From an uncultured archaeon (GTDB lineage: Archaea > Thermoproteota > Nitrososphaeria_A > Caldarchaeales > Calditenuaceae): DNA of 64,000 nt. The position numbers were made by a program, and so were the translations under genes. A model generated the notes under the pieces. That model was not told the DNA's origin. It ran no database searches and saw only the letters and a program-made list of their open reading frames with translations. The DNA lies in NCBI GenBank assembly GCA_938017985.1, contig CALIKS010000001.1, positions 277,348-341,347 on the forward strand, written 5' to 3'. Positions 1 to 64,000 of this stretch are shown here, piece by piece; the stretch's first letter is position 1; each line of letters opens with the position of its first letter.

Positions 1-120
1 TACGAAATTGGGCAGTCATTTCCATGCCTCATGGTTTCGGCCAAAACATTGCAGGGAATAAATGAGCTTCATATGACGATAACTAGAACCCTTGGAGAAG
101 GAGAAGATGAGCTGAGATGA
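1..120 (+). CDS. 3' end of a gene cut by the window edge; the tail resembles the C-terminus of a small GTP-binding protein
   Basis: Frame 1 is open from base 1 to TGA 118-120 (YEIGQSFPCLMVSAKTLQGINELHMTITRTLGEGEDELR*). VSAKTxxGIxEL looks like the SAK/G5 region of GTPases. The stop overlaps the next ATG (ATGA 117-120). Confidence 0.35.
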   Translation, partial: YEIGQSFPCLMVSAKTLQGINELHMTITRTLGEGEDELR

Positions 121-998
121 GTATCCCGCGCAACGACGACGAAATAGAGCAAACTATATATGAATTGAGAAACGAGATAAGAAACCTAGACGAGAAAATA
201 AAAGAGACTTCGGAGAAAGTAACTCAATATGCCAAGGAACGTGACCAAATCCATGAAAAGATGAAGGAAATAAAACTGAAGGTACAGTCACTAAAGCAAG
301 AAAGAATCATGTTAACAGAAAGCATTAAAGAATTAAGGAAGACTACACGTGAGCTGAGACAGAAGCTGCTGAATCATGTTATCGAAGTGAAGACTTTAAG
401 AGGCGAATTAAAGGGACTTAAACTTCCATCAGACATTAATACAATTAAGAAGAGGCTCGATGAAATTGACCTTTATCTTGCCTCACATAGGGTTAGGAGA
501 GATGAGGAGCGAAGATTGTTCGAGGAAGCCTCACGATTAGAGGCATTACTCCTAGAATACGAGAAGGCATTAAGTATTCATGAATATTTGACCGGAATAT
601 CACCAACCATAGATTCGTTAAAGAAGGAGCTAGACGAGAAAAAGGCATCGCTTGAAGAAATGCAAAAGAAATATGCTGAAATCTCGAAAGAATTAGATGT
701 TCTTAACAATATTTATAACGAGTATAAAAAACAAGCTGACGAAATGCATAGTAGATTTATTCAAATGCGTGAAAGCAGAGATAGGCTTGATGCGCAAAGA
801 ATACTCTTAGCCTCAAGGCTGTATGAATTGCAGAGAATGCTAAGGGGGAGCAGAGAAGAATTAGCAAAGAGAAAAATTAGCGAGATTAAGGAAAAGAAAA
901 AGAAAGAAGTTATGGCCAAGTTGTCGAAGGGTGAAAAAATAGAATTTGAAGAGTTAAAGATTCTACTAGAAGATAATCCAGACCTGTTTAAATCCTAG
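117..998 (+). CDS. archaeal coiled-coil protein (COG1340-like), function unknown
   Basis: 293 aa, extremely K/E/L/R-rich with heptad-like periodicity throughout and no catalytic motif. Translationally coupled to the upstream gene. Confidence 0.5.
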   Translation: MSIPRNDDEIEQTIYELRNEIRNLDEKIKETSEKVTQYAKERDQIHEKMKEIKLKVQSLKQERIMLTESIKELRKTTRELRQKLLNHVIEVKTLRGELKGLKLPSDINTIKKRLDEIDLYLASHRVRRDEERRLFEEASRLEALLLEYEKALSIHEYLTGISPTIDSLKKELDEKKASLEEMQKKYAEISKELDVLNNIYNEYKKQADEMHSRFIQMRESRDRLDAQRILLASRLYELQRMLRGSREELAKRKISEIKEKKKKEVMAKLSKGEKIEFEELKILLEDNPDLFKS

Positions 999-1063
999 AG
1001 TTTAAAAATGTTCTAATTTAGAGATATAAGGTAATTCTTTATTTAATAAATACGTAGTAGCTG

Positions 1064-2224
1064 ATGAGCAATTCCGAGGATGGTCGACTCCTATTATTAG
1101 TCATAGATGAAGATGACGACTTGGGATTTAAAGCTGGTATAAGTTCTCCTGTAATTGGACGAAAAGAAAATTATGACGCCGCTCTTAAACTCGTCATGTC
1201 TGACCCCGAGGATGCAGACGCAAATGCAATGTTTGCAGCAATAAGTCTTTATGATCAGATAATTAAGAACTCTCTTTTTGAAGTTGAAATTGTCACCATA
1301 ACTGGAAAAAAAGGGGGTGGATTAGAGTCAGATATCAAAATAGGGAAGGAACTAGACAACGTTCTTTCACAATTTCCGGCTGATAGGAGCATAATAGTGA
1401 CAGATGGACCGTTATCACAATCAATTCTCTCAATCGTGGGTTCTCGAGTAAGAATTGATTCAGTTAAGACCATCGTGGTTAAGCAAAGTCAATCAGTTGA
1501 ACAGACATGGCTCTTATTGGGCAGATACTTAAGAATGGCAATTTTTGATGTAGAATATGCTAAATATCTGCTTGGCATACCTGGAATATTTCTATTTGTG
1601 TTTGGAATTCTATACTCATTTAACCTTCTTAATCTGCCAATCATATTATCAATAATTGGTCTTGCATTTTTAATTAGAGGATTTGGAATTGATACAGCTG
1701 TATTGTCATTTTCAAGGAGGATTTATGGATTTACTGAGAGACCATTATTCATCCAAATAAGAATATTTACCAGCGTGGCAGCAATAATTCTCATAATATC
1801 AGCTTTAAGTTTTGGAGTAGGCGAAATAGTTTCTTACATTACAAGATATCTACCTAATGCGCCCCCCATTAGTGAAGAGCCAGAATTCTGGATAAGCAGG
1901 CTTGGATTATTAACTGGAATATTGCTAGTCAATGTAGTAGATCTTATGACGATTGCAGCACTAATAGTAACTGCCTACAATATTTTTTACTATTTTTATT
2001 TAAAGAGCCCAAAAATGTGGAGAATGATACAGGCTACTGTTGTTATTTTGTTTCTGTGGGCACTTCTTAAGGGTTTAGGAGAGTTCTTCAGAACTAGTCA
2101 AATCGAGTATTTGATTCAGTTATCAATAATAGCAATAATAGGCTTTGCTACTCTTGCGACATCATTTATTCTGATTAGGAGCGTCCGTAGCAGGTTTCCA
2201 CCTATTAGCAAAAAGGGACGTTAA
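1064..2224 (+). CDS. DUF373-family archaeal integral membrane protein
   Basis: Soluble N-terminal domain (LLLVIDEDDDLGFKAGISSPVIGRKENYDAALKLVMSDPEDADANAMFAAI) followed by about 6 hydrophobic helices, the layout I associate with DUF373. Confidence 0.6.
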   Translation: MSNSEDGRLLLLVIDEDDDLGFKAGISSPVIGRKENYDAALKLVMSDPEDADANAMFAAISLYDQIIKNSLFEVEIVTITGKKGGGLESDIKIGKELDNVLSQFPADRSIIVTDGPLSQSILSIVGSRVRIDSVKTIVVKQSQSVEQTWLLLGRYLRMAIFDVEYAKYLLGIPGIFLFVFGILYSFNLLNLPIILSIIGLAFLIRGFGIDTAVLSFSRRIYGFTERPLFIQIRIFTSVAAIILIISALSFGVGEIVSYITRYLPNAPPISEEPEFWISRLGLLTGILLVNVVDLMTIAALIVTAYNIFYYFYLKSPKMWRMIQATVVILFLWALLKGLGEFFRTSQIEYLIQLSIIAIIGFATLATSFILIRSVRSRFPPISKKGR

Positions 2225-2226
2225 AA

Positions 2227-3012
2227 ATGTTGCGTACTATGCTTCAAATAATAGGTATCTATAAGATATACGAAAAATGGCTAAACGTATCAGTGGCTAA
2301 AAAGGAAAAACCATCGCATATAGCGGTTATACTCGACGGAAACAGAAGATGGGCCTCATATACAGGCCTAAATCCAAGGGAAGGCTACAAATATGGAGCA
2401 CAAAAAGTTGAAGAACTGCTCAATTGGTGCTTAGATTTAGGAATAAGAACAGTAACGTTATATGCACTATCACTTGAAAATATGCAACGCAGAAAATCCT
2501 CTGAACTTGAAGAGATTTACAGAGTATTAATCGAGAAATCTAAAGATTTTTTAAATAATGATAGAGTATGGCGTGAAAAAGTAAGATTTAAGATAATTGG
2601 TAGGAAGTGGCTATTGCCTATCGAAGTGAGAGAAACATTAGACAAATTGGAAGCTGCGACTAAGCAACATGATAAATTCTTTTTAAACGTAGCAGTGGCT
2701 TATGGCGGAAGAGCCGAAATAGTAGATGCATTAAAAAATATATGCAGAGAGATAATCGAAGGAAAATTAAGGATAGAAGATATTAATGAAAAGACGGTGG
2801 AGGAACACTTGTACACTAATGGTATTCCTAATCCTTATCCAGACCTCGTGATAAGGACATCAGGTGAAGAACGCATCAGTAATTTTCTATTGTGGCAAGT
2901 AGCGTACAGCGAACTTGTCTTCATTGATGTTTACTGGCCAGAATTTAGAAAGATCGATTTACTAAGAGCAATAAGGATATACCAACAAAGAGAAAGAAGG
3001 ATGGGGGCCTAA
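2227..3012 (+). CDS. uppS: cis-prenyltransferase (undecaprenyl/di-trans,poly-cis-polyprenyl diphosphate synthase)
   Basis: HIAVILDGNRRWA, TLYALSLENMQR, IRTSGEERISNFLLWQVAYSEL and YQQRERRMG are hallmark UppS motifs. Confidence 0.9.
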   Translation: MLRTMLQIIGIYKIYEKWLNVSVAKKEKPSHIAVILDGNRRWASYTGLNPREGYKYGAQKVEELLNWCLDLGIRTVTLYALSLENMQRRKSSELEEIYRVLIEKSKDFLNNDRVWREKVRFKIIGRKWLLPIEVRETLDKLEAATKQHDKFFLNVAVAYGGRAEIVDALKNICREIIEGKLRIEDINEKTVEEHLYTNGIPNPYPDLVIRTSGEERISNFLLWQVAYSELVFIDVYWPEFRKIDLLRAIRIYQQRERRMGA

Positions 3013-4103
3013 TAAACAATATATTGATCCACTGGGTAGTTCGTTAATTGCTCAACACCCTTATCGGTTATAAGGACTGTGTCTTCAATTCTAACTCCCC
3101 AAAGACCCTCGAAGTATACTCCTGGCTCACAAGTCACTACATTCCCTTCCATGAGCTGGTCAGGACTGTTAGGAGCCAATCTTGGAGGCTCATGTATCTC
3201 AAGACCAACCCCATGCCCTAGGCCATGAATGAAATGTTTGTCTAATTCCTTTTCGGATAATATACTCCTTGCAACGCTATCAACATAGCTGCATGAGACT
3301 CCTGACCTCATAAATGATTGAGCTGCATCTTTTGCGTTTAGTACCGATGAATATATAGCTTCAAATTCGTTATCTTTTGGTTTTCCTATTATAAATGTAC
3401 GGGTGATATCTGAACAATAGCCTTCTACCATTACTCCTAAATCGATGACGACTACATCTCCATTGTTTATGACTCTGTCTCTCTTATCTGCTTTCTGTAA
3501 TGGTCCATGAGGCAGAGACGACCTATCTGCAGACGCGACGATAACTTCAAAAGCAGGTTTCTCACCCATCTGCCTATAAATTTCTGAGACAATTTCTGAT
3601 TTTACCTCATTTTCTGTTATTCCGGGACATAGGACGTCTGACGCGGCCAACATAGCTCTATCTGAAATCCTGCATGCCTCATGGATAATTCCTATCTCTT
3701 GCGAATCTTTGACTGACCGAATCTCCCAGATCAAGGACATTGAAGGCCTTATCTCAATGTTTGGAGCCATATTTGCGAGCCTTTTATATATTTCAACATC
3801 CATCCTGTCTACTGCTATTGCCCCGTCGAAGCCGAGAATGGAATGAGCTACCACTACTTCTAGAGGCTCGGCTATTCTTGTCTGCTCAATATTAAGTCCA
3901 GGAAAAGCATATCTTTCTGCCGCCTCATAGTTGATCGGCGGTACATATAGCCTCGTTTCACCATTTGTATCAACAATTAATGCTCCTGGACCATTAACTC
4001 CCGTGAAGTACAAAAGATCATAGTTATCCCAAATAATCATCGCTTGTAAACCATTGAGTTGAAGCAGTGTTGTAAGCTTATTGAGCCTCTCCTTATATCG
4101 CAT
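3009..4103 (-). CDS. Xaa-Pro dipeptidase/aminopeptidase, peptidase family M24B
   Basis: Creatinase-like N-domain plus pita-bread motifs: VVVIDLGVMVEGYCSDITRTF, HGLGHGVGLEIHEPP, VVTCEPGVY, GVRIEDTVLIT. Confidence 0.85.
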   Translation of the reverse strand: MRYKERLNKLTTLLQLNGLQAMIIWDNYDLLYFTGVNGPGALIVDTNGETRLYVPPINYEAAERYAFPGLNIEQTRIAEPLEVVVAHSILGFDGAIAVDRMDVEIYKRLANMAPNIEIRPSMSLIWEIRSVKDSQEIGIIHEACRISDRAMLAASDVLCPGITENEVKSEIVSEIYRQMGEKPAFEVIVASADRSSLPHGPLQKADKRDRVINNGDVVVIDLGVMVEGYCSDITRTFIIGKPKDNEFEAIYSSVLNAKDAAQSFMRSGVSCSYVDSVARSILSEKELDKHFIHGLGHGVGLEIHEPPRLAPNSPDQLMEGNVVTCEPGVYFEGLWGVRIEDTVLITDKGVEQLTNYPVDQYIVY

Positions 4104-4140
4104 TTCTTAACCGTAAAAGTTATTTCTATTAATTAAATCT

Positions 4141-5217
4141 TTAACTCATGGATTTCCTTAAATCTTCTCCTTCTTGATGCTCATAGAGTGATAACTGCTC
4201 GTAAAGTTTTTTTACTCTTTCTACCTTTTTTGGAGGCACTATCATAAATTTTATGATTAAGTCCCCTCTTTCCCCGCTCATCTTCCAAAATCCGCGTCCT
4301 TTCAAAATTATTTTATTTTTAAATCCATTACCAGCCGGAACCTTTAATTGAACGTAACCATCAATCGATTTAAACTTAACTTCTGTTCCTAACACGGCTT
4401 CGCTAGGCAGTATAGGTACCTTGACAATTAGGTCACCATTTCTAATAAAGAAATTTTTCTTTTTTAATATCCTCGTCCTTATAAGAATGCTAGGATTTTT
4501 AGTCCTTATGAGTGAGCCATCATAAACTCCTCGTGGAATTTTGACTGATATTTTCTCGAATCTAGTTGTGTAACCTGATCCATTGCATGATTTACATGGC
4601 CTCGTGATGATTTTTCCAGACCCTCCACACTTGCTACAAGTCATTGATACAGTATATATCATTTGTCCAAATCTACGCGTATTCACAACTTGTCCACTAC
4701 CACCACAGTTTGAACACTCTCTGATTCCACTGGGCTCAGCTCCAGATCCCTTGCAGCTTTCACACACCCCACGTATGGGGAGATTTATTATCTTAGTAGT
4801 TCCAGCAAATGCTTCCTCTAATGTCAAGTCAATGTCAATAACTATTTCATGCTCCGGCCTACCGAATATGAAGTCTCTAAAGAATCTATCAAATATTGAT
4901 TCAAAACTTCCTAGACCGAGGTCTTTAAAAATTTCATCAAAATAAGAGCTACTACTTCTAAATACTTCATCACTACTATATGCTCCTGATAGACCTGCGT
5001 GTCCATATGTGTCGTATATTATCCTCTTCTCGTCATCACTAAGTACGGCATATGCCTCGCTAATCTCCTTAAATTTTTCTTCCGCCTCTGGCGACTTATT
5101 TCTATCTGGATGATACTGCAATACTAATCTGCGATAAGCTCTTTTAATCTCCTCTTTAGTGGCATTTCTGGGAACACCCAATATCTCATAGTAATCCTTT
5201 TTACGTCCACCATTCAT
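4141..5217 (-). CDS. dnaJ: chaperone DnaJ (type I Hsp40)
   Basis: J domain [33 protein letters not shown]. Four CxxCxGxG zinc-finger repeats ([32 protein letters not shown]). Confidence 0.9.
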
Positions 5218-5356
5218 TTTAGTCTATTTTATTAAAAAACTTTTGTATTATTTTAACACTATGGATACATCAAAATAAAGACAGCACCTAAAATATAATT
5301 AATAAGGATGGAAATTTAGGACCAAAACAATTAATGGAAAAATCAGGTGCTGGACG

Positions 5357-7252
5357 ATGGGACAGAAGGAATTTGAGCTTCGACGAGAAATAGGATGGTT
5401 CGGATCATTTGCGATGGGATATGGTGACGTAGGAGCAGACATTTTTATTGCTCTTGGAGTCGTGACGCTTTATGCAGGTGGCGCTTCGCCAATTGCCTTT
5501 TTAGTAGCTGCAATTGCTTATGTAGCCATAGGGCTGGCATATGGAGAACTAGCGCCCGCATATCCATATGCTGGAGGCGTACATGTATATTCATTAAGAG
5601 GACTAAACGCATTAGTCAGCTTCGTATCTGGCTGGGCGCTAATGCTAGACTATGTTCTTTGCATATCATTATTCGCAGTAGCATCAGCAGGATATTTGAA
5701 ATTTATTTTTCCAACGATAGGTGAGATGCAAATTAACTTACAAATATTGCACATAAGTGGAATCGGCATAATAGCGGCATTTCTCGTCGCACTACTGATA
5801 ATCTTAAACTACATCGGAGTAAAGTATTCTTCAGGCTTTATTTCTATGCTCGTAATTGTTGGACTTCTTATTCAGGGACTCATACTTGTCTCCGGTTACT
5901 TATTAAAGTTTGACCTGAATACATTTTTTAAACAAATCAATATTTTTGGAAACCCAACTCATATTGAGGAAGTGGGATATCTACCATTTTTTGATGTTTC
6001 GACGAATAATTTCTTGTATGGACTGACCCTAGCCATGTCTTCTTTTATAGGAATTGAATCAATAGCCCAAGCTGCGGAAGAAACAAAAAGACCATATAAA
6101 TGGATTCCCAGAGCTGCTAAATTATCAGTAATAACTGTACTAGCATCTGTAATTTCCTTCTCATTCCTAACTACTGGATCGCTCAGTTGGGAAAAGCTTG
6201 CCGAGTCGATAGAAAATCCAGTGGCTGTCATGGTTAGGAATTATCCTGTTGTGGGTTCTTATTTTGCTCCTTTAGTGGCTGTTGCTGCGTTCGTACTTTG
6301 TTTAGCATCTTCCAATACAGGCGTTATAGGTGCCTCTAGGTTAGTTGCAAGCATGGGAAAGTTCCAGCTCCTCCCAAGCTGGCTTTACAAAATACATCCA
6401 TCGTTCAGAACCCCGACTAGAACGTTGCTATTATTCGGATTGATTGGGCTAATCCTATGTATACCTGGAGACATTCCATTTTTAGCTAGTTTGTATAATT
6501 TTGGTGCACTACTAGGATACATTGTACTGATGTTAAGTTTAATTACATTGCGAATAAAAGATAGCAATGTTTATAGACCATGGAAAATGCCTCTTAACAT
6601 CATACTAAACATTAAAGGAAAAAACATTGAAATATCAATTTTGGCTATTATAGGACTTATAAGTACAACTATACTCTGGATTCTTGTCATATTACTACAT
6701 CCAGCTGCACGAGTCGCGGGATTCTTATGGCTAGGAGTCGGACTATGTGTATACACTCTTTACAGAAAGTCAATCAATCGTCCAATCGTTGATAAAAAGA
6801 CCGGGACTCAACTTGTTATTCCACAGGCATACAAAATGCATGCTTTATTACTCGTAAGACCGCTTGAAGAATTAGAAACTGTTAAAAAATCAATATTAGA
6901 AAATCTTGACACTAGGTTTGTGATAAGATTATTAAGTGTTATCGATCCATATAAATTTGGAATTAAAGCAACAGTTGAGGAACTTGAACATATTAAAGAG
7001 CAAACGCAAAAAGAACTTGAAATATTGGCTCAAGAGTTGAGAAGTCTTGGTTATGAAGCATACTCTTCAGTGATTATTGGTGAATTACTGAAGAGCGTAG
7101 AGGTAGAGGCCATAAAGAATCATGTCGACGCCGTAGCAATTATAAAGAGAATTGCTGAAAAGGCATCAATTGAAAAAGGACCAGAAGATGAGTTATTACA
7201 ACAATTGCTAAAGAAAAAAATAATAACAATTATTGTTAAGCGATCTATTTAA
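5357..7252 (+). CDS. APC-superfamily amino acid/polyamine permease with a C-terminal cytoplasmic USP-like domain
   Basis: About 12 TM helices, with the typical N-terminal GAGIF-like segment (GADIFIALG) and the IESIAQAAEETKRP motif. The roughly 150-aa soluble tail resembles universal stress protein folds. Confidence 0.8.
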   Translation: MGQKEFELRREIGWFGSFAMGYGDVGADIFIALGVVTLYAGGASPIAFLVAAIAYVAIGLAYGELAPAYPYAGGVHVYSLRGLNALVSFVSGWALMLDYVLCISLFAVASAGYLKFIFPTIGEMQINLQILHISGIGIIAAFLVALLIILNYIGVKYSSGFISMLVIVGLLIQGLILVSGYLLKFDLNTFFKQINIFGNPTHIEEVGYLPFFDVSTNNFLYGLTLAMSSFIGIESIAQAAEETKRPYKWIPRAAKLSVITVLASVISFSFLTTGSLSWEKLAESIENPVAVMVRNYPVVGSYFAPLVAVAAFVLCLASSNTGVIGASRLVASMGKFQLLPSWLYKIHPSFRTPTRTLLLFGLIGLILCIPGDIPFLASLYNFGALLGYIVLMLSLITLRIKDSNVYRPWKMPLNIILNIKGKNIEISILAIIGLISTTILWILVILLHPAARVAGFLWLGVGLCVYTLYRKSINRPIVDKKTGTQLVIPQAYKMHALLLVRPLEELETVKKSILENLDTRFVIRLLSVIDPYKFGIKATVEELEHIKEQTQKELEILAQELRSLGYEAYSSVIIGELLKSVEVEAIKNHVDAVAIIKRIAEKASIEKGPEDELLQQLLKKKIITIIVKRSI

Positions 7253-7411
7253 ACCTCACAACTAAATTTAAATTCTGCCAAATAACATAATTTTATTAAG
7301 TTAAATCATTTAAACATATAAAAAAATATAATCGCATACAGTTTACTACAAATAATTTATCTATTTGATTTTGAAGAAGGTTAATATTGCAAAAATAAAT
7401 ATAAAATTATT

Positions 7412-7915
7412 GTGGAAACGTGGATTGCTAATTTTGACGATGTATTAAACAAGTTTTATGGTAAGTCCACTATACATTTTGTGCCTTTTGGAAACCCTAT
7501 AAGAAGAGATGATGCGGTAGGAATATACATAGTTCATAAATTAATGAAAATTATAAAAAATAAAAGAATAGTTGGATTAAAAATTCACTTAGCAAGAAAT
7601 AACATCGATTCGATATTTAGTAAAATTCAACATAACGACTTAGTTATTATTTTTGATGCAATTAGAGCCGATATAGAACCCGGTTCGATAATTTTTACTA
7701 GTCTTAATTCTGCAAAATATGGACTTTTCGGAACACATAATATCCCTCTGAAAATTATGTTTGATTTTAAACTGCTACCAGAGAAATCATACATACTTGG
7801 CGTAGTTCCATATGATTTAGGTATTGGAAAAGGCTTGTCTCCGTACATTAAAAACATAGCTGACGAGATAGTTAAGATTCTATATAAGAAAATAGGTGAT
7901 AGAAATAATGAATAG
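7412..7915 (+). CDS. hycI: [NiFe]-hydrogenase maturation endopeptidase (HycI/HyaD family)
   Basis: GTG start. FGNPIRRDDAVGIYIV matches the GNxxxxDDxxG metal-binding motif of hydrogenase maturation proteases. Second acidic motif IIFDAI and a later His (GTHNIPL). First gene of the hydrogenase operon. Confidence 0.7.
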   Translation: METWIANFDDVLNKFYGKSTIHFVPFGNPIRRDDAVGIYIVHKLMKIIKNKRIVGLKIHLARNNIDSIFSKIQHNDLVIIFDAIRADIEPGSIIFTSLNSAKYGLFGTHNIPLKIMFDFKLLPEKSYILGVVPYDLGIGKGLSPYIKNIADEIVKILYKKIGDRNNE

Positions 7916-8252
7916 TGAATTTTTACTAATATTCGGCATTGTTTTAATCATATTATGTAATCTTTCTGTATATATAATGGTAGGAATAGTAAGCAAAAGA
8001 TCTGCTGGAAACTCGCCTAAATTCGATCCATTCATGGGGGGTGAAGAAAACATACCACCGAGAGGACATTATAGATCTGAGCTTTTTGTTTTTGCCGTTC
8101 TTTTCCTAGTTGCTGAAAGTTATGCATTAATTCTTGTTGGGTCATACCTATCTCTAAATGTGTATAATGTCTTGTTATACCTACTAGGTGGTGCAGCTGT
8201 AATACTGATCTCAATATGGTGGTTAGTCACTGCAGGAGGCGTCAGGATTTGA
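7908..8252 (+). CDS. NuoA-like small membrane subunit of the membrane-bound hydrogenase
   Basis: Three TM helices. KFDPFMGGEE...ELFVFAVLFLVAESYALIL parallels the NuoA K..P(Y/F)E(C/S)G ... F.vFDvE pattern. ATG 7908 is preferred over GTG 7896 because GGTGAT (SD-like) sits 7 nt upstream. Overlaps the hycI stop. Confidence 0.6.
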   Translation: MNSEFLLIFGIVLIILCNLSVYIMVGIVSKRSAGNSPKFDPFMGGEENIPPRGHYRSELFVFAVLFLVAESYALILVGSYLSLNVYNVLLYLLGGAAVILISIWWLVTAGGVRI

Positions 8253-8686
8253 AAACAAACATCAAGTCATGGGCTCAGAAAAATTCATTATGGCTATTCC
8301 ATGTAAATGCAGCTTCATGCAACGGTTGTGATATTGAATTTGTTGCTTCTCTTACACCGAGATACGATATTGAAAGACTAGGGGCTCAGCTTGTACCTAG
8401 TCCTCGACATGCCGACGTGCTTGTAGTCACCGGAACGGTTAATCCATTAATGCGTGAAAGATTGAAAAGAATTTATGAACAAATACCCGAGCCAAAATAT
8501 GTAGTTGCACTTGGTGCGTGTGCGGGTGGTGGAGGTGTAATGAAGGGATGCTATAATGTTAGTCATGGTGTTGATAAGGTCATACCTGTCGACCTTTTCA
8601 TACCCGGTTGTCCTCCAAGACCAGAAGCCATAATTTACGGATTAATGAAATTGCGAGATAAAATAAGTGGTGGTAGCCATGAGTGA
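8216..8686 (+). CDS. NuoB-like [4Fe-4S] small subunit of a group-4 [NiFe] hydrogenase
   Basis: SLWLFHVNAASCNGCDIEF, PRYDIERLG, SPRHADVLVVTGTV, GACAGGGG, IPGCPPRP. An alternative start at TTG 8249 is preceded by AGGAGG (8234-8239) and may be the real one. Confidence 0.85.
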   Translation: MVVSHCRRRQDLKTNIKSWAQKNSLWLFHVNAASCNGCDIEFVASLTPRYDIERLGAQLVPSPRHADVLVVTGTVNPLMRERLKRIYEQIPEPKYVVALGACAGGGGVMKGCYNVSHGVDKVIPVDLFIPGCPPRPEAIIYGLMKLRDKISGGSHE

Positions 8687-9128
8687 AGATAAGCTTAATG
8701 AATTGCACAATCTTAAAATTAATAAAGAAAAAAATAAGATAATGATTGAGACAAGTCCAGCCGATATCAGAGATGTTTCTAGATTTATTATAGAAAAGAT
8801 GGGTGTGAAACACTTAACTGCAATAACTGGAATTGATGAGGGTGAAAAAATATGTATAATTTATCATTTTTGGAGTGAAGGTAATTTTATTAATATCGTT
8901 ACTAGGCTTCTCAAGACAGAGCTAAAAATAGAGTCTATAACGGATATTGTTCCAGGAGCATTATTATACGAGGCGGAAGTACATGATATGCTTGGGGTCT
9001 TCTTTCATGGCAACCCATTAATGGGGACTCATCTCCTGCTTCCTGATACTTATCCGGAAGATATACCTCCGCCTCTCCGAAAAGAAATCACTCCAGAAGA
9101 GATAAGGAGGAGGATGTTGCTTGAGTGA
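8679..9128 (+). CDS. NuoC-like (30-kDa) subunit of the hydrogenase
   Basis: ITGIDEGE...YHFW...LYEAEVHDMLGVFFHGNP...LLLPD follows the NuoC/HycE-N/MbhK pattern. ATG 8679 overlaps the upstream stop; GTG 8667 is also possible. Confidence 0.8.
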   Translation: MSEDKLNELHNLKINKEKNKIMIETSPADIRDVSRFIIEKMGVKHLTAITGIDEGEKICIIYHFWSEGNFINIVTRLLKTELKIESITDIVPGALLYEAEVHDMLGVFFHGNPLMGTHLLLPDTYPEDIPPPLRKEITPEEIRRRMLLE

Positions 9129-10359
9129 TAAAGATCAAGCGGAAGAAAAATTAGCAAAAATATCTACAGGGCTAATCCAATACTCTCCAGAGGGATTGGT
9201 GCCTTTTGGCCCGGTACATCCAGCACTTAAGGAGCCGGAATACTTCAAGATAATCCTTGAAGGTGAAAAAATTGTTCAAGTAATCCCTCGAATAGGCTAT
9301 GCTCATAGAGGAATAGAAAGAGCGTTGCAGGACCGTAATTGGATACAGGCAATTTACCTCGTCGAGAGAATTTGTGGAATCTGTAGTTTTTCTCATAGTT
9401 TAGCGTTTGTCCAGACAGTCGAAAGTCTGACTGAACTTGAAATACCTAGGCGTGCAAGATACATCAGATTAATCATAGCAGAATTAGAGAGGATACACAG
9501 TCACTTATTGTGGTTAGGACTAGTTGGTTATTGGACCGGTTTTGATACACTATTCATGTGGATTTGGAGAGATAGAGAACGTGTTTTAGATTTAATAGAA
9601 TTAATAACTGGCAACAGAGTCCATAAGTCATACGCAACAATCACAGGCGTTCGCCGAGACCTACCAGAAAATATCGAGAGACATATCCAACCAGCCATGA
9701 AGTACCTCTCTGATCGAGTAAAATTTTATAAAGAAATTATAAACAGCGAAGCTACCATCTTGATACGGACCAAAGGCATAGGATGGGTCTCTCCGGATGT
9801 TGCTGTGAGGTTATGTCCCGTTGGGCCGCTATTAAGATGCATGGGATTTAAACGTGATGTAAGAACCGATGATCCTTATGCAGCGTATGATGAAATAGTC
9901 CCAGATGTGAAAACCTCAACTGACTCAGATGTTCATTCCCTACTTAATTTAAGATTAGATGAAATAGAAGACTCTATAAGAATGGTCTTAGAAGCCATTA
10001 CATCCATTCCGACAGGACAAGTAAAATCATCTATTCCAAGAGCAATTCCAAGGGGTGATGCTATGGGACATGTGGAGGCTCCTCGCGGGGAGTTATTTTA
10101 CTTTGTAAGGTCCGAGGGCGGAAATAAACCTGTTAGGGTAAAGATTAGGACACCAACCCTAGCTAATATTCTTACCGCGACTGAGATGCTTAAAGGACAC
10201 ACTCTAGCAGATGTACCAGTTGTATTAACAGGAATGGACCCCTGCTTTGGATGTATGGACAGATTGACCATCATAGATATAGGGGAAGGAAAAAGATGGC
10301 AAATTAATGGCGAAGAACTCAGGAGGTATGGTATAGAGTGGTATAATAAAAATAGGTGA
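9121..10359 (+). CDS. [NiFe]-hydrogenase large (catalytic) subunit, group 4, at the NuoD position
   Basis: N-terminal RICGICSFSH (RxCGxCxxxH) and C-terminal DPCFGCMDR (DPCxxCxxR) supply both Ni-Fe-binding cysteine pairs. A 31-aa extension follows the Arg. TTG start is preceded by AAGGAGGAGGA. Confidence 0.9.
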   Translation: MSDKDQAEEKLAKISTGLIQYSPEGLVPFGPVHPALKEPEYFKIILEGEKIVQVIPRIGYAHRGIERALQDRNWIQAIYLVERICGICSFSHSLAFVQTVESLTELEIPRRARYIRLIIAELERIHSHLLWLGLVGYWTGFDTLFMWIWRDRERVLDLIELITGNRVHKSYATITGVRRDLPENIERHIQPAMKYLSDRVKFYKEIINSEATILIRTKGIGWVSPDVAVRLCPVGPLLRCMGFKRDVRTDDPYAAYDEIVPDVKTSTDSDVHSLLNLRLDEIEDSIRMVLEAITSIPTGQVKSSIPRAIPRGDAMGHVEAPRGELFYFVRSEGGNKPVRVKIRTPTLANILTATEMLKGHTLADVPVVLTGMDPCFGCMDRLTIIDIGEGKRWQINGEELRRYGIEWYNKNR

Positions 10360-11333
10360 ATGATAAAGTGATCAACTGGATATTCCAATTACTCGTATTT
10401 CCTGGCCTTACATTTTTTGTTTGGATAGCCTTTGCGTTTGAGTGGCTTGAACGAAAGACGGCCGCTAAGATACAAAGCAGAGTAGGACCATTGACTGCAG
10501 GACCGAAGGGATTTTTACAACCAGTTGCAGACTACTTTAAACTCATTTTCAAGGAAGAGATAATACCGAGAAATTCAGACAAATTTGTATTTCTATTTGG
10601 TCCCCCCTTGTATTTCTCAGTTCCGGCCATCGGTGCTGCCTTCATTCCGATATTAGGAGAAAAAGGGGTCTTAAGTCACAGCTATGATTTACTCTTCATA
10701 CTATTCATAATGGCATTCTCAGTACTAATGGCATCTATGCTAGGCTATGCTGCCGGTGGAAGATATTCTACAATTTCAATAGGGAGGCTAGTCTTACAAT
10801 ATACTAGTTATGAAGTTCCGCTAATCTTGAGCATACTTGCCCCTGCTCTTTTAGCAAGAGGTCTCTCATTAAGCAAGATTGTATCCTCTCAGATAAGTCA
10901 TTGGCATGTTTTTTATGCGCCAATCAGCTTTGCGGTATTCTTGATCGTCTCTTTAGCTGAGCTAGAAAAGCCTCCATTTGATATTCCGAGTGCCAAAACT
11001 GAAATAGTCGCTGGATGGATGACGGAATTTTCTGGAAGACCATTAGCATACATTAAACTTACTAAAAATCTTAACTATGTATTCTTATCATCATTAGCAA
11101 CGACACTATTTTTAGGAGGCCCATTACTACCAATAGATGTCCAAGATGAATTCCTTAAGACTATTCTATTTTTATTGGTTTTCCTCATCAAGACTTTTAG
11201 TGTAGGATTCCTCATATTCATAATTAAGTCAGCGCTAGCTAGGATAAAAATAGAGCAAGCGACCTCACTGTTATGGGTGATAACTACGCCACTTAGTTTC
11301 TTGCAACTTTTACTCATAGTATTATTCAGGTGA
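10356..11333 (+). CDS. NuoH-like membrane subunit (HycD/MbhM/EchB type)
   Basis: ERKTAAKIQSRVGP..GP.G.LQP.AD..K, about 8 TM helices, and E(K)PPFDIPSAKTEIVAGW, which matches the NuoH P(F)D..EaE.ElvaG motif. Confidence 0.85.
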   Translation: MNDKVINWIFQLLVFPGLTFFVWIAFAFEWLERKTAAKIQSRVGPLTAGPKGFLQPVADYFKLIFKEEIIPRNSDKFVFLFGPPLYFSVPAIGAAFIPILGEKGVLSHSYDLLFILFIMAFSVLMASMLGYAAGGRYSTISIGRLVLQYTSYEVPLILSILAPALLARGLSLSKIVSSQISHWHVFYAPISFAVFLIVSLAELEKPPFDIPSAKTEIVAGWMTEFSGRPLAYIKLTKNLNYVFLSSLATTLFLGGPLLPIDVQDEFLKTILFLLVFLIKTFSVGFLIFIIKSALARIKIEQATSLLWVITTPLSFLQLLLIVLFR

Positions 11334-11731
11334 AAAATATGAGAAGAAAAATCGGGATAACTATTCCTGAAATGATTAAAACAGCATTCAGTACAAAGAT
11401 AACAAAAAGCTACCCATTCAAAGAACTTGATGTCTCAGAAAGATTTAGGGGCAAACTAGAAATTGATCCTGACAAATGTACGGGATGTGGCGTCTGCGCT
11501 ATTGTCTGTCCTGCGTCCGTAATAACAATGGTCGAGGTAGGAAAAAGAAAATTTAGGGACAAAGAGGTCACCATAAGGAGGCCAATATTCAATCTTTATA
11601 ATTGTATATCATGTGGACAATGTGTTGATGATTGCAGATTCAATGCGCTACGTCTAACTAAGGAATTTGAACTAGCCGTTTTTGATAAAAATTCATTGGT
11701 AATGAAAAAGGCGATAGAACATGTCGAGTGA
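11330..11731 (+). CDS. NuoI-like 2x[4Fe-4S] ferredoxin subunit
   Basis: CTGCGVCAIVCP and CISCGQCVDDC cluster motifs. Position after the NuoH homologue. Confidence 0.85.
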   Translation: MKNMRRKIGITIPEMIKTAFSTKITKSYPFKELDVSERFRGKLEIDPDKCTGCGVCAIVCPASVITMVEVGKRKFRDKEVTIRRPIFNLYNCISCGQCVDDCRFNALRLTKEFELAVFDKNSLVMKKAIEHVE

Positions 11732-12197
11732 AGTCGCTATTATATTATCTATAATCTTGATAACTACCTCAATAATATCTCTAGCGTCTAAAACTATATC
11801 ACTCTCTCTTATAATGCTCTTTTATTCTTGCATCGTGTTGAATATTATATTTATCACGTATGGTGCACCAATAATAGCACTGGTCCATCTGACGATCTTT
11901 GCCGGAGCGGTCTCAGTTATGCTGCTCGCCACAATAGTTATTACAGGAGAAGCTGATCTTAGAATAGATGGAAAAAAGAATTATATTATTTCAGCGATTC
12001 TCATCATAATTATTACGAGTCTTATAGGCATCTACATATCTAATAGAATTTCAATAATAGAAAATAGTGGTCCTAGGGGTGAATTATTAGAGTTTATTTG
12101 GAATTACAGACCATGGGACCTTTTGGTCATGATAATAATTCTGGCTGCATCGATGGTGACAGTTTTGAATTTATTATCGAGAAGGGGGGAGCAGTAA
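11721..12197 (+). CDS. NuoJ-like membrane subunit
   Basis: 158 aa, 5 TM helices. ALVHLTIFAGAVSVMLLATIVI resembles the NuoJ Q..VYaGAi.VLflFvvMl segment. Operon position matches. Confidence 0.6.
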   Translation: MSSEVAIILSIILITTSIISLASKTISLSLIMLFYSCIVLNIIFITYGAPIIALVHLTIFAGAVSVMLLATIVITGEADLRIDGKKNYIISAILIIIITSLIGIYISNRISIIENSGPRGELLEFIWNYRPWDLLVMIIILAASMVTVLNLLSRRGEQ

Positions 12198-12502
12198 TGC
12201 TTGAACAATCAATACTGTTTACATGCTCATTCGTTTTAATTATAATTGGATTATTTTCTATTATTTATTCAAGAAATTTAATAAAGACGATGATGTCTTT
12301 TCAGATACTTGTCTTTGGGGTTAATCTAGCACTGTTTACAAATAGTCTGGGTGGAGGACCTGATCTATTTGCTAATACGTTGGTTTTATTCTCTATATTA
12401 GTTGGCGCAGGTGTCGAGGCCGTCGGCTTAGCGCTGGTTATCCAGCTTTATCGAAGATACGGTTCACTTGATCCGCATATGCTAAGGAGGTTGAAGCAAT
12501 GA
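12197..12502 (+). CDS. NuoK-like membrane subunit
   Basis: 101 aa from ATG 12197 (TAATG overlap with the nuoJ-like stop), 3 TM helices. NLIKTMMSFQILVFGVNLALF and GVEAVGLALV resemble NuoK/MnhC. The ORF-track start at 12098 would overlap the upstream gene by 100 nt. Confidence 0.65.
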   Translation: MLEQSILFTCSFVLIIIGLFSIIYSRNLIKTMMSFQILVFGVNLALFTNSLGGGPDLFANTLVLFSILVGAGVEAVGLALVIQLYRRYGSLDPHMLRRLKQ

Positions 12503-14238
12503 ATATAGCAGCATGGCTCTTATGGCTCGTACCTCTAGTAGCCTCACCATTAGTAATAGTACTATCAAAAATAGGGAGGAGAGCAGTAGAGATTTTTTCA
12601 TGCTGTGTAACGTTTATTTCTTTCATACTTAGCCTAGTAAATTCTGCTTTATATTATCACCCATCAGTTGAGAAAATCACGTATTGGTTACCGTTGATGA
12701 ATTTATTCATTGACATTAAAATAGATGGAATCTCTACATTGTTGTCAGTTTTTATTTCTTTTTTGTCGTTTATCATTGTTTTGTATTCTGTAGGGTATAT
12801 GTCTCATGAGTCGTCATATACTCGCTACTACTCTCTTATACTACTTTTTATCGGCTCGATGTTGGGCCTCATAATGGCTGGCAACCTAGTACAACTATAC
12901 TTCTTTTGGGAGATGGTGGGCATATGTTCAGCACTATTAATAGCTTTTTATAACATGCGTGAAAGTGCAAGGAGGGCCGGCTTCAAGGCATTTTTAGTCA
13001 CAAGAATTGGAGATGGAGCATTTTTAATTGCAATCATACTTACATATGTAGTTGCAGGAAGCATTGAACTTGACGCGGCTATATCTACGCTTAGAGACAC
13101 TTCACATTTTGGAAACATCGCTTGGATAATTTCCTTGTTATTCATTATAGGGGCGATGGCTAAATCTGCTCAGGTCCCCCTCCATGTATGGCTTCCTGAC
13201 GCAATGGAAGGCCCGACGCCGGTAAGTGCTTTAATACATGCAGCCACAATGGTTAATGCAGGGGTTTACCTATTAGTTAGAATTTCACCAGTCCTGCTTG
13301 AACTACCTAATCTGCTATTTTTAGTTCAAATCATTGGACTTTCTAGTCTTTTACTCGCTGGTCTCTGCGCAATTACAAGCACGGATATAAAGAGAGTATT
13401 AGCATACTCAACAATTAGCCAGATCGGACTAATGTTCTATGCTATTGGATTAAAATTTTGGGAAGGCGCAATTTATCATTTGATAAGCCAAGGCATCTTC
13501 AAGGCTCTAGGATTCCTAGCCGCAGGCGCAATCCTCATGATGTTAGGTACTGGAAACATCGATGAGTTGGGTGGACTGAAAAAATACATGAAGTATACCT
13601 ATCTTAGCTTTAGTATCGCGGTACTAACTATGAGTGGATTCCCTCCCTTTATTGGTTTTTGGAGTAAAGATACTATTTTATCGAAAACTATTAATGAAGG
13701 ATGGATTTTAACAATAATGATTATTTTATCTTCATTACTAACTACAATCTACGGCTTCAGATTATTATTCAGAGTTTTTCACGGAAGCGCGAAGACGCAA
13801 AAAGTACCTAATGATGCACCTATAATTATGTTATTGCCAATGCTTATTCTAATTCTGTCAACAATCGCTTCGTGGCCACTCTTGTTAATTCAAAAATTCA
13901 TTAATTTTGAATTCACTCTTCATTTAGAACCAGTGACTATAGCTCTAAGTTTAGTAGTCTTGGCTATTGGAGTTGGCTTAACATTCACGATTAACTATAA
14001 GTACAAATATACATTTGACAATATAATAGCTAAATCAGACACCTTGCTAAAATTAAGAAGCATCCTTTTACAAGGGTTTGGATTTGATTCGATATATCAA
14101 AAAATAATTGATAATACAATTCCAATTATTTACAACTCTGTTAGACGTATTCAGACTGGAATTCTCAACGTTAACATGACATACATATTCGTCATCATTA
14201 TAGTAATAATTATTTTATTTATGGGTGGGATATTATGA
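12499..14238 (+). CDS. NuoL/MrpA-type antiporter-like subunit with a C-terminal lateral-helix-like segment
   Basis: FFWEMVGICS, AKSAQVPLHVWLPDAMEGPTPVSALIHAATMVNAGVYL. A C-terminal amphipathic stretch (LLKLRSILLQGFGFDSIYQKIIDNTIPIIYNSVRRIQ) is followed by a final TM helix, as in NuoL. Confidence 0.85.
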   Translation: MNIAAWLLWLVPLVASPLVIVLSKIGRRAVEIFSCCVTFISFILSLVNSALYYHPSVEKITYWLPLMNLFIDIKIDGISTLLSVFISFLSFIIVLYSVGYMSHESSYTRYYSLILLFIGSMLGLIMAGNLVQLYFFWEMVGICSALLIAFYNMRESARRAGFKAFLVTRIGDGAFLIAIILTYVVAGSIELDAAISTLRDTSHFGNIAWIISLLFIIGAMAKSAQVPLHVWLPDAMEGPTPVSALIHAATMVNAGVYLLVRISPVLLELPNLLFLVQIIGLSSLLLAGLCAITSTDIKRVLAYSTISQIGLMFYAIGLKFWEGAIYHLISQGIFKALGFLAAGAILMMLGTGNIDELGGLKKYMKYTYLSFSIAVLTMSGFPPFIGFWSKDTILSKTINEGWILTIMIILSSLLTTIYGFRLLFRVFHGSAKTQKVPNDAPIIMLLPMLILILSTIASWPLLLIQKFINFEFTLHLEPVTIALSLVVLAIGVGLTFTINYKYKYTFDNIIAKSDTLLKLRSILLQGFGFDSIYQKIIDNTIPIIYNSVRRIQTGILNVNMTYIFVIIIVIIILFMGGIL

Positions 14239-15683
14239 ATTCTTGGCTTCTAAATATAATGATGATATGTTTTACAGTCGCGATGGCTGTAATGATTAGC
14301 GATGCATTTCTTGTAAGAATAAAAAAATGGCGATTATCAGTTACTTTTATCCTCACTGCTGCTTCTTTATTGTCTTCACTTACGCTTTTAATGATTAATT
14401 GGTCCGATGTTCAAGGAAGATACTTATTTATCAGAGCTTCTGAGTCGTTGTTTTCGACACTCTACATTATTGATAGTCTTGGCTATATTGTTATTTTGTT
14501 GATTTTGATGATTAGCACCATTGTAGTATTGTATTCTAAGTATTATATTGACGCGAATGAAAACATAGGACCTTACTTCAGCCTTATCCTTCTACTGGCG
14601 GTATCATTGATTGGCGTCGTCGTGGCAGGAGATTTATTAGTCCTGTTCTTATTCTGGGAGGCAATGAGTATCTGCGCTTACGGATTAGCATCGTTTAATA
14701 GAGAAGATCAGCTATCCCTTGAGTCTACGATGAAGTATCTTATTCTTGCTGGTTCAGGCAGTTTAATAGCGCTATTAGGCATAGGATTAATCTATAATGA
14801 AGTCGGGAGCTTATTGATAAGCGACATCAATAGCATAAACTTTTCAACATCAAGTATCGGTATACTAGGAATATTGTTTCTATTAATCGGACTAGGTGTC
14901 GAAATAGCGATATTTCCTATGCAAACTTGGTTACCTGATGTTTATGCATCTACACACCCACCAATCGCGTCATTGTTTGTAGGCGCTACCAAGACGACTT
15001 CATTTTATGCAATTATAAAGATCCTACAGCAAGCTATCTCTCTGGACTCCTCACCAACTCAATTAAGTTTATTCCTAGCATCCTTAGCAATTTTGACTAT
15101 GTTTGTAGGCAATTTTAGTGCATTTTATCAACCTAATCTTCGTAGATTATTGGCATTTTCCTCGATAGTTCATGCCGGATACGCATTGGCATCCATATCT
15201 ACATTGAGTACTCTTGGATTCATTGTAGGCGTATTTCATCTATGGAATTACGGCATTGTTAAATCAATTCTCTTTCTATTGTCCGGCATAATAAGTAAAA
15301 AATATGAGGATGCCGACATAAATAGACTTGCTGGTATTGGAAACAAGGATAAGATGATAGGCTTCTTATTTGCCGCTTCAAGCCTAGCGATGGTCGGCTC
15401 ACCTCCATTCGGATTATTCTGGAGTGAATTATTAATCATAAAGTCTCTATTCGATGCAGGTGGTAGTTTTGGCTTTATGCTCGCTATCAGCGTTATAGTA
15501 AATATTATTATATCAATCGGTTACTATTACAGAATAATAAACACTATTAGCCTAGGTGTAAGAGTTGATAATGTCCCAATGCCAAGCTATGACAGAAAAA
15601 TGCTGATACCCATCTTTGTTTTAATCTCTTTAAGCCTCACTATTGGTATAGCACCATGGATACTGCTCAACTTGATCATATAA
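14235..15683 (+). CDS. NuoN/NuoM/MrpD-type antiporter-like subunit
   Basis: LFLFWEAMSICAYGL, PMQTWLPDVYASTHPPIASLF, RLLAFSSIVHAGY; about 14 TM helices. ATGA overlap with the upstream gene. Confidence 0.85.
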   Translation: MNSWLLNIMMICFTVAMAVMISDAFLVRIKKWRLSVTFILTAASLLSSLTLLMINWSDVQGRYLFIRASESLFSTLYIIDSLGYIVILLILMISTIVVLYSKYYIDANENIGPYFSLILLLAVSLIGVVVAGDLLVLFLFWEAMSICAYGLASFNREDQLSLESTMKYLILAGSGSLIALLGIGLIYNEVGSLLISDINSINFSTSSIGILGILFLLIGLGVEIAIFPMQTWLPDVYASTHPPIASLFVGATKTTSFYAIIKILQQAISLDSSPTQLSLFLASLAILTMFVGNFSAFYQPNLRRLLAFSSIVHAGYALASISTLSTLGFIVGVFHLWNYGIVKSILFLLSGIISKKYEDADINRLAGIGNKDKMIGFLFAASSLAMVGSPPFGLFWSELLIIKSLFDAGGSFGFMLAISVIVNIIISIGYYYRIINTISLGVRVDNVPMPSYDRKMLIPIFVLISLSLTIGIAPWILLNLII

Positions 15684-15748
15684 ATTGTTTGATTTATCTA
15701 CATATAAAAAGCTTTTATATGGAGCTGCATATATAGCAATAATAAACC

Positions 15749-16054
15749 ATGAGGTGGGATAGAATAATAAAAGAAATCAGTTCGATTGATCAGGCAATAA
15801 TAATAGAAGAGAACGTCGTTAAAGGATATTACACATCGATTCTTGAAAGCATTAAAGAGTGGATAATGGTGGAAGAGGACATAATGAATAGCTATCAAAG
15901 GTTTAATAATCCAATTATCAATAACCTAATAGAAGATTCAAAAAATACAATTAATATTTTAAATAGGATTCTTAATGAAATTAGTGGTCTCATAGAAATA
16001 AGAAATCAAAGAGTACGGCTACTACAAGAATTAAAACAAACGACAAGCCAATAA
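15749..16054 (+). CDS. hypothetical protein (helical)
   Basis: 101-aa ORF in an otherwise empty AT-rich gap after the hydrogenase operon. No recognisable motif. Confidence 0.3.
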   Translation: MRWDRIIKEISSIDQAIIIEENVVKGYYTSILESIKEWIMVEEDIMNSYQRFNNPIINNLIEDSKNTINILNRILNEISGLIEIRNQRVRLLQELKQTTSQ

Positions 16055-16152
16055 TCAATACTATCAAAAAAGTCCTAAAGCGCATCTTCTCGACTTTACC
16101 TTATCCATTAATTCTCTTATCGCCTTTTTTAAATACACGAATTCTACTCATG

Positions 16153-16239
16153 CGTGGGGGGCGGGATTTGAACCCGCGCGGGCTTCATCAGCCCAGTGGC
16201 TTAGCAGGCCACCCCCCTACCGGGCTAGGGCACCCCCAC
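16153..16239 (-). tRNA. tRNA-Ser (anticodon GCU)
   Basis: Folded by hand. Acceptor GTGGGGG/CCCCCAC with discriminator G, anticodon stem GTGGC/GCCAC, loop CTGCTAA (GCT). Long variable arm GGGC-TGATGAA-GCCC, T arm GCGGG-TTCAAAT-CCCGC. CCA is not encoded. Confidence 0.9.
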
Positions 16240-16414
16240 AAAAGCTCCCGTAATTTCTCTTTTTAATTTCATTTCTGCACATGCGCTATTGGTTACTTGT
16301 AATGTGGGCATCACCTAGAAGAAATAAGAACTTAAATATAGGTTTTGGCACAGTTTTATTCTATAATTGGCTTCTTACAACGTTGGATAATGTTAAGGAG
16401 ATTGTATTGGCTGC

Positions 16415-17278
16415 ATGCTGTCAACAGACTCTCAGTCTGGATACATAACATTTTTATCACAGCTAGCTAAGAACTATAACGAGGCTTTTATGATGGGGGA
16501 AAGAAAAGCAACCCCACATCATGCTACGAGGAGAAGTACTATTCTACGGTTGTTTGGATGGCTGAGCTTATTTACTATGCTATCGCTTAGTTCTGTGAAA
16601 GGACAGATCGAGAAGTTCTATAAAGATTTTCCGCTTTACAGCAGAGGTGAAATGAAGAAGAGGTGGGCAATGGTAGTAGACTTGAGGAGATGCACTGGTT
16701 GTTACGCATGTCAAGTTACTTGCAAGGTGGAGTTTGGCGTTCCGTTTGAAGGCTTCAGAACATGGTTAGAGACATACGAGTATGGATTATATCCAGAAGT
16801 TAAAAGACTCTTCCTCCCACGAATGTGTAATCACTGTGATAATCCACCATGTGTACCGGTCTGCCCTGTACAAGCCATATACAAGAGAGATGACGGAATA
16901 GTTCAGATAGACCAGTTGAAATGCATCGGCTGCGGCTACTGTGCGGAAGCATGTCCATATGGAGCGATATATAAGAACAATGCCACAAACACGTACGATA
17001 AATGTACATTTTGCGAACACCGTTTAGCGCAAGGGCTTCTTCCAGCTTGCGTCTCTAACTGCTTTGGTAAGGCCATGTACTTCGGCGACTTAGCTGATCC
17101 TAATAGCATAGTTTCTAGACTCATCAGTGAAAACAAAGTGCAGCTCCTCAAGCCATATTTAGGGACGGAGCCGATGGTCTACTACATTGGACTCGACGAG
17201 ACGCTGATAACGGGTGTAAGCGCTAGGGTGAAGGTAATCTCACCTAGAACTGGGGTTAAGGAGGTGTCTGCTATATGA
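16415..17278 (+). CDS. 4x[4Fe-4S] ferredoxin subunit (TtrB/PsrB/NrfC/DmsB family) with its own Tat-type signal
   Basis: Twin-arginine ATRRSTILRLFGWLSLFTMLSLSS. Cluster motifs CTGCYACQVTC, CNHCDNPPCVPVCP, CIGCGYCAEACP, CTFC...C. The start could also be the MM at 16490. Confidence 0.85.
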   Translation: MLSTDSQSGYITFLSQLAKNYNEAFMMGERKATPHHATRRSTILRLFGWLSLFTMLSLSSVKGQIEKFYKDFPLYSRGEMKKRWAMVVDLRRCTGCYACQVTCKVEFGVPFEGFRTWLETYEYGLYPEVKRLFLPRMCNHCDNPPCVPVCPVQAIYKRDDGIVQIDQLKCIGCGYCAEACPYGAIYKNNATNTYDKCTFCEHRLAQGLLPACVSNCFGKAMYFGDLADPNSIVSRLISENKVQLLKPYLGTEPMVYYIGLDETLITGVSARVKVISPRTGVKEVSAI

Positions 17279-18399
17279 GTCTGCCAGCTACACTTAACTG
17301 GGACCTAATGGTGGCTCTGTACTTCTTCTTCTCTGGCATAAGTGTAGGAGCTATTATTCTCGCATGTTTACCGCTAGTATTCGGGTTCAAGAGATACCGA
17401 CCGATCGCAGGGCTTGCCCTCATCACGGGATTAGTGTTCGGCATAATGACAGCACTAGTCATTTTACCACACCTTACTCAACCAGCTCGTTGGTGGACTT
17501 TGGCTACCGTCATTCAAACAGCATCTCCAATGTCATGGGGCGTCTTCATACTCATAAGCTATCTATTGCTCATACTGGTAGGAGGCAGGCTCGCCTATGG
17601 TTCGGCCTTGATGAACATATATAATCAGAGTACAGGGATGGCGAAGACGTTCTATAAAATCCTATTACTCGGCAAAACGGACATAACACACGAAGCCGAG
17701 AAACGACAGGCAATGATAGCCAGAGTGATCTTCGGCGCAGCATTCCTTGTAAGCCTTTTATTTGTCTACCAAGGTTTCGAAATAGGCATCCTCGCGGGAA
17801 GACCTCTCTGGTACAGCACCATCACACCGTTCCTGTTCATACTCACATCAGTCGCATCAGGCTTCAGCCTAGTGATGATTGGATGGATTGTTCTGAATAA
17901 ATACTTTACAAAACAAAAGGAATTGCGCGTAGATATGTTATCTGAGCTGGCTGTTATTACACTGGCGATTCTAGTCATACTCGTCGGGCTAATCATAGGT
18001 GAATATATAACTGTGCTTAGCGCTGATGTCTATAAACGATTAGCCATCTCAGCTCTTTTCATCGAGCCCAACTTATACATCTTCGTGTTAATAGGGATTG
18101 TGCTAGGGGCGATAATCCCGGCGATACTTTTAACTATTCCACGAGGAAGGAACAACGTCGCGGTGCTACTTCTATCTTCAATACTAATCACAGTAGGAAT
18201 GTTTGCGGTAAAGCTGGGAATATTGATTGCTGGACAGATGTTTGCCAAGGTACCGTCCTTACCCCCTTCGCTGACTAAAGTATTAATGTCTCCTCTTGAA
18301 GCGCAGCTGGGAGTTGGGGCCTTGGCTTTAGCGATATTACTGTACCTATTATTTGTCTGGCTGCTTCCATGGAGACACGTTGTTGGAGGTGTTGAATGA
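17275..18399 (+). CDS. NrfD/PsrC/TtrC-type polytopic membrane anchor subunit
   Basis: 374 aa, about 9-10 TM helices. Sits between the FeS and catalytic subunits, with ATGA-type overlaps on both sides. Confidence 0.8.
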   Translation: MSLPATLNWDLMVALYFFFSGISVGAIILACLPLVFGFKRYRPIAGLALITGLVFGIMTALVILPHLTQPARWWTLATVIQTASPMSWGVFILISYLLLILVGGRLAYGSALMNIYNQSTGMAKTFYKILLLGKTDITHEAEKRQAMIARVIFGAAFLVSLLFVYQGFEIGILAGRPLWYSTITPFLFILTSVASGFSLVMIGWIVLNKYFTKQKELRVDMLSELAVITLAILVILVGLIIGEYITVLSADVYKRLAISALFIEPNLYIFVLIGIVLGAIIPAILLTIPRGRNNVAVLLLSSILITVGMFAVKLGILIAGQMFAKVPSLPPSLTKVLMSPLEAQLGVGALALAILLYLLFVWLLPWRHVVGGVE

Positions 18400-21263
18400 A
18401 AATGGTCAACAGGAGAACTGTTCTTAAGGGCTTAACGTTAGCAGGTCTGGGCGCGGTGTCCGTATACGGTTACATGCCGCTTATAGAGAAATTTGCTCTG
18501 CGGGAGTTACAAGAAGGGGAACAGAAAAGTCTCATGGCGAGACCAGCTAAAGAGGAATTCCAAGTGAAATATACTGCTGACGTGATGTGCCCCTCTGAGT
18601 GTGGATTAGAGGTATGGGTGAAAGATGGTGTAGCACATCGCATCTACGGAAACTACGCCTGTCCCTACAATGATGGCGCAATCTGTGGAAAGGGTGCAGC
18701 AGGTCTAGGGCTAGTGTATTCCCCCTACAGGATAAGAAAGCCGATGATAAGAGTTGGTGAGAGAGGCGAGGGCAGATTTAAGGAGGTTAGCTGGGAAGAG
18801 GCCATAGACTATATAGCACGAAAAATGATAGAAATCAAGAAGAAATATGGACCAGAATCTGTCATCGTAGACACTGGTGATGTAACTGACAGAGACCAGT
18901 ATTGGCGTCTCGGATTCGCATTTGGCACACCAAACTGCGTCGAACATGGCGCCATATGTGATACTCCAAGACGCCATGGCCCCAAGCTCATGTTTAACGG
19001 AAAGAGGATAGAGCCTGACATCATGACGCCTAGGCTAGTAAGGCAGCCAGATGGTAGTTTGGCGTGGGACAGAACGCATAGGGCCAAGCTGATTATCTAC
19101 GCTGGATGGAATCCTTTCCTCGCAACAAGGATAAACTGGGAGAGTAGGGGAACTGTAGCGGCTAAGGTTGAGAATGGTTGTAGGGTCATCGTCATAGACC
19201 CCGTGTTCAGCAACACGGCGACCCAAGCGGACATGTGGGTTCCTATAAGGCCGGGAACCTTAGCGGACCTCTTCGCGGCGATGCTGCGCTATATACTCGA
19301 AAACGATGATCCGAAAGACCCCACAAGACGTTACATAGATTGGGATTTCAAGAAGTATTCTATTGGGTGGGAAGACTTCGAGAAGGCGTTCCGAGAATGG
19401 TGGGATAAAACAGATCCCATTAATGGTCTGAAATACTTCACCCTCGAATGGGCTGAGAACCGTACCGACATCCCGAAAGAGAAGATAAAGGAATTAGCTC
19501 ACTTGTTTGGGATAACGAAGCCGGCCGCACTTGTCTGGGGTATGCAGGCTCCTGGACATCATTACAACGGCTATTGCGCCTCGATTCTAGGAACAGTCCT
19601 CAACGTTATTACAGGAAACTTCGACGCACCGGGAGGAGCGATAGATACTGAGATAGTCAAGTCTAGCAAAGGCGGAACAGCTACAGGTAAATGGATGCTG
19701 AGCAAGAAGGTCAAGAGAGTAGTTAATGGTCAGGAAGTAGAGGGAACAGTAGCAGAGCTCCACATGGATCATTATAGTGACTGGCCATCGGCTTGGGACG
19801 ATGTTGTCGGCGACTATCCTAGAAGGTTCCGAGAGGGCGTTACAATCAGATACGGATCATTCCGCGGACACAAGTATCCAATCAAGGCCTACATACTAAG
19901 AACAGGTAACTCTGTTATAACTGCCGGCGCTACATGGGACTGGATAGATGCCCTGACTGCAAAAGAAGGCGGCGAGTACAAGGTAGAGTTGGTGGTTGTC
20001 ATTGATACAATATTTTTGGAGACGGCCCTGTATGCCGATGTTCTCTTGCCCGAGGCAAGCTATCTAGAAAGGATGAGCCTCTCAGATATCTATCCAACAT
20101 ATCCTGTGATTTTCCTTAGGGACGCCGTCATAGAGCCATTGCACGAATCAAAGAAGCCAACTGATATAATGAACATGTTGGCAAAGAGACTGTATGAACT
20201 AGGAGACAGAGACATAAGGCCAGAAGACTTCTGGGAGAAGTACAAAAGCGAGGAAGACTTCGTCAACGAGATGCTTGAAGTAGCCCCGGGAAGGCCCAAC
20301 GTCGGTCAGCCTCTCCCCTACCCGCAGTACCCGGAGGGCTACACAATAATTGGTGACCCCGAGTCTCTTGAAAAGGGCGAGGTCACTATTGACCATGAGA
20401 AAAAGGTGATTAGGGGAAGACCTCTCACCGTGAAATGGTTAAGAGAGCATAAAGGCGTGGCCGTTTGGCCGATGAGCTGGTATCGATATCGGAAATGGGA
20501 TGAGGAGAAGAAAGAATGGGTACCTAACAAGGCTTGGCCTCCAACGGCGAGTAAAATGATAGAGTTCGTCTGGGACTACACTACAACAGATGGGAAGAGA
20601 CAAGGCATGTACTCCTCAGCCAATGCCAGGATCGAAAAGACAGGTGAAATACCGAGAGGACTCCGAGAGATAGGATTCGAGAAGTTCCCAAGGACCTTTT
20701 ACTGGTTCGAAGCAAAGTACAACCCATATACAAATCCGAAAGTCGCATACTTGAAGAATGAGTATCCCTTCATGCTAATAAGCGGTAGAGTGCACCATGC
20801 GATGAGTGGAACCCAAATGGTAGCGGCTCTCGGGCAAAGCCCGGCTGAAGGCACATGGACACCCCTTAATAAAGAAGTTGAAGTCGAGGTGGAGGACTTT
20901 ACGCCCACAGGTGTCATAACCCGTAAAAAGAAATTCCTCGAAGGAGAGTGGGCTGTTGGCACAGTTTGGATAAACAGCGCTGACGCGGCTAAACTAGGTA
21001 TTAAGATGGGAGACCTTGTAAAGGTGGAGAATCACTTGAAAAGGTCCGTCGTAGGCCGTGCATACGTAAGTGAAGCCATTAAACCAGGCGTCGTAAAGAT
21101 AGCTTTTGCAGCTGGCGGAAGATTCAGTCCAGGAATAGGCCCAACCTACGTTCACAAAGATTATACACCTGACTACAATATGCTCGTGATTCCAGACAAT
21201 CTCACACCAATAATGGGACAGCCCGCTTTTACAGCCATTCCTGTAAAGGTAGAAAAACTCTAA
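18396..21263 (+). CDS. molybdopterin (bis-MGD) oxidoreductase catalytic subunit, Psr/Phs/Ttr/Arr clade; substrate not assignable
   Basis: Tat signal MVNRRTVLKGLTLAGLGAV. FS0 region DVMCPSECGLEVWVKDG...AICGKG. Candidate Mo-ligand Cys in VEHGAICDTPRRHG. C-terminal barrel-like WINSADAAKLGIKMGDLVKVEN. Confidence 0.85.
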   Translation: MKMVNRRTVLKGLTLAGLGAVSVYGYMPLIEKFALRELQEGEQKSLMARPAKEEFQVKYTADVMCPSECGLEVWVKDGVAHRIYGNYACPYNDGAICGKGAAGLGLVYSPYRIRKPMIRVGERGEGRFKEVSWEEAIDYIARKMIEIKKKYGPESVIVDTGDVTDRDQYWRLGFAFGTPNCVEHGAICDTPRRHGPKLMFNGKRIEPDIMTPRLVRQPDGSLAWDRTHRAKLIIYAGWNPFLATRINWESRGTVAAKVENGCRVIVIDPVFSNTATQADMWVPIRPGTLADLFAAMLRYILENDDPKDPTRRYIDWDFKKYSIGWEDFEKAFREWWDKTDPINGLKYFTLEWAENRTDIPKEKIKELAHLFGITKPAALVWGMQAPGHHYNGYCASILGTVLNVITGNFDAPGGAIDTEIVKSSKGGTATGKWMLSKKVKRVVNGQEVEGTVAELHMDHYSDWPSAWDDVVGDYPRRFREGVTIRYGSFRGHKYPIKAYILRTGNSVITAGATWDWIDALTAKEGGEYKVELVVVIDTIFLETALYADVLLPEASYLERMSLSDIYPTYPVIFLRDAVIEPLHESKKPTDIMNMLAKRLYELGDRDIRPEDFWEKYKSEEDFVNEMLEVAPGRPNVGQPLPYPQYPEGYTIIGDPESLEKGEVTIDHEKKVIRGRPLTVKWLREHKGVAVWPMSWYRYRKWDEEKKEWVPNKAWPPTASKMIEFVWDYTTTDGKRQGMYSSANARIEKTGEIPRGLREIGFEKFPRTFYWFEAKYNPYTNPKVAYLKNEYPFMLISGRVHHAMSGTQMVAALGQSPAEGTWTPLNKEVEVEVEDFTPTGVITRKKKFLEGEWAVGTVWINSADAAKLGIKMGDLVKVENHLKRSVVGRAYVSEAIKPGVVKIAFAAGGRFSPGIGPTYVHKDYTPDYNMLVIPDNLTPIMGQPAFTAIPVKVEKL

Positions 21264-21284
21264 AATCACCCTATTTTTCTTTTT

Positions 21285-21926
21285 ATGACAAAATCCATGA
21301 ATGATATGCTTGAATGGTTTATGCTAAGAGTGTCAATATATGACTTCTTAAGATGTATATTTCTTTTCGGTCCAAAAACAGAAATTCTAGCATCACTTTA
21401 TAAGACGCAGAAAAATCCCTACACCCAAAAATTATCTGAATATGACATGGCTAAGATAAGTATTTTAGAAGAGGAACATACTCGCATATTCATAAACCCA
21501 GCGACCATGTCGGCCGTACCATACGCCTCACACTACCTTTCTTCAACGGGGCTCTTAATGGGAGATGTGACTTTTTCGCTCAGAAAACGCTACATAGAAC
21601 TGGGATACGTCCTAGATGACAGAACATTTTCAGAAGATCATGTAGGAGTTGAGCTCGAGTTGATTTATCTACTGGCGGCTAAGACAATAAACGCTCTTAA
21701 CGAAGGTGACAATAGTAAACTGAAAGAACTTGTTAAGAATCAACGCGACTTCATAAAGGACCATATGCTGAGGTGGATTCCTGCATTCTGTTCGGCTATC
21801 AAGAACAACACTAGTGAAGATAGTTTTTACTACAACCTAGCTACATTATTAGAGTCATTCTTAAAGGACGACGCGGCAAGGCTCGACCTATTTCTAACCA
21901 AGACTAGAACAATCACATCACTATAG
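21285..21926 (+). CDS. TorD/DmsD-family redox-enzyme maturation chaperone
   Basis: EEEHTRIFINP (E.tRLF.gP-like) and EDHVGVELELIYLL (DHi..EL.fm..L) motifs. Lies immediately downstream of the Tat-exported Mo enzyme. Confidence 0.7.
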   Translation: MTKSMNDMLEWFMLRVSIYDFLRCIFLFGPKTEILASLYKTQKNPYTQKLSEYDMAKISILEEEHTRIFINPATMSAVPYASHYLSSTGLLMGDVTFSLRKRYIELGYVLDDRTFSEDHVGVELELIYLLAAKTINALNEGDNSKLKELVKNQRDFIKDHMLRWIPAFCSAIKNNTSEDSFYYNLATLLESFLKDDAARLDLFLTKTRTITSL

Positions 21927-21983
21927 ACTCAAAGGATTGTTGCATAGCAATGCATATTTGTTTAGGGCGGAGCAGAATGTGCC

Positions 21984-23006
21984 TTACTGTGATGAGATTG
22001 CAGGGACACAGCACAGCGAATAACGCTCAACAAGCCGTCTCCCGATCCATGATAGGGACAACATTACAGGAACCTCAATAAGCGGCCCTATGACTGTGGA
22101 AACAGCTACTAAGGGATAGTCGGCAAAGGCGGTGAGAGCTAGGGCAATGGACAACTCAAAATTTCGCCCGGTTACATGAAATCCAACAGTAACAGACTTG
22201 TTCATTGGCAGCCTCATTCCAAAGCAGGCGAGAAGTGTGCCGACAAAGAATAACGTGAAGAAAAATAGGCTCAATGGCAGAACCATATAACCAATCAGCA
22301 TTGGAGCATTGGAGATGGCCTCACCTTTCAAGGCAAACATCACGACTAAAGTCCCGAGTAAGGCGGCCAGTTGTATCTTCCCGAGGACTGGAGTAAACTG
22401 CATCCGAAACCACTGCTCCCCTCTCACCCTCAAAGCTGCCCGCTGGGTCAGATATGCCGCAATAAGCGGTAGAACAAGATACATGAAGGTACTTTCCAAG
22501 ATCAATCCAGCGGGAACCAGGACCCTTCTCCCAACAAGCAAGTAGATCCAAACAGGGACGGAAACGATTTGGATCAGGCTATTCCAGGCCATAAGACTGA
22601 CGGAGAGCGGATTGTCAGCGCCTCCAAGGTCAGCCCATACAAGAACCATCCCGATGCAGGGCGCTATTCCCAGAAGTATCAGACCAGTCCAGAGGTCGGG
22701 ATAGTTTTGCAGGAAGAGCCAGCCAAAAAGAAATAGTAGCAGAGGATTGACCAGGTAGTTGAGAAGGATTGATAAGAATGCTGGGCCCCCCTCTAACGCG
22801 GAGCGCCGTAGAGCGCGGAAAGGAACTTTAGCAGCTGTTGGGAAAATCATAAGGAAGAGACCCAATGGTATAAGAGGCTCAAGCCTCTCACTCAGGCTGG
22901 GAGCCAGATTGCCCAAAGCAAGACCTGCGCCCATGCATAACAAGATCATAGCGGGGAGTAATTTGTCGATGAGGGAGAGCTGTCCCACTAATCGCTTTTC
23001 ATTCAT
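21984..23006 (-). CDS. acr3: ACR3-family arsenite efflux permease
   Basis: LSLIDKLLPAMILLCMGAGLALG start, 10 TM helices, and the conserved GIAPCIGMVLVWADLGGAD segment with the ACR3 Cys. Confidence 0.85.
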   Translation of the reverse strand: MNEKRLVGQLSLIDKLLPAMILLCMGAGLALGNLAPSLSERLEPLIPLGLFLMIFPTAAKVPFRALRRSALEGGPAFLSILLNYLVNPLLLFLFGWLFLQNYPDLWTGLILLGIAPCIGMVLVWADLGGADNPLSVSLMAWNSLIQIVSVPVWIYLLVGRRVLVPAGLILESTFMYLVLPLIAAYLTQRAALRVRGEQWFRMQFTPVLGKIQLAALLGTLVVMFALKGEAISNAPMLIGYMVLPLSLFFFTLFFVGTLLACFGMRLPMNKSVTVGFHVTGRNFELSIALALTAFADYPLVAVSTVIGPLIEVPVMLSLSWIGRRLVERYSLCCVPAISSQ

Positions 23007-23485
23007 ATGCCCTGCACTCCTTTTCAGTTTGTGATCGTAGGCTTTTAATGGTACGTATATAGATTGTCGAGTGACGAGCCGCGAGGGTATCTTGCTTAAT
23101 CGCTTTACCTTTCATGATCTCTATACTGTCTATATACATGTTTGGTTTCTCTTCTTTCGAACTCTCCATTTTGCTCGTCTCTTTCATCGGACAACTTATC
23201 AAAGAACTCTTCTATTTTAGGCATACTTGCCTCCTCAATTTTCAGACACGAGAGCAAGCACCTAGGCCCTTTCTAATCATGGCTCTGAAGCATTCCGACC
23301 TTGAGGACCCTTTTCTAAGTATATCAACTGAGCTTGTGCACTCCGCTCTATAATTATTACTTGGGAGCTTCATTATTAGGTATACATTATGATAATAGTG
23401 ATCATGTTAATTGGTCGAAATTTAAACCTGTTTAAGGTGTTTTTATATTTAAGCGATAGCTTTCTAATTGTTAGGTGAGTAGTGA

Positions 23486-25273
23486 ATGCCGGAGAAAATC
23501 ATTGGTATCGACTTAGGCACGAGTAATTCTGCTGCTGCCGTAGTGATCGGCGGAAGGCCTACTATAATTCCTAGTATCGAGGGGGTAACCATGTATGGCA
23601 AGGCTTTTCCATCATATGTCGCATTTACTAAGGATGGACAGCTATTGGTAGGAGAGCCAGCCAGAAGACAAATGTTGACTAATCCGGAAGGGACTGTAAC
23701 TGGATTTAAAAGAAAAATGGGGACGGATTATAAATATAAAATACATGGAAAAGAATTCACACCTCAGCAACTCTCTGCTTTTCTACTGCAAAAGATAAAA
23801 AGAGACGCAGAGGCTTTCCTCGGAGAAGAGGTGAAAAAAGCAGTCATCACAGTTCCAGCATATTTTAACGATAATCAGAGACAGGCAACTAAGGATGCAG
23901 CAGCCATCGCTGGACTGGAAGTCGCTAGAATTATTAATGAGCCTACAGCTGCAGCACTGGCCTATGGGTTAGATAAGCTTGAAAAAGAGATGAGAATACT
24001 TGTATTCGACTTTGGCGGTGGTACACTTGATGTAACTATAATGGAATTTGGTGGAGGTGTGTTTGAAGTTAAGGCTACTTCTGGAGACACACAGCTAGGT
24101 GGACGCGATATGGATGACGCAATTGTTAATTACATAGTTCAAAAATTTAAAGAGGAAACAAATATAGATCTGACTAAGGACCCAGCAGCTATGAACAGGA
24201 TAAGGGAAGCCGCTGAAAAGGCGAAAATTGAACTTTCATCTGTACTAGAGACTGAAATTAACCTCCCCTTCATCGCTTATGATAGTTCTGGACCAAGGCA
24301 TCTCACAATGACCCTGACGAGGGCGAAACTCGAGGAGCTTGTTTCTCCAATTATCGAGCGTTGTCGGGGGCCAGTTATGCAAGCACTCAGCGACGCCAAG
24401 CTAAAACCCGAAGATATTGATAAGATAATTTTAGTGGGCGGGCCGACAAGAATGCCAATCATAAGGGAATTCATCAAGAAAACGCTTGGAAAAGAGCCAG
24501 AGAGAGGAGTTGACCCAATGGAGTGCGTTGCTATGGGAGCCGCAATTCAGGCAGCAATACTCTCGGGTGAGTTGAAAGGTAAAGACATAGTTTTACTAGA
24601 CGTGACACCACTCACACTTGGTGTTGAAGTATTAGGAGGACTCGTAGAACCAATAATTGAACGCAATACAACCATACCCGTAAGACGAAGCAAGATATTT
24701 ACCACCGCATCTGACTTCCAAACAGCGGTGGATATTCACGTTGTTCAAGGAGAGAGACCAATGGCCGCTGATAACGTCTCTCTGGGAAGGTTTACTCTCT
24801 CCGGTATACCGCCCGCTCCTAGAGGTGTACCAAAAATAGAGGTAACTTTTGACATAAACGCAGACGGTATTCTAACGGTGACAGCAAAAGACCTAGGAAC
24901 TAATAAGGAGATGAGCGTTAAGATAACTGCTCCGCATAGGCTCTCCAAAGATGAGATAGACCGAATGATAAAAGAAGCTGAAAAATATGCAGAAGAGGAT
25001 AGACGAAAGAAAGAAGAAGCAATCCTCATAAATGATGCTGAATCATTGATATATAGTGTTGAGAAAGCTTTAAGCGATTTTGGTGATAAAATAACGCAAG
25101 AAACAAAGCAGAAGATCGAAGAGTCATTAAAATCCCTTAAAGATGCAATTTCTAAGAGAGACGTCCAGACAATTAAGAATAAGATGGAAGAATTGAGAAA
25201 AGCCGCTCAAGAAATAGGTGCCGTAATATATCAGCAAGCTCAGTCAACTCCTAAAGAGACTGAAAAGAAATGA
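23486..25273 (+). CDS. dnaK: chaperone DnaK (Hsp70)
   Basis: [79 protein letters not shown]. Confidence 0.95.
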
Positions 25274-25307
25274 TGGAAAGACTCATCACTAGACAGGCTG
25301 CTTCTTC

Positions 25308-25694
25308 TTGACTCAGAAACATAAACTCCAGATTAAAATAGGATTCGAAGTTGAGGGGAAAAACATCAGTAGAGGAGAGCTTAAGAGATATCTAGCACCT
25401 ATCACATTTGACGAAATTATACATAAATTACCAATCGATGGCGTAGCCTCAATAAGAGAAAATATATTGCAAATTAACGTTAATATCGAAATAATCAGGG
25501 GCGCTGAAAAACCCGCCATAAAAATTAATCAAGGAGATATTCTATTTTGGCCTCCAAATAATTCTATAATCATAGCACTGCAAAGTGGGCCAGCATTGCC
25601 ACAATCTGTGAAAATAGGCACCATCGATGAGGGATTATCACAACTTAGCCATATAGATCAAGGTGCAAGAATAAGAATCAAGCCATTAGAGTAA
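25308..25694 (+). CDS. cyclophilin-like-fold protein (TM1367/PF04126-like), function unknown
   Basis: 128 aa, TTG start. GDILFWPPNNSIIIAL resembles the GDiayW.PgnalciFf signature of the cyclophilin-like family. Confidence 0.45.
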   Translation: MTQKHKLQIKIGFEVEGKNISRGELKRYLAPITFDEIIHKLPIDGVASIRENILQINVNIEIIRGAEKPAIKINQGDILFWPPNNSIIIALQSGPALPQSVKIGTIDEGLSQLSHIDQGARIRIKPLE

Positions 25695-25699
25695 ATACA

Positions 25700-26098
25700 C
25701 TACTTTTTCTTTTTTCCTTTACCTTTTTGAGCCTTCTTTTCCTTCGACACTATCTCCTCAACATGGACCGGCTCTTCTTCAGTTGCTTTCTTTACTGGTT
25801 GGCCTGCCCGCTTTGCCGAGGCTGGAACCTGAGGAGCGACTGGAGCGTAAATTCTGACTCTATTAGTGCCCGTTACGAGATTTATTATGCCTTTTCTGGC
25901 CAACGTAGTTAGTAAATCCTTTGCAATCGATAATCTTAAACCATATCTTTCAGATAAGACATACGGAGTTATGTATTGCTGAGTTCTGACGAACGCTTCT
26001 ATTTCCGATAAGGATGGCGGTATAATACTCCCGATTCTCTTCTCAGGGCCTTTAGATTTTCCTGAATCTTTCTTTGCTGGCTTCTTAGCGCTCAACAA
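25700..26098 (-). CDS. rps25e: 30S ribosomal protein S25e with Lys-rich termini
   Basis: Core ITPYVLSERYGLRLSIAKDLLTTLARKGIINLV...RIYAP matches the S25e winged helix. Basic tails. Confidence 0.8.
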   Translation of the reverse strand: MLSAKKPAKKDSGKSKGPEKRIGSIIPPSLSEIEAFVRTQQYITPYVLSERYGLRLSIAKDLLTTLARKGIINLVTGTNRVRIYAPVAPQVPASAKRAGQPVKKATEEEPVHVEEIVSKEKKAQKGKGKKKK

Positions 26099-26133
26099 AT
26101 ATTATCGAATATAGATATTATTTAAAGTTACTT

Positions 26134-26934
26134 TTGATCATCATTGTAGTAGAAATGCAAGGTAGGTACAAGATTATAGGCAATGTTGCATTAGTCAGGC
26201 TCGATGTAAACAAAACAATTACTGAGAAAACAATCCAAGATATAATTTCAAAAAATCCAAACTTAATAGCAGTTCTAGGGTACAGGGGAATACGTGGAGA
26301 ATATAGGACACCAGTTGTCGAGATACTGTGGGGCAAATTACCCGACGAAATAATGCATACTGAGTACGGAGTACACTATTACTTAGACCCATCTAGGTTG
26401 ATGTTTAGCTTAGGCAATCTTTACGAACGGTTAAGAATGGCAAGTGTGGTAAGAAGCTGGGAAGTAGTAGTAGACATGTTTGCAGGAGTAGGCCAATTTA
26501 CAATTCCAATAGCTGTACACGCAAGACCAAAAATAATTCATGCAATTGAGATTAATCCAATAGCATTTGATTACCTATTGAAGAATATTAATATCAATGG
26601 TGTAGAGAATATAGTAACTACTTACTTGTCTGACTGTAGAGAGATTACTAAAAAAATTGAAAAATCAGCTGATAGAGTCATCATGGGATACCTTCATGAT
26701 ACTATTGAATTCCTTCCCTACGCATTACAATGTATTAGTAAATCCGGCGGAGTCATTCATCTGCATCAACTTGTTCGAAAAGATGAGAAAGAAGAACTGA
26801 TACAAAGGATAATCAATCTAAATTCAACTTATGGATTTACTACACATATATTGAAAAGCAGGGTTGTCAAGACCTATTCAGCAAATAAAATTCATCTTGT
26901 TGTTGATTTGTATGTAGTTAGTCAGGTAAATTAG
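26134..26934 (+). CDS. trm5: tRNA (guanine37-N1)-methyltransferase, Trm5/Taw22 (Met-10+) family
   Basis: VVDMFAGVGQFTIPIAVHA...IHAIEINPIAFDYLLKNININGV...SDCRE. SAM-binding and NPPY-like context typical of Trm5. Confidence 0.8.
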   Translation: MIIIVVEMQGRYKIIGNVALVRLDVNKTITEKTIQDIISKNPNLIAVLGYRGIRGEYRTPVVEILWGKLPDEIMHTEYGVHYYLDPSRLMFSLGNLYERLRMASVVRSWEVVVDMFAGVGQFTIPIAVHARPKIIHAIEINPIAFDYLLKNININGVENIVTTYLSDCREITKKIEKSADRVIMGYLHDTIEFLPYALQCISKSGGVIHLHQLVRKDEKEELIQRIINLNSTYGFTTHILKSRVVKTYSANKIHLVVDLYVVSQVN

Positions 26935-27868
26935 TAGAGGATGAACAATAGTTACTTAAAAATCTCAACATCTTTTGAATTTGCTCTATAAATATTATCA
27001 ATTTTGATTTAATTTTACTATCGATACTAGTCATGTCTATGTTATCCTTTATTGATTGTAGTTCTCCCAAAATTATAGCCAAAGATTCATTAATATTCGT
27101 TTTTCCGAAGTCGAGGAACAATGGGGGTAATTTATTAATAACGATGCCAATATCTCTTAGTAAACTAATTACCTCATGCGAATTTGACTTAATCTCTTGC
27201 ATAAGATTTGTTATATCACTGATTGACTCCGCGATGTCGACAGTCGATAGAGCAATTACGGCCAATCCATAGATTTTCATTAAAGATATCTCTGATTTTG
27301 GTTGAATTATCGATTTTGATATAATCCTTGAAAGAATTAAAGAATAACCCAAACACTCATCAACATTCAACGATAAGTCTGAATTCTCACTTCTAAGTTC
27401 TAAGTATTTCGAGATCTCATTAAGACCTCTTACGATTGCCTGAATAAATGCCTTCAAACTTTGGGTAAAGTCTCTGTAAGATAATTCCGCAAATTCAATT
27501 TTTATTTTATCATCATCTTCATGTGAAATTATCATTCCTGGTATGTTCATTCTTAATTGTCTTAGCGTGTTTCTGCAACTATGTGTGAGCCCGCCTTCTT
27601 TGATAATGTTTATTTCGTCAAGCCCGGATAAGTAGGACCACTTAATTATTTCCTTGAGCTGATCAGCATCTATCCTAGCAATATTAATCGTATGGCTCCT
27701 TCGTATTTGTTTATTTGCAGGAATTATTCTTATAATGTAGGGTTCGACCGCCAGGAGTACAGATGAGCCTTTTTCTAGACCACTCTCCTCTACCCAGTCC
27801 TTGGGTAGTGTAATGATGTATGAACTGCCCCTGAGCTGCTGTATATTTCTCTCTAATAGTTTAGGCAT
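26918..27868 (-). CDS. AbrB/SpoVT-domain protein with a PhoU-like helical domain (archaeal PhoU-type regulator)
   Basis: N-terminal SYIITLPKDWVEESGLEKGSSVLL (swapped-hairpin AbrB motif) followed by a long all-helical region. Assignment by architecture only. Confidence 0.45.
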   Translation of the reverse strand: MPKLLERNIQQLRGSSYIITLPKDWVEESGLEKGSSVLLAVEPYIIRIIPANKQIRRSHTINIARIDADQLKEIIKWSYLSGLDEINIIKEGGLTHSCRNTLRQLRMNIPGMIISHEDDDKIKIEFAELSYRDFTQSLKAFIQAIVRGLNEISKYLELRSENSDLSLNVDECLGYSLILSRIISKSIIQPKSEISLMKIYGLAVIALSTVDIAESISDITNLMQEIKSNSHEVISLLRDIGIVINKLPPLFLDFGKTNINESLAIILGELQSIKDNIDMTSIDSKIKSKLIIFIEQIQKMLRFLSNYCSSSTNLPD

Positions 27869-27964
27869 TCCTAGAGAATATAGATATTTCGTATAAATAT
27901 AGATTTATCACTCCTATAAATAACATTATTATAGAGCTATCAACCTCGGTTTTAGGAAAGCGAA

Positions 27965-28252
27965 TTGGCTACAAAATTTAGTAAAGGAGGAATAAAGGCC
28001 ATATTGCATATTTTCGTCGAATCTAATCAATTGGAAAAAGTTGCTGAAGAAATAACAAAATTACGTGAAACACTCGATGTATTCGAAGTTACAGGCGAGT
28101 TTGATATAATAGCCATAATTAATACAGAAAACATAGAATCTTTCCGTGAATTACTAAAAGACAAAGTTCTTAAGATTCCTGGCATTAAGAGTACCGTTAC
28201 ATCAATCGTCCTCCACATTCATAAAAAAGATGGAGAAATAACTTATGAGTAA
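27965..28252 (+). CDS. stand-alone Lrp/AsnC-type ligand-binding (RAM) domain protein
   Basis: 95 aa, TTG start. VFEVTGEFDIIAIINTENIESFRELLKDKVLKIPGIKSTVTSIVL is the classic AsnC C-terminal domain pattern. No HTH. Confidence 0.65.
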   Translation: MATKFSKGGIKAILHIFVESNQLEKVAEEITKLRETLDVFEVTGEFDIIAIINTENIESFRELLKDKVLKIPGIKSTVTSIVLHIHKKDGEITYE

Positions 28253-28676
28253 CGTGAGACGTGTGCTTATCCCCGTGTCGACGAATATTGAGCAAAGAAG
28301 AATACTAAGAGCGCTGCGACTACTTCAGTGGAAAGATGCTGAATATACTTTATTAAACATAATTCAGCTACCTCAACCTACTGCGACCTATCAAGAAGTC
28401 ATATCAGAAATGATTGAAGAAAATAAAAAGATACTCGAAGACATAAGTAGTTACTTTAAATTGCATGGATTTGATATGAAAGTAAAAGTAGCTGTGAGCA
28501 GAGATATTGTATCAGGAATAATAGAAGAAGTGAGACGTAATGGCTATGTACTAATTATACTATTTCGAAAACCTCGAGGAATGTTTGGAAAAATTAGTTT
28601 AAAATTATTCAAGAGCGTGAGTCAAAGAGTCCTTGACGAGACAACGATCCCTGTATTGATTATGCCTAAAGAATAG
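28245..28676 (+). CDS. universal stress protein (UspA-like)
   Basis: RRVLIPVS start and C-terminal SVSQRVLDETTIPVLIM, typical of USP folds. Overlaps the upstream stop by 8 nt. Confidence 0.6.
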   Translation: MSNVRRVLIPVSTNIEQRRILRALRLLQWKDAEYTLLNIIQLPQPTATYQEVISEMIEENKKILEDISSYFKLHGFDMKVKVAVSRDIVSGIIEEVRRNGYVLIILFRKPRGMFGKISLKLFKSVSQRVLDETTIPVLIMPKE

Positions 28677-28737
28677 GACAAAACATTATACCAAAAAAGG
28701 AAGTGGGGGTATAGTTTGGAGAATTTGGTGACTTATG

Positions 28738-28819
28738 TTTCTTCTTCTTCAAATTCGAATTCTTCTTCCTCAAAGTCCTCCTCAAACTCTTCCTCTTCTT
28801 CCCATTCTTCCTCCTCTTC
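28738..28819. repeat. strand-asymmetric polypyrimidine/polypurine (TTC/CTC)n-like low-complexity tract; it contains a possible 47-aa hyper-acidic ORF on the minus strand (28733..28876)
   Basis: The plus strand reads ttcttcttcttcaaattcgaattcttcttcctcaaagtcctcctcaaactcttcctcttcttcccattcttcctcctcttc. The minus-strand ORF is MPMSLKALMSMESRIIYAIEEEEEWEEEEEFEEDFEEEEFEFEEEET*. Confidence 0.6.
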
Positions 28820-28921
28820 AATTGCATAAATTATTCTTGACTCCATACTCATCAATGCCTTGAGACTCATAGGCATAATTTAAGTGTTTAGAACCATGAA
28901 ATGAGCTTTCATACGCGAATT

Positions 28922-29692
28922 TTACGTAAAATTTCTATACCCTGTTTTTTCTAACTGCTCGGCTAGTTCAAAGCCTCCTGAAGCAATAATACGTCCATCT
29001 ATTATTACATGGACAAAGTCAGGTCTTAAATAATTTAAAATCCTGGCATAATGAGTGATTAATAATACGCCTGTATTATTCTCATTTACGATTTTCTTCA
29101 CTACATTTGCGACAATTTTTACACTATCAATATCAAGCCCAGAGTCGATTTCGTCCAGTATTGCTATTTTAGGCTTTAAAGTAAGCAGCTGCACAATTTC
29201 TGATCGCTTCTTCTCTCCGCCTGAAAAGTTCTCATTTAGGTATCTCTTTATGAAGGATTCATCCAATTGTAACAATTGAAGATTTTTAATGAGCAAGTTT
29301 TGAAACTCGCTTATCGATAATTTTTTAGCCGACTCATCTTCAGCTCTGAGTGAGATATAGGCCCTCCTAAGAAAATTGCCTAAAGTTATTCCTGGAATCT
29401 CTAATGGTGATTGGAACGCGAGGAATATTCCCTTCTTGGCTCTTTGGTCGGGTGCCAATTCAAGTAGGCTTTCTCCATCAAAAATAATGTCTCCTTTGTC
29501 GACGGTATATTTAGGATGCCCCATAATTGCGAAGGCCATGGTGCTTTTTCCGCTACCATTAGGTCCCATTAATGCGTGTATCTCTCCTCGGCTGACCTGC
29601 AAATTTAGCCCTTTGAGTATCTGTTTGCGCTCTACGCTCACCCACAAATCAGAGAGCGCAAGAGTAGAATCCAAAGTGATAGAACACCTCAA
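28922..29692 (-). CDS. sufC: Fe-S cluster assembly ATPase SufC
   Basis: GEIHALMGPNGSGKST (Walker A), HPKYTV..G.I.FDGE, NENFSGGEKKRSEI (signature), IAILDEIDSGLD (Walker B), LLITHY. Confidence 0.85.
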   Translation of the reverse strand: MRCSITLDSTLALSDLWVSVERKQILKGLNLQVSRGEIHALMGPNGSGKSTMAFAIMGHPKYTVDKGDIIFDGESLLELAPDQRAKKGIFLAFQSPLEIPGITLGNFLRRAYISLRAEDESAKKLSISEFQNLLIKNLQLLQLDESFIKRYLNENFSGGEKKRSEIVQLLTLKPKIAILDEIDSGLDIDSVKIVANVVKKIVNENNTGVLLITHYARILNYLRPDFVHVIIDGRIIASGGFELAEQLEKTGYRNFT

Positions 29693-29828
29693 TGGCTATT
29701 ACAAGTGATATTGGATCATACCTTAATTTATATTAATATCAACTACTCACATGCCGTTAACCGAGAAATTAATCGACTCTCAATAAAAATTGGTTTAAAT
29801 AATGTAAAGGTCTAGTTATTGATAGGGG

Positions 29829-32324
29829 ATGATGATTTATCCATATGTTAAGCCGGGCAGGGGGTTTGCTTATCCAGAATACACTGCAAGGTATCCGCCA
29901 AACTATAATTGTAAAATACGTCACTATAAGCTCTCTTTATGGTTTGACATCTCAAACAAATCTATCTCTGGAGAAGCAGAAATCGATATCGAATTATTAT
30001 CTGGAGAGGAGGGATGGATTAGTTTAGATGCTGTTGAAATGATTATTGACTCCGTTAATGGCTCTCCAGAGATCAAAGATTGGCGGTACGATGGAACAAA
30101 TCTTTACGTACATGTTAGGGATAGGTATTCGAAAGTATTAGTTAGGTATCACGCGAAGCCTCGTAAAGGTCTTTATTTCATTTATCCTTCTAAAGCAAAT
30201 CCGGATAGGTTGCCACAAATATGGAGCCAAGGAGAGACAGAATATAATAGATATTGGATGCCAATTCTTGATCATCCGAGTGTTAAACATACGTTTGAAT
30301 TACGTGCATACGTCCCTAATGGCTATACCGTCATTTCCAACGGAGAATTAATAGGAATCAGTAATGAAGACAGCTGGACAATATATCACTGGAAGCTAAG
30401 TAAACCTTATTCACCATATCTTTTTAGCGTTGTAGTTGGAGTATTTGACGAAATTAAAGAAAAGCATGGCAATATACAGCTAGGCTATTATGTACCTAAA
30501 GGTTGGAGAGATAAAGCACATTTTAGCTTTTCAAAAACATCAAAAATACTGGAATTTTTCTCAACATACTTTAACTATCCATATCCCCATTCCAAATATG
30601 ATCAAGTAACTGTTCATGAATTTATATTTGGAGGTATGGAAAACGTAACTGCAACAACACTGACTGATCTAACATTACATGATGAAAAAGCACATTTAGA
30701 CTATTCTAGCGACCCACTTGTAGCACATGAAGCTGCCCATCAATGGTTCGGCGACTTAGTCACATGCAAGGACTGGCCACACATTTGGCTAAACGAGAGC
30801 CTAGCAACATTCCTAGAGAATCTTTTTGTTAGACATGATAAAGGTGAATCAGAATTTATTTACGAACTCATTAAGGATATGGACGAATATCTGAATGAGT
30901 ACAGGGAGAAATATGCCCGCCCTATAGTTACTCGTGTCTATAAATATCCCAGTGAATTATTTGATTCTCATTCGTATCCGAAGGGTGGACTAATATTAAA
31001 TATGTTGAAGTCGCTAATTGGAGAAGAAAAATTCAGAAAGGGACTTAACCTATTTCTAAAAAGATATGAGTATAACGTAGCTGATACTGAAGATTTTAGG
31101 AAGATAATGGAAGAAGTTTCGGGTAAGAATTTGGAATGGTTTTTTGAACAGTTCTTTTATAACTCAGGCCATCCTGCATTAAGTATAGTAGAGGAATGGA
31201 AAGATGATAGCAAGAAGTTACTACTCAAGATTAAGCAGATACAAAGTGATGATTCATTAAATACCTACATTTTACCACTTGAGATCTACATAAAAAAGAA
31301 AGATGAGGTAAAGAAGTTTGAGATTGAATTAACTGAGAGAGAGGCAGTCTACGTATTCGAATTAGAGAGTCGACCAGAATACATCTGTGTTGATCCATTC
31401 TTTAAGGCTTTTAAGACAATTGAGTATCAAAGGTCAGCAGAGCAGTGGTCAAATATTCTTATGAATGATGAGCACGTCTATTGTAGAGTATTGGCTGCTA
31501 GAGCTTTGGGGAAGATTGGTGGTCTAAGAGCTGTCGAGGCACTTATCGAGGCGATGCTTAAAGACGAGTTTTGGGGAGTCGCGGCTGAAGCAGCAAAGGC
31601 TTTAGGAGAGACAAGAGCAGAAATGGCTCGGAAAGCATTAATAAATGCATTAAATTCAGTTACTCATCCTAAAACTAGAAGGGCTATATGTGACGCGCTG
31701 GGGAACTTTAAAGATCGTGAAGTCGCTGAGGCTTTAAAGAAGGTGTTGGAAAATACTGATGAGAGTTATTATGTTAGGCAGTCTGCTGCAATTAGTCTGG
31801 GAAAGATGAAATTTGACGATATTTATGAGTATTTATTAAGATTTATCTCTGTGCCTTCGCATAATTATGCCATAACTATTGGAGTAATAAGAGGGTTAGG
31901 AGAGCTCGGCAGTGAAGATTCTCTTAAGATCATATTAAAGTATGCTTCTGATGATAATCCAACAATTGTTAGAAGTGCTGCAATAACGACTCTCGGCAAA
32001 TTCCCTGGAAGATATGAAGTAATTAAAGCATTGAAAGAATATTCATATGATGAAAATTACAGGGTTAGACAGGCAGTAATTGCGGCATGTAGAGAATTAA
32101 TGACATCTGAAGTTTTACCTATACTTGATAAGATGGCTGAAAGTGACCTAAGTGAAATGATAAGAAGGCCTGCTAGAGATGCTGCTGAGAAAATAAGAAA
32201 AAACCTTGAGAGAGGCATCGAGTATAAATCACTAAAAGAGGAGATTGACAGGATAAGGGAAGAAAATCGTCGTCTTATTGAGAGAGTAACAATGCTTAGC
32301 AAAGCATCGGAATACAAAGGCTAG
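29829..32324 (+). CDS. M1-family zinc aminopeptidase fused to C-terminal HEAT (PBS-lyase-type) repeats
   Basis: GGMENVTATT (GxMEN), HEAAHQWFGD...WLNESLATF (HExxH-x18-E). C-terminal repeats RVLAARALGKIG..AVEALIEAL, AAEAAKALGE, RRAICDALGN, VRQSAAISLGK. Confidence 0.85.
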   Translation: MMIYPYVKPGRGFAYPEYTARYPPNYNCKIRHYKLSLWFDISNKSISGEAEIDIELLSGEEGWISLDAVEMIIDSVNGSPEIKDWRYDGTNLYVHVRDRYSKVLVRYHAKPRKGLYFIYPSKANPDRLPQIWSQGETEYNRYWMPILDHPSVKHTFELRAYVPNGYTVISNGELIGISNEDSWTIYHWKLSKPYSPYLFSVVVGVFDEIKEKHGNIQLGYYVPKGWRDKAHFSFSKTSKILEFFSTYFNYPYPHSKYDQVTVHEFIFGGMENVTATTLTDLTLHDEKAHLDYSSDPLVAHEAAHQWFGDLVTCKDWPHIWLNESLATFLENLFVRHDKGESEFIYELIKDMDEYLNEYREKYARPIVTRVYKYPSELFDSHSYPKGGLILNMLKSLIGEEKFRKGLNLFLKRYEYNVADTEDFRKIMEEVSGKNLEWFFEQFFYNSGHPALSIVEEWKDDSKKLLLKIKQIQSDDSLNTYILPLEIYIKKKDEVKKFEIELTEREAVYVFELESRPEYICVDPFFKAFKTIEYQRSAEQWSNILMNDEHVYCRVLAARALGKIGGLRAVEALIEAMLKDEFWGVAAEAAKALGETRAEMARKALINALNSVTHPKTRRAICDALGNFKDREVAEALKKVLENTDESYYVRQSAAISLGKMKFDDIYEYLLRFISVPSHNYAITIGVIRGLGELGSEDSLKIILKYASDDNPTIVRSAAITTLGKFPGRYEVIKALKEYSYDENYRVRQAVIAACRELMTSEVLPILDKMAESDLSEMIRRPARDAAEKIRKNLERGIEYKSLKEEIDRIREENRRLIERVTMLSKASEYKG

Positions 32325-32617
32325 GATTTAAGCGGCACTCTTTTAATTTCTCCACATCTAATACATCTAATTATCACTTGCCAGTTTCTGTCTCGTCTAA
32401 CTCTCACTCGAGCAGTATCCACTGACGATAATAAAGAAAGACATCTACCGCATAGAAGCAAAGAGTATTTTCTGGGAAATTTGACCCTAGTCCATCGAGA
32501 AAGCTGTATGGCATGTTTTATTGCTGATTTTTTCAGATATTCATCATTAGTCTTAAGCGCAATGTTGAAAAGTCTATCTATCTCTCTTAATATTATTTTT
32601 TTATTTATTTTGGACAT
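32321..32617 (-). CDS. rnp4: RNase P protein component 4 (Rpp21/Rpr2)
   Basis: REIDRLFNIAL...VKFPRKYSLLLCGRCLSLL....ARVRVR.....IIRCIRCGEIKR. The helical N-domain plus CxxC...CxxC zinc ribbon matches archaeal Rpp21. Confidence 0.75.
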   Translation of the reverse strand: MSKINKKIILREIDRLFNIALKTNDEYLKKSAIKHAIQLSRWTRVKFPRKYSLLLCGRCLSLLSSVDTARVRVRRDRNWQVIIRCIRCGEIKRVPLKS

Positions 32618-32622
32618 TTTTA

Positions 32623-33267
32623 TTACTCAACAGCGTGGAGGACGTAGTGGAGGAAGAGTTGCTCAGGAAGTGCGCCTTCGAATGATATCTTATCATTAAT
32701 AATGACTTTGGGAACTGCCATAACTCCGTATTTGTTCGATAGGTGTGGAAACTCAATGGCTTCCACCATGTCAGCAGTAATATACTCTGACTCTATGGCC
32801 ATTTGATGAGCAATTCTAACAGCTTTAGGACAGTATGGACATGTAGGGGTGACAAATACTTGAATATGGACAGGCTTTCTAATCTTCGATAAAGCCTCCT
32901 TCGTTGAGGGAGCTAATCGACTTACACCTCTTGAGACATCAACTATATCGTCAAGCAGTGTAGTAAATTCGTATCCACTTGGAATTCCATAGAACCTAAT
33001 GCCGTACTCCTTTTTTCCAAAGAGTAGTATCGCTGGAATCTTATCTACGCCCCACTTCTCTGCTGCATCCTTATCTCGCTCAAAGTCATAAACAACTAAG
33101 CTTAATTTGGTATTTAAAGAGGAGAGTTCTTTTAACAATTCAGCCGTCTCAGCACAGTATTCACATTCAAACTCTTGAGAAAAGAAAACTAGTCTTACTT
33201 CGTTTTGGAGTTCTTTCTCAAATTTTGACTTGATAAACTCTCGATCCCTATCTTTAAGAATAGCCAT
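32623..33267 (-). CDS. protein disulfide oxidoreductase (PDO; two thioredoxin folds, glutaredoxin-like)
   Basis: Two CxxC sites (CEYC and CPYC), VFVTPTCPYCPKAV and AVPKVIIN motifs, as in thermophile PDOs. Confidence 0.8.
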   Translation of the reverse strand: MAILKDRDREFIKSKFEKELQNEVRLVFFSQEFECEYCAETAELLKELSSLNTKLSLVVYDFERDKDAAEKWGVDKIPAILLFGKKEYGIRFYGIPSGYEFTTLLDDIVDVSRGVSRLAPSTKEALSKIRKPVHIQVFVTPTCPYCPKAVRIAHQMAIESEYITADMVEAIEFPHLSNKYGVMAVPKVIINDKISFEGALPEQLFLHYVLHAVE

Positions 33268-33376
33268 TTGATTAAATATGTCTTACTTGTCTTATATTAG
33301 TTTTTAGCCATTACTTCTTGTTACGTTATGCGAAATAGTTATATCTACTGCTAAAAATTAATGTCTAGGAGTAAAT

Positions 33377-34141
33377 ATGAATGGTAGTCAGTCGTTTTTA
33401 ATCGATGAAAAAATTAAGGGAAAGAGTATACCGCTCATAGAGGGGCTACCCGATGTGGGGCTTGTCGGCACCATTGCATCATCATATTTCATATCTAACT
33501 TACAGTCTGAGCTAGTTGGATACTTAGAAATTGATGATCTACCACCAATAGTTACTGTTCAGTCCTCCAGAATATTGGAGCCCTGCAGACTTTACCTAAG
33601 TAGAGATGGAAAAAACGAGGTGTGCATGGTTTACTCAGACGTGCCCATTCCTCCGCAGAGTATCTGGTCTACTGCAAACTCGATAATAGATATTGGAAGC
33701 TTGCTCAATTCACTCATAATAAGTGTTGGAGGGATACCCGAACCCAACAGGCTCGATATTGATAAACCAGAAGTATATATTGTATCAAATGATGAGGATA
33801 TTCAAAAAAAGGCCCTCGATACTGGATACTCGTCTCAATTCGAGAATGGATTTATAACAGGAATGAAGGCTGCCTTGCTTAAATATGCTCCGAGAAAAAG
33901 AATAAAAGTACTAGTAGCTTTAGCGCAAAGTCATATGAACTATCCCGATCCAGGCGCTGCTGCAGAGATAGTAATTTTCTTAAATAGGTTACTCGGTCTT
34001 AATGTATCAGTCGACCCACTTAGAGAGCAGGCAGAGAAATTAAAGATTCAGCTAAGAGACTTAATGCGTCGTACTACTGCAAGCATGGCAAGAATTCCTA
34101 AAGGACTAGAGCTTGAAACTACTCCTCAATACATTAGGTGA
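33377..34141 (+). CDS. PAC2-family proteasome assembly chaperone-like protein (COG1938)
   Basis: IEGLPDVGLVGTIASSYFI N-terminal motif and about 250 aa length are typical of archaeal PAC2 proteins. Confidence 0.6.
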   Translation: MNGSQSFLIDEKIKGKSIPLIEGLPDVGLVGTIASSYFISNLQSELVGYLEIDDLPPIVTVQSSRILEPCRLYLSRDGKNEVCMVYSDVPIPPQSIWSTANSIIDIGSLLNSLIISVGGIPEPNRLDIDKPEVYIVSNDEDIQKKALDTGYSSQFENGFITGMKAALLKYAPRKRIKVLVALAQSHMNYPDPGAAAEIVIFLNRLLGLNVSVDPLREQAEKLKIQLRDLMRRTTASMARIPKGLELETTPQYIR

Positions 34142-34569
34142 GAGATGAGTTGATTCGGAGAAGAAAATCATTATTTGACATCGTTACGGACATTGAAAGA
34201 GAGATTGATAGAGAGATTGAATGGATGTTGACGAAGCTTAAGGAGTCCGAGGCCTCCTCTATGTGTCTCGAGCCTCTCCATGATGTGCAAGAATTTCCTG
34301 ATGAGTTTAAAGTTACAGTGGATCTTCCAGGAGTTAGCAAAGATGATGTTAAGCTCAATGTTTATGAAAATGAGATCCATATATATGCTCCTTGCAGCTA
34401 TGAGTATGAGCTTAGAAAACGTTGTAGGATTCGTGCCTCTTGCTATAAGTTAGACCTCGAATTACCAAGTGAAATAATTATAGATGAAGTGAAGGCAAGG
34501 TTCAGGGAAGGCGTTTTGGAGATCAGACTGCCCAAAAAAGAAAAGGGCATAAGAATAAGAATCGATTAA
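34138..34569 (+). CDS. small heat-shock protein (Hsp20/alpha-crystallin)
   Basis: FKVTVDLPGVSKDDVKLNVYENEIHIYA ... ARFREGVLEIRLPKKE. GTG start overlapping the PAC2 stop. Confidence 0.85.
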   Translation: MRDELIRRRKSLFDIVTDIEREIDREIEWMLTKLKESEASSMCLEPLHDVQEFPDEFKVTVDLPGVSKDDVKLNVYENEIHIYAPCSYEYELRKRCRIRASCYKLDLELPSEIIIDEVKARFREGVLEIRLPKKEKGIRIRID

Positions 34570-34590
34570 AACACAGGACTTTTAAATTCG

Positions 34591-35217
34591 CTAAATAGTC
34601 ATTCCAATAGTAGCGAGCGCTGCAGCCAATGCTCCGTAATATGCGTAATTAAAGTTATCTGCACCGACAAGTATTAAGACATCTCCCTCATTGAGTAGAA
34701 ATTTACTCATCAGTTTTGCAGCAAAATCTGGATATTCTATGGAAAGGTCAGCGATCTCTGGCATCAATAATCTTCCTGACTTAAATATTAGCGTTATGGC
34801 TCCGGCCGCACCGAATTTGACAGCCGCGTCTCTCTGTTCTATTCCTTTCTTAATTAAATGTTCACTATTTCTAATAATTACTCCGACTGAGAATTGATGT
34901 CCCCATATTTCCTTAAGATCAACTTCATTGATTGTGGGAATCATTTCTAATAGCCAGTTGTAGATTTTTAAGCCCTTATCGGATAGTTTGCAGCCTTCCT
35001 TCGTTATTGATATAATTTCGCTGCCTTTTAATTTATTTAGCAGAGTTCTGACACTTCCCTCACCTATGCCTAATCTTTTTGACAATTCTTTTCTTCCAAT
35101 GCCTAAATGTTCACCTATTAGTCGTATTGCCATAACTATATGGACAACATCAAAATATGGAGTAGGGCCTCCTCTTGTATCGGTAATTATTTCTTTCAAC
35201 ATCTCAATCAGTACCAT
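34591..35217 (-). CDS. archaeal winged-helix DNA-binding protein with an uncharacterised C-terminal domain (DUF4443-like)
   Basis: LGIGRKELSKRLGIGEGSVRTLLNKLKGSEII is an HTH. The C-terminal about 110 aa carry no catalytic motif. The family name is from memory only. Confidence 0.4.
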   Translation of the reverse strand: MVLIEMLKEIITDTRGGPTPYFDVVHIVMAIRLIGEHLGIGRKELSKRLGIGEGSVRTLLNKLKGSEIISITKEGCKLSDKGLKIYNWLLEMIPTINEVDLKEIWGHQFSVGVIIRNSEHLIKKGIEQRDAAVKFGAAGAITLIFKSGRLLMPEIADLSIEYPDFAAKLMSKFLLNEGDVLILVGADNFNYAYYGALAAALATIGMTI

Positions 35218-35273
35218 ACTGTTAATCTATGAATATTAATGCAAATTACCTATATATGTTTTTGAATAAGATT

Positions 35274-35861
35274 TCATCTTTTAATAATTTCTAAAAAGTT
35301 GAACAGTATTTTCTTTCCTTCTTCGGTGAATGCCGATTCAGGATGAAACTGTAGACCGTATAGCGGATAACTGATATGCTTTATAGCCATAATTTCTTTA
35401 TCGTCTAGCGAGAATGCTGTCGGTATTAGACATTCTGGTAAATTCTCATGTACAATTAACGAGTGATAACGCATAGCTCTAAAGGGATTTTTAACGCCTT
35501 TGAATAAATCTTCTTCGTTATGTATGACTATACTTGTCTTTCCATGCATTATTCTTTTTGCTCTGATGACTGAACCTCCGAAAAAATGCACTATTCCTTG
35601 ATGACCTAGACATACTCCTAGAATAGGGATCTTTCCTGAAAATTCTTTTATCACGTCGCCACTAACACCAAAATATCTCGGGCTTGCTGGATGCCCAGGG
35701 CCTGGTGAAATAATGATACCGTCAGGATCCAGTTTTAGGATGTCGTTTATAGTTATTTTGTCATTCCTAAAAACAATTGGAAATGCTGCCATCTCACCTA
35801 TGTATTGAGCTAAATTGTATACAAATGAGTCATAATTATCTATTATCAGCACCTTCTTCAT
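35274..35861 (-). CDS. trpG: anthranilate (or aminodeoxychorismate) synthase glutamine amidotransferase component II
   Basis: ILIIDNYDSFVYNL, IIISPGPGHP, PILGVCLGHQ (catalytic Cys), LQFHPES. Confidence 0.85.
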   Translation of the reverse strand: MKKVLIIDNYDSFVYNLAQYIGEMAAFPIVFRNDKITINDILKLDPDGIIISPGPGHPASPRYFGVSGDVIKEFSGKIPILGVCLGHQGIVHFFGGSVIRAKRIMHGKTSIVIHNEEDLFKGVKNPFRAMRYHSLIVHENLPECLIPTAFSLDDKEIMAIKHISYPLYGLQFHPESAFTEEGKKILFNFLEIIKR

Positions 35862-35864
35862 TTC

Positions 35865-37169
35865 CTATTCACTTTCTAAGGCATTTAATAATGCACGGGC
35901 CTTATGCTCAGTTTCATACCACTCATTCTCTGGCTTCGAGTCAGCCACAATGCCTGCCCCTGACTGTATGTATCCTCGTCCCTTGGCGGAACAAATGAGA
36001 GTTCTAATAGTTATTGCAAAGTCAGCACAACCATTAAATGAGATATAACCGACGCATCCAGCATACGGACCTCTCTCCTCTGGCTCAAGTTCATCAATTA
36101 TTTCTATTGCCCTTATTTTTGGTGCACCTGTCACTGTTCCAGCAGGGAAAAGTGATCTTAAGACATCGAAGCAATTATAGTCGACTCTTAGCTCGCCTGC
36201 CACTCGTGAAACCATATGTTGAACATGACTAAATCTATGTATTTTCATAAGCTCCTCAACTCTGACTGTACCAAATCTACAGACACGGCCTAAATCATTT
36301 CGAGCTAAGTCGACGAGCATAGCATGTTCAGCCAATTCTTTTTCATCCGTTTTTAATTCCTCAGCCAACTTTTTGTTGACCTCCTCGTCATTAGTAACTG
36401 GCCTAGTACCAGCAATCGGAAAAGTCTCAACCTTTGTCCCTTCAACTCTAAAAAGCATTTCCGGACTGGAGCCGACAACTATTCTTTCATTCATCTTGAG
36501 CATGTACATATATGGCGATGGATTGGATTTTCTTAACCGACTATAGAAGGACTCTACTAATCCATCAAATTCAACCTCATATTTTTTTGATAATACTACT
36601 TGAAAAATATCTCCAGATGATATGTATTCTTTTGCTTTAATTACCATCTTTTCAAACTCGCTTTTACTAATATTTGATTTGGCGCTTGTTAATTTAATTT
36701 CGCTGCTTAACTCTTCATCATTATATTTCAGATCTATTGCCTGATCATCTTTATTCAATGAAGGCCCAAACAAATATGCCTCATCCATTCTATGGTCGAA
36801 AATTATTCCCTTGTTGAAAATGCCGAATTCCATATCTGGGAATAAAGATTTTTTCTTATTTCTAAACTCGATATTTTCCCAATACTTAATAGACTCGTAT
36901 GATATGTATCCGACGGCTCCACCGATAAATCTGAATCCGTGCTCTAAGCCAGTGTTACCAAAAATAAATCTCTCTAATACTTCTAACGGATCAACAACTT
37001 CGATTTCGAATACATAACCTTCTGTTCTATCCTCAATTATGCATGTGCCGTCCCGTATCCTGAGAACGGCGATTGGGTCGGAGCCGATGAATGAAAATTC
37101 TGAAAGCTTATCACTCCCAGACACTGATTCTAAAAGAAAGGCATAATCACTGTCCCGAGAGATGGACAT
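35865..37169 (-). CDS. trpE: anthranilate synthase component I (TrpE; PabB not excluded)
   Basis: [16 protein letters not shown] (LLESx10S Trp-feedback motif), [69 protein letters not shown]. The conserved N-terminal region continues in frame upstream to 37259 without ATG/GTG/TTG. Confidence 0.85.
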
Positions 37170-37310
37170 GTAGAGTCCGAGAGGATCAGAAACTGGGTTA
37201 ATCTTTTTTATCTTTATAGATCTGTTCCTTAGGCGAATTGTTCTTAATATTTCGCCAAACTAAATCCCCCATATACACCACTTACAGAGTTTTTTATCAG
37301 TTACCTATAT

Positions 37311-38894
37311 TTAAATTTGAAATGATGGTCTCCCATTAAGCATCGTAGCAAGTATGTATATGTATCCATCGATGATTGCCTTTAAACTAGCCTCAACAAT
37401 GTTTCGTGAAACAGCTGTTGTTGCCCAACTCTTGTTATTCCACAAGAACTCAGTATAAACTCGGACAGTGGCCGCTGTCCCGTCATTACTGTCGAGCACA
37501 GTCACCTTATAGTTTACTAATTTTACGTTGGAAAGTATTGGAAACTTTTTTGAGATGGCCGATTTGACTGCTTCGTCAAGTGCATGGACGGGCCCTACAC
37601 CTTCCCCAATAGCTGTAATCGTTTCACTATTTACGTCAATAGAAACAATGGCTCTTGAGAATATTTTACCTATGTTGAGTGTCTCCACCCACCATGTTCT
37701 TACATTAAAGAACTGGGGTAACCGACCAATCGCTTTTAGAATTATTAAACATACAGTCGCGTCAGCAAACTCTAATTGATAACCACTAGCCTCGAGATTT
37801 TTAATTTCTTCCAACGCTTTTGACAACTCTTCCTTGGACAAAGTGATTCCAAGCTTCTCAGAATAGTAAAGAAGAGCTGAACGCCCCGACAACTCTGATA
37901 TTGATAATAATCTTTCATTTCCTACTGATGAGGGGTCAATGTGCTCATATGTTTTAGGATTCTTCAATATCGCATCAACATGTATACCAGCCTTATGCGC
38001 AAACGCATAACGACCAATATATGGTTGTCTCGGACTAATGTTAATGTTCAAGAGATCAGCTATATGATGTGATAATTCAGTCAGTTTTCTCATTTTTTCT
38101 AACGCTCTACCACCTAATATGTCGTAACCCATCTTAACTGCGAGGATAGGTATTAGTGTTGTGAGGTCAGCATTACCGCATCGCTCTCCTAGCCCTAACA
38201 TCGTTCCTTGGATATGACGCACGCCCTCCTCCACAGCAATTATGGAATTAGCGACTGCTACACCCGAGTCGTTATGAGCATGAATACCGAGACGCCCACT
38301 GAACAACTTTCTAACTTCTTTAGTAATTTCTCTTAACTCTGTCGGCATTGTTCCACCATTAGTGTCGCAAAGAACAATCGTTCTAGCACCAGCGTCATAG
38401 GCAGCTCTTAATACATTCAACGCGTAGCTACTTGATTCTTTCCAACCATCAAAGAAATGTTCAGCATCAAAGATAACCTCGAGTCCATGGTCTTTCAAAT
38501 AGCTGATTGAGTCTGTAATCATCTTGATGTTTTCTTCTTCTGTGCAGCGGAGAACTTCACGGACGTGGAGTGTCCATGCTTTTCCGAAGATGACTGCGAT
38601 AGGGACTTCAGACTTGAGGATGCTGTTTATCATGGGGTCATCTTCTGTCTTCATATCTACTCTACGGGTACTTCCGAATGCAGCTAATCTACTATAGCTC
38701 AGTCCAACTTCTTTAACAAGTCTATAAAATTCTGTGTCTTTGGGATTCGAACCTGGCCATCCTGCCTCTATAATGTCTACTCCTAATTCATCTAACAGTT
38801 CAGTAATTTTTAGTTTATCATTTAGGGTAAAAGAGATGCCTCTAGTTTGTGCTCCATCCCTAAGGGTCGTGTCGAGTAATTCAACGTAATCGAT
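37311..38894 (-). CDS. cimA: (R)-citramalate synthase / 2-isopropylmalate synthase family enzyme (CimA-type, about 527 aa)
   Basis: The ORF track gives only 37311..38654. The same frame continues upstream for 80 codons encoding the catalytic N-terminus (DYVELLDTTLRDGAQTRGISF...IIEAGWPGSNPKD) back to a TGA stop. The first codon after that stop is ATC 38894-38892, 5 nt after GGGTG. Downstream motifs HAHNDSGVAVANS, GERCGNA and a LeuA-dimer-like C-domain. Confidence 0.75.
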   Translation of the reverse strand: MDYVELLDTTLRDGAQTRGISFTLNDKLKITELLDELGVDIIEAGWPGSNPKDTEFYRLVKEVGLSYSRLAAFGSTRRVDMKTEDDPMINSILKSEVPIAVIFGKAWTLHVREVLRCTEEENIKMITDSISYLKDHGLEVIFDAEHFFDGWKESSSYALNVLRAAYDAGARTIVLCDTNGGTMPTELREITKEVRKLFSGRLGIHAHNDSGVAVANSIIAVEEGVRHIQGTMLGLGERCGNADLTTLIPILAVKMGYDILGGRALEKMRKLTELSHHIADLLNINISPRQPYIGRYAFAHKAGIHVDAILKNPKTYEHIDPSSVGNERLLSISELSGRSALLYYSEKLGITLSKEELSKALEEIKNLEASGYQLEFADATVCLIILKAIGRLPQFFNVRTWWVETLNIGKIFSRAIVSIDVNSETITAIGEGVGPVHALDEAVKSAISKKFPILSNVKLVNYKVTVLDSNDGTAATVRVYTEFLWNNKSWATTAVSRNIVEASLKAIIDGYIYILATMLNGRPSFQI

Positions 38895-39114
38895 TCAGAC
38901 ACCCTTGTTTTTTATTTTCGCCCTAATATATAAACATAACATTAACATCTATCATCAAAATAATGCACATTAAGCCGAGAGTCGATTATGAAGAGTTCTA
39001 GTCCTTACAAATCACTACAAAAAATACAATATCTCTATATAATTAAACCCTAAGTATCTAGTAAATTGAGAAAATTTACATGAATGAAAAAATTGACGTC
39101 GAGGCGAATATCGA

Positions 39115-41226
39115 TTGGCAAAAGACATAGTTTGTGGGATGTTTGTTGATGAAGATAAGACTCCGTTTAAGGTTGTGCGCAGAAATATTACATATTATTT
39201 CTGCAGTGAGAATTGTCTTAACATTTTCCTATCACCTGAGAGAGAGCTTCACCATCTCAAAACAATGACTATTATGGCATTTGCCTTAGGAGGCTTAATC
39301 GCATTCTTTGAGCATCTTCATTTATTGAATTTGCCTATTCCTAAACATTTCCTGCTTTTCTTACTTGCGACACCTGTACAGTTTGTAGCCGGATGGTCCT
39401 TCTATAGGGGTTTTCTGGACGCTGTAAAATCGAGGCAGGCGAACATGGACGCCCTAATAGCGATTGGAACGACGACAGCGTGGCTCTACAGCTCGCTATA
39501 CACCTTTCAATCATTGAACTTAATTCCAGAGATCTTTCCAGAATTGGTAAGTAATGGCCAAGGAGTATACTTCACAGAGTCAAGCCTAATCATCAGTTTC
39601 GTCTTATTAGGCAGAGTAATGGAGCATACAGTAGAAGGAAGAGCATCTGACGCTCTTAGAAAATTGCTTGATATTCAGCCGAGGATGGCGACAGTGATCA
39701 GAAATGAAAATGAAGAGCAAATCCCGGTTGAGCAAGTCAAAGTAGGCGAAATAACGATTGTACGTCCGGGTGAAAAAATACCAGTCGACGGAGAGATTAT
39801 CGAAGGATACTCATACGTCGATCAATCCGTGATTACTGGCGAGAGCATGCCTGTGGAGAAGAAAATTGGAGATTATGTTATAGGAGGTACAATTAATTTG
39901 AGGGGCATAATAAAGATAATGGCTACGAAAGTTGGCACGGACACCATGCTCTCCCAAGTAGTGAGGATGGTCGAGGAGGCCATACTCTCAAGAGCCCCGA
40001 TGCAAAACCTTGCAGATAGGGTAGCTAAATATTTAGTTCCCCTCGTGATCATTATTGCCGCTGCATCATTCATCTTCTGGCACTGGGTAGTAGGTCTTCC
40101 ACTAGGTACAGCACTCATCTTTTTAATCTCGGTCTTAATAATTGCTTGTCCCTGCGCTCTTGGAATAGCTATTCCAGCTGCATTAATGATTGGCGCGGGT
40201 AAAAGTGCACAATATGGAATTCTAATTAAGAACGGCGAATATTTTGAGAAGCTCGCTAAACTGGATATGATAGTCTTTGATAAAACTGGAACTCTAACCA
40301 GCGGTGAGCCGAAGGTGACTGATGTCTTAGCTTTTAATGATTTTACCGAGGAAGAAGTCCTGACCCTAGCAGTCACGTTAGAGAGGGGTTCTAAGCATCC
40401 ATTAGGCGAGACAATAATAAGATTCGCGAGCCAAAAAAACATCATTGCCGTACAAGATCCGGAAACATTCGAAGAATTGCCCGGCCAGGGAATAAGAGCA
40501 ACGCTAAATGGACGAGACATACTTCTCGGTAACTTAAAACTGATGAAAAATTACGGGACTGAAATTAATGGACAAGTAAATAGCATATTAGAGAGTCTTG
40601 AGGAAGAAGGAAAAACAGTCATTTTGCTCGCATGTGATAATCAAATAATGGGCTTGATCGCGTTTTCAGACGTTATCAAGGATGAAGCTTATGAAGTAGT
40701 TGAAAGACTAAAATCTATGAAGATCGAGGTAGCTCTTCTTACGGGTGATAATAAAAGAGTCGCGGAAGCAGTTGCGAAAAAGCTGAAAATCAAGACCTTC
40801 TTTGCCGAGGTCGCTCCGGACGAGAAAGCTGGCCTCATCAAAAAATTAAGAGGAGAGGGCAGAGTCGTCGCGATGGTTGGCGATGGAATAAATGACGCAC
40901 CAGCACTAGTTCAGGCAGATGTAGGAATAGCGATAGGAAGCGGAACAGACATTGCACGGGAGGCAGGAGGAATAATTCTGATAAAGAATGAATTAAGAGA
41001 TATATTAGTTGCTATTGAATTGTCAAAAAATGTCGTCCGAAAGATGAAGGAAAATCTTTTCTGGGCATTTTTCTATAATATTGTCCTGATACCCATCGCG
41101 GCTGGAGTACTCTACCCAATTGGAATTTTATTTAACCCCATTTTCGCTGCAGTAGCAATGGCAACAAGCGACATAACAGTGGTCACGAACTCAATGCTGT
41201 TAAACCGGTATAAACCAAAAAATTAG
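39115..41226 (+). CDS. copA: P1B-type heavy-metal (Cu+/Ag+-type) transporting ATPase with an N-terminal TRASH/YHS metal-binding domain
   Basis: N-terminal Cx22Cx3C (CGMFVD...YYFCSENC). TGES, CPC in [35 protein letters not shown]. Confidence 0.85.
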
Positions 41227-41262
41227 CATGAGTTGCCTTTCTAGCTCTGACAAGAATAATAT

Positions 41263-41320
41263 GGTCAGGCTGCCCGTCGAGGCCTCATAGTCGCCTCGGC
41301 GTGGACATTGCTCATCATCC
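41263..41320 (-). ncRNA. candidate C/D-box sRNA (58 nt)
   Basis: The minus strand reads GG-ATGATGA-GCAATGTCCACG-CCGA-GGCG-ACTATGA-...-CTGA-CC. It has a perfect C box (RUGAUGA) and D box (CUGA) closed by a GG/CC terminal pair, a 12-nt first guide, a degenerate D' (CCGA) and a degenerate C'. It is an isolated GC-rich element in an AT-rich spacer. Confidence 0.4.
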
Positions 41321-41393
41321 CATTTTTACAAATTATCACCCTCCTTAAAAGTCTCTCCACGCTATAACGCATTTTAAATCCTACTCATGGTAA

Positions 41394-41843
41394 ATGCTTG
41401 AATACTCGTTTACACATAGTTTTGTCATGAATAATGTGAATAGAGAGTCAGCGATTCGTCAAATCCTGAGAAACGAAAATACTAGTCCTGAATTTATGGT
41501 AGCAGCAGATATCATGAGGTCAATGGTAATTCTTTATGGCTCTGGCTGGGAGAGTGATGTTCTAGACGTGATTGCTGGATTATGGACAGTCAAGAATCTA
41601 TCAATGGAGATGATTGGCGAACTTCAATCAAAATTCCGAGATGGAGTAAAAATCCTCGAGGACTTAGGAATAATAACAGTCGAGACTAGTCTCAGATCGT
41701 ATCTTGACGAGTCAAAACCTTTTGAAGAAAAATTTTACAAGGCACAAGACCTAATGACGCTTATGCGTCTATTCGTGGCAGACCGATACATAGATAAGTA
41801 TAGATTTGAAGTAAGTGGTTGGGTTACTCCAAGAAAAGAATAG
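41394..41843 (+). CDS. hypothetical protein
   Basis: 149-aa ORF directly upstream of, and co-oriented with, the ThyX-like gene. No motif recognised. The start may be the internal Met (MNNVNRE). Confidence 0.4.
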   Translation: MLEYSFTHSFVMNNVNRESAIRQILRNENTSPEFMVAADIMRSMVILYGSGWESDVLDVIAGLWTVKNLSMEMIGELQSKFRDGVKILEDLGIITVETSLRSYLDESKPFEEKFYKAQDLMTLMRLFVADRYIDKYRFEVSGWVTPRKE

Positions 41844-41895
41844 CTAATCCTTGTAGCTAGAAATTATTTATCAAGCGGAACAGTCTAGGAATTAC

Positions 41896-43329
41896 TTGAA
41901 ATTGAGCAAACAGCACTACACTGATGAATTAGAAATAGATGTTTTAGAAGTCGCACCATCAATTAAATATAAAAATACCTATATCGGTCCCGACGAGATA
42001 ATAGCAATTGAAGGATCAGGCACATTTGAGCGGGTTTCTTTAAAAGAGAAGATTGAAGCAATGACTGAACAGAAGATTGACTTAAAAAAATTTACAAGAA
42101 CTGTCCATCGGGAATCGACTAGGCGTGGACATGCATCATTATCAACTTCTGCCGTCATTTTTTCTGAGGTAAGGAATTGTAGCCGTCTCCTGACTATGCT
42201 ACTTGTATCTCCACCCTATGGAAGCTATCTACAAGAGAGTCAAAGACGCTCAATAATAAAGAGAGACAGTCTTCTAATACCGGCAGAACTGAAGAACAAA
42301 AAATTAGAATCTCAATTCATAAAATCGCTAGATAACTCGCTCAATGTCTATTATTGGTTAATCGATAAAGGAATCAAATTAGAAGATGCCAGGTACGTTA
42401 TTCCATTAGCATGTTCATCGTCCCTTTTCTCGTCAGCATCATTAGAGTCATTCATTTACTTAATAAGTAAAGTGAATAAAAAAATTGGAATAGTTCCCAT
42501 AGAGCTAAATCATTATGTCAATAAACTCTTAGAATTTTTGCAAGCATTCATCCCTGAACTACTTAATGCAAGACTCGATTTCTGCAACTCGAATAATTAC
42601 TACCCTATGGTTGATCCTCTGCGAGAGACGGACTACTTAATAAGCCGAGTCATAAATGGTAGTCCAAAGTTAGGAGCTGAGATAATAAAAATAGAATCCA
42701 TAGGCAGAGCTGAAGAAATAGTATCTGCAGCTGACATTAGTAAACTTAATGCTTACAACAATTTCTTTAGAGTTGTAACTTGCGAAGTATTATCACTGGC
42801 AGCCTATCATCAAGCGATAAGGCATAGAACTGTACACACCATGGTCGAGCCAATTCCAGAAGCAGTTGAAAGAGCTAAGAAAAACCGTGATAAATACATC
42901 GTAGTTCCTCCTTCGATTAAGATTCGTGAAGAATTGTCAATTCGGTTCCTAGACGCTGTAGATGAATTGATGACTCTTCATGATATACTAATAGGTGAAA
43001 ACGAGCATGAGGCTGCTCTTTACGCAACGCCTCAGTCAGTAGCAATAACTACCATTAGGTCCTATAATCTTTTCAATCTCGTGTATCCTATGGGATTCAT
43101 TGCTACAAGGACCTGTAGCAAGGCTCAATGGGAAGAGAGAAGCATTGCGTATAAAATATGGCAAGATATTGAAAAACAGGCAGCTTGGCTCTCGCAACTG
43201 CTGGGGGAAAAATGCAAACATCTGGGCTATTGTCCAGAGAGAGAGTGGTGCCCAATAATTCTGAAATACAGGGAATATACAGATGATCTGCATCAAAAAT
43301 ATTTTAAGGGATTTATGGAGAAAAAATAA
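41896..43329 (+). CDS. tandem (fused pseudo-dimeric) ThyX-like protein with a Cys-rich C-terminal tail
   Basis: Half 1: RGHASL...VIFSEVRNCSRLL...SPPYGSYLQESQRR and EDARYVIPLA. Half 2: FFRVVTCEVLSLAAYHQAIRHRTVH, ALYATPQS, CSKAQWEERSIAYKIW. Both align by eye to ThyX blocks (GHxSxxEH, RHRxxSxxxxSxRY, ARxxLP, AQWEIR). TTG start. Confidence 0.5.
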   Translation: MKLSKQHYTDELEIDVLEVAPSIKYKNTYIGPDEIIAIEGSGTFERVSLKEKIEAMTEQKIDLKKFTRTVHRESTRRGHASLSTSAVIFSEVRNCSRLLTMLLVSPPYGSYLQESQRRSIIKRDSLLIPAELKNKKLESQFIKSLDNSLNVYYWLIDKGIKLEDARYVIPLACSSSLFSSASLESFIYLISKVNKKIGIVPIELNHYVNKLLEFLQAFIPELLNARLDFCNSNNYYPMVDPLRETDYLISRVINGSPKLGAEIIKIESIGRAEEIVSAADISKLNAYNNFFRVVTCEVLSLAAYHQAIRHRTVHTMVEPIPEAVERAKKNRDKYIVVPPSIKIREELSIRFLDAVDELMTLHDILIGENEHEAALYATPQSVAITTIRSYNLFNLVYPMGFIATRTCSKAQWEERSIAYKIWQDIEKQAAWLSQLLGEKCKHLGYCPEREWCPIILKYREYTDDLHQKYFKGFMEKK

Positions 43330-44176
43330 TTGATGCGTATCCAACAACCGCACTTTTGTCACCAGTGATGTCCCCACTAGTGGAATATTTTAGGCATTTA
43401 GCTGACCTATAACCGATTTTATCTGCGAAAGTCATTACTGCTGCTATTGGTCCGTATCCGCAGAGTGAGGCTTTTCTATTCCTAATCTCTTGATAAAAAC
43501 CATCGACGTCTAGACTTAATATTTTCTCGATGACTGGCAGATCTCTTTTTATTGCTTCCTCATGTGGTAGATAGTGAGAAAAGTCAGAAGACGCAACTAA
43601 TAATATCTTCTCTGGTTCTCTAATGGCCTCCGCCAATGCTCTGCCTACGGTCTTAGCGACTCCTATTGATTGATTCAGCATACATATAGGCACAAATTTT
43701 ATTTCGCCATAGACATATTGAATAAAAGGTAGCTGGACCTCTATTGAGTGTTCCTCAATGTGACTAAACTCATCGAGTGAGAAGATGTCAGAGACGCTTA
43801 ATAATTTGTTAACAAGATGTTTATCTATGCTAGCTTCTCCGAGCGGGGTTGTCCATGTACCATGCGGATATATCGAGACATCAGTACCCATTCCAGAATG
43901 ATTAGGACCAATAACTATTATGCTTTCAGGCCTTTTTCTTGAATATAATTCAAAATATCCGAAGGCTGCAACTGGGCCAGAATACATGTAGCCAGCGTGT
44001 GGAGAAATAAGGACCGGTGGAGGCATATTTGTCTCTTTAAATGCCCCTGGACGCTGACCGGGACCATGAGGAGAAGCGAAACAAGAGCTTATCTGAAGTA
44101 GTAATTCATCTTTGTCTGCCTCATAAAATGTACCAGCAGCGGCCGGCATCCGCTTACTCATTCCTATCCCTCCCAA
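43313..44176 (-). CDS. MEMO1-family protein (AmmeMemoRadiSam system protein B-like)
   Basis: PAAAGTFYEAD, ISPHAGYMYSGPVAA, VIGPNH, VASSDFSHYLPHEEA, LCGYGPI. Classic Memo motifs. Confidence 0.8.
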   Translation of the reverse strand: MGGIGMSKRMPAAAGTFYEADKDELLLQISSCFASPHGPGQRPGAFKETNMPPPVLISPHAGYMYSGPVAAFGYFELYSRKRPESIIVIGPNHSGMGTDVSIYPHGTWTTPLGEASIDKHLVNKLLSVSDIFSLDEFSHIEEHSIEVQLPFIQYVYGEIKFVPICMLNQSIGVAKTVGRALAEAIREPEKILLVASSDFSHYLPHEEAIKRDLPVIEKILSLDVDGFYQEIRNRKASLCGYGPIAAVMTFADKIGYRSAKCLKYSTSGDITGDKSAVVGYASIIFSP

Positions 44177-44390
44177 TCTTAATAATTACTGGCTGGTTAT
44201 AAGTCATCATAATGTATCCAAGTACTACAATAATTATTAATATTACGAAGATGACTGAGTATATTCCGACTTTCACGGCAAGTTCAGGCTCGAGACCTTT
44301 AATAAACCCAAGCATCCACAAAGTGTATATAATCAAGAGTAAAGCAGCTACTAACATCATCAGCAAGCCTAGAAATTTGGAAATCCTCAT
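44154..44390 (-). CDS. small membrane protein (2 TM)
   Basis: 78 aa with two long hydrophobic helices. Its 3' end overlaps the Memo-like start by 23 nt, suggesting co-transcription. Confidence 0.4.
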   Translation of the reverse strand: MRISKFLGLLMMLVAALLLIIYTLWMLGFIKGLEPELAVKVGIYSVIFVILIIIVVLGYIMMTYNQPVIIKIGRDRNE

Positions 44391-44597
44391 CTCGCATCTC
44401 TCGTTAAGTTGTCAATATTCATATAAATAAAGATAATTCTTTAATGTTAATACAAAATTATGATACTAAGCTGTTTTTATAAATATTAAAAAACAAAGTA
44501 TAAATCACATTTATAACAATTTCAGCAATAATATTAACTTCGTTTTAATAGACATAGAGAAAGCTTATAAACAAGGTTCCTTGACAATGTAGTTAGA

Positions 44598-46325
44598 ATG
44601 ACAGAAATAGTACTAACATTTGACCCATCACTTGGACATATGTATCATAACTTTCCTCTTCTCAGTTTTCTTCCATGCGCCCCAGTTAGATTCGTACCTC
44701 CTCCCGTTTATTATTATCTAAGCAATCCAGACACTCCTTCTGATGAATATGGCAGAGCCATTCTAGCACCTTACGGTATTAGGAAAATTGAGGCAAGTCT
44801 GAAAAAATTCTCCAAGCTGCAATGCGATGTTGCTCACCCTAGATATATTCAGAGATTCATCGGTCCAGATACCAAGATCATTGGAGTCAATACTATGGAT
44901 CCCTTAGGCATTGGGCCGCTTACACTTACTTTTAATAACGCTGGGCGAGAAAGGTCATGGGTTACTGAGGAAGTTGATGGACTCTTCAGAAAGATAAATG
45001 TTTTGAGAAGGGAAAAATGTCCTAAGGCAAAGCTAATTGTAGGTGGATATGGGGAGTGGGAGTTTGAACATAGGCCTGAAATGCTTGATTATTGGAGTAT
45101 TGATTATGCAGTACAGGGAGAGATGGACGACCTTATTCACATTTTGTTCGAGCAGTTAATAGAGGATAGTATTGATGAGTCCATCTTTATGTTTGGATAT
45201 AAATCGACTGATTTTGATTCCTCAGGGCACCCAAGGACTCGTTATAAAAAAGACCCAAATGGCAAGTTCATATGTAGAAATCCGTCCTCCAAGTATAAAT
45301 TGCCATCCATAGAGCAGATTCCAACGATTGTTAATCCAGCAATTAGTGGTCAAGTAGAAATTATGCGTGGATGCGGGATAGATTGCGATTTTTGTGAAGT
45401 GACGACTAGGCCTTTAAGACATTATCCACCGGCTAAGGTCCTCGAAGAAGTGAAAGTCAATCTTAGAGCCGGTATTAAAAATGCATGGTTAATAACTGAC
45501 AATCAATGGGCCTATATGCTTAAAAAATCTGACTACTGGCCGAACAAAGAAGCGATATTTGAATTGTATAGGACGATATTATCATTTAACGGAGTTAATC
45601 ATATAAATCCGATGCATGCAACGCTGGCACCAGTCGCCGCCGACCCTGAGCTTGCATTTGGAATTGCAAAATTTGTGAGAGCTGGACCCGACAAGCACAT
45701 AGGAGTCCAGATAGGATTAGAAACTGGGAGTGATAGGTTGATTAACCTACATTCGCGTAGAAAAGCTTTACCCCTTAAAGTCGGCGTCGATGCTACTTGG
45801 GCAGAAATTGTAATAGAGGCCCAGAGAATTTACAACAGTGCTTATTGGATTCCTGCTTATACTATACTTTTCGGGCAGGAAGGAGAGGAGGACGAAGATA
45901 ATTGGGACACGATAGGTTTGATTAACGCGATGGCGGCTGAAAATCTATACTTCACGGTTACTCCCATGGCGTTAGTAAATTTAGGCTCTCTTAGGGGTAC
46001 TAATAGATTAACAGACATCTATCGGAACCTTACTCCCGCCCAAGCAGCGCTCATTTATGTGTGCTGGAGAAATACAAAAAGAATGGCTGAAGCCCTTGCA
46101 TGGAGGCTAAGCAAAGATAACCCTGTTTTTAGAGTACTGACAAGTATGATACTAAACCTAGGAGCCTATATATGGCTGCATACTATTGAGAGATATTTAG
46201 TAAAGATAAATCCTGAGGCTGAGCGGGCCATTGAGAAAGCAAAGAGATACGCCGAGACTAAAAAGATGGGAACCGACTTCAATAAGCTAAGAGAAGAATT
46301 TAAGTCGATGAAAATAAGAGCGTAG
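44598..46325 (+). CDS. large radical-SAM protein with an N-terminal B12-binding-like/Rossmann-like region (archaeal MJ0865/MJ1487-like class)
   Basis: CX3CX2C motif in EIMRGCGIDCDFCEVT. The upstream about 250 aa have alternating beta-alpha character (IIGVNTMDPLG, KLIVGGYG). The family name is from memory. Confidence 0.6.
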   Translation: MTEIVLTFDPSLGHMYHNFPLLSFLPCAPVRFVPPPVYYYLSNPDTPSDEYGRAILAPYGIRKIEASLKKFSKLQCDVAHPRYIQRFIGPDTKIIGVNTMDPLGIGPLTLTFNNAGRERSWVTEEVDGLFRKINVLRREKCPKAKLIVGGYGEWEFEHRPEMLDYWSIDYAVQGEMDDLIHILFEQLIEDSIDESIFMFGYKSTDFDSSGHPRTRYKKDPNGKFICRNPSSKYKLPSIEQIPTIVNPAISGQVEIMRGCGIDCDFCEVTTRPLRHYPPAKVLEEVKVNLRAGIKNAWLITDNQWAYMLKKSDYWPNKEAIFELYRTILSFNGVNHINPMHATLAPVAADPELAFGIAKFVRAGPDKHIGVQIGLETGSDRLINLHSRRKALPLKVGVDATWAEIVIEAQRIYNSAYWIPAYTILFGQEGEEDEDNWDTIGLINAMAAENLYFTVTPMALVNLGSLRGTNRLTDIYRNLTPAQAALIYVCWRNTKRMAEALAWRLSKDNPVFRVLTSMILNLGAYIWLHTIERYLVKINPEAERAIEKAKRYAETKKMGTDFNKLREEFKSMKIRA

Positions 46326-46392
46326 CCATGCATCGTCTCTCCCGTTAATACTTATTTCAAAGTTAGTTACTTAGACAAATTGAAGCTAAGCA

Positions 46393-47061
46393 TTGGACAA
46401 TTCAGCATACCTAAGCACTGGAATAGAGTCGTTGGACAGAGAGTTTAAAGGACTAAAACCAGGACTTATGTATCTAATTACTGGCGAAGAAAAAACTGGA
46501 AAGACAAGCCTAGCATTACAGATTGCGTGTATAGCAAGTAAAAAAAATGTTGAGACTTATTTACTAGATTGTGGTGGCAACCTGCATTATCTGAGGCTAT
46601 CAAAAATTGCCAGTTACTGGAGAGGCGACTTAACCAAGATAAAAATAGCATTTCCTCATAGCTTTAAAGAGCAAGAAAAGACCATAATATGGATAGCCGA
46701 TTCGGTGCCGAGCGGGACAGTTGTAATTATTGATGATTTTACTTATCTACATAGGGTCCATATGGTTGGCAACGTCGCTTTAGATAAGAGGCTCTTTCAT
46801 AGCCTATCATTTCAACTGGCATATCTAAAAGAGGCGTGTAGAACTCGTAACTTAACGGCTTTCATTATAAGTGATGTACATGATGTTCCTGGTGAGAGTA
46901 TTTCTAAGCCCGTCGCTTCTGCAATCACTACTTACTTTGCCGATACCCACATTTCTTTGCATAAAGTTGTTGGGGAATTAATGGAGTTAAAGATTCACAC
47001 AGTGAGTTCACGATCAGAATTCAAAGTAAGGATTCATGAAGGGGGAATAAAGGAAGCTTAG
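46393..47061 (+). CDS. RecA-superfamily ATPase, RadB/KaiC-like
   Basis: TGIESLDREFKGLKPGLMYLITGEEKTGKTSLALQIA (Walker A GxxxxGKT), hydrophobic strand plus acidic VVIIDDF (Walker B). About 220 aa as in RadB. TTG start. Confidence 0.55.
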   Translation: MDNSAYLSTGIESLDREFKGLKPGLMYLITGEEKTGKTSLALQIACIASKKNVETYLLDCGGNLHYLRLSKIASYWRGDLTKIKIAFPHSFKEQEKTIIWIADSVPSGTVVIIDDFTYLHRVHMVGNVALDKRLFHSLSFQLAYLKEACRTRNLTAFIISDVHDVPGESISKPVASAITTYFADTHISLHKVVGELMELKIHTVSSRSEFKVRIHEGGIKEA

Positions 47062-47100
47062 CTAAGTAGGCATGCATCTTATAAGAAAGATTAGCCATGA

Positions 47101-47475
47101 TTAGATTTTGCTCATTATTCCTGTTAATAATCCTGCAATTGAGAAAATAATAAGAAGCGCTGCTCCAAGTATTGCATACCTGTTTCCTCTTTCTGTGAAT
47201 CTTTTTCTAGTTGCTAAATAATAGAGGAATAATCCAGCAGTTCCCAATAGATAATAAACCAATATCACGATGAATTCTGCGTAAGTCTGGTACGCCATAC
47301 TCGGTGCATAAACCCTTACACCATATAATGGTATGGTCTCGGTAGTTAAGATTCTTACTACTCCGCTTATTATCGCAACTGTAACAACGACGATAATTAT
47401 CGCAACTAGTTCTTCGATTTTTTTAAACCATTCAAATGAAAGCAGCTTCATTGCTATTTCTTTTAGTTGTGGCAC
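47101..47475 (-). CDS. hypothetical membrane protein (3-4 TM)
   Basis: 124-aa hydrophobic ORF, divergent from aglB. Confidence 0.4.
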   Translation of the reverse strand: MPQLKEIAMKLLSFEWFKKIEELVAIIIVVVTVAIISGVVRILTTETIPLYGVRVYAPSMAYQTYAEFIVILVYYLLGTAGLFLYYLATRKRFTERGNRYAILGAALLIIFSIAGLLTGIMSKI

Positions 47476-47600
47476 TCCTGATCGATTTAATTATTTTATC
47501 GGCGATATAAATGAGTATCGAGATGTAGGCGCTCCGAGACTGTATACTTTATTATTTGGTTTTCCGCGTTTTATATAAGCTACAAGGTGACGGCACCGAA

Positions 47601-49718
47601 ATGTCTCAAGTGAATTTAGCTGGCTTGAAGAAAGTATTCATCAGATTTGATAAAATTATCGGAGGTAGGATAAACTTCTTGGAGACTGCTATTTTATTAA
47701 TCGCAATATCTACTGGCGTTATCATCAGGATATTACCATCAAGATGGGGATTTTTATTGAGCGAGTTTGACCCGTGGTGGCATTATAAGGTTGCTGAGCT
47801 GATCGTCGAAAGAGGCTGGGGAGGCTTCTCTGAATTCACCAAAATAATAGTTACTAATAGTTGGTATCCCACCGGGATAAAGATTGGCAAAGTCTTCTAT
47901 CCTGGAGTCTCTTTCACATTAGCGTTTATTTATCTTTCATTGTCGTCTCTCGGCGTGCATGTAAACATGCTAGAGTTGGCCTCACTTTTACCGCCAATAT
48001 ACGGAGCCGTAGCAATAATAGTAACGTTTCTCTTAGCAAAGAAAATCATCGGAACGAAGGGTGCACTTGCCTCCGCATTGTTATTAGCGATAAGTGCTGC
48101 GAACATCTCGAGGACTCATTTAGGATGGTTTGATGACGAGGCATTATCAATACCATTGATGCATGGCGCATATTTGTCTTATTTGGTGGCTATTGATAGT
48201 AAACGTAGTCTCCGCGGTTCGTTGCTGTATGGCTTACTTAGTGGATTACTATTAGGATATATGTCTGCAAGTTGGGGAGCTCACAAGTTTCCGTTAATGC
48301 TTATCCCGCTATTTACAGGGATTCTAGTATTCATCGGCAGGTATACTCGAAGATTATTGGTTGCCTATGCTGCCTCATTGATTACTTATACTCTAATAGC
48401 AATAAATGTTCCTAAACTTGGATATGCCTATCTCAAGGAAATAACAATAGTCTCAGGCTTCGTCATACTCGCATATCTAATAATTACTGAACTATGTTAT
48501 AGATATCTCAGCCAAAGTGACAGGATTTTAGTGATTAGAGGCGGCGCTCTTCTAGCCGCATTGATAGTCATAGTAATGACGGCGCTTGGCATCATTGGTC
48601 TACCTGGATTAAAATTCTTCTCAGTATTAGCGCCTTGGCTGAGAGGTGAGCTACCAATTGTCCAGTCAGTAGCTGAAAACCAGACTGCCACTTGGGCTAC
48701 ACTCTTCCAAGACTTCGGGCCCACTCTTTTTTTGGCGCCTTTTGGCATGTATCTACTCTTCAAGAAAAGGACGGATGGTGCGGTCTTCCTAGTGCTATAC
48801 GCCGTGTTGTCTCTTTACTTTGCTTCTAGCATAGTTAGGCTGGCTCTGCCCGTCTCTCCACTAGTCGCCATACTGGCCGGCTATTCTATAGCCTACACAC
48901 TAGAAATTAGCAGTAAATCTATCATGATGCGTGGCATTAAAAGAAAGCCTGAGCAGTCTCCTGCGATTTTAGCTGTGCCACTAATACTGATAATAGCAAT
49001 ATCGATTTACTACATGCCCCAAGGATTGGGGAATCCAGTTCCACTATCATCAATTGATTTTTCATATGTCCCGGCGACAGTAATGACGAGCAGTCTCCCA
49101 ACTAAAAGCCCGATTAATGACTGGGCAAGAACAATTGAGTGGATGCGCAACAATCTACCAGATAATGCAGTAATAGCGGCGTGGTGGGACTATGGAAACT
49201 GGATATCAATACTTGGAAATAAGACCTCCATCATCGATAACACCACTATAGACAGCAAGAGAATTGCGAAGATTGGATACGCCTTCTTGTCTCCAGAAAA
49301 TGTAAGTTACAGAATTTTTAAAGAAATGGGAGCGACGCATGTATTAATCTTCGTAACTCATCGACCGCCATATGGCGAGTATCCTGGACAGCTCCTATAC
49401 TATGGAGATGAGTCTAAGTGGTATTGGATGCTCAAGATAGCTAACCAGGAGGCAAGCAGCCTCGGATATCCATCGATAGAGGAAAATAGCCTACTTGGGC
49501 CTGGCGGCGATCCGACAAATCCCACCAATAAATTCTGGACCGAGACGACGATTGGGCGGCTGATTCCCTATAAACCACAGACAGTCATGATAGGTAGTTC
49601 ATTATCATATTCTTATGTTTACGAGGAGCCCCGTCTTACTCACTATAGACTGATCTATTCCTCAAGTCCACCTTACTCGAGCATCGCATATGTATACATC
49701 TACGAGATAGTAGATTAG
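47601..49718 (+). CDS. aglB: archaeal oligosaccharyltransferase AglB (STT3 family)
   Basis: About 13 TM helices, the first-loop DP/acidic motif (EFDPWWHY), and the catalytic WWDYGNWIS (WWDYG) motif. ATG 47601 is preferred over the ORF-track TTG 47556. Confidence 0.85.
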   Translation: MSQVNLAGLKKVFIRFDKIIGGRINFLETAILLIAISTGVIIRILPSRWGFLLSEFDPWWHYKVAELIVERGWGGFSEFTKIIVTNSWYPTGIKIGKVFYPGVSFTLAFIYLSLSSLGVHVNMLELASLLPPIYGAVAIIVTFLLAKKIIGTKGALASALLLAISAANISRTHLGWFDDEALSIPLMHGAYLSYLVAIDSKRSLRGSLLYGLLSGLLLGYMSASWGAHKFPLMLIPLFTGILVFIGRYTRRLLVAYAASLITYTLIAINVPKLGYAYLKEITIVSGFVILAYLIITELCYRYLSQSDRILVIRGGALLAALIVIVMTALGIIGLPGLKFFSVLAPWLRGELPIVQSVAENQTATWATLFQDFGPTLFLAPFGMYLLFKKRTDGAVFLVLYAVLSLYFASSIVRLALPVSPLVAILAGYSIAYTLEISSKSIMMRGIKRKPEQSPAILAVPLILIIAISIYYMPQGLGNPVPLSSIDFSYVPATVMTSSLPTKSPINDWARTIEWMRNNLPDNAVIAAWWDYGNWISILGNKTSIIDNTTIDSKRIAKIGYAFLSPENVSYRIFKEMGATHVLIFVTHRPPYGEYPGQLLYYGDESKWYWMLKIANQEASSLGYPSIEENSLLGPGGDPTNPTNKFWTETTIGRLIPYKPQTVMIGSSLSYSYVYEEPRLTHYRLIYSSSPPYSSIAYVYIYEIVD

Positions 49719-49791
49719 AGTTAAGAATCATCTTCTCCTTACAGAAATACTTAAGTAAAGTTGGTACAACTTTAACGATTGATGATGTAGG

Positions 49792-50946
49792 ATGATTGAG
49801 AGAGAGCTCCTTATGATACCCGGGCCGACGAACGTTGACCCAAGAGTTTTGCGCGCACTGTGTAGACCACCCTTGTCACATGTCAGTATAGAGTTTGCCG
49901 AGATATTCAAAAATGCTCTGAGTAATTTGAAGCAAGTCTTCATGACGAATGGTGAGGTTTTCGCGATTGCTGGTTCCGGAACTCTCGCACTAGAAATGGC
50001 GATAGCAAACGTGGTCGAGCCCGGCGACAAAGTGCTTAACTGTGTCTCTGGATATTTTGGTCATTACTTTGTCGAGATATCAAAGGTTTTCGGAGCTGTG
50101 CCAAGCGTCTTGGAGGTATCTTGGGGCAGCTCTATTAAGCCAGAGATGGTTGAGGATGCCTTGAGGAAGGATAACTATAAGGCAGTAACCGTTACACATG
50201 TCGAGACCTCAACAGGCGTGGCAAATCCTATCAAGGAGATAGGCGAGGTCGTCAAAAAGTATGGTGATACTTTCTACATTGTTGACACCGTTGCATCGCT
50301 TGGCGGAATGGAGGTCCGCGTCGACGATTGGGGAATAGATATTTGCGCCTCTGGTTCTCAGAAGTGTATCGGTGTTCCTCCAGGCCTAGCACTAATCGCA
50401 GTGGGCAGAAAAACCTTGGAGTATCTGGATAGGCGTAAGTCTACAATAGGCACTTGGTATGGAAGCTTCAAGAATTGGCTTCCAATAATGAGAGACCCAA
50501 CAAAATACTTTGCTACACCTGCTGTAAACATGATTTATGCACTTGACGAGTCGTTAAAACTAATTCTTGACGAGGGACTAGAAGATAGATTTAAGAGACA
50601 CCGCGTGATGGCCGAGGCTTTCAGAGCAGCTATCACGGCACTAGGACTAAGACTCGTGGCAGAGGAGAGATATGCATCCGACACGGTCTCTGCAGTCTAT
50701 TACCCAGAGAATGTTGATGACGGCAAGTTTAGGTCAGAGATGAAGAAGTGTGGAATAATTGTCGCCGGTATGCTTGGACCGCTGAGGGGAAAAGGCTTCA
50801 GGGTTGGACACATGGGAAACGTAAATCAAAACGACATATTATCCATGATAACCGCCATAGAAACATCTCTAAGAAAACTGGGACACAGTACAGAACTGGG
50901 AAGAGGCGTAGCAGCGGCCCAAGAAAAGCTAGTTAATTTCACATAA
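49792..50946 (+). CDS. class-V PLP aminotransferase (serine-pyruvate / alanine-glyoxylate type)
   Basis: LMIPGPT, THVETSTGV, DTVASLGG, SGSQKCIGVPPGL (PLP Lys), GFRVGHMG. Confidence 0.8.
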   Translation: MIERELLMIPGPTNVDPRVLRALCRPPLSHVSIEFAEIFKNALSNLKQVFMTNGEVFAIAGSGTLALEMAIANVVEPGDKVLNCVSGYFGHYFVEISKVFGAVPSVLEVSWGSSIKPEMVEDALRKDNYKAVTVTHVETSTGVANPIKEIGEVVKKYGDTFYIVDTVASLGGMEVRVDDWGIDICASGSQKCIGVPPGLALIAVGRKTLEYLDRRKSTIGTWYGSFKNWLPIMRDPTKYFATPAVNMIYALDESLKLILDEGLEDRFKRHRVMAEAFRAAITALGLRLVAEERYASDTVSAVYYPENVDDGKFRSEMKKCGIIVAGMLGPLRGKGFRVGHMGNVNQNDILSMITAIETSLRKLGHSTELGRGVAAAQEKLVNFT

Positions 50947-50978
50947 GTAATTTTATTTTAAAAAGGAAATTTATACGA

Positions 50979-51050
50979 AAGCCCGGGAGGGGATTCGAAC
51001 CCCTGTAAAGCGGCTCTGCAGGCCGCCGCCTAGCCGCTCGGCCACCCGGG
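50979..51050 (-). tRNA. tRNA-Cys (anticodon GCA)
   Basis: Hand fold. Acceptor GCCCGGG/CCCGGGC with discriminator U, anticodon stem GCGGC/GCCGC, loop CTGCAGA, T arm AGGGG-TTCGAAT-CCCCT. 72 nt. Confidence 0.9.
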
Positions 51051-51105
51051 CCAGAAATTCCTAGGAAAAACACTAATAAAAAGATTAACACTTGTTTGGT
51101 TAAGG

Positions 51106-51209
51106 TGCGGGGGTAGCCAAGTCTGGCCAAAGGCGACGGGCTTAAGATCATTGAAATGGGGAGATACCCGTTCCCGTAGGGGTTCGTGGGTTCGAATCCC
51201 ACCCCCCGC
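51106..51209 (+). tRNA. tRNA-Leu (anticodon UAA) with a 19-nt intron at the canonical 37/38 position (about 51146..51164)
   Basis: Acceptor GCGGGGG/CCCCCGC with discriminator A, D arm GCC..GGC. Anticodon stem ACGGG...CCCGT is interrupted after CTTAAG by ATCATTGAAATGGGGAGAT. Long variable arm TCCCGTAGGGGTTC, T arm GTGGG-TTCGAAT-CCCAC. Confidence 0.85.
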
Positions 51210-51344
51210 ATTAAGTCGCGAGCTCTGAATTTTTGATCTGTTTAGTTGTGATGACTATTTAGAGATTGGAGTACGGATGATGTGTGGGAAGGCTCTTCGT
51301 CAAAATAAAAATTTTAAAATAACTGCTTAACTATAAAGCATTAA

Positions 51345-51974
51345 ATGCGAAAAAGTTACTATGAATTATCGACGACTAGGTTTCCAAGTAAGTATTGGCA
51401 TATGAAAATTATCAATACTGCTAGAATCATGCTAATTAGACAGAGAGTAGCTGGACCGATACTTGATCTGGGCTGTGGTGACGGCGTCAGAGTACGATTA
51501 ATATTTGGCGAGCATATAGAGATTCACGGTGTAGATAATGATCCAGAAATGGTTGAGTTTGCTAAGAAGAGACTAAACAAAGTGTATCTAAGTAGCGTAG
51601 AGAATATTCCCCAAGAAATTCTTGATAACAAGTATAACACTATAGTTTTAATGGAGAGTCTAGAACATATTCCGAATGTTGAAACGGTTCTAAAAATTGC
51701 TAATAAGTTACTGGCTGATAATGGATTATTAATAGTCATCATTCCTTTAGAAACTGTATTGTTTAGAATTATCTGGTGGTTATGGACAATGACTATGGGA
51801 AAGAGATGGCGAAAGACCCATCTCACAAGGTTTAAATCAGCACAACAATTATTTTCAATGCTTGAAAATTGGTTCAAGATCCTAGATTATAAAAAGATAA
51901 ATCTAGGATGTATTCTCATAACGATTTGTGGGAAAAATGTTTCCGAAAGTCGGGCAGACATAACTCGTATATAG
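51345..51974 (+). CDS. class I SAM-dependent methyltransferase
   Basis: ILDLGCGDGVR (motif I), HGVDNDPEMV, IVLMESLEHIP. Confidence 0.7.
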   Translation: MRKSYYELSTTRFPSKYWHMKIINTARIMLIRQRVAGPILDLGCGDGVRVRLIFGEHIEIHGVDNDPEMVEFAKKRLNKVYLSSVENIPQEILDNKYNTIVLMESLEHIPNVETVLKIANKLLADNGLLIVIIPLETVLFRIIWWLWTMTMGKRWRKTHLTRFKSAQQLFSMLENWFKILDYKKINLGCILITICGKNVSESRADITRI

Positions 51975-51977
51975 TAT

Positions 51978-52802
51978 TTATGACTTTACCGCACCCATTG
52001 TTAGACCTTTGATTAGGTATTTCTGCACGAATGTTATGAAGAGGAATGCAGGTATCATTGAGACTGTGGTTATAGCAGCCATTATCGGCCAGTCTAGTTT
52101 ATGCGTACCTGAGAGTGCTGTTATTAATACTGGGACCGTTCGGGCGTCCCTCGAAGTCAGGATAAACGCCATTAGGAACTCGTTCCATGCGAGTACGAAC
52201 GTAAGTATGCTTGCTGAAGCTATCATTGGCACGGCGTTTGGAAGAATAATTCTTAATAGCGCGGTTGTCTTTGTCGCTCCATCTATAAGGGCCGATTCTT
52301 CGAGCTCCTTTGGGAGTTCCTCAAAAGTGATTTTGAGGAGCCACGTAGTAAACGGTATAGCGAAGACTAGATAGGTTATTGCGACTGCCCATATTGTATC
52401 GATGAGTTTTAGATAATACATGATTACGAAGTATGGAACTATCACTGCGAATGCAGGCGCCATCCTAACAGAGATTATCCAGAATCCAACGTTTCTTCCG
52501 ACTGCATTGTTCAATCTTGAGAGTGAATATGCAGCGGGAACTGCTAGGGCTAATGACACCGTTACCGTTATTGCTGAGATGCTTAAGCTGTTGAAGAATG
52601 CATTCATGAGTTGTCCGCCGAAGAATAGTCTTCGATAATTATCAAATGTCGGTTCAAATATTAGGGGGGGCGGAATCTGGAAAATTTGGTACATCGTCTT
52701 GAACGAAGCAATTATTAGCCAAGCTATTGGGAAGACAACTATAATGCATGCTATTATCGCAAGCACATGTAAAAGAATTGACCTAACCATGTTATGCTGC
52801 AT
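51978..52802 (-). CDS. carbohydrate ABC transporter permease (MalG-type)
   Basis: 6 TM helices. EAA loop EESALIDGATKTTALLRIILPNA. Confidence 0.8.
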   Translation of the reverse strand: MQHNMVRSILLHVLAIIACIIVVFPIAWLIIASFKTMYQIFQIPPPLIFEPTFDNYRRLFFGGQLMNAFFNSLSISAITVTVSLALAVPAAYSLSRLNNAVGRNVGFWIISVRMAPAFAVIVPYFVIMYYLKLIDTIWAVAITYLVFAIPFTTWLLKITFEELPKELEESALIDGATKTTALLRIILPNAVPMIASASILTFVLAWNEFLMAFILTSRDARTVPVLITALSGTHKLDWPIMAAITTVSMIPAFLFITFVQKYLIKGLTMGAVKS

Positions 52803-52809
52803 CTTCTCA

Positions 52810-53658
52810 TCACCTGCTAATAGACCTGATTAACGGCATGCTTAGGAACATGACAATTAGTAGGAGGATAACACCTATTGCTGAAGCTGTTCCTACGTCA
52901 AAGTAGTAAAAGCCAACTTTCCAGCCCAGCATTGGTAAAGTATGTGTCGCCATTCCCGGACCGCCTTTCGTCATCACGAATATCACGTCGAAGCTGTTAA
53001 ACGCATCTATCGTCCTTAGAATGGCAGCTACGATTAGTGGTTTTTTCATGTTAGGAAGCGTGATGGAGCGAAAGGTCTGCCATCCACCTGCTCCATCGAT
53101 CTTTGCAGATTCATAATATATTGGCGGTATTCCGGCGAGACCAGCGAGAAAAATTAAGAATGGTAGTGGCGTCTTTCCCCAAATGTCAGCGATGATTACT
53201 GACATTAATGCTAGTGTCGGGTCTCCGAGCAGGCTGAGGCCGCCTAAACCAATGAGACGCATGAAGTATGCACCTATGACGCCCACCTCGCTGCTGAGGA
53301 GGAATTTCCAAGTAAATCCTACAACTACTGGTGGAAGAACTATGGGCAGAACAATAATGGTCCTCATGATTCTTTTGCCGCGTAGATTCTCGCTGAACAA
53401 TAATGCTAGGCCAAGCCCCAGTGTCAAAGAACAGACTACTGATGCTGCGCTAAATATCAAAGTCACGATTAGGGAGGTTGAGAAGTCTGATGACTGGATA
53501 AGCTTGATGTAGTTATCGACTCCTACGAATAAAGGCCCGGTCGGGTCTCTTAGGAACCATTTTAGTAGACTCGTGTAAAACAGATAAAACGTAGGAGCCG
53601 CGACGAGGAATGCTAGCACTCCCACAGCGGGCAAAAGCAGTCTATATTCTTCCCTCAT
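52810..53658 (-). CDS. carbohydrate ABC transporter permease (MalF-type)
   Basis: 6 TM helices. EAA loop YESAKIDGAGGWQTFRSITLPNM. Confidence 0.8.
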   Translation of the reverse strand: MREEYRLLLPAVGVLAFLVAAPTFYLFYTSLLKWFLRDPTGPLFVGVDNYIKLIQSSDFSTSLIVTLIFSAASVVCSLTLGLGLALLFSENLRGKRIMRTIIVLPIVLPPVVVGFTWKFLLSSEVGVIGAYFMRLIGLGGLSLLGDPTLALMSVIIADIWGKTPLPFLIFLAGLAGIPPIYYESAKIDGAGGWQTFRSITLPNMKKPLIVAAILRTIDAFNSFDVIFVMTKGGPGMATHTLPMLGWKVGFYYFDVGTASAIGVILLLIVMFLSMPLIRSISR

Positions 53659-53716
53659 TTTTGTTTTGACACCAATTAGAAATAATTAAAAAAATTACCT
53701 AAAGTACCTTTGTTTC

Positions 53717-55270
53717 TTAGGTGTAGTATCCTCTACTAGTCATTAGCTCTGTAGCCCACTTCTGTAGCTCTGATAACGCTGACTCTACGGTCTTTGCTCC
53801 TGCGACTACCTCGGAGGCCGTTGTGCCTATCTTGTCCATGAATAAGTCTAGCTCAGGGAGGTATGGGAAATATATTGCAGGATTCTCTAGTACTGAGCGC
53901 TCATTAAGCTCTATCTCCTCTATTCCATACTTCTTTATCAATGGGTACGAGTATAGGACAGACCTCATAGTCACGTTGGGCCATCCAGTCCTCTCAGCGA
54001 ATGCCTCCATGGACTTACGTCCAGTCAAGTATGTGAGTACACGCCACGCTGCTTCCTTATTCTTTGAGAATTTATTGATGCCTAGTGAGAAGGTCCAGTA
54101 GCTGTTTATCCTCTTCTTGCCTGGACCGAAGGGTGTCTGCATAAACTTGGTATACTTCTTCACGTTTTCATCCTCAGTTATTCCCAATGCCGCATAGCCA
54201 TTAATAGCTGAGGGCATCAGAATCACTGCCTTCCCCATAGCGTAATTATTCATCATGTCGACCCATGTGTGAGTAGAGGCGCCTGGCGGACAGAAACGCT
54301 TCGCCCAGTCCGTGAAGGCTCTGAACCCGGCCTCAAAGTCTGATGAGTCAAATATTGGCTTGGCCTTTTTGTTCTTAATCTCTCCCGGCCAGATTGCTCC
54401 TCCTTCGAACCACGCTGGATAGCCGGCGTATGCATAGATGAATCCCGCTAAGTCGAGTGTTGGCTCCTCTCCTGGTCCTGCCCTCATCGTGAGTGGATAC
54501 ACGTCTGTTATGCCGTCACGCCTAAGTCCCTCAAGTATCTTCTCCATCGCTATTTCTAGGTCATCAGTGGTCCAGTTCTCTTTCGGCAGTTCTGCGCCGT
54601 ACTTCTCAAAGATGTCTCGTCTATATATGACGCCGGGGCCGAATGAGTAGTATGGAAGTGCGTAAAGTGTTCCCTCTATCCTGTTGGCGTCTAGGAACGG
54701 TGGGTAGACATCATTCGGGTCGAAGTAGTCCTGTGGATACCTCTTGAAATATTCATCAAGCGGCTCTAAGTATCCTGCGTAGCCATATGCTTGGACAGGG
54801 CCGTCGCTTCCAACAAGAACTATGTCGTACTTACCTACTTGAGCCATTACGTCCGCTGCTACTTTTTCCCTAACTGCCCACTCGTCTCCCCACTCAATAG
54901 TGACGTCGACGTTCTCTGAGGCCTCAAATCTCTTTAACAGGTCTGTCTCGATTGTTCCATCTGGGCCGAACAGCTCAGGCCATGCAAAACCCTGTGCGAA
55001 CGCTATAACGTTTATCTTTGTCTTCTCCCTTGGTGGACCAGTCACTAATTGCGTTACTGTTCTCTCAACCGTTGTAGTCACTGTCTGAGCAGGGCCACCA
55101 ACAGTCTGAGTCACAGTCCGGACTACCTCAGGTGCCTCTGGTTTTGCGACCCATCCTATTGCTGCGCCTATTGCTAATCCTCCGATGATGCCTCCGATGG
55201 TCCCAAGCATAGCTCTTCTCGAAACTCTAGATTCCTGACTAGCCATAGCGAAATTATATAATTTTTCCAC
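53717..55270 (-). CDS. ABC transporter extracellular solute-binding protein (sugar type), membrane-anchored with a Thr/Val-rich linker
   Basis: N-terminal RRAMLGTIGGIIGGLAIGAAIGW anchor. TVTQTVGGPAQTVTTTVERTVTQ linker typical of archaeal SBPs. Family-1 SBP-like body. First gene of the ABC operon; no ATPase gene is present. Confidence 0.75.
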   Translation of the reverse strand: MEKLYNFAMASQESRVSRRAMLGTIGGIIGGLAIGAAIGWVAKPEAPEVVRTVTQTVGGPAQTVTTTVERTVTQLVTGPPREKTKINVIAFAQGFAWPELFGPDGTIETDLLKRFEASENVDVTIEWGDEWAVREKVAADVMAQVGKYDIVLVGSDGPVQAYGYAGYLEPLDEYFKRYPQDYFDPNDVYPPFLDANRIEGTLYALPYYSFGPGVIYRRDIFEKYGAELPKENWTTDDLEIAMEKILEGLRRDGITDVYPLTMRAGPGEEPTLDLAGFIYAYAGYPAWFEGGAIWPGEIKNKKAKPIFDSSDFEAGFRAFTDWAKRFCPPGASTHTWVDMMNNYAMGKAVILMPSAINGYAALGITEDENVKKYTKFMQTPFGPGKKRINSYWTFSLGINKFSKNKEAAWRVLTYLTGRKSMEAFAERTGWPNVTMRSVLYSYPLIKKYGIEEIELNERSVLENPAIYFPYLPELDLFMDKIGTTASEVVAGAKTVESALSELQKWATELMTSRGYYT

Positions 55271-55311
55271 TATAAAAATTTTTATAATACATAACTTCTA
55301 CAATAATTTGT

Positions 55312-56313
55312 ATGGCACATGTAATTAGGTTTGGCGTTATTGGACTAGGTGATTTCGGCGAGCGCCATGTACAGGCTTTAAAGAGTATTGCTGGTGTTGA
55401 AGTTGTAGCTGTCTGTTCACGTACGAGGAGCCGCGCTGAAGAGGTCGCGAAGAGATATGGAGTAAAGAAGTGGTACACAGAGAGGGAGAAGCTCGTTAAG
55501 GATGAGGAGGTGGATGCAATAACTATTGCTACTGCTGATGATGACCATGTCGAGCCAACGATTCTAGCCGCGGATGCGGGGAAACCAGCATTGCTTGAGA
55601 AACCCATGGCGACAACTCTTGAAGATGCAGATAAGATAATCAGAGCCGTCAAGAGGAGCAATATTATCTTTATGGTGGGACACATCTTGAGGTTCGACAA
55701 GCGCTACAGAATTGTCTGGAAGATGTCTAGGGATGGAAAACTGGGCAGGATCGGCTCAATGTATGCAAGGAGGATAGGCCGGCAAAAGGCTGCGAGTATC
55801 TTTCTCAACAGGGTCTCAGCGCCAGTTCAGACAGGTGTCCACGACATAGACATAATGAGGTGGATAGCTGGTAGAGAGGTAGTTCAGGTTGTCGGCTTCG
55901 CGGCTAGGAGAATGAATTATAAGTATCCAGACATTTTCTGGACTGTCATGAAGTTTGATGACGACTCGCTTGGCATTGTTGAGAATGGATTCATGCTCAG
56001 CGACAGCTACCCACACTTCATTGATTCTCAGCTTGAAGTTATTGCTGAAAAAGCAACGATACAGATACTGACCCCGGGCGAGTACTTCTCGATTTACAGC
56101 TCCGAGGGTGCTGATAAGCCAGACGTCACGTACTGGCCGAGAATGAATGAGCATGCGGAGGGCGCATTGAGAGATGAGCTAGAGTACTTCGCCAGATGTG
56201 TAGCTGAGGGGAGGCAACCAGAAGTCATTCCCATTGAAGACGCTAGAAGGGCGCTAGAAATCGCGATTATGGCGATGAAATCCGCCGAGACAGGTGCTGC
56301 GATCCACATATAA
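55312..56313 (+). CDS. Gfo/Idh/MocA-family NAD(P)-dependent oxidoreductase
   Basis: IRFGVIGLGDFGERHVQAL Rossmann start, EKPMATTLEDADKII motif, C-terminal alpha/beta domain. Confidence 0.8.
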   Translation: MAHVIRFGVIGLGDFGERHVQALKSIAGVEVVAVCSRTRSRAEEVAKRYGVKKWYTEREKLVKDEEVDAITIATADDDHVEPTILAADAGKPALLEKPMATTLEDADKIIRAVKRSNIIFMVGHILRFDKRYRIVWKMSRDGKLGRIGSMYARRIGRQKAASIFLNRVSAPVQTGVHDIDIMRWIAGREVVQVVGFAARRMNYKYPDIFWTVMKFDDDSLGIVENGFMLSDSYPHFIDSQLEVIAEKATIQILTPGEYFSIYSSEGADKPDVTYWPRMNEHAEGALRDELEYFARCVAEGRQPEVIPIEDARRALEIAIMAMKSAETGAAIHI

Positions 56314-56422
56314 GTGATGTCTACTCAAGCTTTATTGATATGTTTTTGCTCTCCGAATAAAACTTCCCTATCTGATTAGACAACAACTGTATAGAGTATG
56401 GAGTAATGCATGGTCTGAATTA

Positions 56423-57736
56423 TTATTTCGAGATCTCCTCTAGAGTCCTTCCCTTAGTCTCTTCACCTAAGATTCCAGTGATTATGCCGGCCAGTAGATG
56501 GGCTAGGGCAAATACCATGAATGCTAAGAGTAGTGTCCCACCGCTGATTTCGAAGAGGAATCCAGTAATAGACGGAGCGAGTATGCCTGCTAGTCTACCT
56601 ATGCTTGCAGCTGTTCCAGAACCTGTACCTCTAAGTTTTGTGGGATAGAGCTCTGGAGTGTATGTGTAGAGTCCAGCCCATGCACCTAGGTTAAAGAAAG
56701 ATATCAAGGCACTATATAGCAGTATTAGCTCTAATTGATTTGTAGAAGCCAGTAAAAGGCATCCAATCCCAGCAATTATTAGATATGATACAAGAACACC
56801 TTTTCTACCTACCTTATCTAGAATAAGAGCCGCACTATAATATCCGGGTACTTGAACGAACGTTATTAGCAATATCCACTCCAAGCTTTTGACAACTTCA
56901 TATCCAAAGAGGCGTACGTAAACGTCTGGTAGCCATGTAAAGATTCCGTGATAAGTGTATACTAGAACTGCCCAGAGTATCCAGAGAACGACCGTCCTCT
57001 TGAGATATGTGTGAGATAATAGTGAAGTTATTGGCATTTTTTCTTCTTTCTCTACACTAATGCTAATCTTCTCAACATCTTTAACCAATTTGTGTTTTAT
57101 GAGTATGGTCTTAATGTCGTTTAATTTCTCTTTTTTCTCTAGAAATCTTAGAGATTCTGGAGCATAGTATGTAATTGCTGGTATCAATAGCAGTGGGATG
57201 TAGGATATAGTGAAGACGCTTCTCCATCCTATCTGAGGCATGATTATTCGTGCCAATATTATGCCCAGCAGCACGCCCCAAACCCATGCAGTCTCAACTA
57301 TTCCTACAAATCTGCCCCGATACCTTGCAGGAGGATACTCAGACATATATACGCCTGGTAATGGCAGAGCACCTCCCAGTCCTATTCCTGCAAGTATTCT
57401 GAAGATAGACATGGACCAGAAATTCCACGTAATGCCGCATAATCCTGTGAAGACTGAACCAACTATGATCATGATAATCATGGTGTATTTTCTGCCTATC
57501 CTATCGGCTATTAGGCCGCTGGATATTGCTCCGAAAAACATTCCAAGATATCCGAAGCTTAGTAGATATCCAGATTCTGTCAGGCTAAGGCCCCACTCGG
57601 CTCTAATCGCTGGTAGGAGAAGTCCTATCAACATTACATTCATAGCAGTTAGTCCATAAACCAGCGAGGCTATAGTTAGGAGGACGTAGTGAAATCTACT
57701 CAATGGAAGATCTTCAAGAATCTTTACCACGCTCAT
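56423..57736 (-). CDS. MFS transporter (sugar-porter / SV2-like)
   Basis: 12 TM helices. GLIADRIGRKYTM (motif A) and PELYPTKLRGTGSG. Confidence 0.8.
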   Translation of the reverse strand: MSVVKILEDLPLSRFHYVLLTIASLVYGLTAMNVMLIGLLLPAIRAEWGLSLTESGYLLSFGYLGMFFGAISSGLIADRIGRKYTMIIMIIVGSVFTGLCGITWNFWSMSIFRILAGIGLGGALPLPGVYMSEYPPARYRGRFVGIVETAWVWGVLLGIILARIIMPQIGWRSVFTISYIPLLLIPAITYYAPESLRFLEKKEKLNDIKTILIKHKLVKDVEKISISVEKEEKMPITSLLSHTYLKRTVVLWILWAVLVYTYHGIFTWLPDVYVRLFGYEVVKSLEWILLITFVQVPGYYSAALILDKVGRKGVLVSYLIIAGIGCLLLASTNQLELILLYSALISFFNLGAWAGLYTYTPELYPTKLRGTGSGTAASIGRLAGILAPSITGFLFEISGGTLLLAFMVFALAHLLAGIITGILGEETKGRTLEEISK

Positions 57737-57896
57737 GACAGACTACAAATCGCTAGGATTTATTATACGTGGATTTGTTGGCAATATTTGTCATACATGC
57801 TTGATGAGTGGTATAGTTTGCCTCATTTTACTAGAGCAGTGATTTGGTGAGTTTGGCTATGTTTATAACTTAAATGATCATTATTAACCGCGAGAT

Positions 57897-58925
57897 ATGG
57901 GGCTGGTCTTTAGGGTTGCCTCTACTTCTGGCCCAGTAGCTAGAGAGGTATACAGATTACTCAATGAAATTAAGCTTGACTCTCCAGTAGTAACTACGCT
58001 CCGTGGATACAGTCTCGAAGATTCAGACGTGGTAATCGTGGTGGGAGACGACAAGTTAATACTAAAAACGATATTTGAGCTAGGAAATAGAGGTAACCCG
58101 ATACTTGGTGTAAGCGAAGATCCTACAAAAGGATTTCTCTCTCAATGTACCATCAATGAGCTTAAAGATGCAATAAACACCATCCTGAAAAGAACGTATC
58201 ACATTGAAGAAAATACTAGACTTGCTATTAGGGTAGATGATGGGCAGACAGTCCCTGCAGTTAATGATGCGGCAATCTTTCCCAGCCGAAGCGCCACATT
58301 GATGGAGTATTCATTATCAATTAATGAAGAGATGATTTGGCGAGACTATGCAGATGGAGTAATAGTTTCCTCTCCGCTTGGGTCGAGTGCATACTCGCTT
58401 TCAGCAGGCGGCTCATTAATCCATCACGACGCGCCTGTATTCGGGATAGTTCCCGTCAACTCTATAGACATTACTAGGAGACCGCTCATTGTTCCAAATA
58501 CCTCATCAATCATTATTGATGGTGTATCTTCTAAGCATGGAGTCGAGGTAATAATTGATGGGCTCGTAAGAATGCCGGTCAAGGAGAGAGTAGTCATCAC
58601 TAAGAATGATGTGCCTTGTAGGTTTATACATGTAGATGGCCCGTCATCTATCTTGAGCAAGTTAGAGAAGAAGATCCACTTGGCCGAGGAGCTTCTCAGG
58701 ATACCACCTTCCGCTAAGCTGATCATTAAGATCCTAGAGTATGAGGGGCCACTGACATACAGAGACCTCGTGAAGAAGACAATGCTACCCGAGAGGACTA
58801 TTCGTCACGCATTAGGCGTATTGGTTTCCCGCCGATTAGTCGCTAAGAAGCCACTGCTCAGAGATGCGAGACAGAAGCTCTACTATTTACCCGCCCATGT
58901 TGCAAATACGAGTTTGAGGTCATAG
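57897..58925 (+). CDS. NAD kinase-like domain fused to a C-terminal winged-helix DNA-binding domain
   Basis: NadK blocks: VVIVVGDDKLILK (a degenerate GGDGT), ILGVS....GFLS, NDAAIF, ADGVIVSSPLGSSAYSLSAGGSLI, IVPVNS. C-terminal LIIKILEYEGPLTYRDLVKKTMLPERTIRHALGVLVSRRLVAKK is MarR/TrmB-type wHTH. Confidence 0.7.
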   Translation: MGLVFRVASTSGPVAREVYRLLNEIKLDSPVVTTLRGYSLEDSDVVIVVGDDKLILKTIFELGNRGNPILGVSEDPTKGFLSQCTINELKDAINTILKRTYHIEENTRLAIRVDDGQTVPAVNDAAIFPSRSATLMEYSLSINEEMIWRDYADGVIVSSPLGSSAYSLSAGGSLIHHDAPVFGIVPVNSIDITRRPLIVPNTSSIIIDGVSSKHGVEVIIDGLVRMPVKERVVITKNDVPCRFIHVDGPSSILSKLEKKIHLAEELLRIPPSAKLIIKILEYEGPLTYRDLVKKTMLPERTIRHALGVLVSRRLVAKKPLLRDARQKLYYLPAHVANTSLRS

Positions 58926-58978
58926 CTTACTTAGCATAAGCAATATATATCTATTCCCCGATGCATGTTTATTTCTTG

Positions 58979-59039
58979 ATGATGATACCGACCTGCCCTG
59001 AGAGCCGTTGGCTCGTTGACGAGCATGTCTCCTCGCTGA
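58979..59039 (+). ncRNA. candidate C/D-box sRNA
   Basis: ATGATGA (C, 58979-85), 12 nt, CTGA (D', 58998-59001), hairpin GAGCC-GTT-GGCTC, TTGACGA (C'-like, 59016-22), 13 nt, CTGA (D, 59036-39). Lies in the 124-nt spacer between the nadK-like and moaD-like genes. The terminal stem is weak. Confidence 0.4.
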
Positions 59040-59049
59040 GTAGTGGTCG

Positions 59050-59331
59050 GTGAGTATTATGATCTTTGAATTTTTTGGCCCACTGAGGACGCAGGTAGGA
59101 ATGAAGAGTATCAGCATTAAGATTGAAGAATCGGTAAATCTGAAGGAAGCGTTAAGAATGCTGCCTCAACCAGTCAGGGATTTAATAATTGATGATAATG
59201 GCGCAGTCAGGCCAGGTATCATGATACTCGTAAACGACGTTGATGCTAGGACCGTTTATGGATTTGACGTCATGGTGAGTGACAATGACAGGGTTACCCT
59301 AATTCCGATGATTCATGGTGGATATGAATGA
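59050..59331 (+). CDS. MoaD/ThiS-family ubiquitin-like beta-grasp protein (SAMP/Urm1-like) with GG followed by two extra residues
   Basis: FFGPLR....., ILVNDVDAR, DNDRVTLIPMIHGG-YE*. The pattern ...V.L.P..GG is the MoaD/ThiS C-terminus. GTG start (an ATG three codons further in is possible). Confidence 0.7.
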   Translation: MSIMIFEFFGPLRTQVGMKSISIKIEESVNLKEALRMLPQPVRDLIIDDNGAVRPGIMILVNDVDARTVYGFDVMVSDNDRVTLIPMIHGGYE

Positions 59332-59867
59332 TTGTCTCGAATTATCAGGGATACAGCTTAGCCGCAGCTGTCATTGATGATATAAAGGTTGACCCATTCG
59401 TCTCGCTTGAGAAATTTAAGTTGCCGCCAAACTGCTCTTTACAATTCATAGATACTAGGTATGTCTATACTGCACGACAATTAGTTGCTGCCTTCATGAG
59501 TGCCGTCGATGCATATATGACTGGTACATCAAGGGCGAGGAAGATAGAGATTGAGATTCTGCTGAGATTTTCTGGTAGGAGGCAGATTAATGAGGCGATT
59601 GATCTTGCCGGTTACAAGAAAGGAGATAGAAGTGTCTGTCTCTGCGTAATAATGCATGGAGAGAACAAACTAGAATCAATCATTCATGACATAGCTAATT
59701 GTCTCGGCGGCATAGTTTCATCAAGCATTGAGAGGGGAAGTCTTGACGATGTACTAAAACTTTATCGAGTCAGTAGTGATGAGCTAGAGTGTCTAGTTCC
59801 CTCTCGAGGCGCTAAGCCTGCCGAGCTATTAATAATTGAGAAAATCGTGATGAGCAGTCTTTCCTGA
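59328..59867 (+). CDS. cgi121: KEOPS complex subunit Cgi121
   Basis: EIEILLRFSGRRQINEAIDLAGYKKGDRSVCLCVI closely parallels the archaeal Cgi121 core (MEILVRASGQRQIHEAIKIIGAKDGNVCLIC in M. jannaschii, from memory). ATGA overlap with the Ubl gene. Confidence 0.8.
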   Translation: MIVSNYQGYSLAAAVIDDIKVDPFVSLEKFKLPPNCSLQFIDTRYVYTARQLVAAFMSAVDAYMTGTSRARKIEIEILLRFSGRRQINEAIDLAGYKKGDRSVCLCVIMHGENKLESIIHDIANCLGGIVSSSIERGSLDDVLKLYRVSSDELECLVPSRGAKPAELLIIEKIVMSSLS

Positions 59868-59933
59868 AGAGTAGATATATCGATGATATCTTTAAATCGC
59901 TCTCCGAGATTGTTTTAATGCTGGCAGTAAGAA

Positions 59934-60380
59934 ATGGCGCGGATGCATGCTCGAAAGAGGGGAAAGTCCAGGTCTAACAGGCCGCTAAGCAAGGAGCCTC
60001 CAGAATGGGTCAAGATTTCTCCAGAGGAGACAGAGGCACTTATCGTCAAGCTAGCGAAGGAAGGAACACCGCCGAGTAGGATAGGAGTAATTCTCCGAGA
60101 TGTTTACGGAGTGCCGCTCGTCTCGCAGGTGACTGGGAAATCAATATCACAGATACTCGAGGAGAATAAATTGTTGCCTGAAATTCCCGAGGACTTAGCA
60201 AATCTTATCGAGAGGGCTAGAAGGATGCAGCTACACCTATCGACGCATAGGTCTGATAGATACAACAAGAAGAGGCTTCAGCTCGTCGAGGCCAAGATTC
60301 ATAGACTCGTCAAATACTACTCGAGGATTGGGAGAATACCTAGGGACTTCAAGGTCAAGACATTATACACTTATGCCTGA
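59934..60380 (+). CDS. rps15: 30S ribosomal protein S15 (uS15, S13e type)
   Basis: MARMHARKRGKSRSNRP N-terminus, IGVILRDVYGVP, HLSTHRSDRYNKKRLQLVEAKIHRLVKYY. Confidence 0.9.
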   Translation: MARMHARKRGKSRSNRPLSKEPPEWVKISPEETEALIVKLAKEGTPPSRIGVILRDVYGVPLVSQVTGKSISQILEENKLLPEIPEDLANLIERARRMQLHLSTHRSDRYNKKRLQLVEAKIHRLVKYYSRIGRIPRDFKVKTLYTYA

Positions 60381-60390
60381 TGACTTTGTC

Positions 60391-61611
60391 TTAACGGTCC
60401 CACTCCACTGGCCAGACATTCTGGCTCCAGTATATCGCAGGTATCTCTGCTAATTTTGCGCCTCTCGAGAGATATGGAATAACTATCAAGTTGCGGAACG
60501 AGGCCGTAAGCATGCGGACCCTGTAGGGACGGTCAGTCCCATCCGACCTAACGTAGTAGACGGATTCTCCATGCGCCGCCTCTGCCCTAGCGATGGCTTC
60601 GCCCGCTGGAACCCTGATGTTTACTGGGTGTTGCTTGTTCTTCACTGGGCCGTCTGGAAGCCCCTCGACTGCCTGAGTGATTATCCTGATGCTTTGACGC
60701 ATCTCTTCAAACGCTACTACTGCCCTGGCGTATGAGTCTCCCTCTGTCCTGACTGGCACGTCAAACTTAAACTCGCCGTAGGCGTCGTAGGGCTCGTCTA
60801 TCCTTACATCCCTCTTAATCCCAGTGGCTCTAAGAGTCACTCCAACGACTCCCAGCTTTGCAGCCTCCTCTGCAGTTAGTTTTCCAACATTCACCGTGCG
60901 GTCCATGAAGAGTGCATTGTTTAGCATCAGGTCCCAGTAATGGTCTAGCCTCGCGTCTAGAAACTCCATTACTCTCAGGACGTATTTTTGGAAGTCGTCG
61001 GTCAGCTCGTCGCTGCTCGGAGACCTGCCGGTCGCGTCTCGGTACCAAGCTCTGAACTGCTTGACTAGGCCGCTGGGCACTCTTTTCGGCACGTCGTTTC
61101 TGACTCCTCCCGGAACAAAGTATGAGTGAGTTATTCTCTGCCCGCCTATGAACTGGACTAGGTCGACGACGAATTCACGGTCTCCGAAGGCCCACATGAA
61201 GGGAGTCGTTAACCCGAGGAATACTCCGTAGAGTGCAAAATAATAGAAGTGGCTTCCAATCCTGTTGAGCTCAGCGACTATCGGCCTTATGTATCTAGCC
61301 CTTAAGGGAGGCTCGACTCCCATCAACTTCTCAACTGCGAGGCAATAGGGATAGAGCATGCCGGCTGCATCAAGTATCGCGGGACGCTCTAGATGTGGTA
61401 TATTCGTTATCCAGGTCTTGTACTCGCAGAGTTTTTCCTCGCCCCTGTGGACAAAGCCGGGGTCGGGCTCGGCTGAGAGTACGGTGTCTCCAATTACTCT
61501 TACTATTAACCTGAAGTGACCAGTGCCTGGATGCTGGGGCCCGTACGAGAAGACAAGCCCCTCACCCGTATCAAAAAAACTAGCTTCTTTGACTTCGTCT
61601 TGACGATACAT
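60391..61611 (-). CDS. nuoD: NADH-quinone oxidoreductase subunit D (complex-I type, no Ni-Fe cysteines)
   Basis: YGPQHPGTGHFRL, HRGEEKL, ERPAILDAAG...CLAVEKL (no RxCGxC), GGQRITHSYFVPGGV. The C-terminus ...NVWPVEWDR lacks DPCxxC. Confidence 0.85.
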   Translation of the reverse strand: MYRQDEVKEASFFDTGEGLVFSYGPQHPGTGHFRLIVRVIGDTVLSAEPDPGFVHRGEEKLCEYKTWITNIPHLERPAILDAAGMLYPYCLAVEKLMGVEPPLRARYIRPIVAELNRIGSHFYYFALYGVFLGLTTPFMWAFGDREFVVDLVQFIGGQRITHSYFVPGGVRNDVPKRVPSGLVKQFRAWYRDATGRSPSSDELTDDFQKYVLRVMEFLDARLDHYWDLMLNNALFMDRTVNVGKLTAEEAAKLGVVGVTLRATGIKRDVRIDEPYDAYGEFKFDVPVRTEGDSYARAVVAFEEMRQSIRIITQAVEGLPDGPVKNKQHPVNIRVPAGEAIARAEAAHGESVYYVRSDGTDRPYRVRMLTASFRNLIVIPYLSRGAKLAEIPAIYWSQNVWPVEWDR

Positions 61612-61659
61612 CTCGCCGATTAGAACTATTGCTAATCCTTACTATTATAGTGTTTTTTA

Positions 61660-61854
61660 TCACGTCGCCATTCTACGCATCCTCATCACCACGAGCCCAA
61701 GCAAAAGTAGGATAATGATAACTATGAGTCCGAGGCGGAGGATTATTCCTAGGAATGCCCTGAGCCCAGTCAGTACGCCCCAAGTAAAGATGCTGAATGC
61801 ACTTATGAAGGTTACAAGAATTATCAGGAGTATTAGTAATGCTTTAGGACTCAT
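61660..61854 (-). CDS. small hydrophobic protein (2 TM) inserted between nuoC and nuoD
   Basis: 64 aa (MSPKALLILLIILVTFISAFSIFTWGVLTGLRAFLGIILRLGLIVIIILLLLGLVVMRMRRMAT). It fills the nuoC-nuoD gap on the same strand. Coding status is unproven. Confidence 0.35.
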   Translation of the reverse strand: MSPKALLILLIILVTFISAFSIFTWGVLTGLRAFLGIILRLGLIVIIILLLLGLVVMRMRRMAT

Positions 61855-61864
61855 CTCGAAGCTC

Positions 61865-62347
61865 TCATCGGCCAGGCGGCCTATAATCCTTCCTCAGGGG
61901 CGGAGCGTCTGACCACCACTCGGGCAGAAGTAGTCTCTTAAGGTTTGGATGACCACTAAAAATGATGCCGAACATCTCGTAGGTCTCACGCTCATGGTAC
62001 TCACAGCTCGGCCATATGGACGTCAGCGATGGGACCTCAGGGTTATTTCTAGGAATCCTTGTTGCTATTGTAACTATGATGTTGGCTAGCTCTTGCACTG
62101 AGTACGAGCCTGCATGATACATGACCTCGAACGAGTCCTCAGGCGGCTTGAGCGCGATTAAGTCAATACCCGTCACGCCCTTCACGTGGTCGAAGCCAAG
62201 CCCCTTCAGCACGCTTGCAGCCCTCACTAATGCGTCCTTCTCAACAGTTATCTTCGTCATTTTTTTATCAATCTTCACCTCTTTTATCGATTCTCCGAGC
62301 GCTTGCTTCAGCTCATTAACTATGTATCCAATCTTCGATTCGCTCAA
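61865..62347 (-). CDS. nuoC: NADH-quinone oxidoreductase subunit C
   Basis: VTGIDL, YH, WPSCEYHERETYEMFGIIFSGHPNLKRLLLPEWW. Canonical NuoC motif. Confidence 0.8.
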   Translation of the reverse strand: MSESKIGYIVNELKQALGESIKEVKIDKKMTKITVEKDALVRAASVLKGLGFDHVKGVTGIDLIALKPPEDSFEVMYHAGSYSVQELANIIVTIATRIPRNNPEVPSLTSIWPSCEYHERETYEMFGIIFSGHPNLKRLLLPEWWSDAPPLRKDYRPPGR

Positions 62348-62399
62348 CTTAAATTACTCACTGTTTAGCTTAGATATATGGATATTCCCCTGCGTCTCG

Positions 62400-63053
62400 C
62401 TATAAGTACTCTCCGAGAATCTTGTCTCGTAGGATTAGTAGTCCCTGAATGAATGTCTCAGGCCTCGGTGGACATCCAGGAATGTATACATCTACTGGCA
62501 CTATGTCATCGATTCCCTGAATAACGTTGTAGGAGTCCTTGGCGTAGAGACCGCCTGAAATCGCACATGCGCCCATTGCTATCACCCACTTCGGATCAGG
62601 CATCTGGTCATAGATTATTCTTACTCTCTGGGCCATCTTTGTCGTGACTGTTCCCTCAACTACTATGACGTCTGACTGTCTTAGAGAGCCGACCGCGTTG
62701 AGAAATCCAAATCTCTCGGGGTCGTATCTTGGACTAACACTTCCCGCAAACTCGACCGAGCAACAAGCAGTCGTCAGGTGGACTGGAAAGAGGGATGAGA
62801 GTCTGCCCCAATTGACGAGGTACCTGACCAGCGACCTTCTCCTTATCCACTGGATGATAAAGTTTAGCCCGTCATTGCCCTCGACCTTGTTAATCCTTCC
62901 GACGCCATACTTCTTTACTGCTTCTTCCTTCTTCTCTTCAGGTATGACTGACTCTTCAAAGATGTTTACAATGTTTCTTGACTGAAGCGTCGTGATTCCA
63001 AAGCTTCCACTTTTTACTCTGAAGCCACTGCGATGAAGCCAGATAGGATGCAT
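62400..63053 (-). CDS. nuoB: NADH-quinone oxidoreductase subunit B (complex-I type, tandem-Cys N2 motif) with a long N-terminal extension in the ORF as drawn
   Basis: SLFPVHLTTACCSVEFAG (CCxxE), PRYDPERFG, LRQSDVIVVEGTV, GACAISGG, IPGCPPRP. The true start may lie downstream of ATG 63053. Confidence 0.85.
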   Translation of the reverse strand: MHPIWLHRSGFRVKSGSFGITTLQSRNIVNIFEESVIPEEKKEEAVKKYGVGRINKVEGNDGLNFIIQWIRRRSLVRYLVNWGRLSSLFPVHLTTACCSVEFAGSVSPRYDPERFGFLNAVGSLRQSDVIVVEGTVTTKMAQRVRIIYDQMPDPKWVIAMGACAISGGLYAKDSYNVIQGIDDIVPVDVYIPGCPPRPETFIQGLLILRDKILGEYL

Positions 63054-63125
63054 CGCCTTTATGAATACTTTGACTAGGCCGGTTAATTAACTATTCTGAA
63101 CAACCGGAAAGCTTAATCAGTAATT

Positions 63126-63500
63126 GTGGGTAGTCTATACTTCATGAAGGTTTGGCGGCTAAGGAGTAATTGGGACCAAGTCTTTTCCGGAGTTTATAGA
63201 CAGATAATGGCTTATGATAATGATATTATGCTGATGCTCGTTAAGATTCAGCCTAAATCAACGGTCCCGATGCATAGCCATAAAAACATACAGGCTGGAA
63301 TAGTAATCAAGGGAAAACTATTGTTTGTGACTGAGAAAGGAAAGATCGAGGTGTCTGAGGGCGACTCCTACTACATTGGAGCATATGAGGGACATGAGGT
63401 TCATAATCTTGCCGATGATGAAGCAATAGCGCTAGACATATTTGTTCCTAAGCGAGACGACTATTTGCCCTACGCACATCAAGCTGATCACGAGATATAA
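63126..63500 (+). CDS. cupin-domain protein
   Basis: VPMHSHKNIQAGIVIKGKLLF and GDSYYIGAYEGHEVHN match cupin motifs 1 and 2 (G.H.H...E / G....P....H..N). Start uncertain (GTG 63126 or an internal Met). Confidence 0.6.
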   Translation: MGSLYFMKVWRLRSNWDQVFSGVYRQIMAYDNDIMLMLVKIQPKSTVPMHSHKNIQAGIVIKGKLLFVTEKGKIEVSEGDSYYIGAYEGHEVHNLADDEAIALDIFVPKRDDYLPYAHQADHEI

Positions 63501-63513
63501 TTGCTAAGCAGTC

Positions 63514-64000
63514 TTAACGAGTCGATGGTCTCTTCCTAAGGTATAGATACGTAGTGATGGCGGTCAAGAAAAACACGGTTATCGGCACTAGAATACTAAT
63601 TACTGCTCCGCCCAGGATAGATGAGTAGTTAATAGATACGTATAGGGATATGGATGTAGGAAGAAATACGAGTAGGAGGACGGCGAGTAAAAATCTCCTG
63701 AACTGCTGAGACGCTAGCAATATTTTCGCAGAGCCTATCCAGCTGTCCTTAATCCTGACATCAATCGCGAATCCATCTTTCCTGCGAGATAGTCTATTCG
63801 AGAGTTCTTCCAGCAAGACCGGGTCTGAGGCGCCGTAGCCGTCTCGACAGATTATTCCCACTTGTTCTGAGTCTCTAACTATGTGTATTACTGGAGGCGT
63901 GACGATGGTTTTTAATCCTAGGATCTTAGCCACCCATTCAATCTCAAGCCTGAGCTTAGGGTCTATCTCGATCCCTAATTTCGAGTCGCTGTAACCAATG
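63514..64000 (-). CDS. hypothetical protein with a C-terminal double-TM anchor; 5' end probably outside the window
   Basis: The ORF track starts at GTG 63933, but the frame stays open to the window edge (…IGYSDSKLGIEIDPKLRLEIEWVAKILGL…). No motif recognised. Confidence 0.35.
   Translation of the reverse strand, partial: IGYSDSKLGIEIDPKLRLEIEWVAKILGLKTIVTPPVIHIVRDSEQVGIICRDGYGASDPVLLEELSNRLSRRKDGFAIDVRIKDSWIGSAKILLASQQFRRFLLAVLLLVFLPTSISLYVSINYSSILGGAVISILVPITVFFLTAITTYLYLRKRPSTR

Follow-up and report, generated by a model that had tools for sequence, protein, structure and literature searches.

A probable membrane-bound group 4 [NiFe] hydrogenase with a complex I-like membrane arm encoded by a conserved archaeal operon

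The question raised by this locus is what kind of machine is encoded by an archaeal operon that follows the nuo gene order and carries hydrogenase motifs at the NuoD position. In the window, which is the whole 64-kb stretch of DNA analysed, eleven ORFs were located at positions 7412-15683, all on the + strand and at the coordinates originally predicted, in the order HycI, NuoA-like, NuoB, C, D, H, I, J, K, L and N-like. Neighbouring genes overlap or abut, as had been proposed; the junction overlaps are 1-37 nt as the ORFs open and shrink to 1-11 nt if the internal starts with better support are taken for NuoB (TTG 8249, behind AGGAGG) and NuoK (ATG 12197, behind GGGGG). The A-B-C-D-H-I-J-K-L-N order of the original prediction holds, but the nuo order is not "complete", because NuoM is not present among the operon's genes. 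About 35 species-level MAGs, from non-ammonia-oxidising Nitrososphaerota and from Thermoplasmata, share this gene order, which is identical across the two archaeal phyla. The stop/start overlaps and this identical order suggest a single unit of transcription and assembly. We consider it probable that the cluster encodes a membrane-bound group 4 energy-converting [NiFe] hydrogenase, whose arm resembles that of an 11-subunit complex I minus NuoM.

For nine of the eleven products, all but the NuoA- and NuoJ-like ones, family matches lie well past chance level. The catalytic module points to a hydrogenase. The large subunit at the NuoD position (9121..10359, +) matched both PF00346 (3e-64) and PF00374 (5e-17), and scored 286 bits against MbhL, 265 against HycE and 218 against Nqo4 among its solved relatives. 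In alignments with MbhL and HycE, the cysteines of its RICGICSFSH and DPCFGCMDR motifs fall on the L1/L2 ligand positions, which bears out the claim of a genuine hydrogenase large subunit; the four Ni-Fe cysteines are kept in 33-34 of 34 orthologues, residues C85, C88, C375, C378, E38 and R381 are invariant among orthologues, and the proton-relay Glu is present. The small subunit, a NuoB/MbhJ homologue (8216..8686, +, probable start TTG 8249; PF01058 3e-34), was closest among solved proteins to MbhJ (169 bits, versus 137 for the complex I subunit PSST). Its CNGC motif, rightly called hydrogenase-type, aligns to MbhJ and provides a CxxC rather than the tandem CC of cluster N2, and all 31 orthologues compared keep C35/C38 of this motif, C102 and C132. 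A NuoC/MbhK-like subunit (8667..9128, +; PF00329 4e-22) and a 2x[4Fe-4S] subunit of the NuoI/MbhN/HycF type (11330..11731, +; Fer4_7 3e-17, NuoI and HycF families about 1e-25) complete this module. All eight cysteines of the latter are invariant in 37 orthologues, and it is the probable ferredoxin docking site.

The first gene of the operon (7412..7915, +) encodes a HycI-type maturation endopeptidase, as first proposed, with matches to PF01750/TIGR00072 at E 1e-18 (TIGR00072 67 bits, above the cut-off) and with metal ligands corresponding to D16/D62/H90 of E. coli HycI invariant in 33 orthologues. The C-terminal extension of the large subunit aligns with that of HycE, forming a HycE-like tail for HycI cleavage. 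In relatives, hypC/D/E/F or hypA adjoin the operon (loci L008, L030, L031, L022 and L029). The cluster carries no attached NuoEFG, FdhF or CooS/F gene, in line with the original prediction, and no other conserved electron-input gene adjoins the operon. The group 4 assignment is supported by the invariance of the Ni-Fe cysteines, relay Glu, small-subunit and NuoI cysteines and HycI D/D/H triad across 31-37 orthologues, together with the solved relatives, the HycE-like extension and the gene neighbourhood. Within the 64-kb window itself, hyp, ferredoxin and 2-oxoacid:ferredoxin oxidoreductase genes were not found, an observation that counts against the main reading.

The same data bear on whether the cluster encodes a complex I or Ehr-like oxidoreductase (ferredoxin:quinone, NDH-1/Fpo-like) whose NuoD homologue keeps ancestral motifs. 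This would fit the nuo gene order, the closeness of NuoH and NuoL to NDH-1/complex I and the fact that, within NCBIfam, the large subunit scores best with the NuoD model (328 bits). However, that score lies below the cut-off of 360, which is passed at 390 bits by a NuoD paralogue without the cysteines that is also encoded in the window. With four Ni-Fe cysteines, the Glu, a cleavable tail and a dedicated HycI kept across two phyla, a small-subunit CxxC in place of the N2 tandem and hyp genes flanking the operon in relatives, we regard such a non-hydrogenase function as very unlikely.

The membrane arm of the putative hydrogenase appears to be largely of complex I type. The NuoH/NdhA-type subunit (10356..11333, +; PF00146 9e-83) is clearly so on its alignment scores: NdhA 161 and NuoH 134 bits, versus MbsM 73, MbhM 70 and HycD 48. 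The original prediction also named NuoA, NuoJ and NuoK homologues, and their support was uneven. The NuoK/MrpC/MbhG-like subunit (12197..12502, +; ORF opening at 12098, probable start ATG 12197) matched PF00420 at 6e-18, whereas the NuoA and NuoJ assignments come from weak but specific orthologue-profile matches. The divergent NuoA/ND3-like 3-TM subunit (7896..8252, +, likely start ATG 7908) had no direct Pfam or NCBIfam match; a profile of 22 orthologues found ND3 (8b9z_A) as its sole PDB match, in register, at E 0.039, and 6 of the 22 match PF00507. It contains a conserved K-x-x-PF-x-GGE loop and a TM2 Glu aligned with E81 of E. coli NuoA. The NuoJ-like subunit (11721..12197, +) reached 28 bits with PF00499, under the cut-off, while the PDB chains matched by its orthologue profile were all NuoJ (E 1e-3 to 6e-3); G62 and V66 align with G61 and V65 of E. 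coli NuoJ. These weak NuoA and NuoJ matches (E 0.04 and 1e-3) weigh against the main reading. So does an atypical E-channel, in which the NuoK TM2 Glu is a Gln in 35 of 35 orthologues, with the TM3 Glu one residue off the aligned position, and NuoJ Tyr59 is replaced by Phe.

The NuoL homologue (12499..14238, +) is clearly of complex I type, with 456 bits to TIGR01974, above the cut-off, and 292/289 bits to NdhF/NuoL versus 209 to MrpA and 164 to MbhH. Every channel residue is kept, since E138, D172, K222, H247, D296, K335, K390, D391 and D530 are all conserved. Its AF2 monomer model (pLDDT 86) matched full-length NuoL/ND5 in Foldseek (TMq 0.81-0.87), and the predicted fold includes C-terminal amphipathic helices and TM16, as the original prediction had proposed with its amphipathic segment and terminal TM helix; bit scores, residues and model agree on a NuoL-type subunit. 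As the model covers the NuoL monomer alone, a lateral helix reaching across the neighbouring subunit is a proposal. The last subunit (14235..15683, +; PF00361 5e-49) had been taken for a NuoN/M homologue, but is nearer MbsH (157 bits) and MbhH (130 bits) than NuoN/NdhB (about 115 bits). It keeps the TM5 Glu and TM8 Lys; throughout its family, a Glu (E223) takes the place of the TM7 Lys and another (E398) occupies the TM12 position. The TM7 Glu also weighs against the main reading; given this residue and the atypical E-channel, any pumping stoichiometry, and even the ion specificity, would be tentative.

Comparisons with four metagenomic relatives (L044, L045, L047 and L042) showed the same kinds of subunits in different gene orders. 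All four have a Cys-retaining large subunit at 45-50% identity and carry NuoJ/K plus L- and N-type subunits, and C and D are fused in some of them. L044 has the full A-B-CD-H-I-J-K-L-M-N order with three antiporter-like subunits, L045 is arranged J-K-L-N-A-B-C-D-H-I-HycI, and L047 is arranged B-CD-I-H-J-K-L-N. The L045 order, in which the J-K-L-N block lies upstream, indicates that blocks can move as units, as would be expected if a small Ech-like hydrogenase (A/B/C/D/H/I) and an Mrp-like cation/proton antiporter (J/K/L/N) were two separate machines encoded next to each other. MrpA, MrpD and MrpC are homologous to L, N and K, Mrp works alone, and the K subunit scores alike for both models (NuoK 49, MrpC 46 bits). 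A free-standing Mrp, however, needs MrpB/E/F/G-type genes. No gene of the cluster matched an Mrp-specific Pfam family, which upholds the earlier view that the small membrane ORFs are NuoA/NuoJ/NuoK rather than MnhB/E/F/G, while the neighbouring Mbh-type locus L048 matched all of these families. Moreover, the two blocks are translationally coupled and unseparated in 35 genomes, complex I and MBH use NuoJ/K as the link between NuoH and their antiporter-like subunits, and the L subunit is of NuoL rather than MrpA type. Two independent machines are therefore hardly credible.

A single complex would likely function as a reversible ferredoxin:H+ oxidoreductase coupled to H+/Na+ translocation. Reduced ferredoxin would dock on the NuoI-like subunit, and electrons would run first through the two clusters of that subunit, then through the one [4Fe-4S] cluster carried by the small subunit, to the Ni-Fe site, where protons would be reduced to H2. 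HycI would cut off the tail of about 31 residues after Arg381 once the metal centre is inserted. The redox step may be coupled via a NuoH/NuoA/NuoJ/NuoK connecting module to the two antiporter-like subunits, the N-position one of MbhH type and the distal true NuoL, which would translocate H+ (or Na+), with the lateral helix and terminal TM of NuoL clamping the pair.

In reverse, the ion gradient would be spent to reduce ferredoxin with H2, and the complex could work as a gradient-driven H2:ferredoxin uptake oxidoreductase like Eha/Ehb/Ech of methanogens, from which anabolism or 2-oxoacid synthases would receive low-potential ferredoxin. The group 4 enzymes Ech, Eha and Ehb are reversible, the surrounding genes include none for a fermentative enzyme that produces ferredoxin, and record titles place the hosts in soils, peat and hot springs, with H2 at hand. 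Nothing in the sequence fixes the direction; yet the closest solved relatives, MBH and FHL, evolve H2, and CO2-fixation or methanogenesis genes needing such an anaplerotic supply were not seen in the window. We thus consider H2 uptake unlikely as the main role and favour H2 evolution. Host-related lineages are regarded as aerobic heterotrophs; an O2-sensitive H2-evolving enzyme there needs explaining and speaks against the main reading.

A twelfth gene (15749..16054, +), beyond the eleven of the original prediction, is linked to the operon by synteny; it follows the operon in 29 related loci and encodes a conserved 101-aa protein without a Pfam domain. Its family comprises 233 "hypothetical" proteins from the same lineages. 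The AF2 model (pLDDT 93) predicts a helical hairpin of two long helices, for which profile and structure searches gave no significant match.

Among known systems, P. furiosus MBH (group 4d, PDB 6CFW) has the closest solved catalytic module (MbhL, MbhJ), with a similar ferredoxin-to-H2 path via three [4Fe-4S] clusters and an MbhH resembling the N-position subunit. MBH, however, has one antiporter-like subunit, Mrp-type MbhA-G and neither NuoL nor a lateral helix, whereas the present operon lacks MnhB/E/F/G and has a true NuoL and a NuoH nearer complex I (161 versus 70 bits). Complex I and photosynthetic NDH-1 (11-subunit core) share the A-B-C-D-H-I-J-K-L-N order and the channel residues, HL and TM16 of NuoL, and have the most similar NuoH and NuoL; NDH-1 likewise has no NuoEFG, and as in NDH-1 ferredoxin would enter the present complex at NuoI. 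The present cluster differs from complex I by a Ni-Fe site in place of the quinone site, CxxC instead of tandem Cys, the absence of NuoM, the Mbh-type N-position subunit and the HycI protease. E. coli FHL (Hyc, PDB 7Z0S) and Hyf have a homologous C-terminal extension and HycI protease. In the present cluster, there is no FdhF/HycB input module, fused C-D subunit or HycH, and the membrane subunits are far nearer Nuo than HycC/HycD.

The same type of architecture was described in 2024 in Asgard archaea, where complex I-like group 4 hydrogenases with an HL helix on L and two antiporter-like subunits, without NuoEFG, were reported from Freyarchaeia/Atabeyarchaeia (PMC11291895) and Heimdallarchaeia (groups 4j/4m/4p/4q; 10.1101/2024.07.04.601786), with the same functional reading. 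The hydrogenase and Nuo-like arm of the original prediction survive, but the novelty it implied is weakened, because this architecture has been published and the family is abundant in public MAGs. In architecture as described, both pair a peripheral arm of NuoBCDI type, whose NuoD retains the cysteines, with a membrane arm shorter than that of complex I, and ferredoxin is the suggested donor in both. The present operon differs in its hosts (Nitrososphaerota and Thermoplasmata), in having HycI as the first gene and a conserved 101-aa companion gene, and in that neither an Hdr nor an ATP synthase block is linked to it. The cluster belongs to a kind already described, though uncharacterised, in Asgard archaea.

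Eleven open reading frames, all on the forward strand, lie at positions 7412-15683, and neighbouring frames abut or overlap. When internal starts with Shine-Dalgarno-like sequences were taken, namely TTG at 8249, preceded by AGGAGG, in the small subunit (the NuoB/MbhJ homologue, 8216-8686) and ATG at 12197, preceded by GGGGG, in NuoK, the junctions overlapped by 1-11 nt, a pattern typical of a translationally coupled operon. The frames and junctions of the same-strand, eleven-gene cluster in the original prediction were thus confirmed. Family assignments were strong for nine of the eleven genes (HycI, NuoB, NuoC, the large subunit, NuoH, NuoI, NuoK, NuoL and a second PF00361 subunit), and the large subunit, encoded at the NuoD position (9121-10359), was composed of PF00346 and PF00374. 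The operon encodes six membrane subunits, only two of which are antiporter-like, NuoM being missing. Of the predicted Nuo-type arrangement, the succession A-B-C-D-H-I-J-K-L-N was upheld, but NuoM is absent and the last subunit is not a typical NuoN.

The order HycI-A-B-C-D-H-I-J-K-L-N was repeated in about 35 metagenome-assembled genomes (MAGs; one-genome-per-species data) of non-ammonia-oxidising Nitrososphaerota, which were sampled from soil, peat, coal fires and hot springs, and of Thermoplasmata, including Sysuiplasmataceae. Database relatives of the large subunit number in the thousands at 60-95% identity and were automatically annotated as NuoD or hydrogenase-3 large subunit. The window itself is archaeal, with an intron-containing tRNA and Nitrososphaerota MAGs as its nearest relatives. 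A 104-nt tRNA at 51107-51210 (+) was detected by Rfam (51.5 bits) and missed by ARAGORN, and is presumably an intron-containing archaeal tRNA. In two related loci, L034 and L036, the large-subunit match fell into two adjacent pieces (10001-11228 and 10001-11207, respectively), which may point to a frameshift or a pseudogene. L034 shares its contig with the related locus L016, of which it is a second copy with a different context.

Against solved chains, the large subunit scored 286 bits with MbhL of the P. furiosus hydrogenase (MBH), 265 with HycE of the E. coli formate hydrogenlyase, 218 with Thermus Nqo4 and 184 with MbsL, and it stayed below the NCBIfam cut-off for NuoD (328 versus 360 bits). 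Its RICGIC and DPCFGC motifs align to the Ni-Fe ligand cysteines in MbhL and HycE. The L1 (RxCGxC) and L2 (DPCxxC) cysteines were invariant in 33-34 of 34 orthologues, and the four cysteines, Glu38 and Arg381 were invariant across the orthologues of the module conservation set (31-37 orthologues). The earlier hydrogenase call, which turned on the cysteines lying at the L1/L2 positions, is borne out by this alignment. Beyond DPCFGCMDR, 31 residues align with the HycE extension removed by HycI, and a C-terminal tail of 30-44 aa was present here in all orthologues. This tail is the predicted substrate of the HycI supplied by the operon, whose Asp/Asp/His metal ligands are invariant among orthologues.

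The small subunit (145-156 aa) matched MbhJ best, with invariant C35/C38/C102/C132 (CNGC...C...C). Its motif CNGCDIE holds a CxxC pair and not the tandem-Cys CCxxE of the complex-I N2 cluster, in agreement with the hydrogenase-type CNGC originally noted in the NuoB homologue. We predict a subunit of group 4 type carrying only the proximal [4Fe-4S] cluster. A fifth cysteine, C112, was invariant in 31 of 31 orthologues and is missing from HycG and NuoB. In the NuoI homologue, all eight cysteines were invariant among orthologues. No hyp maturation genes were found within the 64-kb window; among the related loci, three from Thermoplasmata have hypC/D/E/F beside the operon and two from Nitrososphaerota have hypA there. 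As judged from sequence, the motifs, the subunit set and the tail together with HycI support the assignment of the cluster as a group 4 energy-converting [NiFe] hydrogenase.

An internal control came from the window itself, where a further, canonical NuoB-NuoC-NuoD set lies at 60391-63053 (-). Its NuoD (60391-61611, -) reached 390 bits and passed the NuoD cut-off of 360, carried A/D/W/E where the hydrogenase subunit has the Ni-Fe cysteines, and was only 33% identical to the hydrogenase large subunit. The canonical NuoB has the tandem cysteines (ACCSVE); an N-terminal extension of about 70 aa was also observed in this protein. No nuoH-N genes follow this set within the window, where a ribosomal S15 gene adjoins instead, so the remaining complex I would be encoded elsewhere or the arrangement is unusual. 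An ORF at 63514-63933 (-) was tested as the NuoA of this cluster and rejected.

For the membrane arm, the NuoH subunit scored 161 bits with NdhA and 134 with NuoH, versus 73 with MbsM, 70 with MbhM and 48 with HycD. In the PDB, the NuoJ profile matched NuoJ chains and no others (E 1e-3). ORF2, the NuoA-like frame, had no match in direct Pfam and NCBIfam searches; the profile of its orthologues matched ND3 only, and weakly (E 0.039), with 6 of 22 members matching PF00507, and its conserved TM2 Glu aligned with NuoA E81. ORF2 and the frame at the NuoJ position are therefore only weakly assigned as putative NuoA and NuoJ. NuoK (12197-12502) matched PF00420 and was indistinguishable from MrpC/MbhG; a Gln occupies its TM2 Glu position family-wide, and NuoJ shows a Tyr to Phe change in the E-channel. 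None of the cluster genes matched the MnhB/E/F/G and MbhD/E families (PF01899, PF04066, PF03334, PF13244, PF20501 and PF04039), whereas all six Mrp-specific families were present in L048, an Mbh-type neighbour locus. The Nuo-like character claimed for the arm, which would have fallen with Mrp-type A/J/K frames, was therefore retained.

The NuoL subunit belongs to TIGR01974 (456 bits, over the cut-off) and scored 292/289 bits with NdhF/NuoL versus 209 with MrpA and 164 with MbhH. Its alignment with E. coli NuoL extends through residue 549; the landmarks E144, D178, K229, H254, D303, K342, K399 and D400 are all kept, and the equivalent of D542 in the lateral helix (HL) is conserved. The C-terminus consists of a TM helix, a non-membrane, partly amphipathic stretch of about 55 residues and a terminal TM helix. 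An AF2 model built from 44 homologues (pLDDT 86, pTM 0.88) placed helices at 503-551 and a TM helix at 556-575, and Foldseek matched it to full-length NuoL/ND5/NdhF chains (TMq 0.81-0.87). Sequence, residues and predicted fold thus agree with the NuoL-type subunit proposed originally, and the monomer model predicts both a lateral-helix segment and a C-terminal TM16. The last subunit, at the N position (14235-15683), scored 157 bits with MbsH and 130 with MbhH versus about 115 with NuoN; it is nearest to the Mbh type and is no typical NuoN. In the whole family, a Glu replaces its TM7 Lys and another Glu occupies the TM12 position; the TM7 Glu is common to the counterparts in L048 and in two further hydrogenase loci, L044 and L047. 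Taken together, the arm is a mosaic: its H and L subunits are of complex-I type, its second pump is of Mbh type, and NuoM is lacking.

Directly downstream of the operon, a gene at 15749-16054 (+) encodes a 101-aa protein, found in this position in 29 related loci. Its family of about 233 'hypothetical' proteins is restricted to the lineages in which the operon occurs; E20, G26, Y27, W38, E42, D44, Y49, S64 and R88 are invariant. AF2 gave a confident two-helix hairpin with no significant structural match; the protein belongs to no Pfam family, and ferritin-like and hemerythrin-like hints were far below significance. HycH, the E. coli assembly factor, was rejected as its identity, as there was no similarity. 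Input modules of the FdhF/HycB or CooS/CooF type were absent from the cluster and from the 35 related loci, consistent with the earlier view that no NuoEFG-, FdhF-, CooS- or CooF-type gene is attached. Further downstream, at 16415-21926 (+), lies a Ttr/Psr/Phs-like molybdopterin oxidoreductase cluster in B-C-A order (TtrB-like, 258 bits; NrfD; PhsA-like, 241 bits) with a TorD-type chaperone. It was rejected as an electron partner, since an opposite-strand tRNA-Ser lies between and the genes are absent from all related loci.

The best-supported reading is that the enzyme would act as a ferredoxin:H+ oxidoreductase. Electrons would pass from NuoI (two clusters) through the small subunit (one cluster) to the Ni-Fe site, and the redox step would be coupled, through the H, A, J and K subunits, to two antiporter-like pumps that the lateral helix of NuoL would hold together. 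That all subunits form a single complex is inferred, as are the ion specificity, the stoichiometry, and whether the enzyme evolves H2 or takes it up at the expense of the gradient. Details of the coupling are tentative given the E-channel deviations, namely Glu to Gln in NuoK TM2, Tyr to Phe in NuoJ and Lys to Glu in TM7 of the N-position subunit.

While the observation of a complex-I-like hydrogenase operon is confirmed and its interpretation supported, the implied novelty of the architecture is weakened, as Asgard enzymes of the same kind have already been published (PMC11291895; 10.1101/2024.07.04.601786). What is new is limited to a widespread member, from outside the Asgard archaea, of a class that was recognised only lately and is experimentally untouched, with a few particular features: the nuo gene order with HycI first, the mosaic arm and the dedicated 101-aa companion. 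We found no description of the family in Thaumarchaeota, Gagatemarchaeaceae or Sysuiplasmatales, no paper on such an enzyme in Nitrososphaerota or Thermoplasmata, and no purified or solved group 4 hydrogenase with a complex-I-like membrane arm. The architecture extends beyond Asgard archaea: it is frequent among relatives of ammonia-oxidising archaea that live in soil, peat and hot springs, and among acidophilic Thermoplasmata, which implies for these lineages an H2 metabolism on which we found no paper. Such enzymes bear directly on the evolution of complex I from hydrogenases and on the number of ions that the low-energy ferredoxin-to-H2 reaction can pump, and the compact operon of 10-12 genes with two antiporter-like subunits is a target for expression and cryo-EM.

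In a neighbour-joining tree with unnamed representatives, the large subunits formed their own clade among Cys-retaining group 4 sequences, apart from the MbhL, HycE/HyfG and NuoD clades; the tree is rough, and branch order among the group 4 clades is unreliable. The nearest other clusters (50%-identity representatives) were at most 50% identical. Among them, L044 (7534-17010 of a metagenomic contig) has the complete complex-I order A-B-CD(NiFe)-H-I-J-K-L-M-N with three antiporter-like subunits, keeps RICGIC and DPCFAC in its fused C-D subunit, and matches the picture of a 'complex I with a hydrogenase head' more fully than does the window operon. L047 (9580-21629 of CP094288.1, a complete 1.83-Mb genome on which no literature was found) reads B-CD(NiFe)-I-H-J-K-L-N, with a canonical nuoA-B-C-D-H-I-J operon immediately after it. 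L045 reads J-K-L-N-A-B-C-D-H-I-HycI, L042 reads N-J-K-A-B-C-D-H-I-HycI, and L048 is a classic Mrp-Mbh locus. That the family is an independently assembled mosaic, joining Mbh-like B and D and an MbhH-type subunit to a complex-I/NDH-1-type NuoH, a true NuoL with its lateral helix and the nuo order, seems to us rather improbable. Should the family prove phylogenetically separate from the Asgard enzymes of this type, either complex-I-like arms would have arisen on hydrogenases repeatedly, or the clade would be a surviving intermediate toward archaeal complex I, with its own 101-aa accessory protein.

Compared with known systems, the operon shares NuoH-like and antiporter-like subunits and the 2x[4Fe-4S] subunit with group 4 hydrogenases. 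The Mrp-specific small subunits of MBH (group 4d), namely MnhE, MrpF, MnhG, MbhD/E and MnhB, are absent; Ech (group 4e) has six subunits with two in the membrane, whereas six membrane subunits are encoded here; and the linked FdhF/HycB or CooS/CooF of groups 4a-c (formate hydrogenlyase and CO-dependent enzymes) are lacking. Unlike Ehr, which lost the Ni-Fe ligand cysteines, the large subunit keeps them. Complex I and the operon have in common the NuoA/J/K connecting subunits, A and J being weakly assigned, and a NuoL with lateral helix and TM16. However, the NuoD of complex I lacks the four Ni-Fe cysteines kept here and forms a quinone pocket, its NuoB has tandem-Cys CCxxE in place of CxxC, and its antiporter-like subunits are L, M and N, three in all versus two here. 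Published work uses HydDB 'group 4g' as an uncharacterised bin of heterogeneous content, and it has explicitly been termed polyphyletic (PMC11291895). In Heimdallarchaeia, Appler et al. described groups 4j/4m/4p/4q, which have NuoBCDI arms but lack NuoEFG, receive electrons from ferredoxin, keep an active Ni-Fe site in NuoD and have a membrane arm that is complex-I-like but shortened (10.1101/2024.07.04.601786). Both the operon and the Asgard type (PMC11291895; 10.1101/2024.07.04.601786) have a NuoBCDI arm without NuoEFG, an HL-bearing L subunit and a set of antiporter-like subunits smaller than that of complex I. In its architecture, the operon enzyme is of the same kind as the Asgard complex-I-like hydrogenases.
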